Shown here: positions 1 through 64,000 of the stretch, in pieces
How positions within the stretch are numbered: the first letter of the stretch is position 1
Layout of the letters: every line of letters begins with the position of its first letter
IMG/VR virus record: IMGVR_UViG_3300011561_000001
Coordinates: 1-64,000 of that record
DNA: 64,000 nt
DNA from: a virus
Lineage: Duplodnaviria; Caudoviricetes
Strand: one strand, 5' to 3'
The notes under the pieces: model-generated
What the model was told of the DNA's origin: nothing
Database searches by the model: none
What the model saw: the letters and a program-made list of their open reading frames with translations, nothing else
Translations under genes and position numbers: made by a program

Positions 1-741
1 TTAAAAAATATCCTTTCAAGGGGGGGGGGGGGTTTGTATTTGAGTATTTACCGTCTCTACAGGAGACCTTTCAAGCACTGACGGCCACCACCTCCACCTC
101 TCCCCCCAGATTATAGAAATATCCATCACTATTCCTAGCAGGCATACATCCTAAGACCACCAGACAGGGCATACCATCGATGACTGTCCGTCATCAGCCA
201 TAGACCACCCTAATCGAGATGTGTGTATGTATGACTGCACTTCGCATAACGTAGCATATGTTAAATGGATTTATAGGATGCACTATAGGGAAACCTAATA
301 ACTCAATACTTCGTATTGGAGTGATATTGCTAGGGGATAGCGTCAGCTATCGAGTGAGGAGTAGTGTTTAAATGTCGTTAAGGGATGGATATAGGGTAAA
401 AAGTACCATAAGGAGGGTAATTAATACCGTTCATGCTTAACATCATTCGTTGTACGCATTCACTCTCAGGGTATTAGAGGGGATATTTAGAGGGATATTT
501 TGAAGGGGAAAGGGTATTAGAGGGAGGCTCATAAGCAGCGTATACGCTGGCTTGTGTGCTTTCTTATGCTACCGCATGAATGGGCAGTGCAAGGGGTGGT
601 AGAGGGTGATGCTTGGTGATGGTAGGAAGGGGTTAGAGGATGGATTAAGGAGAGTGTATTGGGGTTTAGAGGCGAGTGTATGAAGGTTTTTAGATGTTTA
701 TATGTTAGACAAGAGAAAGCCCCTGTTAAGGGGCTTAAGTG
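1..741. repeat. Non-coding, probably terminal region with a G13 tract (20-32), a C-rich patch (~84-108) and about six TAGAGG-containing short repeats (~470-672)
   Basis: No credible ORF. Strong strand purine skew. gggtattagaggg occurs twice (~469, ~511). Lies beyond the last early terminator. Confidence 0.55.
717..736 (-). terminator. Rho-independent terminator, copy 1 of a 27-bp exact repeat
   Basis: AAGCCCC-ttaaca-GGGGCTT followed by TCTCTTGTCT on the minus strand, just after the 742 stop. 711-737 is identical to 1250-1276. Confidence 0.8.
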
Positions 742-915
742 TTAGACAATCTCGATAAAGTTTGTAGTGTTATTGGTATCTGTATTCCTTACAAAGCCTG
801 CATACCCTTCTAACTTATAGTCCAGCACAGAGAGTCTAACGGCCGTCCAATTATCGGTTTGAAATTCTAATGTTGGCTGTTTTTTGGTAAAGTAGATAAA
901 GACTTGATATTTCAT
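742..915 (-). CDS. Hypothetical early protein, 57 aa (MKYQVFIYFTKK...)
   Basis: Translated by hand. ATG overlaps the upstream stop; a terminator follows. Confidence 0.7.
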   Translation of the reverse strand: MKYQVFIYFTKKQPTLEFQTDNWTAVRLSVLDYKLEGYAGFVRNTDTNNTTNFIEIV

Positions 916-1082
916 TTATATACCACCTTATAGAACATACCCTCATAAGCTTCGACTGCATCATGAAAGTGAGTCATAGTAAGGTGCGCCACTACAAAAC
1001 CATCTGAGTCTACCAATTGAAACTCTTTAGCATCCCAGTAGGAACCAACATAAGTGATGCCATTAGTGATTACGGTGTTCAT
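912..1082 (-). CDS. Hypothetical early protein, 56 aa (MNTVITNG...)
   Basis: Start moved to ATG 1082 because the longer ORF-track start lies inside the promoter. Confidence 0.7.
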   Translation of the reverse strand: MNTVITNGITYVGSYWDAKEFQLVDSDGFVVAHLTMTHFHDAVEAYEGMFYKVVYK

Positions 1083-1125
1083 TGTGTGTATCCTTTTGGG
1101 TGATGTTTCTGCTCTTGATGGGTTC

Positions 1126-1154
1126 ATTGTACAGGGGCAGCATACAGCAGTCAA
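1126..1154 (-). promoter_or_regulatory. sigma70-type early promoter
   Basis: TTGACT-17-TACAAT. Confidence 0.8.
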
Positions 1155-1255
1155 CAAGAAATTGAAGAAAATTTAAATTATTTTATAATCAAATAACGTG
1201 CCAAAAGCTTACAAGAAGTGGTAAAAATTTTATCCTGTTTTTCTCTGAAAAGAGA

Positions 1256-1275
1256 AAGCCCCTGTTAAGGGGCTT
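1256..1275 (-). terminator. Rho-independent terminator, copy 2 of the 27-bp repeat
   Basis: Same hairpin as 717-736, right after the 1280 stop. Confidence 0.8.
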
Positions 1276-1279
1276 ATTG

Positions 1280-1492
1280 TTAGATATATTGATCTGGAAT
1301 CACTGCTTCGTCATACCACTTGCCTACATACTTCACACGGAAAGGGCCTGGGAGGTTATGGTGTTTGCATAGACGACTGGCTTGTTTCATTGCATCCTGT
1401 TTGTCTTGCGCTGGGAATTGCCTCCAATAATTTGATCCGTCTGTATAGACACCATCACCGCCAATACCATAATAGAGACTATATCTTTTCAT
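1280..1492 (-). CDS. Hypothetical early protein, 70 aa
   Basis: ORF track; SD-like GAGGTGG upstream; flanked by promoter and terminator. Confidence 0.75.
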   Translation of the reverse strand: MKRYSLYYGIGGDGVYTDGSNYWRQFPAQDKQDAMKQASRLCKHHNLPGPFRVKYVGKWYDEAVIPDQYI

Positions 1493-1538
1493 TTTCGACC
1501 ACCTCTGACATATTGGGATTTCTGCTCTTGATGTGGAT

Positions 1539-1567
1539 ATTCTAAGCCCATCCCAACATCACGTCAA
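1539..1567 (-). promoter_or_regulatory. sigma70-type early promoter
   Basis: TTGACG-17-TAGAAT. Shares the 15-bp leader CATCAAGAGCAGAAA (1519-1533) with the promoter at 1126 (1106-1120). Confidence 0.8.
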
Positions 1568-1683
1568 CCACCCTTTGCATTCTTTTTGAATTTATTTTCG
1601 ATGGCTGAGCAAGCCATGAGAATACATGTAATTATGGCTAAGGCTTGCATAACTAGGGATTCAATAGACATTGTGTGTTTTCC

Positions 1684-1998
1684 TTATGCTTTAGCAATCT
1701 CTGACAACCACTCCCTTACCTTCCGATCAACTGTCTCAGCTTGTGCCATAGTGGCAGCCTGAGCTGTATTGTATTCCTCAATAAAGCCTATAGTGTGACG
1801 TGTATCGCCACGACTCAATACTAACAACCCATGACTACCGCCTGTTAGAGTCCAGACGTTCAAACCATCCATAAACATCAGGTCGCCTTCGAAGACAACA
1901 TCCCCATTGCGCTTATAGATTGCTGTAGTCCAATCGAAGCTAACAACCATCAAAGCCTTTTTCAGATTGTCGTATTTAGCTTGCTGTTTAACGTTCAT
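1684..1998 (-). CDS. Hypothetical early protein, 104 aa
   Basis: ORF track; AAGGA SD upstream. Confidence 0.75.
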   Translation of the reverse strand: MNVKQQAKYDNLKKALMVVSFDWTTAIYKRNGDVVFEGDLMFMDGLNVWTLTGGSHGLLVLSRGDTRHTIGFIEEYNTAQAATMAQAETVDRKVREWLSEIAKA

Positions 1999-2172
1999 TC
2001 TATTATTCCTTTGCCTTGATTGGTAATGGATACATTATACAGCGATGTGAAAGGCTTTAACAATAGCGCTCTTGATGGGGAATGCTGCTACAGTGCAGAT
2101 GGAGAGGATCGCTATATTCATAGCTGCTAGAGTCATTGTTTGTCTCACTAGATGTTCTGTTTGTGTAAAGCA

Positions 2173-2201
2173 AGAATAGCCCCTTACGGGGCTTAGGTCA
2201 A
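2173..2201 (-). promoter_or_regulatory. Promoter with hairpin spacer (cassette copy A)
   Basis: TTGACC-taagccccgtaaggggc-TATTCT. TGA of the upstream gene is inside the -35. Confidence 0.75.
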
Positions 2202-2470
2202 GCTTGTTTGTATTTTTCTTTTCTTTCTTGTGCAATCTCTTTCTTGAATGTCTTCACATACCAGCCGTTAAAATTCCTGAGCTGAGCAAAAGCAAGATCA
2301 AAGTCTTTTTTGGCTTGCTGCCATTCTGGCATAGCTCTGACATGATCGGGAGTCATGCCCATCTCAGATTTACCATAAGAATCGAAAGCTTTCAGAGCCT
2401 TATCTGCTATATCGAGGCAATCTTCCAGGGCTTTCTTGCTTTGCTTGGCAATTATGAATTGTTTGGTCAT
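2198..2470 (-). CDS. Phage hypothetical protein, 90 aa (GMTPDHV..PEW..AK motif)
   Basis: ORF track; resembles a recurring phage early protein family (from memory). Confidence 0.75.
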   Translation of the reverse strand: MTKQFIIAKQSKKALEDCLDIADKALKAFDSYGKSEMGMTPDHVRAMPEWQQAKKDFDLAFAQLRNFNGWYVKTFKKEIAQERKEKYKQA

Positions 2471-2502
2471 GTTCTTGCTTCCGTGTTTGCTTTGTAGGGG
2501 AG

Positions 2503-2531
2503 AGAATAGCCCCTTTCGGGGCTTAGGTCAA
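2503..2531 (-). promoter_or_regulatory. Promoter with hairpin spacer (cassette copy B)
   Basis: TTGACC-taagccccgaaaggggc-TATTCT; 28/29 identical to 2173-2201. Confidence 0.75.
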
Positions 2532-2659
2532 TCAATTTTTATGTAAATCCCTTTGTATGGGATGACTACAGTCTCACCAGCTATGGTGAATCGTTCAAGC
2601 TTTCGTTTAGCTATAATCGCTACAATAAAGAAGGGGAGAATTTTAGTCCAAGTCTTCAT
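2528..2659 (-). CDS. Hypothetical protein, 43 aa (MKTWTKILPFF...)
   Basis: Translated by hand; stop overlaps the -35 of cassette B. Confidence 0.55.
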   Translation of the reverse strand: MKTWTKILPFFIVAIIAKRKLERFTIAGETVVIPYKGIYIKID

Positions 2660-2838
2660 CCGTGCACCGTAATGTAGCTCAGAAGATAAAAATCTAAACC
2701 ATAAATCTTTTCATATTCGGATATAAGATTGTTCAACCTATCCTCCAGACATTGTTTAGATATAGCTTCGTTATCCATACAAGACTCCTTAAGCCTCATA
2801 ACTTCCACAATCTCTGAGGCTAGACTTTGGCGTTTCAT
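2656..2838 (-). CDS. Hypothetical protein, 60 aa (MKRQSLASE...)
   Basis: Internal ATG with AAGGAG SD; overlaps the next start. Confidence 0.65.
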   Translation of the reverse strand: MKRQSLASEIVEVMRLKESCMDNEAISKQCLEDRLNNLISEYEKIYGLDFYLLSYITVHG

Positions 2839-2848
2839 GTGGTACTCC

Positions 2849-3073
2849 TTATAGAATAATCTTCTCAATGACTTTAATGCACTTTGCTTGCTTAGCTGCC
2901 AGACTTTTAGGCATCTCCTCGATGCTGGACATAATCTCATAGCGTTCCATCGGTGACAGTTGAGTCCAGACGCTGAGCGCCATAGCCTCTTTGGTGATTG
3001 GAAAAGCTGGGTTGATTGCCAGCATCTCGGCTTTGTAGGCTTCGGCAATCTTGAGCATTTTGGTTGTGGTCAT
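2849..3073 (-). CDS. Hypothetical protein, 74 aa (MTTTKMLK...)
   Basis: Leader repeat shared with the gene at 2470. Confidence 0.7.
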   Translation of the reverse strand: MTTTKMLKIAEAYKAEMLAINPAFPITKEAMALSVWTQLSPMERYEIMSSIEEMPKSLAAKQAKCIKVIEKIIL

Positions 3074-3108
3074 ATTCTTGCTTCCGTGTTTGTTTGGTTG
3101 ATGTGCAA

Positions 3109-3137
3109 AGGATAAAGCCCTCAACGTATGGTGTCAA
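3109..3137 (-). promoter_or_regulatory. Promoter with the -35 enclosed in an inverted repeat
   Basis: TTGACA-17-TATCCT inside AAAGCCCT...AGGGCTTT. Confidence 0.75.
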
Positions 3138-3151
3138 GGGCTTTTAGGGGA

Positions 3152-3406
3152 TTATTTGCTGTTATCGGCATTATCCATGTACACACGACCGCTAGGAGTG
3201 ACGGCAATTACCACATTAGCCAGCTCAGAAGGGCCATAATTCAACCCATAGACAAAGCCAGCATTGGGGCGAGTCTTACCACGATACAGGTTGCCATTCT
3301 CATCTGTCAGAGTGAAGCTGTAAACAGGGTTGCCGTAAACAGTGTTACGCTCGCGGTTCCAATCGAGGATGGTTGCTTTGGCGATGGCGGTTTTAGTGGT
3401 TTTCAT
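3152..3406 (-). CDS. Hypothetical early protein, 84 aa
   Basis: ORF track; AAGGA SD upstream. Confidence 0.75.
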   Translation of the reverse strand: MKTTKTAIAKATILDWNRERNTVYGNPVYSFTLTDENGNLYRGKTRPNAGFVYGLNYGPSELANVVIAVTPSGRVYMDNADNSK

Positions 3407-3444
3407 GTCTGCTTTCCTTTGGTGTTTCGTTGTTTGTTGGTGTC

Positions 3445-3473
3445 ATTCTAGCGCCCCTTTCGAGGCGCTGCAA
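3445..3473 (-). promoter_or_regulatory. Promoter with hairpin spacer
   Basis: TTGCAG-cgcctcgaaaggggcgc-TAGAAT. Confidence 0.7.
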
Positions 3474-3482
3474 GCTTTTATT

Positions 3483-3725
3483 TTACTTATTTTGATCCCA
3501 AAGCTGACCTGCATTTGCTTCTTTTGCACAATGCTCGGCAGCAGCGTTCACCAGCTTACAAACCGCCTCGACCACGTTTGACACTCCCAGCGACAAGGCT
3601 TGCATTGTCAGCGCCTCGGTTTGACCGTTAGTCTTGGCGACCACTTTCACAGCGTCCTCAATGGCAATTTTAAGGAATGCAGGGGATGCCTTGAAAGCTT
3701 CGGCTGTATAGGTTGTCTTAGTCAT
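3483..3725 (-). CDS. Hypothetical early protein, 80 aa
   Basis: ORF track; promoter TTGACT-16-TAATAT near 3798-3825. Confidence 0.7.
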   Translation of the reverse strand: MTKTTYTAEAFKASPAFLKIAIEDAVKVVAKTNGQTEALTMQALSLGVSNVVEAVCKLVNAAAEHCAKEANAGQLWDQNK

Positions 3726-3963
3726 GGCTCTGATTCCTGTCTGTCTTTGGTTGGAAGCTTGTTTCGTGTAATCTCTTGATTACGCTTCGTTGGTGATATA
3801 TTAGCATTCTGAGCTATGGAGTCAATAGGGAAAGTGAAAATAAATTGAGAAATTTTAGAAAGAAAAAGCTTGTATCCTGTGCTGGCTTGTGAGAATATAA
3901 CCACATGGAGCCACGTCCGAGGAGGGAGGGTGGACGAGTGTAAAGATTTAGGACGAGTAAAAG

Positions 3964-3986
3964 AAAACCCGGATTTCTCCGGGCTT
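3964..3986 (-). terminator. Rho-independent terminator
   Basis: AAGCCCGGA-gaaa-TCCGGGTTT followed by a T-tract after the 3997 stop. Confidence 0.75.
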
Positions 3987-3996
3987 CTGTTGTGGT

Positions 3997-4173
3997 TTAG
4001 ACGGATTCCGGGGCTTCGTGTATCCATGCGAGGATTTCTGCTCTTAGCTCATCTTCGCTGTACTCCCCAGCCAGAAAGCGCTGTTCGTCAAAGCGCTCGT
4101 ACAGGCTCATATCATCCTCAAACAATACAGCGTTGGTTAACTCGTCCTTGTTCATGTCTTCGATGGCTTTCAT
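3997..4173 (-). CDS. Acidic hypothetical protein, 58 aa (MKAIEDMNKDEL...)
   Basis: Translated by hand; promoter upstream, terminator downstream. Confidence 0.7.
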   Translation of the reverse strand: MKAIEDMNKDELTNAVLFEDDMSLYERFDEQRFLAGEYSEDELRAEILAWIHEAPESV

Positions 4174-4206
4174 GTTCTTTGCTCCAGTTGTGTGCTTGAT
4201 GTGGTA

Positions 4207-4235
4207 ATTCTAGGTGGATGGAGCGGGGCTGTCAA
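4207..4235 (-). promoter_or_regulatory. Promoter with the -35 inside GGGGC...GCCCC
   Basis: TTGACA-17-TAGAAT; upstream TGA lies within TTGACA. Confidence 0.8.
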
Positions 4236-4408
4236 GCCCCTTCTGCAATTGTTTTCACTTCATCAGCGACCAGCGGAAACAGAGCGATCACTGTAGGAAC
4301 AAGAACAACTAGAGTAGCCCATCCCATCATAGCGATGAAGATATAGCCAACAATGGAGGCCAGAGCGAGGATCATCAGAGCGGCTATAGTGGCGAGGATT
4401 GTGTTCAT
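4232..4408 (-). CDS. Small membrane protein, 58 aa, about two TM segments
   Basis: Translated by hand: MNTILATIAALMILALASIVGYIFIAMMGWATLVVLVPTVIALFPLV... Confidence 0.7.
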   Translation of the reverse strand: MNTILATIAALMILALASIVGYIFIAMMGWATLVVLVPTVIALFPLVADEVKTIAEGA

Positions 4409-4453
4409 GTCTTTAGCTCCGTTGTGTTAGGCGTTTTGCCTTTCGATGGGTTC

Positions 4454-4482
4454 ATTATATAGCCCCTTTCGGGGCGTTGCAA
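4454..4482 (-). promoter_or_regulatory. Promoter with hairpin spacer
   Basis: TTGCAA-cgccccgaaaggggcta-TATAAT. Confidence 0.8.
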
Positions 4483-4485
4483 GTT

Positions 4486-4752
4486 TTATTTATACTGCTT
4501 TTCCATAAACTCATCCACTTCGTGCCCGAAAATGTGTGTAACTTTGCTCGCTTTTGGTCTTTTGCCTATATACTCAAGCTGAATGAATAGTGTGGCATTT
4601 CCGGTAGTTACAACGCACTCGTGGGCCGCTGTGATGGATTGATCGGCGTCTAATTGCTTCGCAAGATTGTGGAATTGATGAGGTAGTTTCTCGAATGTTG
4701 TTTCAAAGGTGATATCTTCAACAGTCGCACGCAGTTTCTGAGTCTTTTTCAT
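4486..4752 (-). CDS. Hypothetical early protein, 88 aa
   Basis: ORF track; AAAGGA SD upstream. Confidence 0.75.
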   Translation of the reverse strand: MKKTQKLRATVEDITFETTFEKLPHQFHNLAKQLDADQSITAAHECVVTTGNATLFIQLEYIGKRPKASKVTHIFGHEVDEFMEKQYK

Positions 4753-4791
4753 TTTGTGTTTCCTTTCGGCTTGTTTCGTTTAGATGGTCTC

Positions 4792-4856
4792 ATTATACAG
4801 CCTGAGCCATCCTTGTATAATTGAACTTTTCTATTAACTTAATAGATATTCTCTAT
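4792..4856 (-). promoter_or_regulatory. Promoter with abutting OxyR/LysR-type operator, site 1
   Basis: -10 TATAAT, 16-bp spacer, -35 TATACA. Plus strand 4820-4856 reads ATTG-N7-CTAT-N7-ATAG-N7-CTAT. Confidence 0.6.
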
Positions 4857-5013
4857 CACTGAATAACACCCACTCCTCCTGTTTGTCTCCCCGTTCTAGC
4901 CGTCTTGTGGTCATCTTAGCGACCTTCAATGAACATGTCAACAGCTTATTTCACCTTTTTACAGACAAAAAGAAAGCCCCACCGTTAGGCAGGGCTTATG
5001 TGTAGCTTATTGA

Positions 5014-5268
5014 TTATTCCTCGTCTTCTTCCTCTCCGCTTACCAGCTCCTCAAGGATAGCTTCTGCGCGCTCTACAACCTTCACCATGTCCTGACCGTA
5101 CAAACCATTGTCAAAGTCTGTAGCACGGCAGTCAGTGTTCTGGTATTTGCCGGAGTAGTCACCGCACCAGATGTTGTAGTAAGCCCCGTTAACAGTAATG
5201 AGAATGTCGAAGTCTTCGTTGGTGGCAACGATATAGCCGTATTCAATCACTTCGTGGATGCTGTTCAT
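5014..5268 (-). CDS. Acidic hypothetical protein, 84 aa
   Basis: ORF track; promoter TTGACA-17-TAAGAT at 5317-5345; hairpin terminator ~4975-4996. Confidence 0.75.
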   Translation of the reverse strand: MNSIHEVIEYGYIVATNEDFDILITVNGAYYNIWCGDYSGKYQNTDCRATDFDNGLYGQDMVKVVERAEAILEELVSGEEEDEE

Positions 5269-5376
5269 TTTCTTTCTTCCTTAGCCCCTTTGGGCTTTTC
5301 GTTTGCTGTTGTGCGTATCTTAGAGGAGGTTGGAGCCTGTGTCAACTACTTTTCTCGATTATTTTCTGTTTTTCTT

Positions 5377-5538
5377 TCAGTAGCCAAGCCAGATCAAGAC
5401 AGCTTGCGCTTCGTAGCTGTTATGCAGCCCCATGTCCTGTACAAACTCTTCCCAGCTAGAGCCATGCTTCTCTACTTCCTTTTTAGCACGCTCTGGGCTA
5501 ATGGTGATGCCTTCTGCGCTTTCGTAGTAATCGTCCAT
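5377..5538 (-). CDS. Hypothetical protein, 53 aa (MDDYYESAEG...)
   Basis: Translated by hand; promoter TTGACG-16-TAAAAT at 5578-5605. Confidence 0.65.
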   Translation of the reverse strand: MDDYYESAEGITISPERAKKEVEKHGSSWEEFVQDMGLHNSYEAQAVLIWLGY

Positions 5539-5609
5539 CTCTTGTATCTCCGAGGCTTGTTTGCTTTCGATGTGACTATTTTACCAACCTGAAAACCTAC
5601 GTCAAGTAT

Positions 5610-5822
5610 TTATTTCCAACCTTCACGCAGACGTTTAGCTTGGCTACGCACTTCGGCAGTGGCAGCAATGCGACGCTTTGTCTCCTCGATATCGTTGAGA
5701 GCCTTTTCCAGCTTGGAAGCGTGAATCTCTTGCTCGTCTTCTGGCAGATTCCACCAACTAACAGACAACAAAGCTTCGTAAGTGCTCAGGGCTTTGTCGA
5801 GATGCTTGTTTAAGTTTTCCAT
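5610..5822 (-). CDS. Hypothetical helical protein, 70 aa
   Basis: ORF track; promoter TTGACG-17-TAAGAT at 5859-5887. Confidence 0.75.
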   Translation of the reverse strand: MENLNKHLDKALSTYEALLSVSWWNLPEDEQEIHASKLEKALNDIEETKRRIAATAEVRSQAKRLREGWK

Positions 5823-6053
5823 GATCTTACCCTCTGGGGTTCTGTGTTCGTTGAGGTAATCTTAGACCTACCGGACAAGCACGTCAACCCCCTATTTCAA
5901 AAGAATTTCACTTATTTTTCCGAGGATAAGACAGAAGATCGTTAGAGTTGTGAGTCCTCCAGCTAGCCCCATCAGGAAGCCTAGACAGGTTGCAAAAACT
6001 TCCATAGCTGCTAATTGTGTGCTGTTGGGCTGCCATTCTTGTCTGGTCATGGT

Positions 6054-6269
6054 TTAGCTCGCCTTGTTAGCGTAGCGTTGAAGCATATAGAAGAAATAAC
6101 GGGCTTTGCTACCACTCGCGTTCTTTGGTTGACGATACCCGTAAGCTTTTGCCCAGTGCAGAAGACCCTCGACTTGCTCAGACCGCAGAACGTGGAAATC
6201 ATCAGCTTTTACGTCAATACCATGCTTGAGGGAAAGCTGTTCAATGATGATATCTTTTTGAGTGGTCAT
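6054..6269 (-). CDS. Phage hypothetical protein, 71 aa (GYRQPKNASGSKARYF)
   Basis: Start moved to ATG 6269 because ATG 6323 lies in the -10 box. Confidence 0.7.
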   Translation of the reverse strand: MTTQKDIIIEQLSLKHGIDVKADDFHVLRSEQVEGLLHWAKAYGYRQPKNASGSKARYFFYMLQRYANKAS

Positions 6270-6321
6270 GTCTGCTATTCCTGTTCTAGCTGGAAGACCC
6301 TGTGTCTTCTCTGTTGTGTCC

Positions 6322-6397
6322 ATTCTACAACATACAGCTTTGATGGCAAATTGATTGTTTCTATCAGGACACTAGTAATCGATAGAACCAAGCCTAT
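6322..6397 (-). promoter_or_regulatory. Promoter with abutting LysR-type operator, site 2
   Basis: TAGAAT, 16-bp spacer, TTGCCA. Plus strand 6350-6397 reads ATTG-N7-CTAT-N17-ATAG-N8-CTAT. Confidence 0.55.
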
Positions 6398-6752
6398 CAG
6401 TATAAGTTTTGCCTGCTAATTTTGGCTCAAGAACATATATAGTTTTTGACTTGTAAAAACCACTCTTAACATCCTCGTCGCTTGGAGGATAATACGCAAA
6501 GTATTCCCATTTGCCGATTCTGTTCGCTTTGTACAGCTCAGAAATCTTATTATCATCGATTGGATTGTTGCCTTCTTTTTGCATTTGCCAGTTTACGCGC
6601 TCTTTATAACCTTATAAGGTTAGTTTTTGCAATTGGGCGCTATTGAGTGTTTTTGCAATTGGTTGGAAGTCCTCAACAAACCCATTCCAAACCATAATTT
6701 CCGGGTTCCCTTCTACACTCTCTAACAGTGTAATTAGGTCATTCTTCCTCAT
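6372..6752 (-). pseudogene. ~126-codon gene interrupted by one in-frame TAA (6612-6614)
   Basis: MRKNDLITLLES...KLTL*GYKERVNWQMQKEG...DRLGSIDY reads continuously in one frame. Confidence 0.55.
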
Positions 6753-7079
6753 AAATCCCCCACGACCTCTGTAGTTTGAAGTTCTGTCTATAGTAGTATA
6801 AATCAGAAAGCGGAACAATACTGACACTCTGACTTTTATTCTCATAGCCACTATCGAAGATGTGAGCCATACCCGCTTCTATTTTATACCAACGAGATTG
6901 TTTCATGTTCTTTTGTCCCATACTTGATAATCTGGTAGTCGTCTGATTTATGGCTCATCTCTTTTAGTTCGTATCTATAGCACCAGACACCATCCGGCCA
7001 TAAAATAATATCTTCTAAGTCTAGGCACTCATTGCATAATGCCTTTATATTCCAATGCTCACACAACGTCCTACCAATA

Positions 7080-7235
7080 TCAGTACCACACCTTGCCATC
7101 ATTAGACCATTGTTTGATGAGTCGAGCACGTTGTTTGCACCAATAGACGCCACCAATCTTATCGTTTCCTGCATCGTATGTATAGAAGATGCCTTTATTT
7201 GCTTTAGCGGCTTTGCAAGCTTCTTGATAGGTCAT
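7080..7235 (-). CDS. Hypothetical protein, 51 aa (MTYQEACKAAK...)
   Basis: Translated by hand; GGAG SD upstream. Confidence 0.65.
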   Translation of the reverse strand: MTYQEACKAAKANKGIFYTYDAGNDKIGGVYWCKQRARLIKQWSNDGKVWY

Positions 7236-7269
7236 TTCGTGTTGCTCCGTGTTTGTTCCTGTTGTGCTC

Positions 7270-7344
7270 AGTATACGGAAATCTCAAACCATCACAAATT
7301 GATTGTTTCTATAGCGTCAATGCTTTGCGATAGCTTCTTCCAAT
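7270..7344 (-). promoter_or_regulatory. Promoter with abutting LysR-type operator, site 3
   Basis: TATACT, 16-bp spacer, TTGTGA. Plus strand 7298-7344 reads ATTG-N7-CTAT-N17-ATAG-N7-CAAT. Confidence 0.55.
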
Positions 7345-7505
7345 GATTCCTCTTTCATTTCCTCGCAGTAGCTATAAACGCCTTGCTTACGCTGATATGC
7401 ACTTTCCACGACACAAGTTGTCATGTCTTCATAAATCTCAGGACTGAGTTCGTGGCATTGCCCATTAGATAGGCATACACTCACCACTAGAGCATAGAGG
7501 ATCAT
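7317..7505 (-). CDS. Small exported, Cys-containing protein, 62 aa (MILYALVVSVCLSNGQC...)
   Basis: Hydrophobic N-terminus and four Cys. Confidence 0.6.
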   Translation of the reverse strand: MILYALVVSVCLSNGQCHELSPEIYEDMTTCVVESAYQRKQGVYSYCEEMKEESLEEAIAKH

Positions 7506-7506
7506 A

Positions 7507-7632
7507 TTAAATAACCCCATAGTCTTCGTGTTGTGTTTCAATTACAGCCAAGCTAAAGACAGCTAGCAAAGCTGGAACCAGGATGAGAATAGGGGAATGG
7601 ATGATAGCAGCCCCAAGTATTAAAAGACCCAT
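7507..7632 (-). CDS. Small membrane protein, 41 aa (MGLLILGAAII...)
   Basis: Translated by hand; AAGGAG SD upstream. Confidence 0.6.
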   Translation of the reverse strand: MGLLILGAAIIHSPILILVPALLAVFSLAVIETQHEDYGVI

Positions 7633-7695
7633 GTTAATTCTCCTTAGCACCAGTATCGGTGGTTTACCGCCAATCGTAAGAAAGACGTTACCTTA

Positions 7696-8175
7696 TTATG
7701 CATTCAACTCTAAACCGGCTTTAATCATGCTAATGACATCGCTCACAGCTTGCCGTTGCGCATCCTTAAAACCAGAGGCATTAAATTTAATGCTCTCCTG
7801 CTGTTCACCATATTGCCCGGCGTTTACTTCCAAACGCCAAACGTCGCTGCCTTTGTATTTCCACAGCTTCACGTGGTTGTTGTATGGGCTTGTGTCTTCA
7901 TGTAGATGCTTGATCATGTAGACAATTTGATCCTTTGTATGCCTTGTTTCTTCTACTTTGTACCACTCTGCTGCCAAAAGAAACTGAATAGTGTTCACAG
8001 CATCATAAATCTTATAAGAATAATCTGCATCGTTTGTCGATGTTGCACGTTCCACAGCTTCTTCTACTTCCTCGTCTAGCTTGTCGAGGATTGCCAAGGC
8101 TAGGACGTTATCGTCGCAAGTTGCTTTGTGTGCCAGTTGATCGAGGCTGAGAAGGTGCAACATATTGTTGATCAT
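7696..8175 (-). CDS. Hypothetical protein, 159 aa
   Basis: ORF track; promoter TTGACA-16-TAAAAT ~8205-8232. Confidence 0.75.
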   Translation of the reverse strand: MINNMLHLLSLDQLAHKATCDDNVLALAILDKLDEEVEEAVERATSTNDADYSYKIYDAVNTIQFLLAAEWYKVEETRHTKDQIVYMIKHLHEDTSPYNNHVKLWKYKGSDVWRLEVNAGQYGEQQESIKFNASGFKDAQRQAVSDVISMIKAGLELNA

Positions 8176-8239
8176 GACAATGGTTCCTGCTGTTGGTTGG
8201 TAGCGCCCATTTTACAGGGCGCTGATAGGATGTCAATAC

Positions 8240-8536
8240 TTATTTATACTGCTTGGCTAAAAATTCGGTTTGGTCATATCCGAAAAGATTATATTCTTTT
8301 GTGCAGTAATTGTAACCGTTATTGTACATTGGGTTGTTTGGGTCGCCTTCTGAGAAAATGCCGTTTTCGTTGTCACGCTCTATTTCTTTTATGGACTCAA
8401 CAAATGCCTGTTTGTAATGTTGGGTTTTCTCGAAAGCCTCGAATACCGCCTCTGGCACTGTGCGCTTTTCCATCTGTCCTACCTTCTGGATGTTGGTTTG
8501 TGTTTGCATTGTTACCCATCCTTGGGCTTGCGTCAA
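8240..8536 (-). CDS. Hypothetical protein (start uncertain, possibly 8473)
   Basis: ORF track. Confidence 0.6.
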   Translation of the reverse strand: MTQAQGWVTMQTQTNIQKVGQMEKRTVPEAVFEAFEKTQHYKQAFVESIKEIERDNENGIFSEGDPNNPMYNNGYNYCTKEYNLFGYDQTEFLAKQYK

Positions 8537-8538
8537 GC

Positions 8539-8718
8539 ATTATTCCGCGAGTTTTCGGATTCTTTTCGTCTGTCCGTTGTGCATCCGAATGAAATACTCC
8601 GAACCGTTCCACTCCACGAAAAATCCGGTATGATGCCCATCCGGCCTCTCTTCATCAAAACGCTCCAGAATCTTACCTTCACGCCTGATTTGTTTGCTTT
8701 GCTCTTCGATGGTTCGCA
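8539..8718 (-). CDS. Hypothetical protein, 59 aa (MRTIEEQSKQ...)
   Basis: Translated by hand. Confidence 0.55.
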
Positions 8719-8949
8719 TAACGTGATCCCTTGTTTCCGGTGACTTGTAATGTTGCTCTAATCTGGGGTAGATATTGCCTGATTTCTTCCTACCTTGTCA
8801 ACCCCAATGATAGGAAATTTTGCGATTTCTTGTGCTAACAGCAGCCTTTACATAAGCTGCCATCCCATACGGAAAGCTTGTCCGTGTTTCCCTTGTAGCA
8901 GCTTTGTTCACAGAAAGCATAAGACGTTGACGGAAAGACAACGGCTTTT

Positions 8950-9168
8950 TCATTTAATGATTCTACACAAGAAAAATTTACCGGCATTGTCTGGATGATC
9001 TTCCCCTTCACTATCACGAAGAACAACTATCGTTTTTGCCACTCCCAACCCCATAATATATAAAGATTCGTTTAGGGCTGACACGTACGTGTCAAACAGG
9101 TCGGATTCGCAAACCTTCCCAGTGTACTTTTGTTTGTACTGAACCATGTAACGTGCCATTTTAATCAC
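8950..9168 (-). CDS. Hypothetical protein, ~70 aa
   Basis: ORF track; promoter TTGACG-17-CAGAAT upstream (~9196-9224). Confidence 0.6.
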   Translation of the reverse strand: MIKMARYMVQYKQKYTGKVCESDLFDTYVSALNESLYIMGLGVAKTIVVLRDSEGEDHPDNAGKFFLCRIIK

Positions 9169-9257
9169 CTCGCTTGTTTTCGTTTCTGTTGGAACTATTC
9201 TGCCCCAATGTGCCTATGTCGTCAACAGCTTTCTACAAGAAAATTACACAAAAGATT

Positions 9258-9488
9258 CTATTGGTCTTGGCTCTTCAATAGCTTAAGCTTATCAGCAGCC
9301 TCTGTATGTGACACTAAGCGCTCCATAGCTTCTAGCTGGCGTTGCTGTTGTGCATATTCAAGCTTTCTGTTACTATGAGCGTTAGCCAATAGACGCCAAA
9401 TATAGATGATGATCAACAATCCACCCGTTAGGAAAATCATTAGAATATGTAGGATGTGCCATGTAGACTTCATTTTGTTTGTCCTCAC
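9258..9488 (-). CDS. Small membrane protein, 76 aa
   Basis: HILHILMIFLTGGLLIIIYIW TM segment followed by a coiled coil. Confidence 0.7.
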   Translation of the reverse strand: MRTNKMKSTWHILHILMIFLTGGLLIIIYIWRLLANAHSNRKLEYAQQQRQLEAMERLVSHTEAADKLKLLKSQDQ

Positions 9489-9739
9489 GAATTAGCGTCA
9501 ATACCCAGCTCTTCTAGATAGGCAGTCACTCGTTCTTTTTGGGCAATGAGTGCTTCCATTATAACAGACCGATCAAACTGCACTTTTCGTGCATAGGTGC
9601 TGACGTATTCAAATGTGCAATAAGCTGGACCGGGTTTATCCTCCTTGTAAAAATCAATCAGCGTGTTGAGTTCGTCAAGTGCATCAATTGTCAGTTTCAG
9701 GTTTACAAGTGCTGTGCGGTTTTCTGAAAGCTTAATCAT
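9485..9739 (-). CDS. Hypothetical protein, 84 aa
   Basis: ORF track; coupled with the next gene. Confidence 0.7.
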   Translation of the reverse strand: MIKLSENRTALVNLKLTIDALDELNTLIDFYKEDKPGPAYCTFEYVSTYARKVQFDRSVIMEALIAQKERVTAYLEELGIDANS

Positions 9740-9752
9740 TACTTCACCCCCC

Positions 9753-10481
9753 TCAAAACAAAATTACAAACGTTATAAAGCTTAGGACAACGCCCCCAAT
9801 ATAAGGACTAAGCTTTTCTTTGTCAACAGACAATTTCTTATTTAGTGCTGATTTTACTATGTCTTTTAGCTTCTTGTGTGTAAGGATGAAGACGTTTCCA
9901 CCTTCCCACCAATCGCGTTTTTGTGTGCTGTTTTTCCCTACTATCTCTGGTCTATCTTGCCATTCTGGCAGCATTTCATCATCTGTTGATTCATCAGGAT
10001 CAACCCCAAGAGCCTTACAACGAGATTTCCATGCTCTGTGTCTCTTTTGTTCCAAAGCGAAGATCAGTTGTTTAAATTCTTCCTCGCTTATCTCTTCATT
10101 CTCAAAAGTTTTGTAAAGCTCAGCCTCTTGCTTGTCCAAACGATCAAGCGTGCGTTCCTGCGGGACAATTTGATGTGCGATAGGGGTTGTTTTCTTAGAT
10201 GGGCTTTTCTTTTGGTTAAGACCTAAAGCTTCATCACTAAAAGCTTTAATGTTTGGCTTTCCGTCTTTTGTCCAGACGTCAGGCTTGATAATCTCATCAG
10301 CCGACTGAGCTTTACGGAGTTCCCAGTACGCACTCCCTGCAAGGTTTCTCACTTCTCTTGTCAATGGGTTACGCCACTGTCTTCCGTTTCTCGACAAACC
10401 TTCCCAGTCTTCTTGTGTCCCATCTTCACACGTAGCACCAACGCCAGACCTGAATCCGTAACCCCTTGGAATGCTGATCAT
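9753..10481 (-). CDS. Hypothetical protein, 242 aa, with C-terminal TM anchor
   Basis: ORF track; ends YIGGVVLSFITFVILF; promoter TTGACT-17-TATTCT ~10520-10549. Confidence 0.75.
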   Translation of the reverse strand: MISIPRGYGFRSGVGATCEDGTQEDWEGLSRNGRQWRNPLTREVRNLAGSAYWELRKAQSADEIIKPDVWTKDGKPNIKAFSDEALGLNQKKSPSKKTTPIAHQIVPQERTLDRLDKQEAELYKTFENEEISEEEFKQLIFALEQKRHRAWKSRCKALGVDPDESTDDEMLPEWQDRPEIVGKNSTQKRDWWEGGNVFILTHKKLKDIVKSALNKKLSVDKEKLSPYIGGVVLSFITFVILF

Positions 10482-10588
10482 TTTATTTTCCTCTTACAGC
10501 TAAATTGCTTTGTTGTGCCTAGAATAAAAGAAAAGCTCCGAGGAGTCAACCAAGGAGCTTATGAAAATAATCTATTGATTATGCCTCT

Positions 10589-10846
10589 TTAATTACTTCC
10601 CCACCAGCCAAGCTCAATAGCACTCTCAAGAGCTTTGATTAGGTTTTGCGCATCCTCTTTAGAATCCAAGATAACGTTTGTGCATTCCCCATCGCGCTGA
10701 CGAGCCTCACCAGATGAATTCAGATAAACACAATCGTTTTCAGGAATAAGCTGAAGCTCCACCACCGATTCGTAATCGTCGCCATCTGCAAACTTGATAA
10801 TAGTTACAACTTCTTCTTTGCTTGTACGAATGTCAATAGAACGCAT
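10589..10846 (-). CDS. Hypothetical protein, 85 aa
   Basis: ORF track; AAGGAG SD upstream. Confidence 0.75.
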   Translation of the reverse strand: MRSIDIRTSKEEVVTIIKFADGDDYESVVELQLIPENDCVYLNSSGEARQRDGECTNVILDSKEDAQNLIKALESAIELGWWGSN

Positions 10847-10861
10847 TATGTCTCTCCTTAA

Positions 10862-10993
10862 TTAGTCAGCCGATTGCCAGCGGTTGTTACGATTCTTGCG
10901 AAGCTCACGGAAGTTTTTATGTTCCTTTCGCTCTTTCTGCTTGCTATTGCTATATTCGTTGTGTTGCTCTTGTGCATTCATGCGGATTTTCAT
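10862..10993 (-). CDS. Basic hypothetical protein, 43 aa (MKIRMNAQEQ...)
   Basis: Translated by hand; AAGGA SD upstream. Confidence 0.6.
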   Translation of the reverse strand: MKIRMNAQEQHNEYSNSKQKERKEHKNFRELRKNRNNRWQSAD

Positions 10994-11174
10994 TTCTATA
11001 ATTCCTTAAAAGCTCTTTGTTGTGTATTGTGTTTTCTTACTGGTTAATATATCTGTTCTTTAATTTTAAGTACAGTGATACCAATAAACTTCCACCGTGT
11101 TACCAAGTACTTTTTTGTAAGTACACGATGCTCAAACTCGACAACCACTAGTTTGGAAATCATCTTATTTCTCC

Positions 11175-11426
11175 TCAATACATTTTCGTCTGTTTAAGCT
11201 GCTTTTCTCGGGCAGTTGAGATATTCTGAATCAACTGCATTCCTTTGTCAACAGCTTTCTTTGCTTTTTCTTCATCTTTGAACATGTCTCGGGCGTCATA
11301 AGAAAGCTGAGCTGTGGCCCATGCTCGCCAATAGCCCAAGTCATAAGCGTTGATGGCCTTAGAAATATATTGTAGATTTTTGTATACGTTCCAAGCTGCT
11401 GATAGGTGTTGATTATAACCTAGCAT
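11175..11426 (-). CDS. Hypothetical protein, 83 aa
   Basis: ORF track. Confidence 0.65.
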   Translation of the reverse strand: MLGYNQHLSAAWNVYKNLQYISKAINAYDLGYWRAWATAQLSYDARDMFKDEEKAKKAVDKGMQLIQNISTAREKQLKQTKMY

Positions 11427-11428
11427 AG

Positions 11429-11641
11429 CTATTCTCCCACTGTAAACAATTTATCTTCAAAATCTTTAAGGGCTTGGACATATCCCTTATCCTCATCATC
11501 TTGGGGCTGGCTTTTGTCTGCAAAAGCCCCCTCCCAATGGTTCAAATGTTGCACAAGAACACTATACCCAAGCTTTATTGCATGTTCACAATCCTCGACT
11601 CCCAGCTCATAGCCTTCTTTGTATTCTGTAGATGTGCTCAT
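11429..11641 (-). CDS. Hypothetical protein, 70 aa
   Basis: ORF track. Confidence 0.7.
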   Translation of the reverse strand: MSTSTEYKEGYELGVEDCEHAIKLGYSVLVQHLNHWEGAFADKSQPQDDEDKGYVQALKDFEDKLFTVGE

Positions 11642-11893
11642 ATCACATTCCTAATTCAATTTCAGCTTGTTTTAGAAGGCTTCCCAATGAAGCTGACCAC
11701 AGAATAGGCTCTTTCTTATCATCCGTCAAGCTAAAGATTGTCCAGAGCCTATCAATCTTTTCTATGGAAAACCCTGCTTCAATAAGCATATTGTATAGCT
11801 TAGATGAATATGTGTTCATTTAAAATCCTTACAAGCTTGTGGATATTGTCAATTTTCAGGGATGTTACATGCTTTTCCTTATGATTGCAAGGA

Positions 11894-12169
11894 TTATTTT
11901 AAGCCCTGAAGAAATTCCTCGCAGCAAGTACGCAGGGCTTTCAGCACATCTTCACAGCTCCGACCTTGTGCAATCTCAATAAACTCTTCCGGGTCGCCAT
12001 CCTCATCTTCTAAACCTGTGTCAGCATAGACAACAAAATCACCACCAATCTCTTCCATGCTGATTGTAACACCGTTAGCAATAAAGAACTCCTCATCTTC
12101 TTTATTGATCTTCGTAAGATTAAGAATTTCTTTGTAACCACTTGGTGCTTTATAAAATGTGACTTTCAT
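11894..12169 (-). CDS. Acidic hypothetical protein, 91 aa
   Basis: ORF track; GGAGG SD upstream. Confidence 0.75.
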   Translation of the reverse strand: MKVTFYKAPSGYKEILNLTKINKEDEEFFIANGVTISMEEIGGDFVVYADTGLEDEDGDPEEFIEIAQGRSCEDVLKALRTCCEEFLQGLK

Positions 12170-12287
12170 TTCTTAGCCTCCAGAATTTGAATACGTTCAG
12201 AGAGTTGCGCAATCTTCTCATTTTGTTCGATATTACCTATACCCGCAATAATAAGGCTAATACCCAGTAGCACTATTGGGAGTGTGT

Positions 12288-12494
12288 TCATTTAGTCAAC
12301 ACCTCAATCAGCCGGTCCTTGTTGTCGATAATTCCTTTTACAATATCGTCTTCATCCAAGTCCCGATAATAGAACGAATGCACAATACTTTCAACAGCTT
12401 TTTCAAACTGAATTTCGTTCTCGTATTCCTCAGCCTCTTCTTTTGTATCAAACAAATGCCCACAAGAGTGCCACATCGTCACTTGCTCAACCAT
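12288..12494 (-). CDS. Hypothetical protein, 68 aa
   Basis: ORF track; GGAGG SD upstream. Confidence 0.7.
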   Translation of the reverse strand: MVEQVTMWHSCGHLFDTKEEAEEYENEIQFEKAVESIVHSFYYRDLDEDDIVKGIIDNKDRLIEVLTK

Positions 12495-12794
12495 TTTCTA
12501 TTCCTCCAAAAGTATCAGTTGTTTGGCATACTTTACAATGCGTTTTGTGTCGTTGTCAAGAATACTTTGCTTGAGATTTGCTTTTGTGTCTGCAATCTTG
12601 ACAGCTTTTGTAATTGCGAATTCTCGTGCTTTATTAGACATTTTCATTCCTCCTCTACGCCAAAATGTGGTTCTTATACACTGTCCCGTCTTGTTTGAAG
12701 CTTACAGTCACTGGCACCAGTGTGTCAACCCCAAAACGCTTACGGAAACAATCTCCCATCGTCTGAATGAGAAGTTCTTCATATTTTTCTGCCA

Positions 12795-13535
12795 CTACGA
12801 AGCTAGGCACCTTTCCATCTCCTCTTTACAAGCCACTGAACACGCTTCAAAATCGAGGAGTAACTTAGCCGATGGCGTGACCTTGCACCTTTTCCTCTTA
12901 GCTAGGGGGTTTGTGGAGTCTATTAGGACGGACTCTATATACCCAAGACGCAACAAAATTTCCTCGGCACGAAGTATAGAGTGAACAGAGACTTTTTTGT
13001 TGCTAAAAACGAAACTTCTACTCCTTGGGTATGTTAGGCTACAATCTAACATTGCTGCTCCTATCAGGTTGCCCAATAAAAGGTTTATGGACGTAAGCTG
13101 TCTCTTACTTATTTTCTCTCCCATGCGCTGAACGGGACGGAGGGTGTTGCAAATTTCCCTCTTTACCTTAAAATTCATCATAATCGGCAAACAATCTTCG
13201 TGTTCAGCTTGTTTAATCCTCTGCTCGGAGGATTCGCGCCTCAACTTTTCATACACCCTGTTGGTTATTCGGGTGTCATTAGATTTTGAGAATTTACCAC
13301 ACAAAAACAAAACAGCCCACAAAAGCCCTTTCTCGTTTGGGTGTATCTTATTCAAAAGTCGGTGCGCAATAAAATGTTCTCTTGCAGTTAAGAGAATTAA
13401 GTTATCTTTGTTGTCACTACCTCCAAGACATTTAGGAATTATGTGGTGACACTCGTAATAATCTGCCTTTGACTTTTCTCTTTTTAGATTAATCCTCGTA
13501 GAAATTAACTTTGCATAGTGCTTTCTATAATCCAC
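12795..13535 (-). CDS. Free-standing HNH endonuclease (T4 Mob-like N-terminus) with a basic C-terminal domain
   Basis: ECHHIIPKCLGGSDNKDNLILLTAREHFIAHRLL motif. Confidence 0.8.
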   Translation of the reverse strand: MDYRKHYAKLISTRINLKREKSKADYYECHHIIPKCLGGSDNKDNLILLTAREHFIAHRLLNKIHPNEKGLLWAVLFLCGKFSKSNDTRITNRVYEKLRRESSEQRIKQAEHEDCLPIMMNFKVKREICNTLRPVQRMGEKISKRQLTSINLLLGNLIGAAMLDCSLTYPRSRSFVFSNKKVSVHSILRAEEILLRLGYIESVLIDSTNPLAKRKRCKVTPSAKLLLDFEACSVACKEEMERCLAS

Positions 13536-14388
13536 TCCGTCTCCTTAAATTTTAGATAAACCTACCCTCTCTCATTCCCTGCAACTACCCAGCAGGCACC
13601 AATGCGCCCACTTGAATACACTCAGTATTCTAAGGATAATCACATCTGCTCAGTAAAGCAGAAGGAGAACAAGATTCTATCTCTCAAGGCACACAGCATT
13701 GCCTTAACCACCTTGCCCGTAGGTGGCATTCCCTTGGTGACTTAACCCTCACCACTATAAGACGCTACGACTGTCTCAGGTATTCGCGTCAAACAGGCAG
13801 AAAACAAATTTCTTTCTTTTCTTACGGGCCTTCTCTTTCGAGATTCCATTATGCAGGTCACTGGTTGACAGAGGTCGTCATTGCCAGCACTAACTTTTCA
13901 GTATCCGTCATTTGTCTCAACAATTGCTTCCGTGCAATCTAAACAAATCGGTTTGTGTCAGGTTTTGCTTTTGGTCGCTGAACCGAGGGAACCATGCCGA
14001 AACGCCTCTTTGAATCTATGGGTGAATAGTACCACGGAAAAATGTATGTGCAACCATCTTTACACAATCTTTACATTCAGGCCGCGTATTACAAATTTCC
14101 ACCCAGCCTTAGTACCGGGACGGGGTTAAAATTTACAATAAAATGCTCTCCAGCCTTAGTGCTGCAAGGGTTCCAGAGAAAAACCCAGAACACAAATTCA
14201 GAAAAATGCCTATAAAATCACCACCAATTCTCCACCCTCCTCCCCTAAATGTCAACACACCACCCCCTACAATTTCCTCTATCATGCTCTGCATTCTCGA
14301 TAGAAATTTACAATTATGCTTTTTGAGATGTTGATGTAGAATATGCCCAACACAAACAAATGCAAGAGAGCTTGCGAGGAGAGAAGAT
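13536..14388. other. ~850-bp non-coding gap between divergent arms; candidate replication origin or ncRNA
   Basis: No credible ORF. 11-bp direct repeat CCAGCCTTAGT (14103, 14150) flanks an AT-rich stretch. Leftward promoter at 14227-14255. Confidence 0.45.
14227..14255 (-). promoter_or_regulatory. Leftward promoter firing into the non-coding gap
   Basis: TTGACA-17-GAGAAT. Confidence 0.55.
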
Positions 14389-14862
14389 ATGGGAATGTAC
14401 ACAGGGCTTCGTGGCAGGATTCTTCTGAAGGACAATGAGCTGACTTCTGCCTTGATTGAAAAAGATTTTCAATGGGGAGAAGTTGCCTCTGTTTATTTTG
14501 ATGAGACTGTCTCAGCTTGGGCAAACGTAGGGCGTTGCAATTTCATTCCGAATGGGGCTGTCTGCTACATGCCTGCAAACTGGTCAGAGGGCTGGTCTGT
14601 TGAAGGTAATGTGCTATTCTTCACCTGCTCCCTCAAAAACTACAACAATGAGATTGAAACCTTTATCACCTACGTACTGCCCCACATAGCAGAGGCTTGG
14701 AACCTTGAGAAGCTGTACGAAGAATCTCCGTATAGCACACTGATCTCTAGTCATCAAGGACAGGTTGATAATTTTAATAGTTGTAAGTATTATGATGACT
14801 ACACAGGAGAGAAGCTTGAACAGCTTCCGTATACAGATGTATTCTCATTGGGGCTAAAATGA
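14389..14862 (+). CDS. Phage hypothetical protein, 157 aa (MGMYTGLRG...)
   Basis: ORF track; GAGGAG SD upstream. Confidence 0.8.
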   Translation: MGMYTGLRGRILLKDNELTSALIEKDFQWGEVASVYFDETVSAWANVGRCNFIPNGAVCYMPANWSEGWSVEGNVLFFTCSLKNYNNEIETFITYVLPHIAEAWNLEKLYEESPYSTLISSHQGQVDNFNSCKYYDDYTGEKLEQLPYTDVFSLGLK

Positions 14863-15926
14863 AACAACGTAACATTGTCAAGAAACACACATTCTCCTTC
14901 AACAAGCCTAAAATTGAGCTTGACAAGAAGAAGGAATCACGTAAAAATGGCCATACAGATGAGCAAAGAAGCTCGTCATCAACTGATGCTGGAGGAAGAA
15001 GAATGAAATTTGAGCATGCTCAAAACACTCTCAAATACAAAGTGGGTGATGTTGTTGTACTGGCAGAGAATGTGGACCAGAATGATGAACAAACATTTAT
15101 CCCGGGTGCTTTGGTGGAGATTAAAGTGATTCCTGACGACGAACACTATACAGTAGCACTTAAAAACGACCCCTCCGATATCTGGTGGGTTACTGATGAC
15201 GAGATTAATCACGAAGCTACAGCATTGCTTCAAACGTCAAACAAAAGTGGCTATTTAGTGCAGAAAATCAGTGTAGAAAACGACGTTGTGTCTTCTGCTG
15301 TAAACACTTCTGACAACGAGGAAAATGCGATGGAATTTAAGGTAGGGAATAGGGTGGAGTTGGTGACAGGATGCTACGAACCATCAGTCCCAAAAGGCTC
15401 TATCCTAAATGTTGTAAAAGATGGTACACTTGGTTCCTATTGGATCAATCAAAACAGTGTCGAGGTTTCAATGCTCAACGCATATTCGCAAGAGTTTAAG
15501 CTTATGAAAGATACCCCAAAAGCTCAAGACAATTCGTGGTATGAAAATGGTGAGCTTCCTCCGGTTGGGACAAAGTGTGTTTTCTTTTCTGATGACTTTG
15601 AGAATGAAGATTATTGGAATCAAGACTTGACGAATGAGTGCGAGGTAGAAATCTTAGCCCACTTTAAGAGTGATAAGAGTTTCCCTGAAAACGACGTTGC
15701 TGCGTTTGTCTTTGAGTATAAAGGAGGGAACTATCAAGTTGAGCAAGCTATTGCTGGCTGCTTCCGTCCAATCCAAACACCTGAGCAGATTGCAGCGCAG
15801 GAGCGAAAGAAGGTTATTGATGCTATCTCGGACGTGTTGATTGAAACCGAACGTATGTCTAGTTATACTGATGTGGCTGCACACCTTTATGAGTCAGGTC
15901 TTCGTTTTGTAGAGGAGGAGGAGTGA
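14859..15926 (+). CDS. Multidomain hypothetical protein with two (Y/F)KVG beta-barrel-like repeats (start possibly 15003)
   Basis: YKVGDVVVL and FKVGNRVEL repeats. Confidence 0.75.
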   Translation: MKQRNIVKKHTFSFNKPKIELDKKKESRKNGHTDEQRSSSSTDAGGRRMKFEHAQNTLKYKVGDVVVLAENVDQNDEQTFIPGALVEIKVIPDDEHYTVALKNDPSDIWWVTDDEINHEATALLQTSNKSGYLVQKISVENDVVSSAVNTSDNEENAMEFKVGNRVELVTGCYEPSVPKGSILNVVKDGTLGSYWINQNSVEVSMLNAYSQEFKLMKDTPKAQDNSWYENGELPPVGTKCVFFSDDFENEDYWNQDLTNECEVEILAHFKSDKSFPENDVAAFVFEYKGGNYQVEQAIAGCFRPIQTPEQIAAQERKKVIDAISDVLIETERMSSYTDVAAHLYESGLRFVEEEE

Positions 15927-15927
15927 A

Positions 15928-16371
15928 ATGGAAATTGATATCAGCCAGTACCTGAGTGAAGAGGATAAGAAGTCTATTGCTATTGAGGAATATCGCAACG
16001 CGATGCGTCAGCTTGTGCAGGTAGATAAAGAGCGAATCCTTTCGAATTGCGCCTACACAGTTGTGCAGAAACTCGTGGATGACGCATTTAATGAAGACCT
16101 AAATACGATCCTTGTTGACAAGATCAAAGACATTATTAGCAACTTGTCCCCTTATTCTGTATTTAAGCGTAAGGATGCTTGGGACAAGGATGAATCTAAG
16201 GGTCACAAATATCTCGAAAGTGCAGTGGAGGACAACAAACAGCTTATCGAGATTAAGGTGCAAGATATTATCGCAGAGCTAGATGTATCAAACTTCCACT
16301 ACAAGCTTGAGGAATTGATGTACAATGTGGTTGAGAATCGCCTGCTTGGTAGGAGCTTTCAAAATGAATGA
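15928..16371 (+). CDS. Hypothetical helical protein, 147 aa
   Basis: ORF track; GGAGGAG SD upstream. Confidence 0.8.
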   Translation: MEIDISQYLSEEDKKSIAIEEYRNAMRQLVQVDKERILSNCAYTVVQKLVDDAFNEDLNTILVDKIKDIISNLSPYSVFKRKDAWDKDESKGHKYLESAVEDNKQLIEIKVQDIIAELDVSNFHYKLEELMYNVVENRLLGRSFQNE

Positions 16372-16546
16372 CGATATGCAACAATGGCTTCCTGTAGCAG
16401 AGCACCTAAAGAATATTTCTTTGTCTGGCCTGTACACATTTAAAGATATTATTGAAGCTGAAATTGCTATTAGGCAGGGATCGTTTTATAATGAAGATGG
16501 GTCTACTGAAAAGAAGCCAGCTATTAAATTGGAGGTGGTGAAGTAA
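16364..16546 (+). CDS. Hypothetical protein, 60 aa
   Basis: Internal ATG with AGGAG SD. Confidence 0.65.
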   Translation: MNDDMQQWLPVAEHLKNISLSGLYTFKDIIEAEIAIRQGSFYNEDGSTEKKPAIKLEVVK

Positions 16547-16737
16547 TGCAACAGACATTCCATAAATCAAAATCCTCCCTTCTTCGTGAGATTGATATGT
16601 ATTTGAAGAACGGAGGAACACAGATTGCTGCTTGTATTTCAGAGGATGAGAAAGGAGCTACAGGCTATTTGTTTTCTCGTCCATTTGTTGTTAAGATGGT
16701 GGAACAAATCGATCTAGAGGATGAAGGCTATGTTTGA
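16546..16737 (+). CDS. Hypothetical protein, 63 aa
   Basis: TAATG coupling; GGAGGT SD. Confidence 0.7.
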   Translation: MQQTFHKSKSSLLREIDMYLKNGGTQIAACISEDEKGATGYLFSRPFVVKMVEQIDLEDEGYV

Positions 16738-17002
16738 AGCTTTCTTGATTACGTTGATTGTTGTTGGGTATTTTGTGGTGTTCTTTTTCTTGCTGACGCA
16801 ATTACTGTATGACAGCAAGGCTGCAATGGTTGGCTTTGTGTTTTGGTGTGGCCTTGGTGTGTTCTTCCTGCTCTATGCTGGAATGGAAGAATCTAAACGT
16901 GGCCCTTGTGTTGAATGGCAAACACAAATGATGTACAATGCTGCTACGAAAATGATGCAGCCAGCTAAATTCTGTGTACAACATGGAGAATGGGAGGAAT
17001 AA
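16730..17002 (+). CDS. Membrane protein with two TM segments
   Basis: Two hydrophobic segments. Confidence 0.7.
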   Translation: MFEAFLITLIVVGYFVVFFFLLTQLLYDSKAAMVGFVFWCGLGVFFLLYAGMEESKRGPCVEWQTQMMYNAATKMMQPAKFCVQHGEWEE

Positions 17003-17004
17003 TT

Positions 17005-17241
17005 ATGGAAATTAATATTTTAAAGGGCTTCCGTCAATATTCTCCAGAGGACCTTCGCTCCTATGCCTATCGTGGATTGATTACTTGTGGCTCCTATGAC
17101 ATGAGCGATTTCCTTGAACACATCTTTCAGGGGATGATTTCTGAAGATGAGGCTGAGAGAATTGCTGAGAAGGCTAATGAAGAAGGGTATGAGGTGGGGT
17201 ATAGTGAGGGCTGGAATGCCTGTGAGATTGATCGAGATTAA
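17005..17241 (+). CDS. Hypothetical protein, 78 aa
   Basis: GGAGG SD upstream. Confidence 0.7.
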   Translation: MEINILKGFRQYSPEDLRSYAYRGLITCGSYDMSDFLEHIFQGMISEDEAERIAEKANEEGYEVGYSEGWNACEIDRD

Positions 17242-17260
17242 ATATTGATAGGGGGTTGGG

Positions 17261-19006
17261 GTGAGTCACTACGTTGTAGGAAAGAATCCTTGCAAGCGTT
17301 GCAGGGCTAGAGGCAATGACCATAACGGAGACAATTTCCACTTCTATGGGGAAGGTCTTGGTGGTCATTGCTTTGTTTGTAATTACACACTGCCCTCTGA
17401 TGATTGGTTGGCAGAACATGGTGAAGTGAAAGAAGAGGAGTATGATCTGGTGGGAACAGAGTTTAATGAAGAGATTCAAAATAAGCTGAAAGACCGTACC
17501 GGCGTCGATAGTAAAAATTTCCGGGGAATTAGGGCAGATGTTTCCAAATTCTTTGGCGTGAGGTACGAGTATAACGAAGAAAACGGCGAAGTTGTGGCCG
17601 TGTACTACCCGTGTACAACAAACTATAAACTCAGCGGGTGGAAAAAACGTTCGGTGCCTAAAAGCTTCTCTGCTATTGGTGTGGTAGGGAGAGAGGCGGA
17701 CTTGTTTGGGCAATTTCGTTTCCAGAATGCGACAGGAAAATACTGTCTGTTGACAGCAGGAGAAGCCGATCAGTTGGCGGCATACTCCATGCTTAAAGAT
17801 TATTATGACGGGAAGGGTGAAGACTGTATTCCTGTAGTAAGTGGCACAACAGGCGAGAAGGCAAGCTATAAACAAATTCAGAAACATTACGAGTGGTTTA
17901 ATCGTATGGAACGAATCCACATCTGTTATGACATGGATGAGGCCGGGCGTGAGGCTGTAGAAGCGGTAGCTAAGGTTTTGCCTAAAGGTAAGGTTTTTGT
18001 AATGCAGTTGCCGCTTAAAGATGCAAACGATATGCTCTTGGCAGGCAAGCAGAAAGAATTTGTCCGAGCCTTTTTTAATGCAAAGCCTTATGTGCCGAGC
18101 GGGATTGTTGGTTCTAGCAGTCTTGGGGATAAGATTCGTGAAGCTGAGAAGATTTCTAAAGTGCCGCTTCCACCGTTTATGCGCAAGGTACAGGACTTGA
18201 TGGCTGGGGGCATCCCACTAAAACGCATTGTGAATCTTGGGTCAGCCTCGGGGACAGGCAAGAGTACGATTATCGACGAGATGGTTTATTTTTGGGTATT
18301 GAACAGCCCTCACAAGCCGGGCGTAGTGACTCTGGAGTCAGATTGTTCTGAGTACGGAAAGAAGCTGATTTCCAGACACATGGGACGTAAGATCGACCTC
18401 ATCGATGATTATGAGTATAAGCAGGAGTTTCTGAATTCAGAAGCTTTTAAGATTGCAGAAAAAGAACTATTTGAAACCCCAGAGGGCCAAGATCGGTTCC
18501 ATCTTGTCGAGGAACGCGACGGAAGCGTGGAGGATATCAAAGATTTGATCATGCAACTTATTATCCAGTGTGAATGCAAGATCATCATCCTCGACCCCCT
18601 TCAAGACATCCTTGATGGGATGACTATTGACGAACAGGCTGTATTTATGAAGTGGTTAAAAGGTGCAACTAAGAGTCATGAGGTTACTTTCGTTCTAGTA
18701 AATCATGTACGCAAGAGCAGCGGCGGACAAAAAGCTAACAGCACTGGCGCCGATTTGCATGAAGAGGATTTTCAAGGCAGCTCTGCGATTTTTAAGAGTG
18801 CAGCCTGTAACTTGCTATTTACTCGGAATAAGGAAGCTGAGTCTGAATTGGAGCGTAACACTACAGTTATGAAGATGACAAAGTGTCGCTGGACAGGGCG
18901 CACATCACCCGCCGCAGGCCGCTTCTATTACGATAACGAGACACACACATTGCACGATTTGGAGGATTATTTATCAAATAATCCACAACAGTGTGTAGAT
19001 TTTTAA
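17261..19006 (+). CDS. DNA primase-helicase (T7 gp4-like)
   Basis: N-terminal Zn motif CKRC...CFVC; TOPRIM GEAD and DMDEAG; Walker A GSASGTGKST; ILDPL; DFQGSSAI. Confidence 0.95.
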   Translation: MSHYVVGKNPCKRCRARGNDHNGDNFHFYGEGLGGHCFVCNYTLPSDDWLAEHGEVKEEEYDLVGTEFNEEIQNKLKDRTGVDSKNFRGIRADVSKFFGVRYEYNEENGEVVAVYYPCTTNYKLSGWKKRSVPKSFSAIGVVGREADLFGQFRFQNATGKYCLLTAGEADQLAAYSMLKDYYDGKGEDCIPVVSGTTGEKASYKQIQKHYEWFNRMERIHICYDMDEAGREAVEAVAKVLPKGKVFVMQLPLKDANDMLLAGKQKEFVRAFFNAKPYVPSGIVGSSSLGDKIREAEKISKVPLPPFMRKVQDLMAGGIPLKRIVNLGSASGTGKSTIIDEMVYFWVLNSPHKPGVVTLESDCSEYGKKLISRHMGRKIDLIDDYEYKQEFLNSEAFKIAEKELFETPEGQDRFHLVEERDGSVEDIKDLIMQLIIQCECKIIILDPLQDILDGMTIDEQAVFMKWLKGATKSHEVTFVLVNHVRKSSGGQKANSTGADLHEEDFQGSSAIFKSAACNLLFTRNKEAESELERNTTVMKMTKCRWTGRTSPAAGRFYYDNETHTLHDLEDYLSNNPQQCVDF

Positions 19007-19017
19007 ATGGGGGAATT

Positions 19018-19872
19018 ATGAGCAATCCAGCAGATTGTTTTGAGTATGACGAAAATAGTCCATCTTGCTTGAGGTGGAAAATTAAGCGGAAGGGTACTAG
19101 GGGTATTGGTTCCGTTGCAGGAACTAAAACGAAACGCGGCCATTGGGCAGTAAGTTTTAGGGGGCAGCCCGAAATGGCTGCTCGTGTTGTGTGGGAAATG
19201 TTCCACGGAGAGATTCCCAATGGTGTGGTATTTCATGTAGATGGGGATTTATCTAACACGAAAATCGAAAACTTGTGTCTAGACTCCATTGAACCTAAAA
19301 TACAAATTTCGGAAAAGATTGCTAACAGGGAGTGGCAAAATTTATTTGAATATAAAGATGGAGAACTTATCTGGAAGGTTGATGTGTGGTCCGGTAGTTA
19401 CTACAACAAATTGGCCGCCAAGGCAGGACAAGCTCTTACAAAGCAAGTTTGTAAGGAATACCATAAGGTAATGTTAGGCGGGAGGCAGGAGTCTCATCAT
19501 AAAATTGTTTGGGAGTATTTTAACGGACCTGTGCAAGAGGGTTTGCAAATAGATCATATTGATCGCAATCCTCGGAACAACCGGATTGAAAATCTTCGTT
19601 TGGTAGAATTACCCCTTAATGCTCGCAACAAGGGTAAATCTAAGAGGAACACATCTGGTACAACTGGCGTTAGGTACAGGGTACATGATAATGGTCGAGC
19701 TTGTTACATAGCTTTTTGGAACACACTCGAAGGTAAGCTTAGGGATAGGTCATTTTCTGTTTCAAAATACGGAGAAGAGTTGGCAGAATTTCTCGCCCAA
19801 GAGTATAGGCAACAGCAAATTGATCTACTCAATTTGCAAGGGGCGGGTTATACTGAAACGCACGGAACATAG
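19018..19872 (+). CDS. HNH endonuclease with tandem HNH-like modules and an AP2-like C-terminus
   Basis: IDHIDRNPRNNRIENLR preceded by a degenerate VFHVDGDLSNTKIENL copy; C-terminal NTSGTTGV...FSVSKYG. Confidence 0.85.
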   Translation: MSNPADCFEYDENSPSCLRWKIKRKGTRGIGSVAGTKTKRGHWAVSFRGQPEMAARVVWEMFHGEIPNGVVFHVDGDLSNTKIENLCLDSIEPKIQISEKIANREWQNLFEYKDGELIWKVDVWSGSYYNKLAAKAGQALTKQVCKEYHKVMLGGRQESHHKIVWEYFNGPVQEGLQIDHIDRNPRNNRIENLRLVELPLNARNKGKSKRNTSGTTGVRYRVHDNGRACYIAFWNTLEGKLRDRSFSVSKYGEELAEFLAQEYRQQQIDLLNLQGAGYTETHGT

Positions 19873-19907
19873 GGGGGCTTGACGCCTCCTGCTTTTTCTG
19901 AAAGAAT
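19871..19907 (+). promoter_or_regulatory. Overlapping terminator and promoter upstream of the DNA polymerase
   Basis: AGGGGGGC-TTGAC-GCCTCCT hairpin plus T-tract; TTGACG-17-AAGAAT. Confidence 0.6.
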
Positions 19908-19937
19908 GAGTAAGATTTTTAGAGATTAGGAGGATTC

Positions 19938-22493
19938 ATGCAACCTTGGCACATTGTTTGGGATATTGAGAGCACGGGGCTACTGAATAACACGAGCATT
20001 GATTACACAAGCGTCCCTTACAAACTAAAGGAGTCGTTCGGTATTCACTGTATTGTTGCCAGTGTCGTAATGAATGGTAAAGAATATATTTACGGTTTCC
20101 ACTCCGGCGATAAGTACATCTTTGATGGACGCGCTCACACCATAACTGTTGAAGGAAATACGTACACGCTTGAAGCTGGATACGAGGCTGTAGATTATAT
20201 TCACAAACCCGTAGAGGATTTCCCTAAGTTCGTCAAGGCTCTACCGGAGAATACTATTGTTGCAGCACACAACCAGATTAATTTCGACTTATTGGCTGTT
20301 AAACTTTACTATGGGATTCCATACGAAGTTGAGAGAGATGTTTCGATGGGGTGTGATCTTGGTGATGACTATTGGGATGGCAAAAAGGTTGTGTTTGACG
20401 ATACACTCGTTCGATCTAAAACACTCAACCCTGATCGGTTTGGGGGACACTCTCTGGATGCTTTGTCACAAAAGACAGGTACGCAGAAAATTGCATTCCG
20501 TAAGCATCTGCCACAAGAAGAGCGCTTTAAACACTTCGGGCCGGATATGCTGTATTACAACATTTATGACGTTAAGGCAAACCGTAGTATTCTGCCGATG
20601 CTTGATCTTGAACAGCAGGCTTACGGTTGGGGAAGTAAATGGAATCGAGCCATCAAGCTTGAGAAGGCTGTTGCTGAGCTGATTACCCGACAAGAGCACC
20701 GGGGGTTTAAGTTCGACCTCGAATTGGCGTATAAGAATCTGGATCGTCTGGACGCTATGATGGAAGAGCGGAAGGTGAAGATTGAGGCTATCCTCCCCAA
20801 CCGCCCTGCAACAAAGAAAGTGCAATCAGATTTTACTCCGTGCAAGATTCAATTCAAGAAGAATGGAGATTTGTCTTCTAACATTTTAAAGTTTGCAGAG
20901 AAGATTGGCGCAACGATTACAGAAGATAATAAATTTGTGTTCGAGGGTGCGACGTATGAACTTCCACTACCCTTAGAACCTCTTGTAAAAGAGATGAAAG
21001 CCACGGTTAACGATACGACACATATTAAGGAGTGGTTGGTTAGTTTGGGCTGGTCGCCCGCCGAATATAAAGAAAAAGATTTGACGACAGATGTAAAGAA
21101 AAATCGTCTAACTGATGAAAAGATTAGGGCTGCGATTGATCGGTACATCGAGCAAACTGTTGAGAGCAACTTCTGCAAAGATCGTTGTGAGCATTTGGGG
21201 CTGAATATTGGCCCCCGGATGACAAAGCAGACGATACGAGATAAGCTGAAACGTGAGCTTGAGAAGCGAATGGAGCGTCGTGGAGGGATTAAGGTACTAA
21301 CGAACCCCAGTTTCACTGTTAGTCAAGAGAAAGAGATTTGTCCAGATTTGGAGAGACTTGCAAGTTCTTCTGAAAAGCTTCGTTGCATTACAGATATTAC
21401 CGAATATCTCACTTACCGCCATCGGCGGAATAGTATTCTGGGGGGTGGTGCAGACTGGGAGGACGATGAAGAACCGGAGAAGGGCTATCTGTCTGCTGTT
21501 CGTGAAGATGGCCGTATTCCAACGCCAGCAGATACTTGTGGTGCTGCTACTTCGAGATTCAAACACAGGCTTGTGGCGAATATTCCTCGTGTAACATCGC
21601 TGTTTGGGTATGAAATGCGAGCTATGTTTGGTGTTGATGAGCATTGTTACCAAATCGGTTACGATTTTGATAGCCTTGAAGCGCGAGAAGAAGCAAACTT
21701 CTGTTGGCCCTTTGAAGTTGGAGAAGTTAAGGAGTATTGCAATTCCTTGCTTTTGGACAAACCGAACGATGTACATACGAAGATGGCAGAGAAGATTTCT
21801 GCTATTATTGCAAGGGAATTTACACGATCTCCTGCGAAGTCGGTTAAATATGGGGCAACCTACGGAGCACAGGGGCCGAAGATTGCAAAAACAATTGGTT
21901 GTGATGTCGAGACAGGTAATCAAATCTTTGAAGCTTTCTGGGAAGCTGCTGCTCCCTTGAAGAAACTTAAAGATGCGTTGAACAGGGAGTGGAGCACTTA
22001 CGACAAGAAGCGAATCGAAGGGATTGATGGGCGACTTGTCCCCACCCGCTCAGCACACGCAATCTTGAACAGTAAGTTTCAAAGTGCTGGTGTTATCTGT
22101 GCCAAGCGTGCTATGGTGTTGCATGACCGCAAGCTGAGAGATGCAGGATTGCTGGTAGATTTCTTTAGAGATGATTGGACTAAAAAAGATTTTTGTCAGC
22201 AGCTTATGGCCTACCATGACGAAGCCCAGTTAGAGACAAATAAAGCCTCCGTGATATTTAAACGCTTTGAAACTAAGGAGCAAGCACAAGCGTTTAAAGA
22301 CGAGCAGTGGGAGAAAGAAGGGAAGATTTGGAGCGATATTAAAGATTCCCCTAAAGGTGGGGTGTACGTTGCCTATTGCTTAGGTGGTCATCTTGCGGTA
22401 GAATCAGTTAACCAATCAGGGCGTGATTACGGAATGGTCATTGATTTGACAGCGGGGTATATGGTGGAGCGCTCGTGGGCAGGATGCCACTAG
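19938..22493 (+). CDS. Family A DNA polymerase with 3'-5' exonuclease
   Basis: ExoI WDIES, ExoII HNQINFD, ExoIII YNIYD; motif A GYDFDSLE, motif B AKSVKYGATYG (Tyr, T7-like), motif C YHDE. Confidence 0.95.
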   Translation: MQPWHIVWDIESTGLLNNTSIDYTSVPYKLKESFGIHCIVASVVMNGKEYIYGFHSGDKYIFDGRAHTITVEGNTYTLEAGYEAVDYIHKPVEDFPKFVKALPENTIVAAHNQINFDLLAVKLYYGIPYEVERDVSMGCDLGDDYWDGKKVVFDDTLVRSKTLNPDRFGGHSLDALSQKTGTQKIAFRKHLPQEERFKHFGPDMLYYNIYDVKANRSILPMLDLEQQAYGWGSKWNRAIKLEKAVAELITRQEHRGFKFDLELAYKNLDRLDAMMEERKVKIEAILPNRPATKKVQSDFTPCKIQFKKNGDLSSNILKFAEKIGATITEDNKFVFEGATYELPLPLEPLVKEMKATVNDTTHIKEWLVSLGWSPAEYKEKDLTTDVKKNRLTDEKIRAAIDRYIEQTVESNFCKDRCEHLGLNIGPRMTKQTIRDKLKRELEKRMERRGGIKVLTNPSFTVSQEKEICPDLERLASSSEKLRCITDITEYLTYRHRRNSILGGGADWEDDEEPEKGYLSAVREDGRIPTPADTCGAATSRFKHRLVANIPRVTSLFGYEMRAMFGVDEHCYQIGYDFDSLEAREEANFCWPFEVGEVKEYCNSLLLDKPNDVHTKMAEKISAIIAREFTRSPAKSVKYGATYGAQGPKIAKTIGCDVETGNQIFEAFWEAAAPLKKLKDALNREWSTYDKKRIEGIDGRLVPTRSAHAILNSKFQSAGVICAKRAMVLHDRKLRDAGLLVDFFRDDWTKKDFCQQLMAYHDEAQLETNKASVIFKRFETKEQAQAFKDEQWEKEGKIWSDIKDSPKGGVYVAYCLGGHLAVESVNQSGRDYGMVIDLTAGYMVERSWAGCH

Positions 22494-22508
22494 TCCTGAA
22501 AAATTCCC

Positions 22509-22537
22509 TTGACAACCCCTAAAACATGCTTCACAAT
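22509..22537 (+). promoter_or_regulatory. Promoter with a variant -10
   Basis: TTGACA-17-CACAAT. Confidence 0.5.
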
Positions 22538-22579
22538 GTACACACATTAACAGAAAGCCTTGAGGCTAGGAGAGAAGAG

Positions 22580-22780
22580 ATGAGTGATATTGTTAGAATC
22601 AAGATTCACGTAGGGACAGGTTTTGCAGGAGCTAGCCATTCAGATATTTATGAGCTTCCACGTGAGGAATGGGAAGATATGAGTCCACAGCAGCAAGAGG
22701 AGCTATTGGATGAGCTTGCTGTAGAATTTCGTAACAACGTAATTGATTGTGGTGCTTGGGTGATGGAGGATGATGAATAA
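22580..22780 (+). CDS. Acidic hypothetical protein, 66 aa
   Basis: AGGAG SD upstream. Confidence 0.7.
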   Translation: MSDIVRIKIHVGTGFAGASHSDIYELPREEWEDMSPQQQEELLDELAVEFRNNVIDCGAWVMEDDE

Positions 22781-23106
22781 TGGCATCTGTAACTAAAACA
22801 ATCACTGAAACAATCGGAGAAATTCAGAAAACAACATCTCTGTATTTCACCTCCTTTGAAGATTTCATGGAATATGAGCGTGTTGTTAATGAGAAAGGTC
22901 AACAAGATAATCAGACAACTTTGAAAGAGCTTGTAGTAGGAAAGCAATATCGGGTTGTAAAAGATATTTCAGACCACTGTCAAGATATCGGAGACATTGT
23001 AACGGTCACGGAATATGATGAAGAGGACTACCGTCTTCCATATCGTGTGGAAGACGCTCTTGGTAATGGTAGTTGGCTTAAACCAGAAGAAGTGGAGGAA
23101 ATCTAA
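22780..23106 (+). CDS. Hypothetical protein with an SH3-like C-terminal domain
   Basis: VVGKQYRVVKD...GDIVTVTEYD...YRV. Confidence 0.75.
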   Translation: MASVTKTITETIGEIQKTTSLYFTSFEDFMEYERVVNEKGQQDNQTTLKELVVGKQYRVVKDISDHCQDIGDIVTVTEYDEEDYRLPYRVEDALGNGSWLKPEEVEEI

Positions 23107-23274
23107 ATGAACATTGAAAAGATTAAAGCGTGGGCTACAACAGATGAGAAAGGAAATGTAATTGCTTTGTGTGAGACACGCGATCAAGCGCGTTCTCAGC
23201 TTCGTTATGCAAAGCGTCATGGCCACACTAAATTTAAGCTTGTTAAGCTTTCATTTGATAGTTTTCAACGATAA
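23107..23274 (+). CDS. Hypothetical protein, 55 aa (MNIEKIKAWA...)
   Basis: Translated by hand; GGAGG SD upstream. Confidence 0.6.
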   Translation: MNIEKIKAWATTDEKGNVIALCETRDQARSQLRYAKRHGHTKFKLVKLSFDSFQR

Positions 23275-23285
23275 GGAGAATTAAT

Positions 23286-23447
23286 ATGTGGTTTATTTTA
23301 GGAATGATGTTCCTGATTATGTTTGGACTGAAGCTTGCAGGAATTGCTACGATTAGCTGGGCTGTTGTCACTGCCCCTTTGTGGGCACCAGCGGTGATTG
23401 TAGGTCTTCTGTTCGTCTGCTCTACGATGTATTTTAAGAGTAAATAA
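23286..23447 (+). CDS. Small membrane protein, 53 aa (LKLAGIATISWAVVTAPLW)
   Basis: Translated by hand; AAGGAG SD upstream. Confidence 0.7.
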   Translation: MWFILGMMFLIMFGLKLAGIATISWAVVTAPLWAPAVIVGLLFVCSTMYFKSK

Positions 23448-23460
23448 TTCAATTATTCTC

Positions 23461-23489
23461 TTGACTAAAAGAGAAAAGTTTGAAACAAT
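23461..23489 (+). promoter_or_regulatory. Promoter with a variant extended -10, upstream of SSB
   Basis: TTGACT-17-AACAAT with TGa just before the -10. Confidence 0.55.
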
Positions 23490-23564
23490 ACACAGCTTCA
23501 ACGGAGAGTGGCTTCCGTTCCAAAATGTCACAAATCATTTTAATCAAAGAGGAGATGTATAGTT

Positions 23565-24224
23565 ATGCCAGTTATTAAAGATGCCGTTTTCGCCTACTGC
23601 AAGATCGACCAAGCCGATTTCAAATACGGCTCGAAAACAGAGAAAGAATACTCTGTTGATGTAGTGGTTCCGAAAGCTGTAGCAAAAGAATGGAACAAGA
23701 AGTATCAGAAACAAAAGTGTAAGGAAGTTGACCGTGACGACTTCGAACGTGCTTACAAGTTTGCACCACCCTTTGAAGGTGATGAACTGTATGTAATCAA
23801 GCTGAAGAAGCCAGCACAATACAAAGATGGTACTCCGATTGCTGACTACGCAAAGCCTCGTGTCCTTCTTGCAACCGAAGATGGTAATGTTGATATCACT
23901 GCCACCACTAAAGTTGCTAATGGTTCTAAAGGTGTTGCGCAGTTTGATGAAGTTAGTAATGACTTCGGTACTTTTGCCAAACTGAAAGCTATTCGTGTTG
24001 ACGATCTGATCGAGTACAAGCCTGCTGGCGGTAGTTCAAGCTTTGATGAACTTGGTGGTGTTAAAGGCGGTCTTGCTGATCTTGGTGGTATTCCAGAGCG
24101 AGAGCCTTCTGAAGCTCAAGAGAAAGCTTATGAGGAAGCAACTAAAGAGACTTCTAAACCCAAGGCTAAGAAAGAAGTAGAGCCTGCTCCTGACTTTGAC
24201 GACGATCTAGACGCCCCGTTCTGA
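23565..24224 (+). CDS. ssb: Single-stranded DNA-binding protein (T7 gp2.5-like)
   Basis: Acidic C-terminus ending DFDDDLDAPF; position in the replication module; hairpin terminator ~24238-24265. Confidence 0.75.
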   Translation: MPVIKDAVFAYCKIDQADFKYGSKTEKEYSVDVVVPKAVAKEWNKKYQKQKCKEVDRDDFERAYKFAPPFEGDELYVIKLKKPAQYKDGTPIADYAKPRVLLATEDGNVDITATTKVANGSKGVAQFDEVSNDFGTFAKLKAIRVDDLIEYKPAGGSSSFDELGGVKGGLADLGGIPEREPSEAQEKAYEEATKETSKPKAKKEVEPAPDFDDDLDAPF

Positions 24225-24280
24225 TCTAACTTGAAATAAAGCCCGTCTGAAATACGGCGGGCTGTCTTAGGAGAAATGAG

Positions 24281-24490
24281 ATGAAAACCATTAGTCTAAC
24301 AGATGAAGAAGCTTATATCCTTGCTTGTATCATCGGCTATATGAAGCCAGACAGCAAAGTGTACAGTCTTCTGGGGAAGATGGATGCTCTTGTTGATAAA
24401 GAGCTTGACTTCTCTGATTATGACCGCGTAGCTTTTCAGATAGACATTGAGAAAGGTCGGGTGGGTAACGTAGAAATTGTATTTAATTAA
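24281..24490 (+). CDS. Hypothetical protein, 69 aa
   Basis: ORF track; AGGAG SD upstream. Confidence 0.7.
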   Translation: MKTISLTDEEAYILACIIGYMKPDSKVYSLLGKMDALVDKELDFSDYDRVAFQIDIEKGRVGNVEIVFN

Positions 24491-24508
24491 TTGAGGAGAA
24501 AAGAAAAT

Positions 24509-24727
24509 ATGAGTGAACAAGAATTCTTTCAAAACATGGTACGCCTGCTGACTGAAGCGGAGAACGTTCGTCTGAGTATGAAGGCGCTGCAAGATAATGG
24601 TAAAGAAGCCGAACTAGATGTTAAGACACTGAAAGCTGCCGCAGCCCTTTATGTGAAGAACATCTTTGAGGAGAAGTCAGAAGAGTTTGCTAAGGTTCGT
24701 CTTGCTTATGAGACATATGCGGACTAA
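24509..24727 (+). CDS. Small dsDNA-binding protein (T4 DsbA/GapR-like)
   Basis: LDVKTLKAAAALYVKNIFEE...AYETY pattern; 72 aa helical. Confidence 0.5.
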   Translation: MSEQEFFQNMVRLLTEAENVRLSMKALQDNGKEAELDVKTLKAAAALYVKNIFEEKSEEFAKVRLAYETYAD

Positions 24728-24740
24728 ATATTGAAATACA

Positions 24741-24766
24741 ACGGGGCTGATTTACAGCCCCTTCTT
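24741..24766 (+). terminator. Rho-independent terminator
   Basis: GGGGCTG-attta-CAGCCCC followed by TTCTTTT. Confidence 0.75.
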
Positions 24767-24778
24767 TTAGGAGGAGAG

Positions 24779-25267
24779 GTGAGAGATAGAACAAGACCGG
24801 TAGTGGATGGAAAAGTTGAATGTAAGCGGTGTGGAGAGTGGAAATTTTTAGTAGATTACCCAAAAGATAAAAATTCATTTCTGGGGATTTACTCATATTG
24901 TAGAGAATGCGCTAATTCCAGAGCGAAAGAGAATCACCGAAAAGCCAGGGCGAAGGGTGCCTCAGAATGGAATAAGCACAGACGTTCCTACAGGAACCAC
25001 TACTATAGAAGTACCTATGGAATCACAGCGGACGACTTCGATTTAATGCTAGCCGAACAAGGAGGGTGCTGCGAGATATGTAAAGTACCCTTAGACATCA
25101 ACTCGAACCCGAGCAAGGCCCATCTAGACCACAACCACACTACTGGAGATATCAGGGGTATTTTGTGCGTTAGGTGCAATAAAGGGATTGGTTTCTTTCT
25201 GGAGAACGAAATATTCTTAGCAAGCGCTATAGATTACCTTAGGAAATATAATGGAGGTACAACATGA
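24779..25267 (+). CDS. Endonuclease VII-family nuclease, probably a free-standing homing endonuclease
   Basis: YGITADDFDLMLAEQGGCCEIC...HLDHNHTTGDIRGILCVRCNKGIG; GTG start with GGAGGAG SD. Confidence 0.85.
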   Translation: MRDRTRPVVDGKVECKRCGEWKFLVDYPKDKNSFLGIYSYCRECANSRAKENHRKARAKGASEWNKHRRSYRNHYYRSTYGITADDFDLMLAEQGGCCEICKVPLDINSNPSKAHLDHNHTTGDIRGILCVRCNKGIGFFLENEIFLASAIDYLRKYNGGTT

Positions 25268-26226
25268 GTTTGTGCGTACTGGATGGAGACCTGATTGGTT
25301 TTAAAGCCTCTGCTGCATGTGAAAATAGATTTATTCGTGCTGTACACAAAACATCTAATCGAAGCAAAGAGTTTCAACATCGAACAGCTTTCCGTGACTG
25401 GTTGAAAGAGCAAGAGAAGTGGGAAGAAACGGACTTTGATATTATCGATGATAGGGTTGTTGATCCTATAGAAAATTGCTTGCATACTGTAAAGGTTATG
25501 GTTGATAATATCTGGAAAGCTTCTGGATGTTCTGAGTTTAAGATTATAGTGCAGGGGGAGGGGAATTTCAGGGATGATCTGCTTCTACCAACTAAATACA
25601 AGAGCAACCGAACAGATAGTATCCGACCACTCCACTTGAAGGAAGTGCAAGGTTATTTAGTAGGGAAATACAAGGCAGAAAAGGCGAATGGATGGGAGTC
25701 TGATGATGTGCTAGCCTCATACGCTTACGAAGGTTTTAAGGCTAAAAAACGCATAGTTCAGGCAACTGTAGATAAGGATGCGAAGCAGTGCATGGGGTGG
25801 TTGTACAACTGGGATAAGATGCAAGAGCCTAAGTTTATCTCTGGTGTTGGTGAGTTGTTTATTGATGGGAAAAACAAGGTTGATGGGCTTGGTCGTAAAT
25901 GGCTCTATCTTCAAGCTACCATTGGAGACCCGTCTGACTGCTACAAACCAACTGAGCTTGCTGGTGTAAAGTATGGGGAGAAAGCAGCATTTAAAGATTT
26001 CTCTGAACTTACTACAGATAAGGAGTGCTGGGAAAAGATGGTGAGTCTTTACAAATCATGGTATCCTGAACCAATCACCTATACTGCGTGGAATGGGGAG
26101 GAGGTTGTTGCTTCCTACCTTGACCTAATGCAAACGTATATAGATTGTGCCCACATGCGCCGATTCGTAGGCGACCAACTGAGTGTACGAGATACGCTTA
26201 ATAATCTAGGAGTGAGTTATGAATAA
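25264..26226 (+). CDS. 5'-3' exonuclease (T7 gp6/FEN-like)
   Basis: LDGD, YKSNR, ESDD, DKD and GDPSD motifs. Confidence 0.9.
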   Translation: MSLCVLDGDLIGFKASAACENRFIRAVHKTSNRSKEFQHRTAFRDWLKEQEKWEETDFDIIDDRVVDPIENCLHTVKVMVDNIWKASGCSEFKIIVQGEGNFRDDLLLPTKYKSNRTDSIRPLHLKEVQGYLVGKYKAEKANGWESDDVLASYAYEGFKAKKRIVQATVDKDAKQCMGWLYNWDKMQEPKFISGVGELFIDGKNKVDGLGRKWLYLQATIGDPSDCYKPTELAGVKYGEKAAFKDFSELTTDKECWEKMVSLYKSWYPEPITYTAWNGEEVVASYLDLMQTYIDCAHMRRFVGDQLSVRDTLNNLGVSYE

Positions 26227-26557
26227 GATTACTGAAGAAGACCTGCTCGAATATGTTTCAGAAGTAGGGGATTTTCAAAAAGATCACCGTAAGTACGGTA
26301 GCTTTTATTGCTCGGCCTCCCACACTATCACCGAAGAAGATGTTAAAGTTCTTGCTGAAGAAGGTGTAGACGCCTCTGATTTCCTGAATGTTTGCGTGTC
26401 GCGTAACGGCATGTGGGATGATAGCTATGGTACGGAGTGGGATGATGTAACCTACGAAAAGGTGGAAGAGTATCAAGAGCTTGTTCCTGAAGTTGTTATC
26501 CCTGAGCACTATGTCACTAAGACTCGGACACAAGAGTTTAAGCCAACGTGGAACTGA
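26219..26557 (+). CDS. Acidic hypothetical protein, 112 aa
   Basis: ORF track. Confidence 0.75.
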   Translation: MNKITEEDLLEYVSEVGDFQKDHRKYGSFYCSASHTITEEDVKVLAEEGVDASDFLNVCVSRNGMWDDSYGTEWDDVTYEKVEEYQELVPEVVIPEHYVTKTRTQEFKPTWN

Positions 26558-26560
26558 CAC

Positions 26561-27139
26561 ATGACGGTTCCTAGTAAGCTTGATTTAAAGAAGAGAGAGG
26601 ATAAGTTAAAGTCTTTCTTGAAGAAACTCGGACCCGATGGTAAACCACAAGAGAAGCATGTTGTTAGTGTTGTTCGTTCTGCAATACGTTCTGCTTGGAT
26701 GAAGTCAGATGTGAAGTTAGCGTACTTGTATATGAATACAATTCCTGATATGGATGACAGTACGAGAACGAAGTGGCTTACTAAGTGTGAGATTTGTGAA
26801 GGGTTGTTCAAGTTGAATGAAGTGCAGATTGATCATAAACTCGGCAACCACAGCTTCACTAAGGTTGAAGACTTTGAGAACTACTTCAATAACATCCTAA
26901 TGGTTGGTTTTAGTGACTTACAGATACTGTGTGTGGAGTGCCACGAGTGCAAGACGTTGCAGGAAAAGCAAGGGCTTACTTGGGAAGAAGCTAAAGCAAC
27001 TAAAGAAGCTATTAGACTACAGAAAGCTAAGCTTGATACACAATGGCTGAAAGGAAATGGCATAATTCCAGCCAGCAACTCAGCTAAGCGAAGAGTTCAG
27101 ATTGTTGAACGATTGATGGAGGAGAAAGAGAATGAGTGA
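26561..27139 (+). CDS. HNH-type nuclease
   Basis: CEIC...VQIDHK...LQILCVECHECKT. Confidence 0.75.
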   Translation: MTVPSKLDLKKREDKLKSFLKKLGPDGKPQEKHVVSVVRSAIRSAWMKSDVKLAYLYMNTIPDMDDSTRTKWLTKCEICEGLFKLNEVQIDHKLGNHSFTKVEDFENYFNNILMVGFSDLQILCVECHECKTLQEKQGLTWEEAKATKEAIRLQKAKLDTQWLKGNGIIPASNSAKRRVQIVERLMEEKENE

Positions 27140-27509
27140 TGTTAAGGCAAACAAAACTTACATCATTAGGAACAAGGAGACAAAAGAATTGTTCCGGGCA
27201 GCTTCCGGTAAAACTTCTTGGAAGGCTCCGGGTCATGCAAAGAATGCTTTTAATCAGACAGTTGCTTATGGACGATCAGCAGAACAATACGGCTTGAAAG
27301 TGATTGTAGAAGAGAAACGTTGGGGAACAGATGTTCACGGTCCTAAGTTCTCTGAGCAAGATGTCTATGAGGTTGTAGAGCTTAAACCTGAATCAGAAGA
27401 CACTCTTGCTCGCGCTGTTGAGATTTTAAAGCAAGTGATGGGACGTTGTGACGGTGTTGCATTTGATATGATTTATGATTTTCTAGAGGAGATTGGAGAG
27501 AATGAATAA
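27132..27509 (+). CDS. Hypothetical protein, 125 aa
   Basis: ORF track; GGAG SD upstream. Confidence 0.75.
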   Translation: MSDVKANKTYIIRNKETKELFRAASGKTSWKAPGHAKNAFNQTVAYGRSAEQYGLKVIVEEKRWGTDVHGPKFSEQDVYEVVELKPESEDTLARAVEILKQVMGRCDGVAFDMIYDFLEEIGENE

Positions 27510-27626
27510 ATATGAAGAGATGCTTGAGCTAGACAAAGAGAATTTCTTTGCTTGTTGGTTCTTCGCGGAAATTGTTCAGTTTGGTGTGTTTGCAAATATC
27601 TTTATGAGTCAGATTGGCGTTGTGTG

Positions 27627-27782
27627 ATGGAATGCCAATATAAGCTTGGGTATGAAGATGCTCTTATCCAGTGCCTTGTGAACACAAAAGAACTAATCAA
27701 TGAGCTTGGAGAAGAACAAGGGTTAAAAGCTCTTCTAGATTGGATTAAACATGAGCTTAAGAGTATGGGAGATGAAGAATGA
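27627..27782 (+). CDS. Hypothetical protein, 51 aa (MECQYKLG...)
   Basis: Internal ATG coupled to a small upstream ORF at 27502-27627. Confidence 0.55.
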   Translation: MECQYKLGYEDALIQCLVNTKELINELGEEQGLKALLDWIKHELKSMGDEE

Positions 27783-27961
27783 ACACTTTAGTTTTACATA
27801 GACCAGAAGCAGGAGATTGGACTGTAGCCTATCTGAATGAAAAACTCATTTATGAAGGCCATAGTGGCCTGAATGATCTTTCTTGGGAAGTATTGTGTTC
27901 ACTTGGTGTGGAAGTTAAGACAGTAGAATATTCTGATGAAGAGTTTCAGGAGAAGTTCTAA
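27779..27961 (+). CDS. Hypothetical protein, 60 aa
   Basis: ORF track. Confidence 0.7.
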   Translation: MNTLVLHRPEAGDWTVAYLNEKLIYEGHSGLNDLSWEVLCSLGVEVKTVEYSDEEFQEKF

Positions 27962-28144
27962 ATGAAAGAAGATATTCATTATACAAATCTAATGCTTGAG
28001 CTTGAGAAGCTTAGTGATCGTTTGAATCGTGTGGAATGTAAGTTTGACGCTTTGAAGGATGAGCTGTCACAAGATGTTCCGAAAGTAAAACCAGAAGATT
28101 TTAGTCGGTTTTTGGATTTTGATAAACTGAAAGAGGGGGTGTAG
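27962..28144 (+). CDS. Hypothetical coiled-coil protein, 60 aa
   Basis: ORF track. Confidence 0.65.
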   Translation: MKEDIHYTNLMLELEKLSDRLNRVECKFDALKDELSQDVPKVKPEDFSRFLDFDKLKEGV

Positions 28145-28145
28145 T

Positions 28146-29045
28146 TTGAAGAAGAAGATTGAGAGTAGTTGGCAGGAACAGGCAGAGACTCTTGCACGGG
28201 AAGGTATCTCATGGAGGCAGATCGCGCGTCATTTAGGTAAGCCCCGTAGTACAGTAAGTGATTATCTGCGAAAGATTTTCTCTCAGGGTTTGGTAGATAA
28301 TAAGAAGTCTTCTGAGACCTTCTCTGTCCGCAAGGAGGATGCGGGCGAGGACAACAGTCGTGTGCTGTTTATTAGTGATATGCACATTCCTTACCACCAC
28401 CCAGATTTGATTGCTTTCCTTAAACATCTGAAAGCTAAGTACAACCCTACACGAATAATCTGTTTGGGGGACGAACTAGATAAACATGCCCTGAGCTATC
28501 ACGACAGTGACCCTGACTTGCCGAGTGCTGGGGATGAATTGCGGAAAAGCCTGCCTGTTATTGCAGAACTGTTTAAAATGTTTCCGACGATGGACATTAT
28601 TGAATCCAACCACGGCAGCTTGGTGTGGCGTAAGGCAAAGACTTTTGGAATCCCGAAACACTATATTAAAAGTTACAATGATGTGCTTGGTGTTGATGGT
28701 GGTTGGAAGTGGTCTTTTGATCTGACTATTACACTACCGAATGGCCAAAAGTGTTACATCCACCACGGTAAGTCAAGTGATGTGATTAAACTCAGTCAGC
28801 AGATGGGGATGTGTGCGATCCAAGGCCACTATCATGAGTCATTTAAGGTTGACTATTGGGGAAATCCTAACGGCTTGTTCTGGGCTATGCAGTGTGGTTG
28901 TCTGATTGACGATGACGCCTTGGCTTTTAGTTACAACAACGTTAATATTAAGCGGCCTGTAATTGGGACCGGGTTGATTATTGACAGTCAGCCAGTTCTC
29001 GAACCAATGCTACTCGACTCAAACGGGCGATGGATCGAACGTTAA
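28146..29045 (+). CDS. Calcineurin-like metallophosphoesterase with an N-terminal HTH
   Basis: DMH, GDELD, SNH, HHG and GHYH motifs; N-terminal SWRQIARHLGKPRSTVSDYL. Confidence 0.85.
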   Translation: MKKKIESSWQEQAETLAREGISWRQIARHLGKPRSTVSDYLRKIFSQGLVDNKKSSETFSVRKEDAGEDNSRVLFISDMHIPYHHPDLIAFLKHLKAKYNPTRIICLGDELDKHALSYHDSDPDLPSAGDELRKSLPVIAELFKMFPTMDIIESNHGSLVWRKAKTFGIPKHYIKSYNDVLGVDGGWKWSFDLTITLPNGQKCYIHHGKSSDVIKLSQQMGMCAIQGHYHESFKVDYWGNPNGLFWAMQCGCLIDDDALAFSYNNVNIKRPVIGTGLIIDSQPVLEPMLLDSNGRWIER

Positions 29046-29049
29046 CTGC

Positions 29050-29078
29050 TTGACAGAGAAAAGAAAAGATGAAACAAT
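29050..29078 (+). promoter_or_regulatory. Promoter with a variant extended -10, upstream of dut
   Basis: TTGACA-17-AACAAT with TGa; closely resembles 23461. Confidence 0.55.
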
Positions 29079-29140
29079 ATGCAACATGGACGACAAGGAA
29101 GGGAAAGGATTCCCAAAGAGAAATTAGAGAGGAGAAAGAA

Positions 29141-29572
29141 TTGAAACTGAAGGTAAAACGTTTGTATCCAGAAGCTAAGCTTCCAACTTATGCAACAGAA
29201 GGGGCTGCTTGCTTTGATATCTCTACATATCTTAACGGGGATGTAGATCATGGCGAAGCACATGTATTTTCTACAGGTCTTGCATTTGAAATTCCAGAAG
29301 GTCATGTTATGCTTGTGTTTAGCCGAAGTGGTCACGGGTTTAAGAATGATGTACGTCTTTCCAACTGTGTCGGGGTGATAGATTCTGACTACGTTGGCGA
29401 GCTTAAGGTGAAGATGGCTTGTGATAAGCCGGGTTGGGGTCTTGAGATTAACGCCGGGGAGCGTATTGCTCAGGCTATGGTTATCCCTGTCAAGCAAGTG
29501 CAGTTTGAAGAAGTAGATGAGCTTAAGTCTACGAAACGTGGAGACAAAGGCTTTGGATCGACGGGACGTTAA
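29141..29572 (+). CDS. dut: Trimeric dUTPase
   Basis: AACFD, RSG, GVIDSDYVGE, ERIAQ and RGDKGFGSTG; TTG start after GAGGAG (ATG 29069 lies inside the promoter). Confidence 0.95.
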   Translation: MKLKVKRLYPEAKLPTYATEGAACFDISTYLNGDVDHGEAHVFSTGLAFEIPEGHVMLVFSRSGHGFKNDVRLSNCVGVIDSDYVGELKVKMACDKPGWGLEINAGERIAQAMVIPVKQVQFEEVDELKSTKRGDKGFGSTGR

Positions 29573-29635
29573 ATGTCTAACATTCGTTACATCTAAGCAA
29601 GATTGTTATGCAGACGTAACAAAGGAGGAATGGAG

Positions 29636-30106
29636 ATGAAGATTCGTGTATTGGTGGATGATTATGAGTATCAAGGGTTGAAAGAAGGTTCTGTTTACGA
29701 AAACGTCCGTCTAGTTAATAATGGTCAGAACAGTGGTGTCACTTTCTTAGCAAACGGAAAGGTGTGGTATTTGATCCCACCAATGTATGAGATTGTGAAG
29801 GAGGATAGTGAGAGTACAGGTCCAATCAAATCTGATGGTGGCAGTAGTTCATACTATGATTTGTTTTTGCCAGAGTGGCTCTTGTACACTCTCAACGAGC
29901 GTCAGAAAGAGGGGAAGTGCTACATTAAGACAGAAGAGATGATTAGTGCTTTCTTCGGTAATGATTTTGACAGAGGGAACATCATCAAGTCCCTTGTGCG
30001 TTGTCAAGGATTGCAAGATGGTACTGGTGGAAAGGCTGGAAACTCTGTAGAATACGAATGCAACAAGATGATTTACAGTGTTAACAAGATTAAGGAGAAG
30101 AAGTAA
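29636..30106 (+). CDS. Hypothetical protein; C-terminus DUF3310/gp1.7-like
   Basis: KSDGGSSSYY...FDRGNIIKSLVR...K pattern. Confidence 0.5.
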   Translation: MKIRVLVDDYEYQGLKEGSVYENVRLVNNGQNSGVTFLANGKVWYLIPPMYEIVKEDSESTGPIKSDGGSSSYYDLFLPEWLLYTLNERQKEGKCYIKTEEMISAFFGNDFDRGNIIKSLVRCQGLQDGTGGKAGNSVEYECNKMIYSVNKIKEKK

Positions 30107-30763
30107 TTGGCTAAGTTTGTTGAAATGCAAGTACAATACGTAGATCATATGGGATCAGATATTAATGTGGTGAATGCTGCACGGGTTTCTTTCGCCAAAG
30201 AGGTGCAAGAGTTTGATCTCGAAAAAGATACAAAACTGATTAACTACCTTGCAAAGCATAATCATTGGAGTCCACTAGCTCACACATCGGTACAGATTCG
30301 TGTCAAGGCTCCGATCTTTATGGCCCGTCAGTTTGTTAAGCACCAGATTGGTCTTGTCTGGAATGAAGAAAGTCGTCGTTACATTGACGACACGCCAGAG
30401 TTCTATAAACCCTCAGTGTGGCGTAGTCGTCCAACTAATATGAAGCAGGGTAGTGGTGAGGGTGTTGTAGAAGAAGAGGCTTACGAGTGGTTTGAGATGC
30501 CTGTAGAAACTGCGCTAGAAGGGTACAATATGATGCTACAATCTGGAATCGCGCCAGAACAGGCGCGGATGGTCTTGCCCCAGAACACTATGACAAATTG
30601 GATGTGGACTGGTTCTCTCGTTGCCTTTGCTCGTGTGTGTAAGCTACGACTAGACAGCCATGCACAGAAAGAAGCACAAGAACTTGCTCAAAAGATTCAC
30701 GATGTTGTAGCTCCGCTGTACCCTGTATCGTGGGCTGCTCTGATGAAGCATATGAAAGTTTGA
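30107..30763 (+). CDS. thyX: Flavin-dependent thymidylate synthase
   Basis: NAARVSF, HWSPL, RQFVKHQ...NEESRRY, EQARMVLP. Confidence 0.95.
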   Translation: MAKFVEMQVQYVDHMGSDINVVNAARVSFAKEVQEFDLEKDTKLINYLAKHNHWSPLAHTSVQIRVKAPIFMARQFVKHQIGLVWNEESRRYIDDTPEFYKPSVWRSRPTNMKQGSGEGVVEEEAYEWFEMPVETALEGYNMMLQSGIAPEQARMVLPQNTMTNWMWTGSLVAFARVCKLRLDSHAQKEAQELAQKIHDVVAPLYPVSWAALMKHMKV

Positions 30764-30779
30764 TTTAGGAGTAAATAAA

Positions 30780-30977
30780 ATGATAGGCTTTCGAGAAGAG
30801 TTTCCTCTGGAAGATTGGATTGAGGAACTTGCTGTTCTAATGAAGCACGTTGAAGGTATTAAAAAGAATGAGGCGTATCGTCGATTCATTGACAACGCCA
30901 CGGAGTTCGTAGGCTACTATCAGATTGGTATGAGTCCTCGCGCTGCATTGGATAAGTTGTGGGGAGGTAGTAAATGA
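30780..30977 (+). CDS. Hypothetical protein, 65 aa
   Basis: AGGAG SD upstream. Confidence 0.7.
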   Translation: MIGFREEFPLEDWIEELAVLMKHVEGIKKNEAYRRFIDNATEFVGYYQIGMSPRAALDKLWGGSK

Positions 30978-31321
30978 GTGGTGTTCCTTATAGTTTGAGT
31001 GTTAGTGATTTGCTTCTTGTAGAGGGTTTTCAGGAAGCTTATGGGAGTGGCGATAAAGAAAAGATTGGAGAGATTCTTCAAGCTAATGGGATGGACACAA
31101 CACAAGGTGTAGATGAAGTGTTCTGTGCCCATCGTAATCTCCGAGGAGAAGTGGTAACATGTGTTCGTTACGAGGGTTTTGAATTGACTACACCGGAGTG
31201 GTTAGCATCGGGCGCTGCCTCACTAGACGCACACATTGGAGCTTGTAAAGACGTTTCCAAACGTGTAGCATTGCAGATGCTCAACCCCCGTGGAGCGATT
31301 AGCTCTTGGGAAGATGACTAA
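30974..31321 (+). CDS. Hypothetical protein, 115 aa
   Basis: GGAGG SD upstream. Confidence 0.75.
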   Translation: MSGVPYSLSVSDLLLVEGFQEAYGSGDKEKIGEILQANGMDTTQGVDEVFCAHRNLRGEVVTCVRYEGFELTTPEWLASGAASLDAHIGACKDVSKRVALQMLNPRGAISSWEDD

Positions 31322-31347
31322 TAGAAAAGAATTTTGAGGAGAGGAAA

Positions 31348-32343
31348 TTGACAGATGTAAGGATTCGCACACAAAAGTCTACTTTCACTGTAGACTACCC
31401 AGAAGCTGTAGATTTTATGAACAAACAGCAGTCTGTTTTCTGGCCCCATTTTGAGGTGAAAGTTGCTAAAGACAAACAAGACATTCTTGTAAACATGTCG
31501 GAAGCAGAGCGTCACGGAACAATCATGGTGCTTAAGCTTTTCAGTAAGTATGAACAGATTATTGGTGATGAGTTTTGGCTTAACTTCGTGATGAAGAAGT
31601 TCCCACGACCTGCTGATATTCAACCAATGGCCGCTACGTTTGGCGGTGTTGAACTTGGTGTTCACTTGTTCTTCTACAAGACCTTGAACGAAGAGCTTGG
31701 AATTGCAACAGATGAGTTTTATGATTCGTATATTGAAGACGCAGAACTGAAGCAACGGATTGATTACTTGGAGGACACACTTTCTGATGCTGATGATCTT
31801 CGTGCTCTTGGCTGTTTTACATTTGGTGAAGGTGCTGTTCTTTATTCGAGCTTTGCTTTCCTGAAGCACTTCCAGAGCCAAGGAAAGAATAAGCTACTGA
31901 ATGTTGTTAGCGGGATTAACTTCAGTGCTCGTGATGAAAATCTCCACGCAGAAGCAGCAGCTTGGTTGTTCCGTACACTGAAAAAGGAGTTGGTTGAGGC
32001 CGGTAAGATTGATGATGAATATCTTGTTACTTTGGAAAAGGATGTGTATGATGCAGCCAACACCGTATACGAGCATGAGAAACTGATTATTGCTAAGATT
32101 TTTGAGAAGGGCAAGATTGAGGGAATCACAGATACTCAGCTTCAGCATTTTGCTCAGAGCCGTGTAAATCTGTGTCTCCGTAACCTTGGTTACAAGAATC
32201 TTTTTAAAGTAGAGTATAATCCTGTGGGTGACTGGTTCTATCGGGGTATTAATGGTTATCAGGCACAAGATTTCTTCTCCTCGCAGGGAAATCAATATGT
32301 CCGAGACTGGGATATTAACGGCTTTAGTTGGGAGGTAAAATAA
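31348..32343 (+). CDS. nrdB: Class I ribonucleotide reductase beta subunit
   Basis: Di-iron ligands (ELGVH, FGEG, RDENLH); C-terminal DFF...QY. Confidence 0.95.
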   Translation: MTDVRIRTQKSTFTVDYPEAVDFMNKQQSVFWPHFEVKVAKDKQDILVNMSEAERHGTIMVLKLFSKYEQIIGDEFWLNFVMKKFPRPADIQPMAATFGGVELGVHLFFYKTLNEELGIATDEFYDSYIEDAELKQRIDYLEDTLSDADDLRALGCFTFGEGAVLYSSFAFLKHFQSQGKNKLLNVVSGINFSARDENLHAEAAAWLFRTLKKELVEAGKIDDEYLVTLEKDVYDAANTVYEHEKLIIAKIFEKGKIEGITDTQLQHFAQSRVNLCLRNLGYKNLFKVEYNPVGDWFYRGINGYQAQDFFSSQGNQYVRDWDINGFSWEVK

Positions 32344-34041
32344 TTGTCTAGTGGTATTTACGATAAGCTAAGCGAAGAGCGTAAGAAACTACAAGCGGAG
32401 GGGCTTATGCCTCTCCATTGGAGCACAGGAAGTTGGCAGCTTTTTAAAGAGAAATATCTATATCAGGCTGCTAACCCTAAAGAGCAATATCAACGTATTG
32501 CTAACACTCTGGCAGCTCATACACCCGACCCTGCTGTGTGGAAGGATAAGTTTTTTGACATTATGTGGAAGGGTTGGCTAAGTCCTAGCACGCCAATTGT
32601 GGCCAATTGTGGGACCACTCGCGGCTTGCCTGTTTCATGCGCTGGTAGTTACTTTCCCGATAGTATTGATGGTATTTATCGTGCTAAACATGAAACTGCA
32701 ATCCTAACAAAGTATGGTTTTGGTACAGCAGGTTATCTCGGGGATATTCGTCCACGTGGTAGTCAAATCAGTGCAGGTGGGAAGTCTGTTGGTGTGATGC
32801 CTGTTATCATGGGTATGCAAGCAGACATGGAATATGTGGCACAAGGAACTGCTCGTAGAGGTTCTTGGGCGGGCTATCTGCCGATCAGCCATGGAGATTT
32901 CCACGAAGTATGTGCGTATCTGGAACAACACCCTGACGGTAATAATATCGGGTGGAATTGGCATGATAGTGACACAGAGAAAATGCGAGACGGGGATGAA
33001 GAAGCTCATTACCGATTCAAGAAAGGTTTTAAGACTAAGATGGTGACTGGTAAAGGATATCTATTCTTCCCAGACAAGGCTAATCGCAAGCGTCCTCAAT
33101 GGTATAAGGACCACAATCTCGATGTAAAGGCAGCCCAGCTCTGTAATGAAATTACGCTGCATAGCGGACCAGACTACACCTACACTTGTGTTCTGGCTTC
33201 TATGAATGCAGACCTTTATGATGAGTGGAAGGGAACGGACGCCGTGTTTGTAGCTACAGTGTATTTGGATTGTGTGGCCCAAGAGTTTATTGAGCGGGCC
33301 AAGAATATTCATGGTTTGGAGAAGGCTGTAGAGTTTACCCGTAAATCTCGTGCTTTGGGTCTTGGGGTTTGTGGACTCACTTCGCTTTACCAGCGAAAGA
33401 TGATTGCTTTTGAAAGTGTCGAAGCTTACTTGCTAAACATCGAGCTGTTTAGGTACATTCGGGCAGAAGCAGAGAAAGCAACAGCTTGGAGTGCTGAGCA
33501 GTGGGGTGAACCAGAGTGGTGTAAAGGCTATGGACGGGCCAATAGTCACCTTCTCGCTGTAGCACCAACTAAGAGCACGGCTTTGATTATGGGTGGTGTG
33601 AGTGAAGGCATCAACCCAGATACAGCGATGGTGTACACACAGCGAAGTGCTGGTGGCGAGGTGGATCGTGTAAACCCACACCTACTCCGTCTTATGAAGG
33701 AAAAGGGTGTGTATAGCAAAGCTAATATTGCTGAAGTTCGTGAGGCAATGGGTAGTGTGCAGGGTGTGTCGTGGTTGACACAAGAAGAGAAAGATGTGTT
33801 TAAGACTGCTTTTGAAATTAATCAGATGGCTATCTTGCAACAAGCAGAAGCTCGTGGTAAATTTCTAGATCAGTGGCAATCACTAAACTTGTTCTTTGCT
33901 GCCGGGGAAGATGAAGGTGTTATTGCCCGTGTGCATCAGTATGCTATTGAAAGTGAAGACATTCTTGGTCTATATTACATCTACAGCAAAGCTGGTGTTC
34001 AAGCGTCTAACGACAAAGCAGAGTGCGAGAGTTGTCAATGA
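32344..34041 (+). CDS. nrdA: Class I ribonucleotide reductase alpha subunit, compact, no ATP cone
   Basis: PVSC, QLCNEI, APT, LYYI and C-terminal CESC. Confidence 0.95.
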   Translation: MSSGIYDKLSEERKKLQAEGLMPLHWSTGSWQLFKEKYLYQAANPKEQYQRIANTLAAHTPDPAVWKDKFFDIMWKGWLSPSTPIVANCGTTRGLPVSCAGSYFPDSIDGIYRAKHETAILTKYGFGTAGYLGDIRPRGSQISAGGKSVGVMPVIMGMQADMEYVAQGTARRGSWAGYLPISHGDFHEVCAYLEQHPDGNNIGWNWHDSDTEKMRDGDEEAHYRFKKGFKTKMVTGKGYLFFPDKANRKRPQWYKDHNLDVKAAQLCNEITLHSGPDYTYTCVLASMNADLYDEWKGTDAVFVATVYLDCVAQEFIERAKNIHGLEKAVEFTRKSRALGLGVCGLTSLYQRKMIAFESVEAYLLNIELFRYIRAEAEKATAWSAEQWGEPEWCKGYGRANSHLLAVAPTKSTALIMGGVSEGINPDTAMVYTQRSAGGEVDRVNPHLLRLMKEKGVYSKANIAEVREAMGSVQGVSWLTQEEKDVFKTAFEINQMAILQQAEARGKFLDQWQSLNLFFAAGEDEGVIARVHQYAIESEDILGLYYIYSKAGVQASNDKAECESCQ

Positions 34042-34062
34042 GGGGCGAAAGCCCCTCCTTTT
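34042..34062 (+). terminator. Hairpin terminator after nrdA
   Basis: GAGGGGC-gaaa-GCCCCTC followed by CTTTT. Confidence 0.7.
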
Positions 34063-34076
34063 AAAGAGGAGAAAGT

Positions 34077-34325
34077 ATGTACCTTGTCTATGGTAAAGAT
34101 GGTTGTAGTGCTTGCCTTCAAGCTTGCCATGTGCTTGCAATGAAAGGTTTTGATCTGAAATATAAAAAGCTCGGTAAAGATTACGAGGTAGATGAACTGT
34201 TTGCAGTAACGGATGGTATGGGCCTACCACGACCACGTACATTTCCTCAATGCTTTGTTGTGAATGGATGTGAGATGGAGTATATTGGTGGCTTTGACAA
34301 TCTGAAGGAGTATTTGGGAGAGTAG
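34077..34325 (+). CDS. Glutaredoxin
   Basis: CSAC, TFPQ and YIGG motifs. Confidence 0.9.
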   Translation: MYLVYGKDGCSACLQACHVLAMKGFDLKYKKLGKDYEVDELFAVTDGMGLPRPRTFPQCFVVNGCEMEYIGGFDNLKEYLGE

Positions 34326-34387
34326 TTTAAATTTCATAGCCTACGGGACTTAACGGTCTTGTGGGCTTTTCTTATTTGGAGATTTTA

Positions 34388-35011
34388 ATGGTGAAGAAAA
34401 AGCTAGTACACGGGAGAGGGTTGAACGATGCTGACTATGTTACGCAGAAATTCCTAACCACATACGAAGACGGCAAAAAGAAAAATAAGCTTATATGGGC
34501 TTGCCCCTTCTACAAGAGATGGGGGAGTATGTTAATGCGGTGCTATTCTGTTAAACACCAAGAAAAATTTCCTACCTATAAAGGGTGTTTCGTTTGTGAA
34601 GAGTGGCTTACGTTTTCCAACTTTAAAGCTTGGATGGAAAAGCAAGATTGGGAGGGTAGGCAGCTAGATAAGGATGTCTTAGAGGTAGGTAACAAAGTAT
34701 ATAGTCCCGAAACTTGCCTGTTCGTTGACCGTAAAGTTAACCTGTTTCTAGTTGATTCCAAGAAAACTAGGGGTTGCTTCATGATTGGTGTCTGTCTAGA
34801 GAAGGTGTCTAATAAATTTATGGCTACGTGCAATGACGGTTCGGGCAAAAAGAAGTACCTCGGTCTATTTGACACAGAACTTGAAGCCCACCTTGCGTGG
34901 CTCAAATGCAAACAAGAAATTGCTCGTCAGTTAGCAGCAGAGCAAACTGATCCTCGTGTTGCTAAAGCCCTGATTGAACGCTATGAAAACTACATCACCG
35001 AAGATCGGTAA
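34388..35011 (+). CDS. Free-standing HNH-like homing endonuclease with an AP2-like C-terminus
   Basis: WGSMLMRCY...VCEEWLTFSNF...LDKD...YSPETCLFV; C-terminal KYLGLFDTELEAH. Confidence 0.8.
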   Translation: MVKKKLVHGRGLNDADYVTQKFLTTYEDGKKKNKLIWACPFYKRWGSMLMRCYSVKHQEKFPTYKGCFVCEEWLTFSNFKAWMEKQDWEGRQLDKDVLEVGNKVYSPETCLFVDRKVNLFLVDSKKTRGCFMIGVCLEKVSNKFMATCNDGSGKKKYLGLFDTELEAHLAWLKCKQEIARQLAAEQTDPRVAKALIERYENYITEDR

Positions 35012-35023
35012 ATCGTAGACAAC

Positions 35024-35060
35024 AAAAAGCCCAGAGGACCGAAAGGCTCTCTGGGCACAT
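35024..35060. terminator. Terminator at the convergence of the two arms
   Basis: GCCCAGAG...CTCTGGGC hairpin flanked by A and T tracts. Confidence 0.75.
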
Positions 35061-35105
35061 TTATTCTTGTTCTATTTTAATAGTCGTTTCTAAAAGATGT
35101 GATAG

Positions 35106-35507
35106 CTATGGCACATCTCTCTTTGTTTCACTTGTTGCCTCAGATTTCTTAACTACCACATCCGTTCCATTGATTGTCAATGAGTTGTGCAGATTGTTGT
35201 TGTTAATCAATCTCTGCTTAGGCTCCCCTTTTGCAATCTGGTCCACCCTCTTTTCTAAGAGTTCAATCTTCCTTGATGTTGAGAATTGGTAATCATTCTG
35301 TATCTTAGCTTGGGTATTGATTTTATTCTCAAGAAAGATAGTGTTGTTCCCGATCACTTTTCTATTCTCATCCCGCACCATCTCAATCTGTTCTAATAGA
35401 TTGTTGGCTGCTACATTATCTCGTGTATTACCCCAAAGGATAATCAGTAAGGTGACAGCTAAGAGCAGAAAAACAAAGTTTACAACATTCTGTAATAGCG
35501 TCCCCAC
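35106..35507 (-). CDS. Single-TM membrane protein with a coiled coil, at the end of the lysis cassette
   Basis: N-terminal hydrophobic segment. Confidence 0.7.
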   Translation of the reverse strand: MGTLLQNVVNFVFLLLAVTLLIILWGNTRDNVAANNLLEQIEMVRDENRKVIGNNTIFLENKINTQAKIQNDYQFSTSRKIELLEKRVDQIAKGEPKQRLINNNNLHNSLTINGTDVVVKKSEATSETKRDVP

Positions 35508-35517
35508 AACAGTCCCC

Positions 35518-35853
35518 TTATCTCTTACCTTGGAAGTACAAGTCCAAGCGACTCAAGATGTTTGATTGCATCAAATCCTGTCGTGCTATGATGTCTGTAC
35601 GTAACCCTTCCATCTTGCTATTAAGACGGTCTTCTACTTCCCTCAGATCACCCTTGTCTATCTTCACTTTGTCCAATGCAATGACTTTGGTTTCAAGGGT
35701 TTCAACTTTGGCTGCTTGCTGTTGAAAACTCCACACTACAAGAGACATGACGATAGCCATCAACCCAAGTGCCGCCCTCTCCCAATATGTGTTAATTCGT
35801 CTATCTACAATGACAGCCGTTGTTTCCGGTGCTGGATTATTCCGGTGTGGCAT
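35518..35853 (-). CDS. Single-TM membrane protein with a coiled coil (holin or antiholin candidate)
   Basis: ALGLMAIVMSLVVWSF TM; lysis-cassette position. Confidence 0.65.
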   Translation of the reverse strand: MPHRNNPAPETTAVIVDRRINTYWERAALGLMAIVMSLVVWSFQQQAAKVETLETKVIALDKVKIDKGDLREVEDRLNSKMEGLRTDIIARQDLMQSNILSRLDLYFQGKR

Positions 35854-36124
35854 AATAAAGCTCCATTATCTGCTTCTTGTGCTCTCTCTGTCTCTCAAGC
35901 AAGGATTTGTATTTAGCAATACAGGAAGTGTTTTCTACATATCCAATACTGAGGCTTCTAACAGACCACCCAGCCTCTTTAGCTACACACGGATCGACAA
36001 GAAGACTATCTGGTGTTGTATGCACTCTATCTCTGTATTGCACTTCGGTGAGCTTCGTTGAGCATCCGCTGAAGATCAAGAGGCAACACACCATCAATGT
36101 CCACAACGTTAGTTTCTTCAACAT
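35837..36124 (-). CDS. Outer-membrane spanin (Rz1-like lipoprotein)
   Basis: MLKKLTLWTLMVCCLLIFSG-C lipobox; overlaps the i-spanin 3' end. Confidence 0.85.
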   Translation of the reverse strand: MLKKLTLWTLMVCCLLIFSGCSTKLTEVQYRDRVHTTPDSLLVDPCVAKEAGWSVRSLSIGYVENTSCIAKYKSLLERQREHKKQIMELYYATPE

Positions 36125-36428
36125 CCGAGGATTCCTTAGTAGTTGCATTAGATTTCTTTGGGATGCTATCTATCTGCTTTACAATCCCTTCTTTCTTCTC
36201 ATCCAAGGCTTTCTGTTCTTCGTCCTTCTTTCTATTGATTTCATCAACGATAAGACAGGATTTAGTAGCCTTTTCTACATCAGAAACAAGCGTTGCATTA
36301 GCTTTCACTAAACGATCCACATCAGCTTTAAGCGTCGCTTTATCGCTATAAAATGAGTAGGAGAGATAACCAAACAAGGATGTAAGGGAGAGCAGAACAA
36401 CTATGATTATGATAAATAATCTATTCAT
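36027..36428 (-). CDS. Inner-membrane spanin (Rz-like)
   Basis: N-terminal TM followed by a coiled coil. Confidence 0.85.
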   Translation of the reverse strand: MNRLFIIIIVVLLSLTSLFGYLSYSFYSDKATLKADVDRLVKANATLVSDVEKATKSCLIVDEINRKKDEEQKALDEKKEGIVKQIDSIPKKSNATTKESSDVEETNVVDIDGVLPLDLQRMLNEAHRSAIQR

Positions 36429-36651
36429 CCTCTTCCCTCATATCGTCATAAGATTGATCCACCAACCTACCAATAGCACCAAGAAGGCCAAGAATGGATG
36501 CTGAGACAGCTAGAGTTCCAAATGCCACTTGAGAGGACAGGACACCTAATACAGCCAAGCCAGAAACACTGAGAGCAATCAGCAAGTTTGCTACAAGAGA
36601 AAGAAAGCTGTAAGTCTTAAGAATCTTTTTCCAATCTTCGTGAAATTTCAT
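36421..36651 (-). CDS. Holin (pinholin candidate), 76 aa
   Basis: Two hydrophobic helices with a charged C-terminus, between endolysin and spanins. Confidence 0.65.
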   Translation of the reverse strand: MKFHEDWKKILKTYSFLSLVANLLIALSVSGLAVLGVLSSQVAFGTLAVSASILGLLGAIGRLVDQSYDDMREEDE

Positions 36652-37189
36652 TATATTGCTCCAAGAATTCTTTATATTCTTTCTGCTTCTCTGGTGTAAG
36701 CTCTCCAAGGCAATAAGGCATTGTCTTGTCTCTACGGATCACTAGCCCCTTGAGCACCTTACCTCCCGCATAAACCCATCGGGTCAATTGCTCACAAGCT
36801 TGTTCGTGCTTCTCTTGGTTGACAAGACGAAGAAGGGTGCTACCTTTGACAGAGTTGATACCAAGATTGAAGGTGAAATCATTCAAAGCTTGACGTTGCC
36901 ATTCAGAAGCATAAGGTACACGAACAGCACTATCAATTTGCTTGAGATGTTTCTTCCAATCCTTAGCAAAGATTTCCATGCACTCTTCTTCTGTGTAGGA
37001 AGATTTTACTTTCTCTCCTTTCTGAACAAGGTGCCCGGCGCACACAGTCTTATAGCCCACAGGATCAGAATATGGTTGTAATACTAACCCCTCTGCTGGT
37101 AAGGTTAGGTCATATGCAACAAAAGCAGCAGGGGCACTAAGCCCCGCTGCAATAAATGCTGCAATCAATTTAGTTTTTATACTTTTCAT
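36617..37189 (-). CDS. SAR endolysin, GH24 lysozyme
   Basis: Lys-rich N-terminus plus Ala/Gly-rich SAR segment, then catalytic E-8x-D-5x-T (EGLVLQPYSDPVGYKT). Confidence 0.9.
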   Translation of the reverse strand: MKSIKTKLIAAFIAAGLSAPAAFVAYDLTLPAEGLVLQPYSDPVGYKTVCAGHLVQKGEKVKSSYTEEECMEIFAKDWKKHLKQIDSAVRVPYASEWQRQALNDFTFNLGINSVKGSTLLRLVNQEKHEQACEQLTRWVYAGGKVLKGLVIRRDKTMPYCLGELTPEKQKEYKEFLEQYNEISRRLEKDS

Positions 37190-37480
37190 CTAAGGCTCAC
37201 TACCCCTCTCAAGAGATATGTGTTCACGGGCCAACTCACCATAGTAGGCAAGCTCGCAGTGCCCAATACGTCCAGCTTCCGTATCCTGATAGTCAAAGAA
37301 GAACAAGATGTCCACTACTTTCTCCAACCATTTAATATCTTCCCTAAAGGCTCGGCTGGAAATAGTCTCGTCTGGGTATCCTTTAAAGAGTGCGTTAATA
37401 AGTTGGTCAAAGGAGATTAGTACAGCAACCCACCAAGACCGCCTAGACTTATCTGGTTTGTATAAGTCTAGCTTATTCAT
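37190..37480 (-). CDS. Phage protein of the DQL.NA...PDETISSR type
   Basis: Recurrent motif next to fibre and lysis genes (from memory). Confidence 0.75.
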   Translation of the reverse strand: MNKLDLYKPDKSRRSWWVAVLISFDQLINALFKGYPDETISSRAFREDIKWLEKVVDILFFFDYQDTEAGRIGHCELAYYGELAREHISLERGSEP

Positions 37481-38085
37481 TACACTGCTTCTTCTACTGA
37501 TGGGTACAGAGTCTCAGAGTTTGCAAAAGCAATCTCTTCAACTACTGGGAGGGCGTCTTCTAATGTTGCAATAGAGTCAACCTTAGCGTGTACGTCTTTA
37601 CACCAAGTGAAACAGAGTTGCACATGGTTGAATACAGCCTGCCCAATAATAATGGCCTCATCGCGGGAGATTACAGTCCACTGCCCCGGAGCATACTCAA
37701 AGTCAACTTGCGTAGCTTCTGGGGTGACGTTCAATCCAGCCACCATATTACTTACACGGTTCTGGTCTTCGATAGTTGTTTGGATGGTATTACCACCAAC
37801 CACCACACCGCCTTGTTCAAGCATCTTACGTTTCTTGCGGGTACGCTCTTTAAGCTCTTGTTTGAATGCGGTATAGAAGTCACCTTCCGTCACTTCCACC
37901 ATCCACTCTTCTGGTTCAAACTCATCTTCTGCAATACCATAAAGGACAGGAGCTTGTCCAAAAGATGACTCAACTGCAAATGTTGGAGTGATTCCTTCGG
38001 GAATATCAGGGCCACGCTTAGCGGGTTCTTTGGAGACAGGGATACGGGTGGCGTAGTCAACGTATGTGAATCGGATGTATTTCAT
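37480..38085 (-). CDS. Tail-fibre assembly-associated protein (DUF4376-like)
   Basis: LKERTRKKRKMLEQGGVVV...IQTT.EDQ...VFNHVQLCF. Confidence 0.7.
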   Translation of the reverse strand: MKYIRFTYVDYATRIPVSKEPAKRGPDIPEGITPTFAVESSFGQAPVLYGIAEDEFEPEEWMVEVTEGDFYTAFKQELKERTRKKRKMLEQGGVVVGGNTIQTTIEDQNRVSNMVAGLNVTPEATQVDFEYAPGQWTVISRDEAIIIGQAVFNHVQLCFTWCKDVHAKVDSIATLEDALPVVEEIAFANSETLYPSVEEAV

Positions 38086-38110
38086 GTATACCTCTTAAAA
38101 CTTAAACAAA

Positions 38111-38130
38111 TGCAGCCCCACGGGGCTGCA
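38111..38130 (-). terminator. Hairpin terminator after the adhesin gene
   Basis: TGCAGCCCC-gt-GGGGCTGCA followed by TTTGTTT. Confidence 0.7.
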
Positions 38131-38170
38131 CAAGAAAACCATCAATAATTGCAAAGATGTGTAAAACACA

Positions 38171-39688
38171 TCATATTGCAATACGGCGTACTCCACGAAC
38201 AAAGCGCACGCTCGTCTTATTGAAGTTGTTCTGGACGCCATAGCTGAAGTGCTGATACCAACCATTCGTAGACGAAGACTCCGTACTGGTCCAGTATTGG
38301 TTTGATGTAGTAAAAGCTTCACTGTTACCAGCTCTAAAGATAGTAACACTAGTCTGAGCAGGACTACCGGACGTGTAATTACTTGTTGTTGGCACAGAGC
38401 TTGTGTTAGCACCAGAACTTGTATTGTTGGCGTCCGTAGTTGGTTTCAGATAACGATATAGAATCTCCAACTCATCTTTAGCAGGCAAGTACCAGTCATT
38501 ATAGCCATTGATGCTAAGGTTGTTGCAGAAGTTGGCTGCTGGATGTGCAGATGCCCCTGCTGCAATCATAGCATTAGTGTTGGCCAAGCCATCGTTAATG
38601 CTGGTGGTGCCTGTTGTGTTGCTGGCGGAAGTCTTCCAAGCCAACGTAGTCCCAGACTCACCACCCTGAGCTTTAGGGGCTACAATAAGTGCATATGTAA
38701 CACCTTCTGTAACAATCTTACCTGCGTAATAACCCCCACCATAAGGTAGTCCCACGGAACTTGGGTCGAATGTAAAGAATTCAGCTTTGGTTGTGAAGGA
38801 GTATTCCCCCCAACCCCCTTCGCCCAGTGTTGCACCTACATGACGTACTCTTGCCTTATATTGGGTACTTTCAAGCAAGACCCCGACAGGGACGACAATG
38901 GATGTCTTATTAGCAGTGTTACCAAGTGATTGCCAAACCACAGAGCTGTCAGAGACTTTAACGATCTGCCAGTCAGTAGATGCGTGACTATCTGTACCAT
39001 TGAATACGCTGAAAGCAGAAGTGGTGATAGTGGGAGTTTCGGCAACATCAGCCGGTCCACCTGTGACACTTACTGTAGGGGTATTCACATACTGATTAGT
39101 GGTAGTGAAAGAAACAGTAGTAGACCATACAGAGTTGCCAATGGTGGAGCTAGTGTAGCGTACCCTTGCGTAGTAGACGGTATTAAGATTAAGCCCACCG
39201 GGGACAGTGATGCTTGTCAAGTTAACTGTGTCTACACCACTGTCATACGCAATGTTTAGGAAGTTACTATCAAGAGCTATTTGCCACTGAGATGACTGGT
39301 GTACACCTTGACCAGTCGGTGTGGTAGAGTATGCGCTAGCTGCGATAGTGGGGGTAAGACTAACATTAGTCTGCCCTGTTGTCGGAGATGTGATACTTGG
39401 TTTGTTAACTACAGCAGTACCAGCGGCAACAACAAACACGGAAGGTTTACCATCCTTGACAACAGTTAAGTTGACTTGTGTTGCACCAACAGGGTTGGGG
39501 ACACTTAAGGTAATTGTGTCATTTGTAATTGACGCAGTGCCGACATTGCTAGAAACAGACCAAGTGCTGAAAGAACTATAGTCTGTGATAGTGTAGGTTT
39601 CTGTACTTCCGGGGTTAATGATGACATTACCCAAGAGGCTCACATCACCAATAATAAGTGCGCGAGCAGCGCGAAGAGAGATAGCCAT
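38171..39688 (-). CDS. Tail adhesin: two FN3/Ig-like repeats plus a C-terminal DUF1566 (C-type lectin fold) domain
   Basis: Two P.I..P...WQI...Y.ARVRY...W repeats; DWYLPAKDEL and YWTSTE...VRGVR. Confidence 0.8.
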   Translation of the reverse strand: MAISLRAARALIIGDVSLLGNVIINPGSTETYTITDYSSFSTWSVSSNVGTASITNDTITLSVPNPVGATQVNLTVVKDGKPSVFVVAAGTAVVNKPSITSPTTGQTNVSLTPTIAASAYSTTPTGQGVHQSSQWQIALDSNFLNIAYDSGVDTVNLTSITVPGGLNLNTVYYARVRYTSSTIGNSVWSTTVSFTTTNQYVNTPTVSVTGGPADVAETPTITTSAFSVFNGTDSHASTDWQIVKVSDSSVVWQSLGNTANKTSIVVPVGVLLESTQYKARVRHVGATLGEGGWGEYSFTTKAEFFTFDPSSVGLPYGGGYYAGKIVTEGVTYALIVAPKAQGGESGTTLAWKTSASNTTGTTSINDGLANTNAMIAAGASAHPAANFCNNLSINGYNDWYLPAKDELEILYRYLKPTTDANNTSSGANTSSVPTTSNYTSGSPAQTSVTIFRAGNSEAFTTSNQYWTSTESSSTNGWYQHFSYGVQNNFNKTSVRFVRGVRRIAI

Positions 39689-39731
39689 GCAGGTTTCCTT
39701 TAATCAAAATTTCATGGGGTGGTAGTGGAGG

Positions 39732-40349
39732 TTACACTTCCCAACTTGTACCGTTGAACACAAAGTTCACTTCGTCGTCAATGTCATAAATGACATTTGC
39801 ATCGCTTCCAGATGATGTTATAATCACACCAGAAGAAACGCGGACGGTAATTTCTAGGTTGGGACGTTTTACCAACGTCACCACTTGCCCTACAGTCCCG
39901 GTGGTGGGGAGTGTTACAACCAATGGTGCAGCAATGTAGTAGCGAGAGTTGGGTGAGGCTGAGAAGCTAGCGCTCTGAACTTCATACCCTATAAACCTCT
40001 GTAGTGCAGTAGCACTCTCCGTGGAGGTAAAAGCCTCCTCCCAATAGCTCTGAGAGGAAATCGGGTCATTGCCGAAGTTGGTGAATGTGCAGCGATAGAT
40101 AGTTCCATTCGCACCTTGAACGTAACTCTTACCTGCTTGATACTCTGTAACCGCATCCCATACAGGAATTCCGTGCTGGTTAATATGAGCAATGGCTTGG
40201 TCTTGGCGACTATCCAACCAGTTAAAGAATTGCAGTGGTGGAACTTCTTCAATCCAGCCACGAAGAATCTTACTATCTTCGGGCTTAATTTTCATCCCTT
40301 GATCTGCCCATACAACATTGAGCGTATCTGGTTTTGTAATTTGAGGCAT
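39732..40349 (-). CDS. Short tail-fibre/baseplate-anchored protein
   Basis: W...G...P......GW.EEVPP.QFFNWL anchor; CBM-like WDAVTEY; shared C-terminal domain. Confidence 0.8.
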   Translation of the reverse strand: MPQITKPDTLNVVWADQGMKIKPEDSKILRGWIEEVPPLQFFNWLDSRQDQAIAHINQHGIPVWDAVTEYQAGKSYVQGANGTIYRCTFTNFGNDPISSQSYWEEAFTSTESATALQRFIGYEVQSASFSASPNSRYYIAAPLVVTLPTTGTVGQVVTLVKRPNLEITVRVSSGVIITSSGSDANVIYDIDDEVNFVFNGTSWEV

Positions 40350-41024
40350 TTAAACTCTCCAATTTATCCCGTCAAAGACGATTGTGATTTCATCATCAAT
40401 GTCATAAGCAACCTCAGTTGTGGTGCCCCCTCCTGTGATGATATTGGCGTTGGTTGAGGTGATACTTACAGCAGTGTTTGGTGATCTTATAAATTGAATG
40501 AAGTCTCCATCTATATAACCAGCTACAATAGGGTCTTCTAACACAACTCGCATAGATTGCTTGATGTAATACCTATAACCTTTGCGGGCAGTGAAGTCGC
40601 TAGACCGTGGGCTGAGGTAGAAAGGGGGCTTATTATTAAGTTCCTCATAATCCCCACTGACAGCCACAGGAGCCAAAGACTCTATTTTATTGTAGTGCTC
40701 AATTGACATAAAACCCGGAGCACTTTCAGACGCTGTTCCGTGTGCGTTAACACCTACACTCCCGTAGTGCTCATCTGTAGAAACTTCTACAATTGACACA
40801 CGATCTTCTACAGCCTCAATTGACAACTCGTTTGTTGTAGCTTTTTCAAGAAGGAATTGTGTGCGGTTGGCAAGCTGTTGTGTCGCCACATTGGAATATC
40901 CACCCACGGGAACGGAGCCTGAAAACTCAGGACTCCCTCCAAGTACAGGTGTGTCATATTCGATTTCATAGATTGTTGGCGACCAAACAGTATCTTCTGT
41001 TAAATTCCCCATCATACCCACCAT
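40350..41024 (-). CDS. Short fibre paralog (N anchor plus shared C-terminal domain)
   Basis: WSPTIYEIEYDTPVLGG...QQLANRT; C-terminal DIDDEITIVFDGINWRV. Confidence 0.8.
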   Translation of the reverse strand: MVGMMGNLTEDTVWSPTIYEIEYDTPVLGGSPEFSGSVPVGGYSNVATQQLANRTQFLLEKATTNELSIEAVEDRVSIVEVSTDEHYGSVGVNAHGTASESAPGFMSIEHYNKIESLAPVAVSGDYEELNNKPPFYLSPRSSDFTARKGYRYYIKQSMRVVLEDPIVAGYIDGDFIQFIRSPNTAVSITSTNANIITGGGTTTEVAYDIDDEITIVFDGINWRV

Positions 41025-44000
41025 TTGTTGTTGTAGAAGGTGAACAACACTTCTTCTGTAATGTCAATTATCACAGATGTGTCTTCACCAGCATCCGTAC
41101 TGATATTAGCGTTTATAGCGTTTACTGTCACAATGGCGCTGTTGGCTTTGTTGAAGCGTACAATAGAGCCGTTTGGAATAGTCACAGCCAATGGGTTTGG
41201 TAGTGTAGCTGTCAAGTTAGCCGTGCAGAAGTAACCCCTCCCAATCGCAGATGTAAAGTTTGCACTCTTGATTTCCAATGGTTTCTCTGGAACAGCAAGA
41301 ATTGCTTGCCTCACTCGTTGTGCGGTCCACGCTCTGCGTGTGGTAGCAGTCCCTTCCTCAGCTTCAGCTTGAGATACATCTATTAGGTTGCCAGCGTGAT
41401 ACAGGTCGCGGGTGACTCCGTTGATACGGGCGTAGACGCCTGCCGTGGTGGTCCACATATCGCCGTTAACTAGGGTTGTGGGGGTTGCACCGTGAGGGAG
41501 GTTTATACTCGCAGAACCAGTTGCGGGTGTTGCTGTGACAAGTTTGCCAGTGAATGTTTTACCTGTCATTGATGAAGGTAATCTCGCATCTTGTAACGTG
41601 CCTGCGTTTAAGTTACTCGCATTCAGGTAGATTGCAGATTGTTCGGCCTCAGAGACTCTTAACCGATACCAACTCCCCCAAGTTCCGTTATTAAGTTCTC
41701 GCCTGTAGGTTTTGGTATCACTCTCGGAGTCTCCACTGAAAGCATGAACTGTTTGAGTACACCAACCTACAGCACCATGATTCTCAACGTGACCAATAAA
41801 CCAAGTACTTGCAATAGGTGCATTAGTGGCATTGGACGCCATGTACCAACCATTGCTGATTGCTGTGTCCCAGTCTGTAACAGTAGCAGCTACAGCCCCA
41901 ATGCGCGTAGGGACTCGTGCATCTGCAATAACACCACTTGTAATCTTACTGGCGTCCAATGCAGGGATATCGGTTGCAGCTAGAGAACTCCCCGCTGTTA
42001 CCCTACCTTTACCATCTACTGTAACTTTAGGGTATGTGCCAGCACTTACTCCCGTATTGCTCAGAGTAAGAGGGATTGCAGCATCGCCACTTCCATCGAA
42101 AGCAACGCTACCACTTCCATCACCTGTTAAGGACAAAGTGCGTGCTGTAGCCAAACGGAGGGCAGTATCTGCTGTACCTGCACTCACTGCAATCTCGATA
42201 TAGCCGCTACCACTCCAGCGATAGATGTCATTAGTATCCGTGGTTACATAAATCTTACCACTCTCACCTGTAGCCGGTAGATTGTTAAAGGAAGATACTT
42301 CAATAACATCATCAACATAGGAGGGGAGTTGTGTAGCTGGAACCTTACCGTCACTTCCAAGCGTAGCTACACCGTTAGCAACCCCTTTCTCTGTACTGCT
42401 AATTTTGGCAGCAGCAAGGTCATAGGCGGATTTAACTGCACTAGGGGTTGCTGCTTGGGTAGTGGATGTGCTATTAGTTGCACTGTTTAGCTGAGCAACA
42501 CCAACAGATGAAGTAGATGCAGCAGGGAGTCTAGCAACAGCCATTGTACCAGATGTAACTTTGCTTGCATCGAGGTTGGGTATATCTGCTGCAACCAAGC
42601 TAGAGCCAGTTGTTACTCGCCCCGTATCGTCTACAGTTACTTTTGTGTATGTACCACTCACAACACCAGAGGAGGGGAGGCGTGCGGCAGGTATAGTGCC
42701 GCTTGTTAGACTGCTGGCATTCAGGTTACTCATATCAAAGATAACCCAATTTTGCCACACACCACCTTGATAGTTACGCACAGCCATCATAGGACGACCA
42801 GAGTACGACCAAGCACGTTGCACCAAAGTGCTTTCGCTTGTGTAACTCCTTACGCATTCCACATACCAGAAACTTGCACCAGAGGGTGTGTTGGTGTTCC
42901 CTGTTGTAGATATAAGGACTCGTTCACCGCTTTGCAGATTGTTTAGGTCAAAGTTTGCACTAGTGCTGTAGTAAGTGGGGTTTGAGCTATAGTCCGCAAT
43001 ACCACTACTCAGTCGTGCATTACTCAGCGTACCACTGACAACTTTACTGGCGTCAATGTTTACAGTTGTGGTGATGGAAGCATTGTTACTCGCATCCCAA
43101 TTTGCCACACTACCAACGGCATCTCCAGTCAAAGATACAGAGATTGGAGTACGGAGCTTATCAGCACTTACAACAACACTCCCTGACTCCACAAGTTGCT
43201 TAGTCTTAAGCGGAGTCATATAGGCTGTATCAACAGCAGCGTCTGTGGCTTGTACCTGTGTGGCTACTGGGTAGTTTTCTACATTACCAAGGGATACATC
43301 CGTCTTGGAGATAACGACAGCCCCTGTACGACCTTGTACACTTGTTACACTATTGACTTGCGCTCCTGCTGCAATACCATCCAACTTACTCTTGTCTGTG
43401 GAGGACATAAAGCCGTTAGTGGTAGTTGTAACTGCTGCGTGAGAGGTCCCACCCGTCCCGATGTGTGAAGATGGAGTGGCGTCTGTAATACCATACCCAC
43501 CGAGGGTGGTTGGGTTAGTACCTGCTGTCACACGTCCTTTAGCGTCTACAGTTACAGACTTGTATATCCCAGGAGCAACACCTGTATTGGAGAGCGTGAG
43601 AGTTGCGCTGACGTTGGCTGTACCGTTGAAAGGGACCGACCAAGTGGCATCACCCGTAGCGGCAATAGTGCGACTGTTAGTAAGCTTCAGTGCCTCGTCT
43701 GCCGTACTAACAGAGTTGTTAATCTTGAAGTAACTTGAACCAGTCCACCGATACGCACTACCTGTATCAATGGCAATGTAAATCTTACCACTCTCACCTG
43801 TAGTGGGGAAGTTGGCAAGAGATTCAAATTCCAACACATCGTCTACATAGCTTGGGAGTTGTGCTTGTGGGACTTTACCATCTGTACCCAAGGTGGCAAG
43901 ACCAGAGGCAACAGCTTTCTGTGCATCAATCTGACCATCTACGAAGGTTCCGATATCGAGGATATCAGAGGCTGTGTGCGTGTGGATAACATTTGCTTTG

Positions 44001-44257
44001 GTGTCAATAGCTGCTTCAAGCTCTTGCTTGTCTGCAATCTGCTTATCTTCAAGATCGCCTACACGAACCTCAAGAACACCATTGTCATTTATAACACCAT
44101 CGACTAGTTCTTTGAGAGTATCTGTCCGATTCTCAAGCTGAACTGTGGCGGCGTTAGCATAGCCAGCACTTACTCCCCCATCCGGTGTAAAAACAACACC
44201 ACCACCGATTACGGGGTCTGTTATTTTAAGCTTATAGATATTTTCTTCCCAAGCCAT
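41012..44257 (-). CDS. Long tail fibre, 1081 aa
   Basis: WEENIY...DPVIGG...QLENRT anchor; duplicated ~130-aa ATLG.DGKVP..QLPSYVDDV block; two knob-like domains. Confidence 0.9.
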   Translation of the reverse strand: MAWEENIYKLKITDPVIGGGVVFTPDGGVSAGYANAATVQLENRTDTLKELVDGVINDNGVLEVRVGDLEDKQIADKQELEAAIDTKANVIHTHTASDILDIGTFVDGQIDAQKAVASGLATLGTDGKVPQAQLPSYVDDVLEFESLANFPTTGESGKIYIAIDTGSAYRWTGSSYFKINNSVSTADEALKLTNSRTIAATGDATWSVPFNGTANVSATLTLSNTGVAPGIYKSVTVDAKGRVTAGTNPTTLGGYGITDATPSSHIGTGGTSHAAVTTTTNGFMSSTDKSKLDGIAAGAQVNSVTSVQGRTGAVVISKTDVSLGNVENYPVATQVQATDAAVDTAYMTPLKTKQLVESGSVVVSADKLRTPISVSLTGDAVGSVANWDASNNASITTTVNIDASKVVSGTLSNARLSSGIADYSSNPTYYSTSANFDLNNLQSGERVLISTTGNTNTPSGASFWYVECVRSYTSESTLVQRAWSYSGRPMMAVRNYQGGVWQNWVIFDMSNLNASSLTSGTIPAARLPSSGVVSGTYTKVTVDDTGRVTTGSSLVAADIPNLDASKVTSGTMAVARLPAASTSSVGVAQLNSATNSTSTTQAATPSAVKSAYDLAAAKISSTEKGVANGVATLGSDGKVPATQLPSYVDDVIEVSSFNNLPATGESGKIYVTTDTNDIYRWSGSGYIEIAVSAGTADTALRLATARTLSLTGDGSGSVAFDGSGDAAIPLTLSNTGVSAGTYPKVTVDGKGRVTAGSSLAATDIPALDASKITSGVIADARVPTRIGAVAATVTDWDTAISNGWYMASNATNAPIASTWFIGHVENHGAVGWCTQTVHAFSGDSESDTKTYRRELNNGTWGSWYRLRVSEAEQSAIYLNASNLNAGTLQDARLPSSMTGKTFTGKLVTATPATGSASINLPHGATPTTLVNGDMWTTTAGVYARINGVTRDLYHAGNLIDVSQAEAEEGTATTRRAWTAQRVRQAILAVPEKPLEIKSANFTSAIGRGYFCTANLTATLPNPLAVTIPNGSIVRFNKANSAIVTVNAINANISTDAGEDTSVIIDITEEVLFTFYNNKWWV

Positions 44258-44272
44258 GTAGTCCCCTATTGT

Positions 44273-45073
44273 TTATCCGTAGAGTGATGCAAACTTCCCA
44301 CCACCCTCTCCCATCTCAGGGAAGTATTTGATTTCACCATCATGGATATAAGTACCATCATAGTAGTGTTCCTCGAATGAACCAAACCCTTTTGCGTTTG
44401 GTACTTCAGAGAAAGCAAAGAAATTGGTGTAGTCAAAGTTACCAAACGAAACCCTCACACCAACGGGCTTAGGGAGGAGGTAGCTGTTGTAATCAAAAGT
44501 CTTATCAACATACGTTAGAAGATTTCTCTCAATTGCACTGAGCTGCCTGCCCACCAACAAACGGAAAGCCGCCACACCTTCATCTTGGATTGTGCTACCC
44601 TCTGTACTAAATACAAAGTTAGCAAAGCGCATAATATCTTCAGGTGTGGCTCTGGTTACGTTCTTTGCAATCTTAGCTTTAATTAAAAGCCTGTAAAGAT
44701 CGTCATTAAGTTCAACATTACCAAATCTTGGATTATTAGCGTCGTAGAAAACACCACCTACCGAGGGATCACCTAGAGTGCCAAAACCTAAAGAGTTTGG
44801 AACAGCGTCGAAGCCGAAGAATTCAAAGATATCTACGTTAACCAACATCCTCCCTTGCCCGACAATAGTCCCCAATAAGTCAAGTTGAGCACCAACCGCA
44901 GTATCAAGACTGCGCTCTTGCATCAGAGCTTTGTATTGTTTTTGTAATTCTTGGCACTCACTTAACATGAGTTGTACATACTTATCGAAGACTGGTTGGT
45001 CTTCAAATTGTACGGTGTAGCGACTTCTTGCTTCGTCTAAATACTCTCTTTCTTCAAACGGGTTTACTGGCAT
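44273..45073 (-). CDS. Baseplate wedge protein (DUF2612-like)
   Basis: LDTAVGAQLDLLGTIVG...YRLLIKAKIAKN...LLPKPVGV. Confidence 0.85.
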   Translation of the reverse strand: MPVNPFEEREYLDEARSRYTVQFEDQPVFDKYVQLMLSECQELQKQYKALMQERSLDTAVGAQLDLLGTIVGQGRMLVNVDIFEFFGFDAVPNSLGFGTLGDPSVGGVFYDANNPRFGNVELNDDLYRLLIKAKIAKNVTRATPEDIMRFANFVFSTEGSTIQDEGVAAFRLLVGRQLSAIERNLLTYVDKTFDYNSYLLPKPVGVRVSFGNFDYTNFFAFSEVPNAKGFGSFEEHYYDGTYIHDGEIKYFPEMGEGGGKFASLYG

Positions 45074-45081
45074 ACAACCTC

Positions 45082-46527
45082 CTACACGAATACAATGTTG
45101 GCAGATTGTGTCTTAGCAATCTCATCGAAGTTAGTGATAATATTACTAAACCCAAGATTTCCGGGGTCCGTACCAATCCGCAGAGAGTTTACTTGATGCC
45201 CCACAACGCTGTTGATTGGTGTGTAGAGACGGCTGTAAACAACATCATCGTTGATGGTTAATCCGTTAATATAAGAAATCAAAGCTTCTTGAATCTTGTG
45301 TTCACCATCTTCTGGAAAACGGTTGTTAGTTTCAAGGTCAATCTCAATATACACTTGAACTTCTGTTGGTCTGGAGAAATTAATAGTCCTGACGTAACCG
45401 AAAGAATCAAGGATATCCACAGAAGTGTTACCCTGACTTCTAATCCCCGTAGGGCGGTTTCTCCAGATTGCAGTCGCTACATCAGAGGAAAGTCCCCCAT
45501 CAACGAGCGTTAGGAACGAGTGAGGAAGGACTCCATTCTCGTCTATAACATCCGTATCATTCTCATAGATCACTACGTTGGAGACGCCTTCAAGAGAGAA
45601 AATAGCGCTATACAAAGACTCTACAATGTTTGTTGCAAACTGAAACTTTGTATTTCTCCAGCGAAGGCGAAGCTCTTCGTCTGTTTCCTCATAGCGACCA
45701 ACAGACGCTTCTTGTGGGTTTGTTACGCTATCCCAACCAAGTATAGGGGTTCTGATGGTTGTGATAGTGTCAGGGGCTTGTTCAATTGGCCCAGCCTCTG
45801 TAGCCTCTACAGCTACTGTTTTCATCACCTTACTAATAACCATGTTGTTACTAACTTCAAAGTCAAACAATTGGAAATTAGTAACAGGTTTCACGAAGAG
45901 TCTTCCGTTATCTCGGAAAGTCTCTAAGTCTGGATGCGTGGCTTGTATTTCGGCTTCAAAGGCTGTATAAATATCTTCAATAGATGGGGTTGAAGTAGAC
46001 GCCACTTGAACGGAGATATAACTTGAGTCGGTTGATGCTCGGTAACGGAGTATGTATGTGTTATTAACGTCTAACGAGACTACGTTTACCCCAACACCTA
46101 CAGTTTGAACAGAGTTAAATACAACATCCGATGTTGTGGAGAAGTCTGTTGCAGTTAAAACACTTTGAACAATAGACCCACTTGGAATCGTCGTATTGAC
46201 GGAGGCAGTTAGGTAAACATCTGCTCTTGTTGCAGATTGAGATAACCTTGTTACCCCGGACAGCGCTACAAGGTTATCTAGTGGAATACCTGTAGCTGAA
46301 TTCGGATCAAACGCTGTGTAAACACCTTGCCCTGCTTCCCACAAATCTGTTAGAGAAGGGGTAATCAGCCCGATAAACCGACCAATGGTGCTGTCTTCAC
46401 TTGTGTCTACAACGTCATTAGGGTCTTCGATGAGGTCTTGAAATATAGTTGAGGCGCGGGAGCGAAGGTCAGCTATAATCTCTGGTAGGCGCTTTGTACC
46501 CCACCCATTGTTTGTCAATCCAGCCAT
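45082..46527 (-). CDS. Baseplate J-like protein
   Basis: ETDEELRLR, VVIYENDT, LPHS, RPT motifs. Confidence 0.9.
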   Translation of the reverse strand: MAGLTNNGWGTKRLPEIIADLRSRASTIFQDLIEDPNDVVDTSEDSTIGRFIGLITPSLTDLWEAGQGVYTAFDPNSATGIPLDNLVALSGVTRLSQSATRADVYLTASVNTTIPSGSIVQSVLTATDFSTTSDVVFNSVQTVGVGVNVVSLDVNNTYILRYRASTDSSYISVQVASTSTPSIEDIYTAFEAEIQATHPDLETFRDNGRLFVKPVTNFQLFDFEVSNNMVISKVMKTVAVEATEAGPIEQAPDTITTIRTPILGWDSVTNPQEASVGRYEETDEELRLRWRNTKFQFATNIVESLYSAIFSLEGVSNVVIYENDTDVIDENGVLPHSFLTLVDGGLSSDVATAIWRNRPTGIRSQGNTSVDILDSFGYVRTINFSRPTEVQVYIEIDLETNNRFPEDGEHKIQEALISYINGLTINDDVVYSRLYTPINSVVGHQVNSLRIGTDPGNLGFSNIITNFDEIAKTQSANIVFV

Positions 46528-46537
46528 TGAAACCTCT

Positions 46538-46909
46538 TTATGTGGTTGGTGACGTGACAGTGATTTGACTGGTCATTCCACCATTGGTTGTTTTTACATT
46601 AAAGCTGCAACTATAGGAGCGAGAGGCGTTATTGAAGTCGCTCAACCATGTGACAATTTCTCTTACACCTTGAACCGATAGAACTTCGCGCTGTAGGATT
46701 GAATCCACTTGCTGCTTACTTTTCTTAGTACCAAGGATATCAAACCAAGGAACTCCATAAGGTTCATCAAGAAACCACTCGGCCCTGAAGGTCCGTAGGT
46801 GAATCCATAAACGTTGTGCTACAACATCCGCTTCGGAAGTCTTTACGGGCACAGCTTTATTTACGAATAAAACATCACCAGTACCATTAACATCTAGTGC
46901 TATGTCCAT
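46538..46909 (-). CDS. Baseplate wedge, gp25/W-like sheath initiator
   Basis: QRL...LRTFRAEWFLDEPYGVPW. Confidence 0.8.
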   Translation of the reverse strand: MDIALDVNGTGDVLFVNKAVPVKTSEADVVAQRLWIHLRTFRAEWFLDEPYGVPWFDILGTKKSKQQVDSILQREVLSVQGVREIVTWLSDFNNASRSYSCSFNVKTTNGGMTSQITVTSPTT

Positions 46910-47209
46910 CTACCCACCTGCATAAACTGTTGATGCTCCTGCTGTAATCGTCATACCGCAAGAATAACCATCCCCAACACGAGCAACTGCTTTACCGTTA
47001 ACGAACACAGAACCACTTCCAGAAACCAAATTCGTAGAATGAGGTACGCATGTAGGAGGGGCATTGAATGAGTGCGCTACATTACTATCACCTAACCTGT
47101 GTACAGCAATCCCCTCAACAAAGACGTTTGGACTACCCTCAGCCGGGTTTGCTTGTCCACCACAAGGGTGCTGCGTAGCCGGATCACCTATTCTTGCTAT
47201 AGCAGGCAT
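46910..47209 (-). CDS. PAAR-domain spike tip
   Basis: IARIGD, VHRLGD and VARVGD repeats with His/Cys. Confidence 0.9.
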   Translation of the reverse strand: MPAIARIGDPATQHPCGGQANPAEGSPNVFVEGIAVHRLGDSNVAHSFNAPPTCVPHSTNLVSGSGSVFVNGKAVARVGDGYSCGMTITAGASTVYAGG

Positions 47210-47218
47210 ACATACCTC

Positions 47219-47878
47219 TTAGTTAATATCTACTCGACTGCCGTATATACCAACAGCCCCGCTTGCCATCACTGTGTAAGTTTCAGTATTGACCGTATAG
47301 TCTTTAGTGTTCACTTCAACAAATTCACCGGCATTGACAGTGACACCCTGATTGGTGTTGATTGTTACACCACCCGACCTATGAAGCCTAATCTCTGTTT
47401 CCTCTCCGCTACCTAGGTTGTGGTACAGAACAACATCGTTAGGATCATGTGACCAAACATGCTTATCTGGATTATTCACACTTTCACTAAAAGGGAATGG
47501 GGACAACATTGCGACACAATCTCTTTTGTCAAACTTTCTAAAGTCTGACGGGATTACGGGTGTTCCGTTACCGCGCTTCCATGTGTCTAACCCAGCCATT
47601 GAAAACATCAGCCACACAGAGTCACCAACTGAAACATTGTGTGTAAGTCCACCGTCCCTGCTAGATGGCATTAGTACAGGAACATTCAACACAACGGCTC
47701 GTTCGGATACAGTACCATCTTCTTTTTTAATATTGACTGCTGGTTGAACATCCACAGATAGATTCTGGAAGTTATCCCTAACTGTAACTACAATCCCTGG
47801 GATAGATGTGTACACATTCTCCATCCCGCCCCAGAAATTCTTAGTCAATGTCCCTTGCAGAGATTTTTCCTGTGCCAT
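47219..47878 (-). CDS. Central spike protein (Gp138/gpV-like)
   Basis: TSIPGIV...VDVQP...LNVPV...VGDSVWLMF. Confidence 0.85.
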   Translation of the reverse strand: MAQEKSLQGTLTKNFWGGMENVYTSIPGIVVTVRDNFQNLSVDVQPAVNIKKEDGTVSERAVVLNVPVLMPSSRDGGLTHNVSVGDSVWLMFSMAGLDTWKRGNGTPVIPSDFRKFDKRDCVAMLSPFPFSESVNNPDKHVWSHDPNDVVLYHNLGSGEETEIRLHRSGGVTINTNQGVTVNAGEFVEVNTKDYTVNTETYTVMASGAVGIYGSRVDIN

Positions 47879-48753
47879 TATACGCTCCCAATCTTCTCTG
47901 TAAGTTTAATGTCCATAGACCAATCATCTACACGCCAACCGCCTTTAATCCTCATGGAATCAATTCGGTAGTAGCCAGTAAGTTCTTCGTACTCAAGTTT
48001 GATTAGAGAGCCAGCAACCAATTCTGGAATAATGAGGCAACGGAATTGTAGTCCTCTTTTCTTCTTTTTATCTTTTACAGACCTGTTGACATCACCTGTT
48101 GTAAGATAGGGACGATCTAACAAGCCTGAAGACTGGCTAATTACAACAACGGAATTAATATCAGTTGTGTAGCTTTCAGTGGTGTCGCTTACATACAGCA
48201 CTTTGTCGTCAATTGACCAATCCATTTGATTGGCTCTGCACACTTCGTCGAGCATTTGTCGTGGAGTGCCGGAAAGTGGATAGCCGTCAATCACAGGATT
48301 TTTACAGTTAACACCTGTAATGACGTTGCGACTTGTGCCAAGTTCTTTGGCAATCTCTTTAATAACGTCTTCGTAAGTACTTCCCTCTGGGACAATCTTA
48401 CTAATTGTTTGATGATTAAGTTCAACGTAGTCAACACCAACATTCAAAATGGTGATTACATCAGCACCAGATTTTCTTGTAGATGCTTCTGTAACTTGGC
48501 CTGCAAAAAGACGTTTAAGTCCTGTATCAAGCCAACCTACACTAAGAACAAGACCAATGTATTTTCTTTCAAAGAATCTTTGTTTCTCTTTGGATAGGTT
48601 GTATATTTCAATCGTCGCACTGTTGTTCTTTTGTTTGTTGTCACTCATTTTGCTGATATCGAAGGTGATGTGAAGATCAGTGATTTCCCACCCATCTCCT
48701 GTTTTAACATCACCAACAATAAGAGAGTAAATCCTGTTAGTCTGTAAAGGCAT
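47878..48753 (-). CDS. Baseplate hub protein
   Basis: NSATIEIYNLS, LSVGW, DWSI, CLIIPEL..GS. Confidence 0.85.
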   Translation of the reverse strand: MPLQTNRIYSLIVGDVKTGDGWEITDLHITFDISKMSDNKQKNNSATIEIYNLSKEKQRFFERKYIGLVLSVGWLDTGLKRLFAGQVTEASTRKSGADVITILNVGVDYVELNHQTISKIVPEGSTYEDVIKEIAKELGTSRNVITGVNCKNPVIDGYPLSGTPRQMLDEVCRANQMDWSIDDKVLYVSDTTESYTTDINSVVVISQSSGLLDRPYLTTGDVNRSVKDKKKKRGLQFRCLIIPELVAGSLIKLEYEELTGYYRIDSMRIKGGWRVDDWSMDIKLTEKIGSV

Positions 48754-48769
48754 TCACCCTCCTATTAAT

Positions 48770-49093
48770 TTAAAGATCAGTAATGAAGAACAAACGAAAC
48801 CATTTATACAGGCTGAAAGAGTCAGTTCTAAACTTCTCGGCACTATCGCCAATAGGTTCCAACCAAAGAAAGCCTGAGAATGGTAAGTGTGTATAATCAA
48901 GGAGGATTGGGTAAAGTGGAACCAATCTTTCTCCTTGCACAAAATAAGCAGTTGAACCTTCTTCTCTCAAATCAAAGAACCATCCATCTACTCTTTGGTT
49001 GTAGTAGAGTCGAAAGACACAAGCCACTTCGTCTAGCACAACAGAGTAGAAGTAATCTTGTTCCTGATACAGAGGTAAACTAACGTAATTCAT
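48770..49093 (-). CDS. Small baseplate protein
   Basis: YSVVLD...RLYYNQRVDGWFFD pattern; synteny. Confidence 0.7.
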   Translation of the reverse strand: MNYVSLPLYQEQDYFYSVVLDEVACVFRLYYNQRVDGWFFDLREEGSTAYFVQGERLVPLYPILLDYTHLPFSGFLWLEPIGDSAEKFRTDSFSLYKWFRLFFITDL

Positions 49094-49917
49094 TTAACCC
49101 CCGTAGGTTCAAATCTGTTCTTTAAGATGCTCCGACGAGCTGGAGCGTTTGGGTCACTCTTATCCTCATCAGATTCAGGCACAGGCTTTTCTGTAGAGTC
49201 AGCCTTTCCTTTGTTCGAAGTGGCAGCGGCTTGTTTCTGAATGTCTTCAGAAACATCCTCTGGAAGCTCCTCTTTGCGAATCTCAACAAAGCGAGCTTGT
49301 TCAAGAGTCATATCAAAATGACAACCGTTTCCGGTATCAGGGGTTTCGTTTACTCTAAAATCTGTTACGACAAGATTAGTATAAGGTGCTTTACTATATT
49401 GGTTGCCATCCATCTCATACAAAGATACAGGGACAATACTATTTCTGTATGTCTGTGATACAGGATTGTAAATGACATCCAGAATCATTTTCTCGATAAA
49501 TTCTGAGAAAGATGGACCTGCTTCTGCAACAAGAGATTCATCACCAAACACTTCTGGTTCGACTGGCGAAAGAAACTGACCAATCACGTCCGGCAGGAAC
49601 TTATTCAACAGAGTCTTACCATCATCCACCGTAACAGCAACTGGCGGCTCACCCATTTGAATATTGTTTGCACCAACAGCAGCAAAACTTGTGGTATATG
49701 CTGCGAAGGTAATATCCGCAGAGGTAATAACTCCACGGATATTGAACGTCATATTTTCTGAAATGAAGTGGTCTGATATGCTTACACCAGAGTCCAAAGG
49801 ATGCTTGGATAGCTTACCGTTCACCGTCTTTGTATAGGACTCTACAGCGTTAATGTAGTAGACAGCACTAATATCTTCAGGACCACCGTTGTTTCCAAAT
49901 TGTAAAACTAACGACAT
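49090..49917 (-). CDS. Tail tube initiator/distal tail protein
   Basis: SKHPLDSG..ISDH, NLVVT, FDMTLEQ; directly after the TMP gene. Confidence 0.75.
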   Translation of the reverse strand: MSLVLQFGNNGGPEDISAVYYINAVESYTKTVNGKLSKHPLDSGVSISDHFISENMTFNIRGVITSADITFAAYTTSFAAVGANNIQMGEPPVAVTVDDGKTLLNKFLPDVIGQFLSPVEPEVFGDESLVAEAGPSFSEFIEKMILDVIYNPVSQTYRNSIVPVSLYEMDGNQYSKAPYTNLVVTDFRVNETPDTGNGCHFDMTLEQARFVEIRKEELPEDVSEDIQKQAAATSNKGKADSTEKPVPESDEDKSDPNAPARRSILKNRFEPTGVK

Positions 49918-51174
49918 TATTTACTCCCGTAAGATATATCAACTTCACCAAGCTGGTTAGTCCACCAACCTTCGATCTGAGGAAGAATCTCCTGATTGAA
50001 GATGTTCTCCATGTTTGCAGGATCAATCACACCATCAATCTTGATTTCAAAGGTGTTGGTGATAGTGTTCGATGTGCTGTTAGTCATACCCATTTGAGAC
50101 ATAGCTTGTTCTGGAGTAATGATTCCAGCCTTGATATCTTCTTCCAGAGCAGCACGCTTATCGGCTTGGAAGGCAAGATAATCATCAATCCCATTCCACT
50201 GACCAGCAGCTTTGCTTTGCATAAAAGCAGCTTTCTTTTCTGGTGTGCTCTGGGCTTCCCTATAAGCAGCCATGCGCTCATAGAACCCTGCATACTCGGC
50301 TAACCATTCTGCACCAAAAACAGCGGCAGCGCCGGGGGCGATGCTTCCTAAGAAGGCTAAGCCACCCTTCCAGCCACCACCCTTTGATCCAGATTTACCA
50401 TCAGAGCCTCCCGGAATTGTGTCTTTAAGAACACTACCCAACATAGAGCCTTTTGCTACAGCAGAAGCAATCTTTAGAGCCGCTGCCACAGCGAGAAACG
50501 CCATTGCAACACCCATAATACCCTTATCAAATTCTACGAATTTTTCTAGGAAGGTGAAGAAGTCTTTCGTATAACTGTCATAGCCAAGAACACCAGCAGA
50601 GATATCTTCGAGCACAAGGAAGACGCCACTAAATACAGCAGCCAATCTGCCCCAAGATGTCATCAACAGAGTTCCAACAGCGGCAAATTTCATTGCGTCT
50701 GGATGCAGAGCATTCATTGTGGTCTGGAGATTTTCAAAATGAGTCCCCAAATCACCAAGTACAAGCAGAGGAGCTTCGAGTTGCTTAGTTAACCAATTAA
50801 AAGCTTCAGACAAACTCTTAACAACCGGAGTTAGCTTTTCAACAGCGGTTGTGACTGTCCTGAAGAAACGGGCAAACCCCTCTTCACCGCCATTCTTAGA
50901 AAAGACATTCACCCAATCTTGGAAAGCATTACCCATTCGTGCTTGTTGGGCCATCGATGTGTTACGTAAAGCTCCGATCTTAGGTGCTGCCCTCTCAGAC
51001 ATAATCTGGGAGACAATTGGGAGAATATCGGCTGCCTTCACCTTACCAGTTGGTACAGCTTCATACAGAGCAGCAAGGGCAGCTTGACCAGTAAGTCCGC
51101 TCCCTGTTTGTCTAGCCAGAGCCTCAGCAAAGATACTCATGGTGCCCGGCATACTTTCAGCCATCTGCCTTCTA
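49917..51174 (-). CDS. Tape measure protein, exon 2
   Basis: Begins T AGA AGG CAG ATG GCT GAA, completing EELRRQMAESMPG. Confidence 0.9.
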
Positions 51175-51536
51175 CATTATCTTCGGAAGAGTTCGCTACT
51201 ACTCTTCCCGTTCTCTTATGAACTGCTGCACATCTCTATGCAGATGAGACTATATCTTAACCTACAACATTACTTGTTTAGGTTTCTCCTATTTCCACCA
51301 CCAATAGCTTGTGGTGTACTCCCTTCCGGGATAGTCGTTGAACTTCTATCTTATCTTAAAAGATATTTAGCTGCCGATTGACTCTATTGTTGACGTTTTT
51401 ACCATACCCATACCATTACGCATGGAGCCTATCATTATATTACTACAATGTGGCGGTAGTCAACACCTATCGAGTGTTTCCGGCAATTAAAGAGATTTAT
51501 TTTTCTACATATTTCTATGCAGCGAGCCTAAATTCA
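51175..51536 (-). mobile_element. Group I self-splicing intron (IA2-like, 362 nt, no ORF) in the tape measure gene
   Basis: P AAUUGCCGGAAA, Q AAUCGGCAGC, R GUUCAACGACUA, S AAGAUAUAGUC; P1 GAGCU/GGCUC with U.G wobble; terminal G; splicing restores the frame. Confidence 0.93.
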
Positions 51537-52696
51537 AGCTCTTCCATCGAGACGGTGCCTTTACCAAGCATCTGACTGAGGGCATTATTTACAAGCTTAC
51601 GGCGAGCAGGGGTTACGCCCATTGCTGTTTGATATTCACTAAATCCTTTGAAAATATCTTGACTACCACCAAGAGAAACACCAGCACCAAGGGCATTAGA
51701 CAGGAACTGGTTATAGTCTGGAGCAGCCTGCATGTAGCTAAAACCGTTAAGGTTAGCAAGATTTCTCAGCCATTGAAAAGCTTGTTCACCTTGTCTCTCA
51801 GTATAACCTTGAGATTGCAGAACAGCTTGTGTGGTCAGACGAGTTGAGATTGCTTCTTGGTTTGCGGTATTTAGTGTACTAAGACCATAAGCACCGCCAA
51901 TAAACGGTAAACTCCCCATTCCGTAGCGTGCTAAAGCTCCTGCTGTACCACCGCCATACATGAAGTTACGTCCAGACTTATCGGCAAGTTGAGGACGCTC
52001 TTGTTGAGAAGATCGCTGTGTTGCCTGCTGAGCCTTCTGTACTTGCTTAACTTGGTTTAGGTAGTTCTGACTGAGAACGGGGTTAATGAATATGTTGGAC
52101 AACCCAATCCGCAGCTGGTCACGCATAGCACTGATAGCAGCACTGGACACTTGGGGGCTTATGGTGAAGCCTCTGCTACCCAAACCCCTCAATGCTGTGG
52201 TGACACTCTGTTGCAGAACAAGAGCATTAACCCTTGCCATAATCGGCACAACAGGCATCTTAGCCAGAGCATTGTTTACTGTGTCTGAAAGCCTTCCAGA
52301 TGTCGATAACAAACTCTTACGTCTGGTTAGTCCGGCAAGTTTAGCATCCACCCATCTGGCGTCAATTGTTACAGGGAGTCTGATTGGGTTAGATTTAGCA
52401 GATGCCAACAATCCTTTGTTGATCGCAGATACTTGTTTCTTTGTAGGGGCTGTTAGCTCTGTCCCTATCTTTAGTGTAGTGCTCTTACTTACACTATTGA
52501 TAGCAGACCTTAGACGGGTGATGGCTGCTTTGGATACATTAAACTCGACACTAAGAACGGGTTTAATGTTCAGTCCTTTAGCGGCCTTAGCCATCCTCCT
52601 TTCAATAGATGCAAAGAAGGCATCTACTTTCTTTAAACTGCCTTGGGGGATATTGACGCCCAAGTCGAGATAAAACGATCCTACTGGTCCGGCCAT
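51537..52696 (-). CDS. Tape measure protein, exon 1 (spliced product 805 aa)
   Basis: Tape-measure domain ...LSQMLGKGTVSMEE-L; position after the tail chaperones. Confidence 0.9.
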
Positions 52697-52708
52697 GCTC
52701 CACCTTCT

Positions 52709-52993
52709 CTATCGTTTTGATTGTTTGGACTTCATCTCTTTCTCTTGCTCGGCTCTTGCAATAGCTTTAAGCTCTTCATGTACATCTAAATACTCAAGAT
52801 ACTCATTAAATAATGGGGTAGAGTATTTGTGATGAAGGTTGTATAAAGTTTCTATTGGGTTGTCTGTAGAGAAGATGACGCGCATGACATCATAATCGCC
52901 CGAGAAGTTATCTCTAATGTTATTCATTCTCGGGTTTTGAGATTGTTGCGATACAGCCTTTACAGGTCTTCTGTATCGCTTTCGCCGTTTCCC
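52709..52993 (-). CDS. Tail assembly chaperone GT extension (-1 frame)
   Basis: -1 frame is open from the slip site: GKRRKRYRRPVKAVSQQSQNPR-MNNIRDNF... Confidence 0.75.
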   Translation of the reverse strand, partial: GKRRKRYRRPVKAVSQQSQNPRMNNIRDNFSGDYDVMRVIFSTDNPIETLYNLHHKYSTPLFNEYLEYLDVHEELKAIARAEQEKEMKSKQSKR

Positions 52994-53259
52994 TCATTCA
53001 GATCGGGGAAGTTAAACTCTACTACAGCGTCAACCAGCTTCATCAAGTGACCATAACGTCCACGGAAATGAGAGTTGAATTTCTTTTCACTAAATGATGC
53101 ACTACCAATCTGCACACAGCGGCTTACAGCATCAAACACTACGCGAGCCGACATGCCTTCTTTGTTGAGACGAGAGATAAAATCAAGGCCGTCCATAGTA
53201 GGGAGCAGTTTGATAATGTAAGTTTGTTCGTCAATAGTGATTTCTTTGGTTTCTTGCAT
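52960..53259 (-). CDS. Tail assembly chaperone (G-like)
   Basis: Size and position between tube genes and TMP. Confidence 0.8.
   Translation of the reverse strand: MQETKEITIDEQTYIIKLLPTMDGLDFISRLNKEGMSARVVFDAVSRCVQIGSASFSEKKFNSHFRGRYGHLMKLVDAVVEFNFPDLNEGNGESDTEDL
52987..52993 (-). other. -1 programmed frameshift heptamer G GGA AAC
   Basis: X XXY YYZ in the correct frame, joining the two chaperone ORFs. Confidence 0.75.
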
Positions 53260-53281
53260 AATTGTTTCCTCCGAGGTTTAT

Positions 53282-53782
53282 TTAAAACAGGTTACCGATG
53301 GTTGAAGTTACACTGCCAAAGGCACCACTAATCATGTCAGTAATTGCATTCTTGTTAGCTTCATTTCCTTTAAGTGTCCACTCAGATGAGTCACAAAGGA
53401 ACTTCCACTCAATTTCATTTAACTCAGCCCCATACACGATATTGGGCCATCCACCAATGTAACACTCAACTGATGTGAATACAGGGCCACCAGCTTCATC
53501 TTTAAGCATTATTTCGAGCCTAACTTTTCCCTTGGAGGTTTGTTCAAGCTCAAGCACTTTTCCGAGAATTGTATTGACTTCTATACTTTGTGGGATAGTG
53601 AGTAGGATGGTGCAAGATGTGTCACGGCTGATTTCTTTTGCGTGCTTACCACGAATACCACGAATCTGTTTTACAAACTCTGTGTTACGTTGAATAGCAA
53701 TTCTGTTCCAACCACTAACTCTGTATCCGCCAAAGACAAGAGCTACTTGGTCTGGACTATATGTAAGGATATCTGCTGCCAT
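53282..53782 (-). CDS. Tail tube-like paralog
   Basis: TYSPDQV...G motif. Confidence 0.75.
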   Translation of the reverse strand: MAADILTYSPDQVALVFGGYRVSGWNRIAIQRNTEFVKQIRGIRGKHAKEISRDTSCTILLTIPQSIEVNTILGKVLELEQTSKGKVRLEIMLKDEAGGPVFTSVECYIGGWPNIVYGAELNEIEWKFLCDSSEWTLKGNEANKNAITDMISGAFGSVTSTIGNLF

Positions 53783-53790
53783 TTAATCAC

Positions 53791-54279
53791 CTATAGGATG
53801 CCGGGTAGAGCAGATGCTACAGTACCAAGAATGTCTTCCGCCATAGAGCTTGGACTTTCATTACCATTAATATTAACAACGGCATTTGCACTCTTGAGTG
53901 TCCACACACGCTCTGTCATCTCAACACCATAGGTAATGGCCGGAAGCTCTTCAATCCAAGTAGTTGTGGAGAAGATTAATGTCCCCCCGAAACCATCTTT
54001 AATCATTAATGGAAACTTACCACGTTTCGTCACACGATCAAGAAGAACTAGCTTATCAAGGAATCCATTTGAAGGACTTGTATTCATTAGTGTAAACTGA
54101 ATATCCCAAATATCGGCAGCATTGTAAGTTCTGGTGACACGACCATCTGCCGTAGAAGATGATGTAAAGACGGGTGCTTGTCTTGTTACAGAAACAAACG
54201 TACCATCAACAACACCTTCCAACGGAACTCCCATTACAAGGATCGTCACCTCTTCTGGGCTATATGTCCAAAGGTCCAT
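53791..54279 (-). CDS. Tail tube-like paralog
   Basis: TYSPEEV...G..DGTFVSV. Confidence 0.75.
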   Translation of the reverse strand: MDLWTYSPEEVTILVMGVPLEGVVDGTFVSVTRQAPVFTSSSTADGRVTRTYNAADIWDIQFTLMNTSPSNGFLDKLVLLDRVTKRGKFPLMIKDGFGGTLIFSTTTWIEELPAITYGVEMTERVWTLKSANAVVNINGNESPSSMAEDILGTVASALPGIL

Positions 54280-54321
54280 ATTAACTCCTTGTTAGGAAGG
54301 AAGGGGATTTCTCCCCTTCAA

Positions 54322-54846
54322 TTAAGAAGTCTTCCAGTCTTCAGCTACATCGTAGCCAACATCTTCAAGAGTGTTGACGCTAGCAGCATCCAGCAGACCA
54401 CCACCACCAACGTGAGAGTCGAGGTCGATACACTGAATAACCCAATCACGGTTATCACCTTCAGTGCCAAACGAAATGTCAGGCATGTTAGCGATATATG
54501 CTTGCGGGCTGAAGAATACAGAGCGACCAGAGCCATCTTTGATGGTAAGATGGAAAAGCCAATCATTGTTCATGGCATCTTCATCGTTCTTCAGAATCTG
54601 ACTGAAGACATCATTCGAGTCACTACCTTGCATCAGGGTGACAGTGACAGTAGAGGCCCGGTTCTTACGACGAACACGCATGGCGCTCATATCGCCGCCG
54701 ATCACGAGCTGAGTGGCTGGGGTTTCACGAGCAATAGTGATAAAAGTGCCTTCAGCAACACCACTTACAATATGACTGAAGCTATCATTACCAAGAACAA
54801 TACTAACTGCTTCAGGGAAGTAGGTAGAAAGAATATTTGCAGACAT
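54322..54846 (-). CDS. Major tail tube protein (DUF3277-like)
   Basis: TYFPEAVSIV...TVTLMQGSDSN; follows the sheath gene. Confidence 0.85.
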   Translation of the reverse strand: MSANILSTYFPEAVSIVLGNDSFSHIVSGVAEGTFITIARETPATQLVIGGDMSAMRVRRKNRASTVTVTLMQGSDSNDVFSQILKNDEDAMNNDWLFHLTIKDGSGRSVFFSPQAYIANMPDISFGTEGDNRDWVIQCIDLDSHVGGGGLLDAASVNTLEDVGYDVAEDWKTS

Positions 54847-54856
54847 TTACTTCTCC

Positions 54857-56131
54857 TTAAACAGAAACGGTTGCACGTACAGCACTAACCTTGTGTACAG
54901 CGCCTGCCAAACGAAACGTGACAATGAAATCGCCCATTACACGAGTAGCACGAATCATTTCTGGAATTGCCAGAACATTCGGGGACTGAACAGTTGGTGC
55001 AGGAGTATCAGCAATGCCGCCGTTGGCAATACCTTGGGCGTTGATGTTACGAATCTCTGCCTCGATAAGTGTTGCACCTTGTTGTGTATATGGAATTTTT
55101 CTGCTATTAATCATACGGAAGAACACGGCCTCTTGGACACGAGCTTTCCACCAATCGAGAAATACCGTCGCGTCAATGAACTCACCACCGGCCATCTGAC
55201 CATTCATAATAATGGCAGCACCTTTCACGCGACGGAAGTAGTTGACATTCTTGTCACCAAGGACGTTAACTTCAGTTTCCGAGAGACGGCTAACAGTTAC
55301 ACCAGAAAGACTCTTCAGTGCCCAAGTGTTGCTACCCGGAACTTCAAGGAGTTGATGCAGCCAAGCAGCTTCTGGAAACTCGGTGTCGGCAGTTGCAGAC
55401 CAAATAGTAAAGGTGCGCTCAAGATTCATGTCATAAAGCCGGGAAGCAATATCAGTAGTCGAGAGAGCAGCTAGAACTTGACGGTCGCTGGTAGAAGTGC
55501 CAAAGATTTTGGTCATCGCCTCAATAGTTTGAGCAAACGCCAGCACTTCAGCAGGATCGTGACTATCAATCACTACAGCGTAGAAATCATCATTTTCTTC
55601 TTGAACAGCAAACAGTGCATCACTGTAAGATTCGGTTGCTGTGGTAGCAACAACAGCTACATCGGCGTTACCAGTTACTACAGCTTCGGAGTAAACAGCA
55701 AGCTCATCACCGTCTGCATTCAGAACAGCAACAACACCACCTTCTGCAAGCAGATCGCGCAGTTCAGCTAGGATAGTGGCTTCATTGTCAGCAGGACCGG
55801 ATGTGTAGCTGTAAGTCTCACCATCAATGGTCAGGGAGTAAACAGTTGCATCTTCTGCAATAACGGTAACAGTGTCATGGTCAACATCTTTACGACCAAT
55901 CACAATCTGAGGGAATACCAGTTCCTGACTAAACAGCTTTTGAGCCATAATATAAGTCACAGAAGTAGTGGGGAAATCTTCAGCAACACCAGTGAGGCTA
56001 TTGTACACACGAGCACGTTCTGGGAACTGGCCGTGGGCAGAAAGAATCATTGGAATACTGAAAGATGTAATATCAATCTGCTGAGTGTTTTTAGTAATAA
56101 ACACTTCAACAAAAGAGTCAATTGCTGCCAA
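54857..56131 (-). CDS. Tail sheath protein (DUF3383-like)
   Basis: TWALKSLSGV, GEFID, KIPYT..G, FRLAGAVH. Confidence 0.9.
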   Translation of the reverse strand: MAAIDSFVEVFITKNTQQIDITSFSIPMILSAHGQFPERARVYNSLTGVAEDFPTTSVTYIMAQKLFSQELVFPQIVIGRKDVDHDTVTVIAEDATVYSLTIDGETYSYTSGPADNEATILAELRDLLAEGGVVAVLNADGDELAVYSEAVVTGNADVAVVATTATESYSDALFAVQEENDDFYAVVIDSHDPAEVLAFAQTIEAMTKIFGTSTSDRQVLAALSTTDIASRLYDMNLERTFTIWSATADTEFPEAAWLHQLLEVPGSNTWALKSLSGVTVSRLSETEVNVLGDKNVNYFRRVKGAAIIMNGQMAGGEFIDATVFLDWWKARVQEAVFFRMINSRKIPYTQQGATLIEAEIRNINAQGIANGGIADTPAPTVQSPNVLAIPEMIRATRVMGDFIVTFRLAGAVHKVSAVRATVSV

Positions 56132-56165
56132 TTGCGTATCCTCTTGTGTTATTTAATAAGGCGAT

Positions 56166-56702
56166 TTAAGCCACTGGTGGGATGGTAGAAGACCTACCGT
56201 TGGTGCTAATCGTGACATGCTCAACCCAATCAACTTCTTTAGATTCATGCACGCCATAAGCAAAGGTGACAGTGAAGTTAAAAGCATCAACCCACTGTGT
56301 GTCCCTCAACTGAGGGTTGTATACGACTTGTGTTTTTCTATTAGGAGCCAACCCAAACCTACACCAATCATCACGAGTCATTGTGTAGTTGGTGATATAC
56401 CGATGGAACACATCAGCAATATCTCCAGAGTTGCTACCGTAAAAACTGAACTGAACACGAGCTTCGTGGAAGCTTTGGAAGTGTGACTTAAGACCTGTCG
56501 GCCCCACAATCCCATCTGTCAAAGATGAGTTGTAAACTCTTCCCGTTTGTTCAAGTCCAAGAATGTTAATCACAATGTAATCATTATTTGGTTCTAAGCC
56601 ATTACCGTGACTAAAGATAATCTGTGGGGTGTATTCTGTTCTTTTTATTAGAGCATCAGAGCCATCGAACAATGCGTCTCTGATTTGACTGTAGACAGAC
56701 AT
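56166..56702 (-). CDS. Neck/tail terminator protein
   Basis: Synteny; VQFSFYG. Confidence 0.7.
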   Translation of the reverse strand: MSVYSQIRDALFDGSDALIKRTEYTPQIIFSHGNGLEPNNDYIVINILGLEQTGRVYNSSLTDGIVGPTGLKSHFQSFHEARVQFSFYGSNSGDIADVFHRYITNYTMTRDDWCRFGLAPNRKTQVVYNPQLRDTQWVDAFNFTVTFAYGVHESKEVDWVEHVTISTNGRSSTIPPVA

Positions 56703-57214
56703 TAGACAAACTCCTTATCTCCGATACGCCATTTAACTTTGGAGATAAGTTCTCCTGTTTTGTCCAGAGGATCATCTCGACCTTTCAGTGCGATTGTAAG
56801 AGGAGCATTAGCCGGATAAGACCAAGAGTCCATCACCATCTGAAGCAGCTCAACCATGTCATCACCAAGAGAAGCATATAGTTGTTCCCAACTCATCCTC
56901 CCTTCAATAACCAAAGGAAGTCTTCTTTTCAAGGCGTTCTCAAAGATTGGTCTATTCTTTAAGTACACCATGAAGCCTTCGGTGATGAACATACGAGGTG
57001 GGATTGTCGCCCCTCTCATATTTACTGTTCCGTTGTGTAACCACAAAGCTAATTGAGCTAGTGGGATTGGTGGACCACTCTCTTCAGCCTGAGAATGCAA
57101 ATCTCCATTAAACCAGCCAATCTGCAAACTCTTTTTGTTTGAAGCAAGAAGCTGCCTTTTGATTCGTTTCCACTCTTTCGTATCGGCGGTATAACCTGTT
57201 CTAATCATACACAC
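56702..57214 (-). CDS. Tail completion/neck protein (HK97 gp10-like)
   Basis: IPPRMF, NAPLTIALKG.DDPL..TG. Confidence 0.8.
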   Translation of the reverse strand: MCMIRTGYTADTKEWKRIKRQLLASNKKSLQIGWFNGDLHSQAEESGPPIPLAQLALWLHNGTVNMRGATIPPRMFITEGFMVYLKNRPIFENALKRRLPLVIEGRMSWEQLYASLGDDMVELLQMVMDSWSYPANAPLTIALKGRDDPLDKTGELISKVKWRIGDKEFV

Positions 57215-57215
57215 C

Positions 57216-57584
57216 TCAAGTTTGAGTTACAGAAATCCTAGCCGCCCACGCTTTCCAGTGGTCCAACGTACCCATCGCATAATTCTGAACTTTCATCACT
57301 TCGTAGCGATGACCTTGCCACTCGAATTGGTCAGCGTCCCATCCGTCGTCCCCTTCTTGTTTAGTGCGAAGAAGATCAGCGGAATACACTTTGTACCACT
57401 CACGAGTGCGATCAGATTCAGGCATCATTTGAACTTCAGAAGGTTTGACAGGTTGAATATTTACTTCAACAACAACTTCGACTTCAGGACCATCGACCCA
57501 AACACCGCGAACGTAAGAACCAGCCTCTTTTCTGTAGATCGTCAAAGGAATTTTCTTTGTTAGGAGAAATTGAGGACGTAGCAT
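57216..57584 (-). CDS. Head closure protein
   Basis: GSYVRGVW, NIQP, WQGHRYEV. Confidence 0.8.
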   Translation of the reverse strand: MLRPQFLLTKKIPLTIYRKEAGSYVRGVWVDGPEVEVVVEVNIQPVKPSEVQMMPESDRTREWYKVYSADLLRTKQEGDDGWDADQFEWQGHRYEVMKVQNYAMGTLDHWKAWAARISVTQT

Positions 57585-57593
57585 AATCTCTCC

Positions 57594-58007
57594 TTAAAAG
57601 ACCGAACCTTTTGCATTGCAACCTTGACAACCACAAGAGCCTTCATGGTCACAGACAGAAATGTTGAGGAGCTTGGAACAAGAATCTTTACTTCCAAACC
57701 AAGGGAACAAGCCACCGGGGATGGAGATGTCTGGGTTCTTAATGAAGTAATCTAGAGCTTTCAGGTAACTGGTGGAAATAGAGTTCCACACTTCAATATC
57801 GCCTGTACGTTCGCGGGTACTCCACCCAGATAGTTGCATAGAAGCAGAAATAGCAGCCATGCGGGCTGTTTTGTACAAGTCACCATTATTCAAATCAAGA
57901 AGCTTTTGTAGCTCATCATCTGCGAACAACGGGTAGAAAGGAGATGACTCTACATCCCCTATTAATATTCTGATAAGAGCTATTTTCTCTTCGTCAGTCA
58001 TGGGCAA
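57594..58007 (-). CDS. Head-tail adaptor
   Basis: IRILIGD...F.DDEL. Confidence 0.75.
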   Translation of the reverse strand: MPMTDEEKIALIRILIGDVESSPFYPLFADDELQKLLDLNNGDLYKTARMAAISASMQLSGWSTRERTGDIEVWNSISTSYLKALDYFIKNPDISIPGGLFPWFGSKDSCSKLLNISVCDHEGSCGCQGCNAKGSVF

Positions 58008-58061
58008 AGCCTCTCCTTTTAATTTAAGGAGGGCAAAACCATTTGGTTTGCCCTATAATCT

Positions 58062-58238
58062 TTAAGCCTGTAGAGCAGCAATCACTTCATTCAACAGAGT
58101 GGCAACATCTTCAGCAGTAGCCGTAGCAGGATCAGCAATAGGCTCAAGAGCAACTACTTCTGCTTTAGTGGATACGTCCAGATCAGCAGCAAGCTGGCGA
58201 ACTGTATAAATCCAACCGGCTTTAGTTTCAACATCCAT
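58062..58238 (-). CDS. Small virion-associated protein, 58 aa (MDVETKAGW...ATLLNEVIAALQA)
   Basis: Translated by hand; AGGAG SD; flanked by hairpins. Confidence 0.7.
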   Translation of the reverse strand: MDVETKAGWIYTVRQLAADLDVSTKAEVVALEPIADPATATAEDVATLLNEVIAALQA

Positions 58239-58292
58239 AGGAATCTCCTAAACATAGGAGGCTATATTTCAAGCCTCCTTATTCACTCTGTT

Positions 58293-59357
58293 TTATACGC
58301 TAAGGAACAGACGAACGATAGCACCCGGATTCAGCAGAGCGTTCAGGAAGTTTTGCTCAGTCATAATCTCGATGATGTCATCTTTCTCGTTCATGTACTC
58401 GAACCAGTAGCTACCCTGAGCACGGCGGTTGATGGTGCCGAAACGGTTAGCAGGAGCGAAGTAGGTTTTGAACATATCACGAACACCAACCGGCATCATG
58501 TACGCATCACCTTCCGGTACGAACGGAACGAAGTCACCATCGGCATCTTCATAGCCAGCAGCGCCAGCGTTGATGAAGGTGATACCGAACAGGTCAACAT
58601 ACTCAAAGCGAGCATCCTGAGCCAGAGCTTGCGGGGCACCAAGCAGAACGTCCAGAGACTGAGTGCTACGCTCCGACTTCATTGCATCGGTAACATAGGG
58701 GTTCAGCAGCAGTGCGTTAAAGAAGCTGTCCGAAGCCAGAACAACGAAGCGACGGATGGTGCCAGCTTGACCGCCAGTCAGGCCGGCACGAACAGCTTTC
58801 TTGGCATCAGCGAAGTCGCTACGTGGGTCAACCGAAGCTGCCAGATCAACACCAATCTCTTCACGAGTAATACCAAACTCAGTGTAGTAGTTGGTCGATA
58901 CAGTGCCGTTCGGAGCATAAACAGTACCGGCAGTGATGAGCTGCATACGAGCGGCTTCAAGGGTCAGACCATGAGCTTCACGCAGGTCAAACATCTTGTC
59001 AGCACGGACGTTAGCAACGCTTTCCAGCTCAGCGGCTTCAGCCATTGAGGCAGCAGAAACAATACCATCGATGTCGTTCGGGGTGATAGCGTCATCTGCT
59101 GGGAAGTGCGGAATCTTCAGCAGCAGCGAGTCGCGTTGACGACCAGCGATAGTTTGGTTACGCTCATCCCAGTTACGGTCTTCCAACAGAGTGGAGCCAC
59201 GCTTGGTGCGGGTGATTTCAACAGTCTTCTGACTGGAGAAGGTCGGAGTGAACAGACCAAGTGCGTTGGTGATACCTACAGTGTTCGGGATTTGAATCAG
59301 GCTGTCGGTACGGTCAACTACTTTACTACGGTCATTCGGGTTAATTACGAGTGGCAT
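58293..59357 (-). CDS. Major capsid protein (lambda E/FelixO1-like)
   Basis: IPNT.G....LGLF, IPHFPADDAITP.DI; strong codon bias. Confidence 0.95.
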   Translation of the reverse strand: MPLVINPNDRSKVVDRTDSLIQIPNTVGITNALGLFTPTFSSQKTVEITRTKRGSTLLEDRNWDERNQTIAGRQRDSLLLKIPHFPADDAITPNDIDGIVSAASMAEAAELESVANVRADKMFDLREAHGLTLEAARMQLITAGTVYAPNGTVSTNYYTEFGITREEIGVDLAASVDPRSDFADAKKAVRAGLTGGQAGTIRRFVVLASDSFFNALLLNPYVTDAMKSERSTQSLDVLLGAPQALAQDARFEYVDLFGITFINAGAAGYEDADGDFVPFVPEGDAYMMPVGVRDMFKTYFAPANRFGTINRRAQGSYWFEYMNEKDDIIEIMTEQNFLNALLNPGAIVRLFLSV

Positions 59358-59404
59358 ATTTTATCTTTCCTTTACTTAATTAGAGACTTGGCAAAATATG
59401 CCGA

Positions 59405-59863
59405 TTACTTGGTTTCCAGAACCACGATACCTTGCTTTTCCAGCACTTCTTTCAGAGAAGCAAACTGAGCAGCGGTAAGCGGGGTGCCGAGGGTGTCAGC
59501 GAACTGGCGAATGAAGTATTCTTTCAGTTGCAGGCCACCAGAATGACCAACAAAGCCGACAGCGTTGAACTGACCAGCAACAATGGCACGAGGAACGAAC
59601 GAAGGATTGAAGCTATACTCGTCACCGTAAACAACAGCAAACTCATTGGTTTCAGCAATCTGAGCAGCAGCGCTGAGAACAGCGTAAGCACCCTCAGGAT
59701 CAGTACCCTTGGCACGGTAAACAACAGTGCCGATTTCAACAGCAGCGCCACCAGCCGGAGGAGTGACGTTTACACATTTACGGCCATAACCAACACTCGG
59801 ATCAATTTCGTGAACAACGAGGTCGGACAGGCGCTTGGAGTGAGGCATAGTTACGAAAGGCAT
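59405..59863 (-). CDS. Head decoration protein
   Basis: Immediately before the MCP gene; EIGTVVY. Confidence 0.75.
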   Translation of the reverse strand: MPFVTMPHSKRLSDLVVHEIDPSVGYGRKCVNVTPPAGGAAVEIGTVVYRAKGTDPEGAYAVLSAAAQIAETNEFAVVYGDEYSFNPSFVPRAIVAGQFNAVGFVGHSGGLQLKEYFIRQFADTLGTPLTAAQFASLKEVLEKQGIVVLETK

Positions 59864-59882
59864 ATTAATAAGTTCCTTTGGA

Positions 59883-61259
59883 TTAACGATTTTGAAGACG
59901 GGCTTGAATCAGCGCATCGGTAGTGGAAGTTTTCGGAGCAGCGACATCTTCAACAGAAGCCTCTACGCCTTGATCACCGACCTCGGTGAACATCTCACTG
60001 TTTTCAACAGCTTTAGCTTGAACAGCCATAGCGCCTACAACAGTGGAGAATGCAGCGTCGTCCAGAGAAGACAGGGAAGCAGCCAGAGCTTCTACTTGGT
60101 CAGCGGAAGTGACAGCAGCCAGCTTGTCTTTACGAGCTTGCAATTTCTGCTCTACTTTCTCTTCTTCCAGTTTTGCAACCAGAGCTTGAGCATCAGCCAG
60201 AGCGGTTTCTTTTTCACCCAGAGCAGCTTCAAGGGAAGCTTTCAGTTGGGTCATATCTTCAAGGGATGCTTGAAGAGTAGTAACTTGTGCCTGATAGTCA
60301 GACAGTTGAGTTTGAAGCTCTTCGAGCTTTGGCATATCCACGGACATATTAGGAGTTACCTCATTCTTAATAAATTTAAAAATACGATTGTTCATTTCTT
60401 TCCCGGTCTTATTAGATTGGGCCTCTGACGACAAGTAAGAGTAGAAGTCTTCCAGAGTCATTATTTTATCAGCTAGACCCAAAGCAACAGCTTCTTCTGA
60501 AAGAAACGTTTTAGCTTCGGTATTCCTCACTGCTTCCACGGACATGCCACGATGTTCTGCAACATATTCAGTGAAATCTTTGTAGAGAGCATCCACTTTG
60601 TTTTGAAGGTCTTGAATAAATTCTTTTCGGAAACTTCCGTCTTCAGCAAAAGGAATTTTTTCTGATCCTGCTGTAACAAAGGTTCGCTCATAACCTTTCT
60701 GCTCAAGAGCCTTTGAATCATTCATCAAGCGGATAAGAACTCCGACCGATCCAATCTCAGATTGCTTGTTCGAAACAATTTCGTCGGAGATTACGGTAAG
60801 TCCATATGCTGCCGATGCACTAAGGCCATCCACATAACTAATGATACGCACACCGTTATCATCAGCCAGTTTGCGCAGATAATTACCAGTGTCCATCATT
60901 CCGTAAGCTTCACCACCACCTGACTCCACCACAAAAGCAATGGTCTTGGCACCTTCAACAACAAGAGATTCGAAGTCTTCTTTAATACTCTCGTAAGAAG
61001 TTCCGCCGCAGAAGGCTTCCCATCCGGTAGACTTATTAGTCAGCGGACCATTGATGCTAATTACGCCTAGATTATTTTCAGCGTAATAAAGGGTGTCGTA
61101 CATCGAAAACTCTAGAGAATCTTCCTTAGTCTCCAGTACAGCACCACCTTCACAACGCTTGTCCAGATAATTCATCACCGATTCGAAGGTGCGAGGGTCG
61201 ATCAACAAAGGAGTGTCGAACATCTTGCTTCTTAGGCGAGTGAGTTCATGGGCCATCAT
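59883..61259 (-). CDS. S49 prohead protease with C-terminal scaffold
   Basis: ESGGGEA, SAAY, GSVGV, G.ADKI; coiled-coil C-terminus. Confidence 0.9.
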   Translation of the reverse strand: MMAHELTRLRSKMFDTPLLIDPRTFESVMNYLDKRCEGGAVLETKEDSLEFSMYDTLYYAENNLGVISINGPLTNKSTGWEAFCGGTSYESIKEDFESLVVEGAKTIAFVVESGGGEAYGMMDTGNYLRKLADDNGVRIISYVDGLSASAAYGLTVISDEIVSNKQSEIGSVGVLIRLMNDSKALEQKGYERTFVTAGSEKIPFAEDGSFRKEFIQDLQNKVDALYKDFTEYVAEHRGMSVEAVRNTEAKTFLSEEAVALGLADKIMTLEDFYSYLSSEAQSNKTGKEMNNRIFKFIKNEVTPNMSVDMPKLEELQTQLSDYQAQVTTLQASLEDMTQLKASLEAALGEKETALADAQALVAKLEEEKVEQKLQARKDKLAAVTSADQVEALAASLSSLDDAAFSTVVGAMAVQAKAVENSEMFTEVGDQGVEASVEDVAAPKTSTTDALIQARLQNR

Positions 61260-61267
61260 TCACTCCT

Positions 61268-62797
61268 TCATACGTTTTCATTGTTGGAAATTGATCCGTC
61301 ACCGGAACCACCACTAGCATCACCAGTTCCAGATGGCATACCCTCTGTCATCCCATCACCACTTCTTGAAGTCATGTTCCCAAGAGCAGCATCAAGCTCT
61401 TCTTGGGACATAGTGTCTGGAACACGATAAGGGATGTCAGCTTGCTTCATTACCCAGTTGATTGTGTCTCGATTACGTGGGAATGTAGAAACAGCAGCAG
61501 TACGTTGGATAAACTTACTCACTTCATCCAGAGATTCTTTACTAACATTTCCGTAAGTGAATTCTGGCATGATTGTTGTATCCCAACCATTCTGTTCAAA
61601 CAAGGTTCGGACAAGCTGGTGATTAAGCTGATTCTTGATTTCGTCAAGCTTGGCTTGAATACCCATCTCGATAATGCTTACTTTTGTTTCACCAAGAGCG
61701 AATGAGCCACCACCTTGTTGACCAAGGGCCAAGAAGTCAGCAAACAAACAAGTGAGGATTTCTCGGGTGTAGCGATTGATGATGTCATTAGTGTTGTAGG
61801 ACTTCTGCCCTGTAACACTCATCACTTCAAAGTCAAACATCCGCTTACCAGTTTCATCTAGTAGCAGAGGAAGAATCAAACCAGATTGCTTAGCAACGTG
61901 CATATTAGCCATTGCTTGCTGGTAGGCTTGAAACACCGCCTTATTCTCATCAGAAGCATCAGCCGCCATGTATTGAGGTGGCAAGTACAGCACTTTAAAG
62001 CCATTTGAGTCTTGTGCCGTCCCTATGGCCTCAGCCTCGGCGTATGCTGTCTTATACTTCCATGCTTGCCATGCCCCATTTAAACTACTCACTCCGGTTG
62101 GTGAGTCTTTTAGTGGGTTATTACGAAACAGAAGAAACTTCTTCCTAGCCAGTCTTACGGGTTTTGTTTTAGTAGAGGCTGTTGAAGTATTTACAAAATC
62201 CCACCCGTAGTCGGGAGTTGCGCTATCTGGAATCACGACTCGTTGAACAAGTCCAGCAAGCTCACGACCAGAGTTCTTCCAATACCACCCTTCGATTGTA
62301 TCTTGAGAACGAATAGGAAGCTTCTTAACCCCTACAAGCCCATCATTGAACTTCGATCCATTTTCTTTACGGCGATAGCGAAGAACAATCTCAAGAACAG
62401 AGAAGCCATAGCGGTTGAACGTAGCAGCTTGCTTAATCATGCTCTGCCAGTCATGATCCATATCGGTCATCACTTGCTTGAGATAATTGGCTTTGTCAGC
62501 TAATTCATCCTCATATCCTTCAGGAATCTTTACATCCCAAGGCACTCGTGCAATCATGGTTTCAACAAGTTCAAGGGCTGGGCTGATAGCAGCGTCCTTA
62601 GCCATCTTCTTGTATGTCTCTATTGCTTGAGGCCAGCGCAGCTCATGTGAGCAATCCTCGAATACCTGACCACCTAAAGTGGTTAGACCGTTGAAGCCCT
62701 GTTCACGGTATGCTATCGTTGGAATCTCATTAGAGCCTTGTTCAAGCTGCACATCTTCAACACTCTCCGCAACGGAGGCATCTTGTTCGTCAGCCAT
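61268..62797 (-). CDS. Portal protein (DUF935-like)
   Basis: YGFSVLE, P.GVSSL...AW.AW, GGSFALGE. Confidence 0.9.
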   Translation of the reverse strand: MADEQDASVAESVEDVQLEQGSNEIPTIAYREQGFNGLTTLGGQVFEDCSHELRWPQAIETYKKMAKDAAISPALELVETMIARVPWDVKIPEGYEDELADKANYLKQVMTDMDHDWQSMIKQAATFNRYGFSVLEIVLRYRRKENGSKFNDGLVGVKKLPIRSQDTIEGWYWKNSGRELAGLVQRVVIPDSATPDYGWDFVNTSTASTKTKPVRLARKKFLLFRNNPLKDSPTGVSSLNGAWQAWKYKTAYAEAEAIGTAQDSNGFKVLYLPPQYMAADASDENKAVFQAYQQAMANMHVAKQSGLILPLLLDETGKRMFDFEVMSVTGQKSYNTNDIINRYTREILTCLFADFLALGQQGGGSFALGETKVSIIEMGIQAKLDEIKNQLNHQLVRTLFEQNGWDTTIMPEFTYGNVSKESLDEVSKFIQRTAAVSTFPRNRDTINWVMKQADIPYRVPDTMSQEELDAALGNMTSRSGDGMTEGMPSGTGDASGGSGDGSISNNENV

Positions 62798-62809
62798 TGA
62801 TTAGCCTCC

Positions 62810-63970
62810 TTATATGTTGGAAAATGGGTTGTTAGATTTGAGGTTTGTTGATAGGAGTCCTGCTGAGAAGTTTGGTATGTTCATCTTAGAGGCAAGGAAC
62901 AAGTAGGATAAGCTACAGCAGTCCACGATATCGTCGTGCCCCTGAGAACCGCTCCGTCTTTTTCCATCAAACCGCTCCAACTCCTGATACATAAAATCGT
63001 TATCATTTTGGATTTTATTCCACAGGTCATTCGCACAACCCTTAACGACTTTAACAATACCGAGTTCAGAAGATGCAGCAAATGGCCTAAAGCAATCCAA
63101 CTTACCCGCTGTTGATCTATTTGTTTTAACTATGAAGCCGGACTCAATGATTGATCTAGCTAGCAACGTAGTTGAAGCCTTAGCTGCTGGGTTAGGGTCA
63201 ATAGGTAGAATAATCTCTACGTGAGGTCCATCGTTTCGAGCATTTTCTAGAATGAATTCAAACCATTCACCAAATGTGAGGTAAGTTCGAACAGCATCCA
63301 GAATTACATATTCACCGCTCTTGAGCTTACCCATCTTTACAGATGCGAAGTAGTCAGGGCTTCTGTTACCATCGTGAGGTTTTGTTCCTGCAAAGTCATA
63401 ACTTCGTACAATCTTTGTAAACTCGGTGTGAGGGGGAACCTCTGTAATCTCGATGATATTTTTACGATTAAAATAAGTGGCTTGTTCTGCACGAGCAAAC
63501 CAGTTTCCGTAGAGTAGGCGCTCTCTGTCTAACTTCGGAAGGGCTTCAAGGTTGCTTTTGTACAGAGGATTGGATTTTTTGAGCGGAGGATTATCATCAA
63601 TAGTACCGAAAAGACCTTGAAAGCTAATTGGCTTAACTTGGTCTTCGTGGTCTTCTGGAAGCTCAGGTCTTCCGTACTTCTCAATCAACTCTTCCCGAGT
63701 ATCTCCCCATACAAGATCACCACCAATACGAAGAAGGTAGCGAATGACACCATTCTTTTCCGGATCGGGACGACCCGCAAGCTCATGGCCCTCCGGGTAA
63801 AGCCACCACATTGCATACTTCAGAACCCAGCTATCAGCATCTGGGTTACAGCTCCACCACATTGAGTGTATATTCTTTGCATCAGAACGAAGACGCGACC
63901 ACAACCACCACAACTGTTCTTCGTTGTCGGCGTGAGTCACTTCGTCATAAAAGATGTTTGAAATCTGAAT
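62810..63970 (-). CDS. terL: Terminase large subunit, 3' portion (N-terminal ATPase half lies outside the window)
   Basis: Walker B NIFYDE, CNP, LLYGNW, nuclease RSYD...PDY and HDDIVD. Confidence 0.9.
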   Translation of the reverse strand: MQISNIFYDEVTHADNEEQLWWLWSRLRSDAKNIHSMWWSCNPDADSWVLKYAMWWLYPEGHELAGRPDPEKNGVIRYLLRIGGDLVWGDTREELIEKYGRPELPEDHEDQVKPISFQGLFGTIDDNPPLKKSNPLYKSNLEALPKLDRERLLYGNWFARAEQATYFNRKNIIEITEVPPHTEFTKIVRSYDFAGTKPHDGNRSPDYFASVKMGKLKSGEYVILDAVRTYLTFGEWFEFILENARNDGPHVEIILPIDPNPAAKASTTLLARSIIESGFIVKTNRSTAGKLDCFRPFAASSELGIVKVVKGCANDLWNKIQNDNDFMYQELERFDGKRRSGSQGHDDIVDCCSLSYLFLASKMNIPNFSAGLLSTNLKSNNPFSNI

Positions 63971-64000
63971 CAATATATTTGTTCAAGAAAGGTCGTTAAT
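63971..64000 (-). mobile_element. Probable 3' end of a second group I intron in terL
   Basis: In-frame TGA at 63983-63985; no SD; ends ...UUAACGACC...UGAACAAAUAUAUUG, paralleling the 3' end of the TMP intron. Confidence 0.5.

Follow-up and report, generated by a model that had tools for sequence, protein, structure and literature searches.

OxyR-activated promoters of proteobacteria, such as those of ahpC, katB and dps, carry four ATAG-type elements next to the -35. A phage operator is also served by this regulator, namely that of Mu mom, an OxyR site at which repression is Dam-sensitive, and, to our knowledge, OxyR on phage DNA has so far been linked only to Mu mom and to the filamentous prophage Pf4. 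In T4, middle promoters have a MotA box, centred at -30, in place of the -35, and both MotA and AsiA are encoded by the phage. As far as we know, the reduced form of E. coli OxyR occupies few sites, and no activating role is known for it. An extended footprint of the reduced protein in the divergent oxyR-oxyS control region of E. coli was reportedly described by Toledano et al. in 1994. A passage of PMC2225504 paraphrases this extended footprint. For P. aeruginosa, ChIP-chip data gave the OxyR consensus ATAGATTNAATCTAT, with sites such as ATAGACCCATTCAAT (PMC3378865), and the promoter region of Pf4 in this species holds the OxyR site ATAGAGCAAGACTAT (PMC3378865; PMC12395586).

Here, we analyzed a window of 64,000 nucleotides (positions 1 to 64,000 of the IMG/VR record IMGVR_UViG_3300011561_000001) from a 90-kb lytic phage. 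The earlier note on this DNA had described three early promoters with an OxyR/LysR-type operator abutting the -35 and had proposed that some early genes respond to a host redox or metabolite sensor. No publication was found on the motif sequence or on the phage name.

Results

The three ATTG-N7-CTAT sites that had been reported were found on the plus strand at 4820-4834, 6350-6364 and 7298-7312; the sense strand is the minus strand, on which the boxes read ATAGAAA-N4-CAAT from 4834, 6364 and 7312 (P1 to P3, Table 1). The set turned out to be larger, as a further box, P4, lies on the plus strand. All four exact boxes adjoin a sub-consensus -35 that is followed by a 16-nt spacer and a good -10, and the hexamers given earlier for the first three were all recovered. 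In addition, a TAnnnT sequence is placed exactly 22 nt 3' of 4/4 exact boxes in the genome (chance 1/64 each); about 30 other promoters of the genome read TTGAC(A/G/T) and have no box. ATTG-N7-CTAT occurs nine times in the window against 2.5 expected, a count reached in 0/100 shuffles, and a chance origin of these sites is ruled out. An 18-mer is identical between sites 2 and 3. The Rfam search of positions 1-15000 matched no family, and no tRNAs were found in the window.

Table 1. Positions of the proximal boxes, core promoters and distal elements of P1 to P4 in the window
Feature	Position	Strand	Remarks
P1 distal perfect dyad ATAGAGAATATCTAT	4842..4856	-	7 nt upstream of proximal box
P1 proximal box ATAGAAAAGTTCAAT, ATAG-N7-CAAT	4820..4834	-	touches -35
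P1 core promoter	4792..4819	-	TATACA (4819-4814), 16 nt, TATAAT (4797-4792)
P2 distal element	6382..6397	-	CTAT (6385-6382), 17 nt upstream of box
P2 proximal box ATAGAAACAATCAAT	6350..6364	-	
P2 core promoter	6322..6349	-	TTGCCA, 16 nt, TAGAAT
P3 distal dyad ATTGGAAGAAGCTAT (7/8), ATTG-N7-CTAT	7330..7344	-	17 nt upstream
P3 proximal box ATAGAAACAATCAAT	7298..7312	-	
P3 core promoter	7270..7297	-	TTGTGA, 16 nt, TATACT
P4 distal element TACA-N7-CTAT	14268..14282	+	CTAT (14279-14282), 17 nt upstream of box
P4 proximal box ATAGAAATTTACAAT	14300..14314	+	fourth site, absent from the earlier note
P4 core promoter	14315..14342	+	TATGCT, 16 nt, TAGAAT

The first ORFs with a ribosome-binding site downstream of P1, P2 and P3 are indeed those that had been named, and they encode 88 aa (4486-4752), 71 aa (6054-6269) and 51 aa (7080-7235), respectively, the last being 98-100% identical in three relatives. 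P1 stands in tandem with a strong promoter (TTGACA-17-TAAGAT at 4941) about 120 nt upstream. P4 precedes a 157-aa ORF (14389-14862) and heads the plus-strand replication module, composed of a DUF7230 protein, a primase-helicase and a DNA polymerase (19938-22493). The whole P4 operator lies between this promoter and a divergent one, TTGACA-17-GAGAAT, with its -35 at 14255-14250 on the minus strand. The elements are not confined to "some early genes", given the location of P4 and the other phages in which this is the main repeated promoter type (see below).

Upstream of the proximal boxes lies a second element, which overall is either a perfect ATAG-N7-CTAT dyad or CTAT(C) alone, at a gap of 16-17 bp or, at P1 only, of 7 bp. 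Measured from centre to centre, these gaps of 7 or 16-17 correspond to two or three helical turns, and both of the spacings recognized earlier, 7 at site 1 and 17 at sites 2 and 3, are real. The sense strand of P1 from 4856 to 4820 reads ATAG-N7-CTAT-N7-ATAG-N7-CAAT, and the 15/16 agreement with the four-tetramer OxyR consensus was reproduced. The second palindrome attributed to every site is present at sites 1 and 3 and only in part at site 2, which has CTAT alone, its outer ATAG (6397-6394) being at N8, one base out of register. The distal element of P2 overlaps the 3' end of ORF 6372-6584, and the distal dyad of P3 sits within the 3' end of ORF 7317-7520. Four tetramers at about 11-bp intervals are present at P1 and absent at P2, P3, P4 and in the relatives, the outer half-site often being missing; the four-adjacent-groove layout of activating OxyR sites is found at P1 only, and this counts against an OxyR reading. 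ATAG-N7-CAAT/CTAT includes T-N11-A, as is generic for LysR-type boxes, and the two dyads lie on one helical face. Perfect dyads at gaps of both 16-17 and 7 argue for a putative dimeric reader, and the weak -35 together with a dyad at an activating position suggests activation.

Conservation in relatives was looked for, and the boxes are kept in four related phages of 87-90 kb (G001-G004) and in the isolate Pseudomonas phage vB_PsaM_M1. The latter is the closest box-bearing isolate, and its host, Pseudomonas sp. ZM01, gives a hint of the host group. In the five related genomes, ATAGAAA-N4-CAAT was found 16 times, against 2 for the reversed control. At the orthologous promoters of G001-G004, the boxes are maintained, whereas variation is seen in the intervening 16-17 nt and in the genes downstream, and the site-1 orthologues keep the arms around variable centres, with a 9-bp indel between them. 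Perfect ATAG-N7-CTAT dyads at a gap of 16-17 are present at G001 50585, in the G003 site-1 orthologue, at G004 38584 and at vB_PsaM_M1 61878. The site-1 orthologues have the three-turn arrangement, the two-turn one being found in the clade only at P1 of this genome, and the four-adjacent-groove layout of P1 is a derived state of this genome alone. In a variant promoter, an extra 11 nt separate the box from the -35, which is a strong one there; this shift is predicted to keep the box on the same helical face. Relatives also have clusters of perfect dyads in a terminal non-coding region, where no conserved promoter adjoins them. The motif is absent from Ventosus, phiK7A1, PAK_P4, muut and DSL-LC04, and a BLAST comparison of the consensus promoter with cultured phages gave no match.

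In different relatives, one promoter with its leader precedes different ORFs, and the homology of G003 at P4 ends exactly where the P4 box ends. Along with the 18-mer common to sites 2 and 3, these observations favour the view that the promoter cassettes are kept mainly as recombination joints that shuffle small genes, like T4-type cassettes, and that their conservation reflects common descent. Descent fails, however, for boxes in lineages that have no other sequence similarity and range in GC from 0.41 to 0.62, and conservation of the arms alone in orthologues would stay unexplained; as the main cause, this is hardly credible to us, although it is compatible with, not opposed to, a regulatory function. 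The arms also bear on the idea that no dedicated factor is involved and that the box is the upstream element of a "super-promoter", whose A-tract (-46 to -39) would be read by the C-terminal domain of the RNA polymerase alpha subunit and, together with intrinsic curvature, would compensate for the weak -35, in the manner of the extended consensus at T4 early promoters. UP elements are A/T-rich tracts at -38 to -59 that need no dyad arms. The A-tract does fall where the proximal UP subsite lies, the variant box is one turn upstream, at the position of the distal subsite, phased A-tracts are present at the ordinary early promoters of this phage, and the motif is phage-specific. Yet, the ATAG and CAAT arms, conserved around a variable centre, are left unexplained by this idea, as are the distal dyads, which are perfect, GC-containing palindromes with no A-tracts, and the CTAT(C) conserved two turns upstream. 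A pure UP element as sufficient cause was set aside in view of the perfect palindromic distal dyads and the arm-only conservation, and we consider an explanation of this kind very improbable.

The composite is common in IMG/VR, including phages of about 60 kb that are unrelated to this clade, in which it is the main repeated promoter type and is located on tandem early-type cassettes. The sole protein that these phages and the present one have in common, as judged by BLAST and profile search, is a distant family A DNA polymerase. When 208 protein families of the clade were searched as profiles against unrelated motif-bearing contigs, matches were limited to the polymerase and a few larger, unrelated proteins. 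An ATAG-like outermost half-site is rare in the wider IMG/VR set, which, like the dyad clusters that lack promoters in relatives, counts against an OxyR reading. Among the matches listed, the first tetramer is also ATTT or ATTG, a further point against this reading, and with looser and A-tract-anchored patterns chance matches dominate among those listed. In 596 Gb of cellular genomes, the strict composite was at background with 12 scattered matches, and in 121 Pseudomonadaceae genomes the pattern CTAT-N16/17-ATWG-N7-CAAT-N22/23-TAnnnT gave 4 matches against 5 for the control, which is again background. No host precedent for the apparent three-turn composite was found in the genomes searched. 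The DNA polymerase of the phage had no relative among 185,579 species genomes.

The confinement of the three-turn composite to virus contigs would fit a phage-encoded or virion-delivered dimeric protein of unknown family that reads ATAG-N7-CTAT/CAAT as a class II-type activator of a second temporal class (delayed-early or middle) and may also bind the terminal dyad cluster. P4 heads a replication module, a typical middle function, the terminal non-coding dyad clusters of relatives suggest a phage-specific role, and there are many conserved early ORFans with no assigned function (76, 242, 43, 83, 70 and 58 aa at 9.2-11.8 kb). However, no gene family recurs 3' of the boxes among the clade promoters compared, unrelated motif-bearing lineages share only the polymerase with the clade, and the tandem early-type cassettes of other lineages need a factor present at time zero; moreover, the likeness to host ahpC promoters in three independent features would be a coincidence. 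Pfam and PHROGs searches of 37 phage ORFs around the sites, of core early ORFs, of middle-region ORFs and of three ORFs at 75-82 kb returned one DNA-binding family only, that of an HTH-metallophosphatase (28146-29045), which is probably unrelated to the boxes, and the MotA/AsiA Pfam families were not found among the called genes at 1-36 kb or the early ORFs scanned. PF00126 HTH_1, the LysR-type HTH, had no match anywhere in the 89,992-bp genome, so a host protein would be needed. The composite in unrelated lineages and the lack of a LysR HTH argue for a candidate host factor over a phage one, and we regard a phage factor as unlikely.

For comparison with hosts, ahpC promoters from 28 Pseudomonadaceae genomes were taken. 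They follow the pattern [ATWG-N7-CWAT]-N7-[ATnn-N7-CAAT] adjoining a weak -35, e.g. TATACC or TATGCC, with A-rich dyad centres, e.g. ATAGAAAAAACCTAT, and TAnnnT follows the dyad after 23 nt in 23/28 and after 22 nt in 5/28. The proximal half-site, which touches the -35, is CAAT in 24/28, and the objection that CAAT instead of CTAT argues against OxyR was dropped for this reason. A weight matrix of the distal ahpC dyads, derived from Pseudomonadaceae, which may not be the host group of this phage, placed 7344, 7312, 6364 and 4856 among the six best positions of the genome, with scores like those of the host sites. A matrix of the full 37-nt ahpC site was discarded, as it was over-fitted to ahpC spacers and nothing scored well. 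The phage boxes match the P. aeruginosa ChIP-chip consensus ATAGATTNAATCTAT (compared with PMC3378865); in E. coli, the ahpC site is far more degenerate and resembles them less, which counts against an OxyR reading. What had been called an OxyR/LysR-type operator is thus upheld in its half-sites, A-rich centre, CAAT on a weak -35 and distance to the -10, but its two-turn spacing exists only at site 1.

T-N11-A dyads are generic to LysR-type regulators, and no OxyR site with three-turn spacing was found in the host genomes searched, both of which would suit binding of the boxes by some other protein already present in the host (a nucleoid-associated protein or a LysR-type regulator other than OxyR). 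This is distinctly improbable in our view, since the ATAG/ATTG and CTAT/CAAT tetramers and the -35 register are those of ahpC, and the tetramers are also those of the OxyR ChIP data. On inspection, the boxes do not fit the known consensus sequences of IHF, Fis, FNR/Anr, CRP or Fur.

Discussion

We propose that the boxes are a putative operator at which host OxyR, or a regulator much like it that is already present in the host, would act, mostly in a three-turn, phage-specific arrangement, and we give this reading about an even chance of being correct. The OxyR-like look and the position of the boxes suggest that phage genes may be expressed under the control of a host redox sensor. The candidate reader would be a DNA-binding protein already in the cell when the phage arrives, likeliest OxyR, the LysR-type peroxide sensor of the host, as a dimer of dimers that spans the proximal and distal dyads. 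The first dimer would cover the proximal ATAG-N7-CAAT, which is centred at -42 (about -49 to -35) and touches the weak -35; this dimer would take the place of the proximal OxyR dimer at host ahpC promoters, where RNA polymerase is recruited. The second would occupy the upstream ATAG-N7-CTAT dyad or its CTAT half, so that the dyad centres would be two turns apart at P1 (gap 7) and three at P2, P3, P4 and nearly all relatives (gap 16-17). We infer that OxyR would bind the boxes and activate from them, and that its tetramer would fit the three-turn sites in the extended form (reduced, resting state) and the two-turn site in the compact form (oxidised). In that case, P2 to P4 would be served in unstressed cells and changed on oxidation, and P1 would be peroxide-inducible. 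The behaviour of reduced E. coli OxyR described above weighs against this reading, as does the background level of the three-turn composite in the cellular genomes searched. The location of P4 on the replication module and the use of the composite as the main promoter type elsewhere argue for a factor that is available at all times, and against a switch that responds to stress alone.

A wider proposal, which we consider possible but not probable, is that a widespread promoter class of lytic phages, in at least two unrelated lineages, evolved an optimised three-turn operator, absent from bacterial genomes, capturing resting (reduced, extended) OxyR at an activating position. Early and replication genes would then be driven by an always-present host sensor and re-programmed under oxidative stress, with the two-turn P1 as a peroxide-inducible derivative.

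Should host OxyR, or a resident regulator like it, act on these promoters, lytic phages would be sensing the cellular redox state as early as the first minutes after infection begins. The three-turn operator would also be a natural, high-affinity probe for the extended OxyR tetramer, which is poorly understood because few natural sites bind that form. As the mark of a promoter class that many uncultured phages possess, the motif could aid the annotation of transcription units and the guessing of hosts. The OxyR idea is directly testable, because the cultured vB_PsaM_M1, the host of which is known, carries the same boxes.

Among the known systems, the OxyR-activated promoters of ahpC, katB and dps have the same ATAG/ATTG and CTAT/CAAT tetramers 7 nt apart with T-N11-A, an A-rich dyad centre, a last half-site CAAT on a weak -35 and a -10 placed 22-23 nt past the dyad, and P1 has their full two-turn layout with 15/16 matches. 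They differ from P2 to P4 and nearly all relatives, in which the gap is 16-17 instead of 7 and often the CTAT half stands alone, and the phage promoters serve no genes of peroxide defence but drive ORFans and a replication module. As in E. coli oxyR-oxyS, the P4 operator lies between divergent promoters; there, however, the extended complex represses oxyR, whereas the geometry in the phage suggests activation. Mu mom and Pf4 likewise present a host OxyR motif on phage DNA, and the Pf4 site ATAGAGCAAGACTAT resembles the distal dyads described here, but those phages are temperate or filamentous and have single sites with no -35 register. The boxes, in contrast, form a repeated promoter class, with no GATC methylation logic, in lytic phages that have no integrase. 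With the MotA/AsiA middle and extended early promoters of T4, the present ones have in common a phage-specific class, a sub-consensus -35, a good -10 and an upstream element, although the phage box, unlike that of MotA, lies at -49 to -35 and is palindrome-like. T4-type promoter-early stem-loop (PeSL) cassettes are similar in that conserved promoter cassettes precede swapped small ORFs, whereas the conserved part here is an operator-like dyad pair common to unrelated phages. Taken at the level of sequence, the promoter-proximal half of the design is common to the phage boxes and OxyR-dependent ahpC promoters, whereas the mostly three-turn arrangement is phage-specific.

Boxed promoters in the early region

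The three minus-strand promoters of the earlier note (P1 to P3) were read back at 4820, 6350 and 7298 with the sequence, −35 adjacency, 16-nt spacer and −10 described there, and downstream of each come a ribosome-binding site and the ORF that had been named for it. In every case the promoter-proximal element (the box, ATAG-N7-CAAT) abuts the −35. A second palindrome, claimed for all three, was found at P1 (ATAG-N7-CTAT-N7-ATAG-N7-CAAT) and at P3 (ATTG-N7-CTAT, 17 nt upstream), whereas P2 has a CTAT half alone in register. The window contains nine copies of ATTG-N7-CTAT where 2.5 would be expected, and nine are reached in 0 of 100 shuffles. A fourth copy, beyond these three, forms P4, which stands back to back with a minus-strand promoter and is predicted to drive an ORF; it points into the replication module, where a primase-helicase and a DNA polymerase are encoded.

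The 89,992-bp IMG/VR record, of which the window covers the first 64 kb, has a CheckV completeness of 100% and a GC content of 43%. The encoded DNA polymerase shows about 55% identity to its counterparts in Pseudomonas phages, ventosus among them, and about 52% to the enzymes of PAK_P4 and some large E. coli phages; no close cultured relative was found for this phage at the DNA level, and no tyrosine integrase in its genome. The genes at 0.7-13.5 kb are small minus-strand ORFans, most with their own strong box-less promoter (TTGAC(A/G/T), 16-18 nt, TAnnnT) and phased A-tracts upstream, so that the boxed promoters, whose −35 hexamers are sub-consensus, stand apart as a minority class.

Positions of the promoters and other features
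Feature	Genome	Position	Strand	Elements
P1	this phage	box 4834-4820	minus	ATAGAAAAGTTCAAT, TATACA, 16 nt, TATAAT
P2	this phage	box 6364-6350	minus	ATAGAAACAATCAAT, TTGCCA, 16 nt, TAGAAT
P3	this phage	box 7312-7298	minus	ATAGAAACAATCAAT (as P2), TTGTGA, 16 nt, TATACT
P4	this phage	box from 14300	plus	ATAGAAATTTACAAT, TATGCT, 16 nt, TAGAAT
ORF behind P2	this phage	6054-6269		
ORF behind P4	this phage	14389-14862		
Promoter facing P1 operator	this phage	4860-4941 (−35 at 4941)		TTGACA-17-TAAGAT
Mirror-image site at P1	this phage	4792-4821	plus	TATACA-16-TATAAT
Variant −10 sites	this phage	8536; 22509; 23461; 29050	minus; plus; plus; plus	TTGAC(A/G/T), 17 nt, (A/C)ACAAT
Six-protein block	this phage	9258-11819	minus	
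Stretch without called gene	this phage	13536-14388		
HTH-phosphoesterase gene	this phage	28146-29045	plus	
Terminal region	this phage	1-740	minus	
Terminal region	G001	46203-46310		
Terminal region	G003	20067-20176		
Terminal region	G002	32480-32525		
Terminal region	G004	42620-42696		
Baseplate-cluster promoter	vB_PsaM_M1 (OP714164.2)	61803-61922		

A conserved C/A-rich leader (CACAACAGA, CATCAA, CCAACACAAAC; e.g. 6310-6321, 7258-7269, 14343-14356) lies at the predicted transcript starts of early and boxed promoters, and a comparable one, CATCAACAGAA, follows boxed promoters of unrelated IMG/VR phages. A strong promoter, downstream of a terminator (4974-4997) and ahead of just a 5-codon mini-ORF, fires into the P1 operator, which lies about 120 nt further downstream; a protein on 4820-4856 would cover roughly +50 to +85 of the resulting transcript and could be a roadblock to it. 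Read on the plus strand, the P1 hexamers also form a mirror-image, promoter-like site facing back into the operator. Four sites with a consensus −35 in which (A/C)ACAAT replaces TAnnnT are a possible additional promoter class.

The six-protein early block (76, 242, 43, 83, 70 and 58 aa) recurs in each of the four relatives at mostly 76-100% identity (70-89% for the 242-aa member), and adjacent early ORFs are variable. None of the six matched a Pfam family; they are candidates for host take-over functions. Between an HNH endonuclease gene (12795-13535) and P4, about 850 bp without a called gene are predicted to be transcribed from a minus-strand promoter at 14255; the sole ORFs there, of 39-42 aa (13742-13861, 13939-14067), are conserved in two relatives, and the stretch may specify small proteins or a non-coding RNA. 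Within the nucleotide-metabolism block lies a gene for a 299-aa protein with an N-terminal HTH (HTH_23, HTH_38, HTH_5) and a calcineurin-like metallophosphoesterase domain.

Conservation and helical phasing

The boxes are kept at orthologous promoters of four related complete genomes (30-46% of DNA in common with this phage, about 86% identity), which also carry extra copies. The five genomes together contain 16 exact boxes, versus 2 copies of the reversed control; at P4 both boxes are invariant around 17 variable nt, and in one relative homology stops exactly at the box end. These comparisons point to selection acting on the boxes themselves. What follows a given cassette varies between relatives, and the cassettes are thus portable: the P2-type promoter-leader cassette precedes unrelated ORFs of 71, 67, 79 or 64 aa, and that of P4 unrelated ORFs of 157, 71, 198, 160 or 107 aa, here and at orthologous positions in G001-G004. 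The pattern is one of modular gene shuffling, at promoter cassettes that are themselves conserved. That the boxes are conserved mainly as shuffling joints we regard as highly improbable; such a role would be compatible with regulatory function.

Nearly all instances have (C)TATC at a distance of 16-17 nt on the upstream side of the proximal ATAG, and in several it is contained in a perfect ATAG-N7-CTAT dyad (G001 50602, G004 38553, vB_PsaM_M1 61896). The three P1 orthologues, this genome included, have distal dyads ATAGAGAATATCTAT, ATAGGGAATAGCTAT and ATAGAAAACGGCTAT, with constant arms and free centres; dyad and box are 7 nt apart here and 16 nt apart in the remaining two, the difference being a 9-bp indel. 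Elsewhere the box is displaced 11 nt further from a strong −35. Because the spacing shifts only by about one helical turn and the arms are palindromic, the sequences point to a protein that binds as a dimer of dimers along one face of the DNA. A factor-free upstream element is very unlikely, since turn-stepped spacing and palindromic arms would not arise from a UP element for the RNA polymerase alpha subunit alone.

Distribution among phages and cellular genomes

IMG/VR was searched with CTATC-N15/16-ATAGAAA-N4-CAATT. Among the matches listed, TAnnnT lies exactly 22-23 nt past the box in 51 of 90 non-redundant instances, and most motif-bearing contigs (GC 0.41-0.62) have nothing in common with this phage. 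In a group of ~60-kb phages (G005, L233, L191, L175) promoters with the motif are the principal type, recurring every 0.5-1 kb ahead of small ORFs. BLAST detected no protein common to the complete genome G005 and this phage, and in profile searches with 208 protein families against the unrelated motif-bearing contigs the polymerase was the sole match beyond a few unrelated larger proteins. Bacterial and archaeal genomes totalling 596 Gb gave 12 scattered matches to the composite with −10 and four to the 20-mer consensus.

The sole cultured phage found with boxes is Pseudomonas phage vB_PsaM_M1 (host Pseudomonas sp. ZM01, from seawater), with three sites, one having a perfect distal dyad at gap 17. 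The boxed promoter with the perfect distal dyad lies in a divergent gap within that phage's baseplate gene cluster, so this class of promoter extends beyond early regions.

That unrelated phages have the motif in common, on early-type cassettes, speaks for a factor present in the cell before infection. That a phage or virion protein reads the boxes appears unlikely; no LysR-type HTH was found in this phage.

Comparison with OxyR sites

The host reference was the OxyR-dependent ahpC of a Pseudomonas fluorescens genome with orthologues in 30 Pseudomonadaceae genomes, 28 of them aligned. Upstream of ahpC, [ATWG-N7-CWAT]-N7-[ATnn-N7-CAAT] is directly followed by a weak −35 (e.g. TATACC, TATGCC), with TAnnnT 23 nt after the dyad in 23 genomes and 22 nt in five, and A-rich dyad centres (e.g. 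ATAGAAAAAACCTAT). The phage promoters share the CAAT half-site, which is invariant in them, the TAnnnT distance and the A-rich centres. As the promoter-proximal half-site of ahpC is CAAT in 24/28 and CTAT in 0/28, CAAT was dropped as an argument against OxyR. With a weight matrix from host distal dyads, 7344, 7312, 6364 and 4856 placed in the top six of all positions in the phage genome, scoring 13.6-15.7, in the host range (median 15.3). The P. aeruginosa OxyR ChIP-chip consensus is ATAGATTNAATCTAT, and the sites listed include ATAGACCCATTCAAT and, on the Pf4 prophage, ATAGAGCAAGACTAT (PMC3378865). The ahpC site of E. coli is more degenerate.

Several features fit OxyR poorly. Four adjacent tetramers, the arrangement at activating OxyR sites, occur at P1 only, and the gap in its orthologues marks this two-turn layout as derived. 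The three-turn layout (gap 16-17) matches the footprint reported for reduced OxyR, as paraphrased in PMC2225504. In 121 Pseudomonadaceae genomes it gave 4 matches versus 5 for the control, with no host example. Nor is the reduced form of OxyR known to activate. In the wider IMG/VR set the outermost half-site is seldom ATAG-like. Another host factor as reader of the boxes seems distinctly unlikely.

The ~700-bp gene-free terminal region after the last early gene holds CCCTCTAA-type iterons and GGATATTTT repeats. Relatives have a cluster of two or three perfect ATAG-N7-CTAT dyads there, separated by 16 nt, of which this genome has a collapsed form, ATAG-N12-CTAT (about 122-141). Possible roles of the region are those of an origin, a packaging site or a regulator sink. 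These perfect dyads, away from any conserved promoter, do not fit an OxyR-type operator.

Judged from sequence, the likeliest mechanism, to which we give an even chance, is that the promoters recruit a LysR-type tetramer resident in the host, with OxyR as the most probable candidate. One dimer would occupy the activating position adjoining the weak −35, with a second two turns upstream at P1 and three turns upstream at all others. The hypothesis is directly testable on vB_PsaM_M1. The OxyR-type operator itself is known, and it is the phage-specific spacing and the use as a lytic-phage promoter class that appear to be new.

Follow-up and report, generated by a model that had tools for sequence, protein, structure and literature searches.

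A group I intron without an endonuclease gene in the tape measure gene of an uncultured contractile-tailed phage, at a codon also interrupted in Vibrio phage ICP1

Results

The window, the whole 64,000-nt stretch of DNA analysed here (positions 1 to 64,000 of IMG/VR record IMGVR_UViG_3300011561_000001), belongs to the genome of an uncultured phage of approximately 90 kb that was assembled from a metagenome (CheckV completeness 100%). Its genes are those of a contractile-tailed phage. The neighbours of the tape measure protein (TMP) gene encode a portal, an S49 protease, capsid E, DUF3383 and a tail assembly chaperone, and a gene for a Dit-like protein lies downstream of the TMP in the same tail module. 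The capsid protein is less than 40% identical to that of every isolate, and the phage is therefore taken to represent an uncultured lineage. No megablast match to the whole TMP region was found among isolated phages, and relatives of the region were found only via protein searches. A search of IMG/VR with each of the two TMP exons described below returned seven related contigs.

On the minus strand the TMP gene is divided between two ORFs, 52696-51515 (393 aa) and 51164-49917 (415 aa), which are halves of the same gene. Joining position 51537 to 51174 in silico gives 2418 nt, encoding 805 aa plus a stop codon with zero internal stops. Exon 1 (51537-52696, minus strand) supplies 386 codons and the CU of Leu387, its 3′ U pairing with a G of the guide sequence (IGS), and exon 2 (49917-51174, minus strand) supplies the third base of that codon (CU+U), 418 further codons and the stop. 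The initial annotation had joined the gene at this point to give a leucine codon and an 805-aa TMP; the frame is indeed open, and the junction is identical to that of uninterrupted relatives. The predicted junction peptide is ...SMEEL/RRQMAESMPG (a slash marks the insertion point throughout).

Exon 1 aligns to the N-terminal half of uninterrupted TMPs and exon 2 to the C-terminal half. The phrog_5255 profile is matched from 342 to 431 in exon 1 and then from 430 to 782 (of 800) in exon 2. Similarly, Pfam domain TMP_3 is matched in exon 1 over profile positions 14-112 of 192, and in an intron-less relative (L008) it is continuous, spanning the insertion point (14-191, 56.7 bits). More distant isolates, Pseudomonas phages M1, XD2 and 254, also have TMPs encoded by single ORFs (692-787 aa), which align over the junction without gaps, to EELKGQLAE. 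In unspliced RNA the frame of exon 1 stops at a UAG (51517-51515) within helix P2, seven codons into the intron, and would yield the truncated product of 393 aa that had been predicted for it.

Close relatives have TMPs of 690-730 aa, compared with 805 aa in the window phage, and show no nucleotide match to the first ~230 codons of the window TMP (in exon 1, 51537-52696, minus strand). Together, the ~230 unmatched N-terminal residues and the greater length suggest that the N-terminal part of the window TMP is mosaic and that the tail is possibly longer.

The 362 nt between the exons (51175-51536, minus strand, 39% G+C) start with UGAAUUUAGGCUC and end with ...GAUAAUG, the omega G being 51175. 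Rfam model RF00028 (gathering score 50) matches 51546-51226 on the minus strand along its full length (model positions 1-253 of 253; 85.3 bits, E = 2.6e-20), and this is the sole Rfam match within the 64-kb window. From its core elements, the initial annotation had read this stretch as a group I intron without an ORF that interrupts the TMP gene; the full-length match above the gathering score, together with the four empty-site relatives and the covariation described below, supports that reading.

All of the elements that had been listed for it (P, Q, R, S, P7, P1, P2, P7.1, P7.2 and a terminal G) are present on the minus strand, as are those given here. P1 (51524-51541) pairs exon GAGCU (51541-51537) and intron UG with the guide UAGGCUC (51530-51524), so that the 5′ splice site is marked by a U51537.G51528 wobble within the duplex of exon GAGCU and IGS GGCUC. 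At the other splice site, the 5′ UAGA of exon 2 is able to form P10 with UUUA of the guide. P2 (51505-51522) is a hairpin with a GAAA cap (CUGCAUA-GAAA-UAUGUAG). The two strands of P3 are 51495-51490 and 51290-51285, and P4 is formed by element P (AAUUGCCGGAAA, 51488-51477) with element Q (AAUCGGCAGC, 51379-51370). P5, with an extension of ~90 nt (51475-51381), was drawn from the Rfam alignment, the fold and covariation. P6 (51347-51365) is the hairpin UAUCUU-UUAAGAU-AAGAUA. Element R (GUUCAACGACUA, J6/7-P7, 51343-51332) and element S (AAGAUAUAGUC, J8/7-P7′, 51258-51248) provide the P7 strands GACUA/UAGUC, and are accompanied by P7.1 (51331-51320), P7.2 (51316-51296), P8 (51282-51261) and P9 with a GAGA loop (51243-51226). 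The 3′ tail (51175-51225) contains a further hairpin, P9.1 (51208-51185; GGAAGAGU-AGUAGCGA-ACUCUUCC). Folded as a single strand, the intron RNA has a z score of -7.5 against shuffles. Taken together, the match, the fold and the open joined frame are well outside what chance would give. The predicted P7.1 and P7.2 place the intron in subgroup IA; Rfam has a single group I model, and the RF00028 match does not separate IA1 from IA2.

Four relatives (L006, L007, L008 and L009) lack exactly these 362 nt and so give independent evidence for both boundaries. Their TMP is a single continuous ORF in which ...GT[VI]SMEELRRQMAES[ML]PGTMSIF... corresponds to the predicted spliced sequence, and no group I match was found in them with RF00028. 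The intron is thus polymorphic for presence and absence at this site, and intron-less alleles of the kind that the initial annotation had suggested looking for do occur. Aligned to the junction CT/T, the window flanks read GAAGAGCT/TAGAAGGCAG and L007 DNA reads GAGGAACT/TAGGAGGCAG. As a T stands at both sides of the junction, two placements of the cut are possible, with the same product; 51536 to 51175 was chosen because group I introns end in G.

Two other contigs, 3300009194_000050 (L088) and 3300029199_000081 (G006, analysed whole as L093), have this intron inserted at the identical position; its guide and 3′ tail are those of the window copy, and its length is 1096-1105 nt. These introns were found by a P4-P5 pattern search and blastn; an Rfam scan had given a false negative at L010 and L013, where one contig is divided between two loci and the intron has a 748-nt ORF loop. 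In L088 a 748-nt segment occupies the P6 loop in place of 6 nt in the window, and an HNH_3 domain is encoded by a 268-aa open frame of the P6 insert in both contigs. Aeromonas phage PhAER-4 likewise has an HNH ORF in a P6 loop of ~750 nt. The 3′ tail is nearly identical in all three introns. The P6 sequence of the window could have arisen by deletion at a short CTT repeat and a subsequent 5-nt duplication.

Between the window and L088, the intron is 96.0% identical in its 5′ part and 98.3% in its 3′ part, compared with 76.6% in the last 600 nt of exon 1 and 53.5% in the exon beyond. An intron that is 96-98% identical within exons that are 54-77% identical points to lateral transfer of the intron in the recent past, i.e. 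to homing. The two copies differ at 13 positions, including pairing-preserving changes in P2 (G.U to G-C) and P9 (U.G to C-G); in the P7.1 loop, GGAA is replaced by GAAA. Neither its own nor a serving endonuclease was found for the window intron, whose 362 nt contain no ORF in the ORF list. Three HNH_3 ORFs are present in the window phage genome, none of them close to the TMP, and the best match there to the L088 intron endonuclease, at 30% identity, lies beside terL. Since an endonuclease gene is absent from the window copy, it is probably immobile unless the enzyme comes in trans.

HNH_3 is matched twice (62.6 and 47.5 bits) by a 293-aa ORF at 18991-19872 (plus strand) of the window, and another HNH_3 ORF is found at genome position 69626-69760. 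L088 and G006 also have another group I-like insert, in which a 241-aa HNH_3 ORF lies (L088:2050-3075; L093, minus strand ~870-1870). It follows ...AUGCCGGGU, at a distance of 31 nt on the downstream side of the first TMP intron; the window reads uninterrupted ATGCCGGGCACC there.

In other genomes of the clade introns are found elsewhere. The complete 87-90-kb relatives G002 and G003 have no TMP intron and strong group I introns at other loci: that of G002 (L019, 78103-78331) is inside the ribonucleotide reductase large subunit gene, and that of G003 (L018, 82098-82361) is in or adjoining terL. Introns are thus patchily distributed across the clade, with TMP, terL and ribonucleotide reductase genes occupied in different genomes. 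An exact 27-mer spanning P7-P7.1 of the window intron was found in 63 viral contigs; these have just the core in common, and in none does it lie within a related TMP.

In a sensitive blastn search of isolated phages, 634 records shared the core. Over full length, the best match was Vibrio phage ICP1 isolate 1992_Ind_M4 (MW794141.1), which covers 79% of the intron at 68.9% identity. The matching element is the empty middle TMP intron of that isolate (L094:3479-3850; Rfam 84.5 bits), which lies between two unnamed ORFs of the split TMP. Introns enter at the same codon in ICP1 M4 (GAAGAACU/), the window (GAAGAGCU/), PhAER-4 (GAAGAGCU/) and Pseudoalteromonas phage H101 (GAAGAGCU/). The upstream protein ends ...QVMAEEL/ in PhAER-4 and ...VEEL/ in H101, and the downstream exon resumes with L-K-G-Q (ICP1) or L-R-R-Q. 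No significant tblastn match was found between the window TMP and the ICP1 locus, and the case for homology of the site is built instead on the exon motif, P1 and profile coordinates. The breakpoint falls at phrog_5255 positions 423/432 in ICP1 and 431/430 in the window, and the flanking ORFs of PhAER-4 and H101 match TMP PHROGs with breakpoints at phrog_5255 ~414-462. In P1, exon GAACU and IGS GGUUC of ICP1 M4 represent a compensatory change relative to GAGCU and GGCUC of the window. H101 (GAGCU with GGUUC) is changed on one side only, and the PhAER-4 guide is GGCUC. As in an ICP1-type TMP intron, the EE/L site and a homologous ribozyme are found together in the window. The window intron belongs to a mobile family that targets one TMP codon in ICP1, PhAER-4, H101 and uncultured relatives.

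Both of the last two isolates have additional introns. The TMP region of H101 (L095, KR534323.1 ~8000-10600) contains at least three tandem group I introns that exceed the gathering score (66, 54 and 80 bits), as well as two weaker RF00028 matches and an HNH gene, between two 'hypothetical protein' ORFs. In PhAER-4 (L096, PQ495741.1 ~64400-65800) the HNH-bearing intron at EE/L is followed just downstream by a second intron (90.5 bits).

Covariation was examined in a MAFFT alignment, made on sequence only, of five site-orthologues: the window, L088 and PhAER-4 minus their ORF loops, ICP1 M4 and H101. Pairs were counted by script, with a control in which the 3′ partners were slid by 1-3 columns. 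Of 83 pairs, 41 were changed on both sides yet still pairing, compared with 11-19 when the partners were slid, and in the three divergent homologues 86.5% of cells were canonical compared with 38-44%; because the pairs were defined on the sequence of the window itself, this comparison is biased towards the modelled structure and against the slid controls. P3, P4, P6, P7.2 and P8 were the cleanest helices. In P2, comparison of the window with ICP1 M4 or PhAER-4 shows compensation at four of seven pairs, and P3, P4 and P5 covary too. For ICP1, the P5 extension, P9 and P9.1 align poorly, with many non-pair cells.

A second ORF-less group I intron was found at genome position 64023-64235 (minus strand; L005:1501-1713), just beyond the end of the window (RF00028, 71.6 bits). 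It divides terL within Terminase_6N between profile positions 95 and 96, such that 3-95 are matched in a 124-aa ORF and 96-213 in a 387-aa ORF; terL exon 2 lies at 62810-63973 of the window (minus strand). The terL and TMP introns are similar in their P7-P7.1 segments. A free-standing gene for a 208-aa HNH_3+NUMOD4 protein (L005:2072-2698, corresponding to genome ~64594-65220, minus strand) immediately precedes terL exon 1 on its upstream side. Free-standing endonucleases beside terL exon 1 also exist in T3/T7-like phages, a layout that is called collaborative homing.

Discussion

It is very likely, from the data above, that 51175-51536 is a phage IA-type group I intron without a homing endonuclease gene, inserted in the TMP_3 ...EEL... 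motif of the TMP gene. From the established group I mechanism and the experiments on ICP1, the steps of splicing can be proposed as follows. In the late transcript, exon GAGCU would pair with the guide GGCUC to form P1, and attack by an external guanosine after U51537 would free exon 1. P10 (UAGA with UUUA) would then align exon 2, and the freed exon would attack after G51175, creating the CU+U leucine codon and a single 805-aa TMP. The TMP is essential in long-tailed phages. Given this, and a break within a single domain, splicing should be required for infectivity. The inference in the initial annotation that the full-length TMP depends on splicing was sound, as the intron divides TMP_3, the domain that L008 carries unbroken.

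The suggestion that an intron in a TMP gene was undescribed proved wrong. TMP introns of types IA1/IA2 (TMP-IVS1, IVS2 and IVS3) were reported at three sites in prophages of the Bacillus cereus group, where some are without a complete endonuclease gene and where they co-occur with terminase introns in a patchy distribution (Tourasse and Kolsto 2008, PMC2504315). These resemble the window intron as group I introns in a TMP, some without a complete endonuclease and with terminase introns alongside. However, the prophages are temperate and siphovirus-type, their hosts are Gram-positive and their TMPs exceed 1200 aa, and the likeness is one of description.

The closer parallel is ICP1. Barth et al. 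[quoted passage not shown] Of these introns, the middle one usually encodes an HNH-3 endonuclease but is empty in isolate M4; moreover, the terL intron of ICP1 also splices, by RNA-seq and RT-PCR (PMC10448857). The M4 and window introns both enter the TMP between the second and third bases of the Leu codon of ...EEL and share the guide design. They are ~69% identical and agree in their helices, the P5 extension, P7.1 and P7.2 among them. Among ICP1-type introns, as in the window family, HNH-3 content varies while the splice junctions are constant. Both phages also have a terL intron and a free-standing endonuclease gene by terL exon 1, although the latter is of the T5orf172 type in ICP1 and HNH_3+NUMOD4 in the window phage. 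Nevertheless, ICP1 is unrelated to the window phage in size (127 kb compared with 90 kb) and lineage, and has three TMP introns where the window has one. The two TMPs share no pairwise BLAST similarity, being linked through profiles alone. Whereas splicing has been demonstrated in ICP1, in the window phage we infer it. TMP introns have thus been known since 2008, and their splicing in ICP1 since 2023; the window adds another, at the ICP1 site.

The introns of T4 td and nrdB and of Twort orf142 are the classic phage IA2 introns, in which the endonuclease ORF, if any, is in a peripheral loop, and they sit in the most conserved portion of the host gene. They are of the same ribozyme class as the window intron and have the same core elements (the shared core seen by blastn). 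The T4 host genes function in nucleotide metabolism and the function of Twort orf142 is unknown, in contrast to the TMP of the window. Late-gene introns also occur in Lactobacillus phage JCL1032.

A dead relic, which no longer splices and leaves the phage with two TMP polypeptides (393 aa, and 415 aa from ATG 51164), or a defective genome variant, would account for two ORFs that can be called unaided, the second opening with an ATG, in a genome that is a metagenome assembly. We regard this as very improbable. Every conserved core segment fits the Rfam consensus (85 bits), and the intron is 96-98% identical to endonuclease-bearing copies with pairing-preserving differences. Moreover, in uninterrupted relatives the residue that corresponds to ATG 51164 is a conserved internal Met (...RRQMAES...), the lone purine run upstream of this ATG (GAAGG) is 3 nt away, too close for a usual ribosome-binding site, and the break falls midway through a single Pfam domain. 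The 415-aa ORF was rejected as a separately translated gene on these grounds.

It is likewise very improbable, and slightly more so than the relic, that the intron splices but also acts as a regulator, whose slow or conditional splicing limits full-length TMP and so times or limits tail assembly, and whose 393-aa product has a role of its own: the early in-frame stop of the unspliced RNA is a general fact, while close relatives are without the intron, in others it is accompanied by an endonuclease gene or by another intron at a distance of 31 nt, and introns are patchily distributed across the clade. The proposal of the initial annotation that the rate of splicing gates virion output is speculation. 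A selfish mobile element, rather than a conserved regulator, is what absence from some relatives and the cargo in others argue for.

The mobile intron may also be seen in a wider frame. Introns that are 96-98% identical occur in TMPs that are ~55-65% identical as proteins, and at least three tandem introns occupy neighbouring sites. A tentative reading, which we consider possible rather than probable, is that one intron lineage has specialised on a stretch of ~40 nt in TMP_3 (...EEL-x-x-Q-x-x-E-x-MPG...) and hops among unrelated phage families of aquatic Gammaproteobacteria, namely ICP1, H101, PhAER-4 and the uncultured clade of the window phage. The TMP motif would then be a general homing hot spot, with ORF-less copies kept by endonucleases supplied in trans during co-infection. 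If this were true, TMP introns would mark exclusion among competing phages and might even bring it about.

In terms of annotation, the window phage has one 805-aa gene in place of two 'TMP' ORFs, and in the GenBank records of H101 and PhAER-4 the split TMP is unannotated, with hypothetical proteins only. The value added here lies in a clean series at one site and in a TMP motif that related introns interrupt in several unrelated phage groups. No new mechanism is involved. Rather, the site at which splicing was proven in ICP1 is found empty, with an intron without an endonuclease gene, with an intron that has one and with two adjacent introns, and this natural series may serve for work on the homing cycle and on competition among phages that introns mediate.
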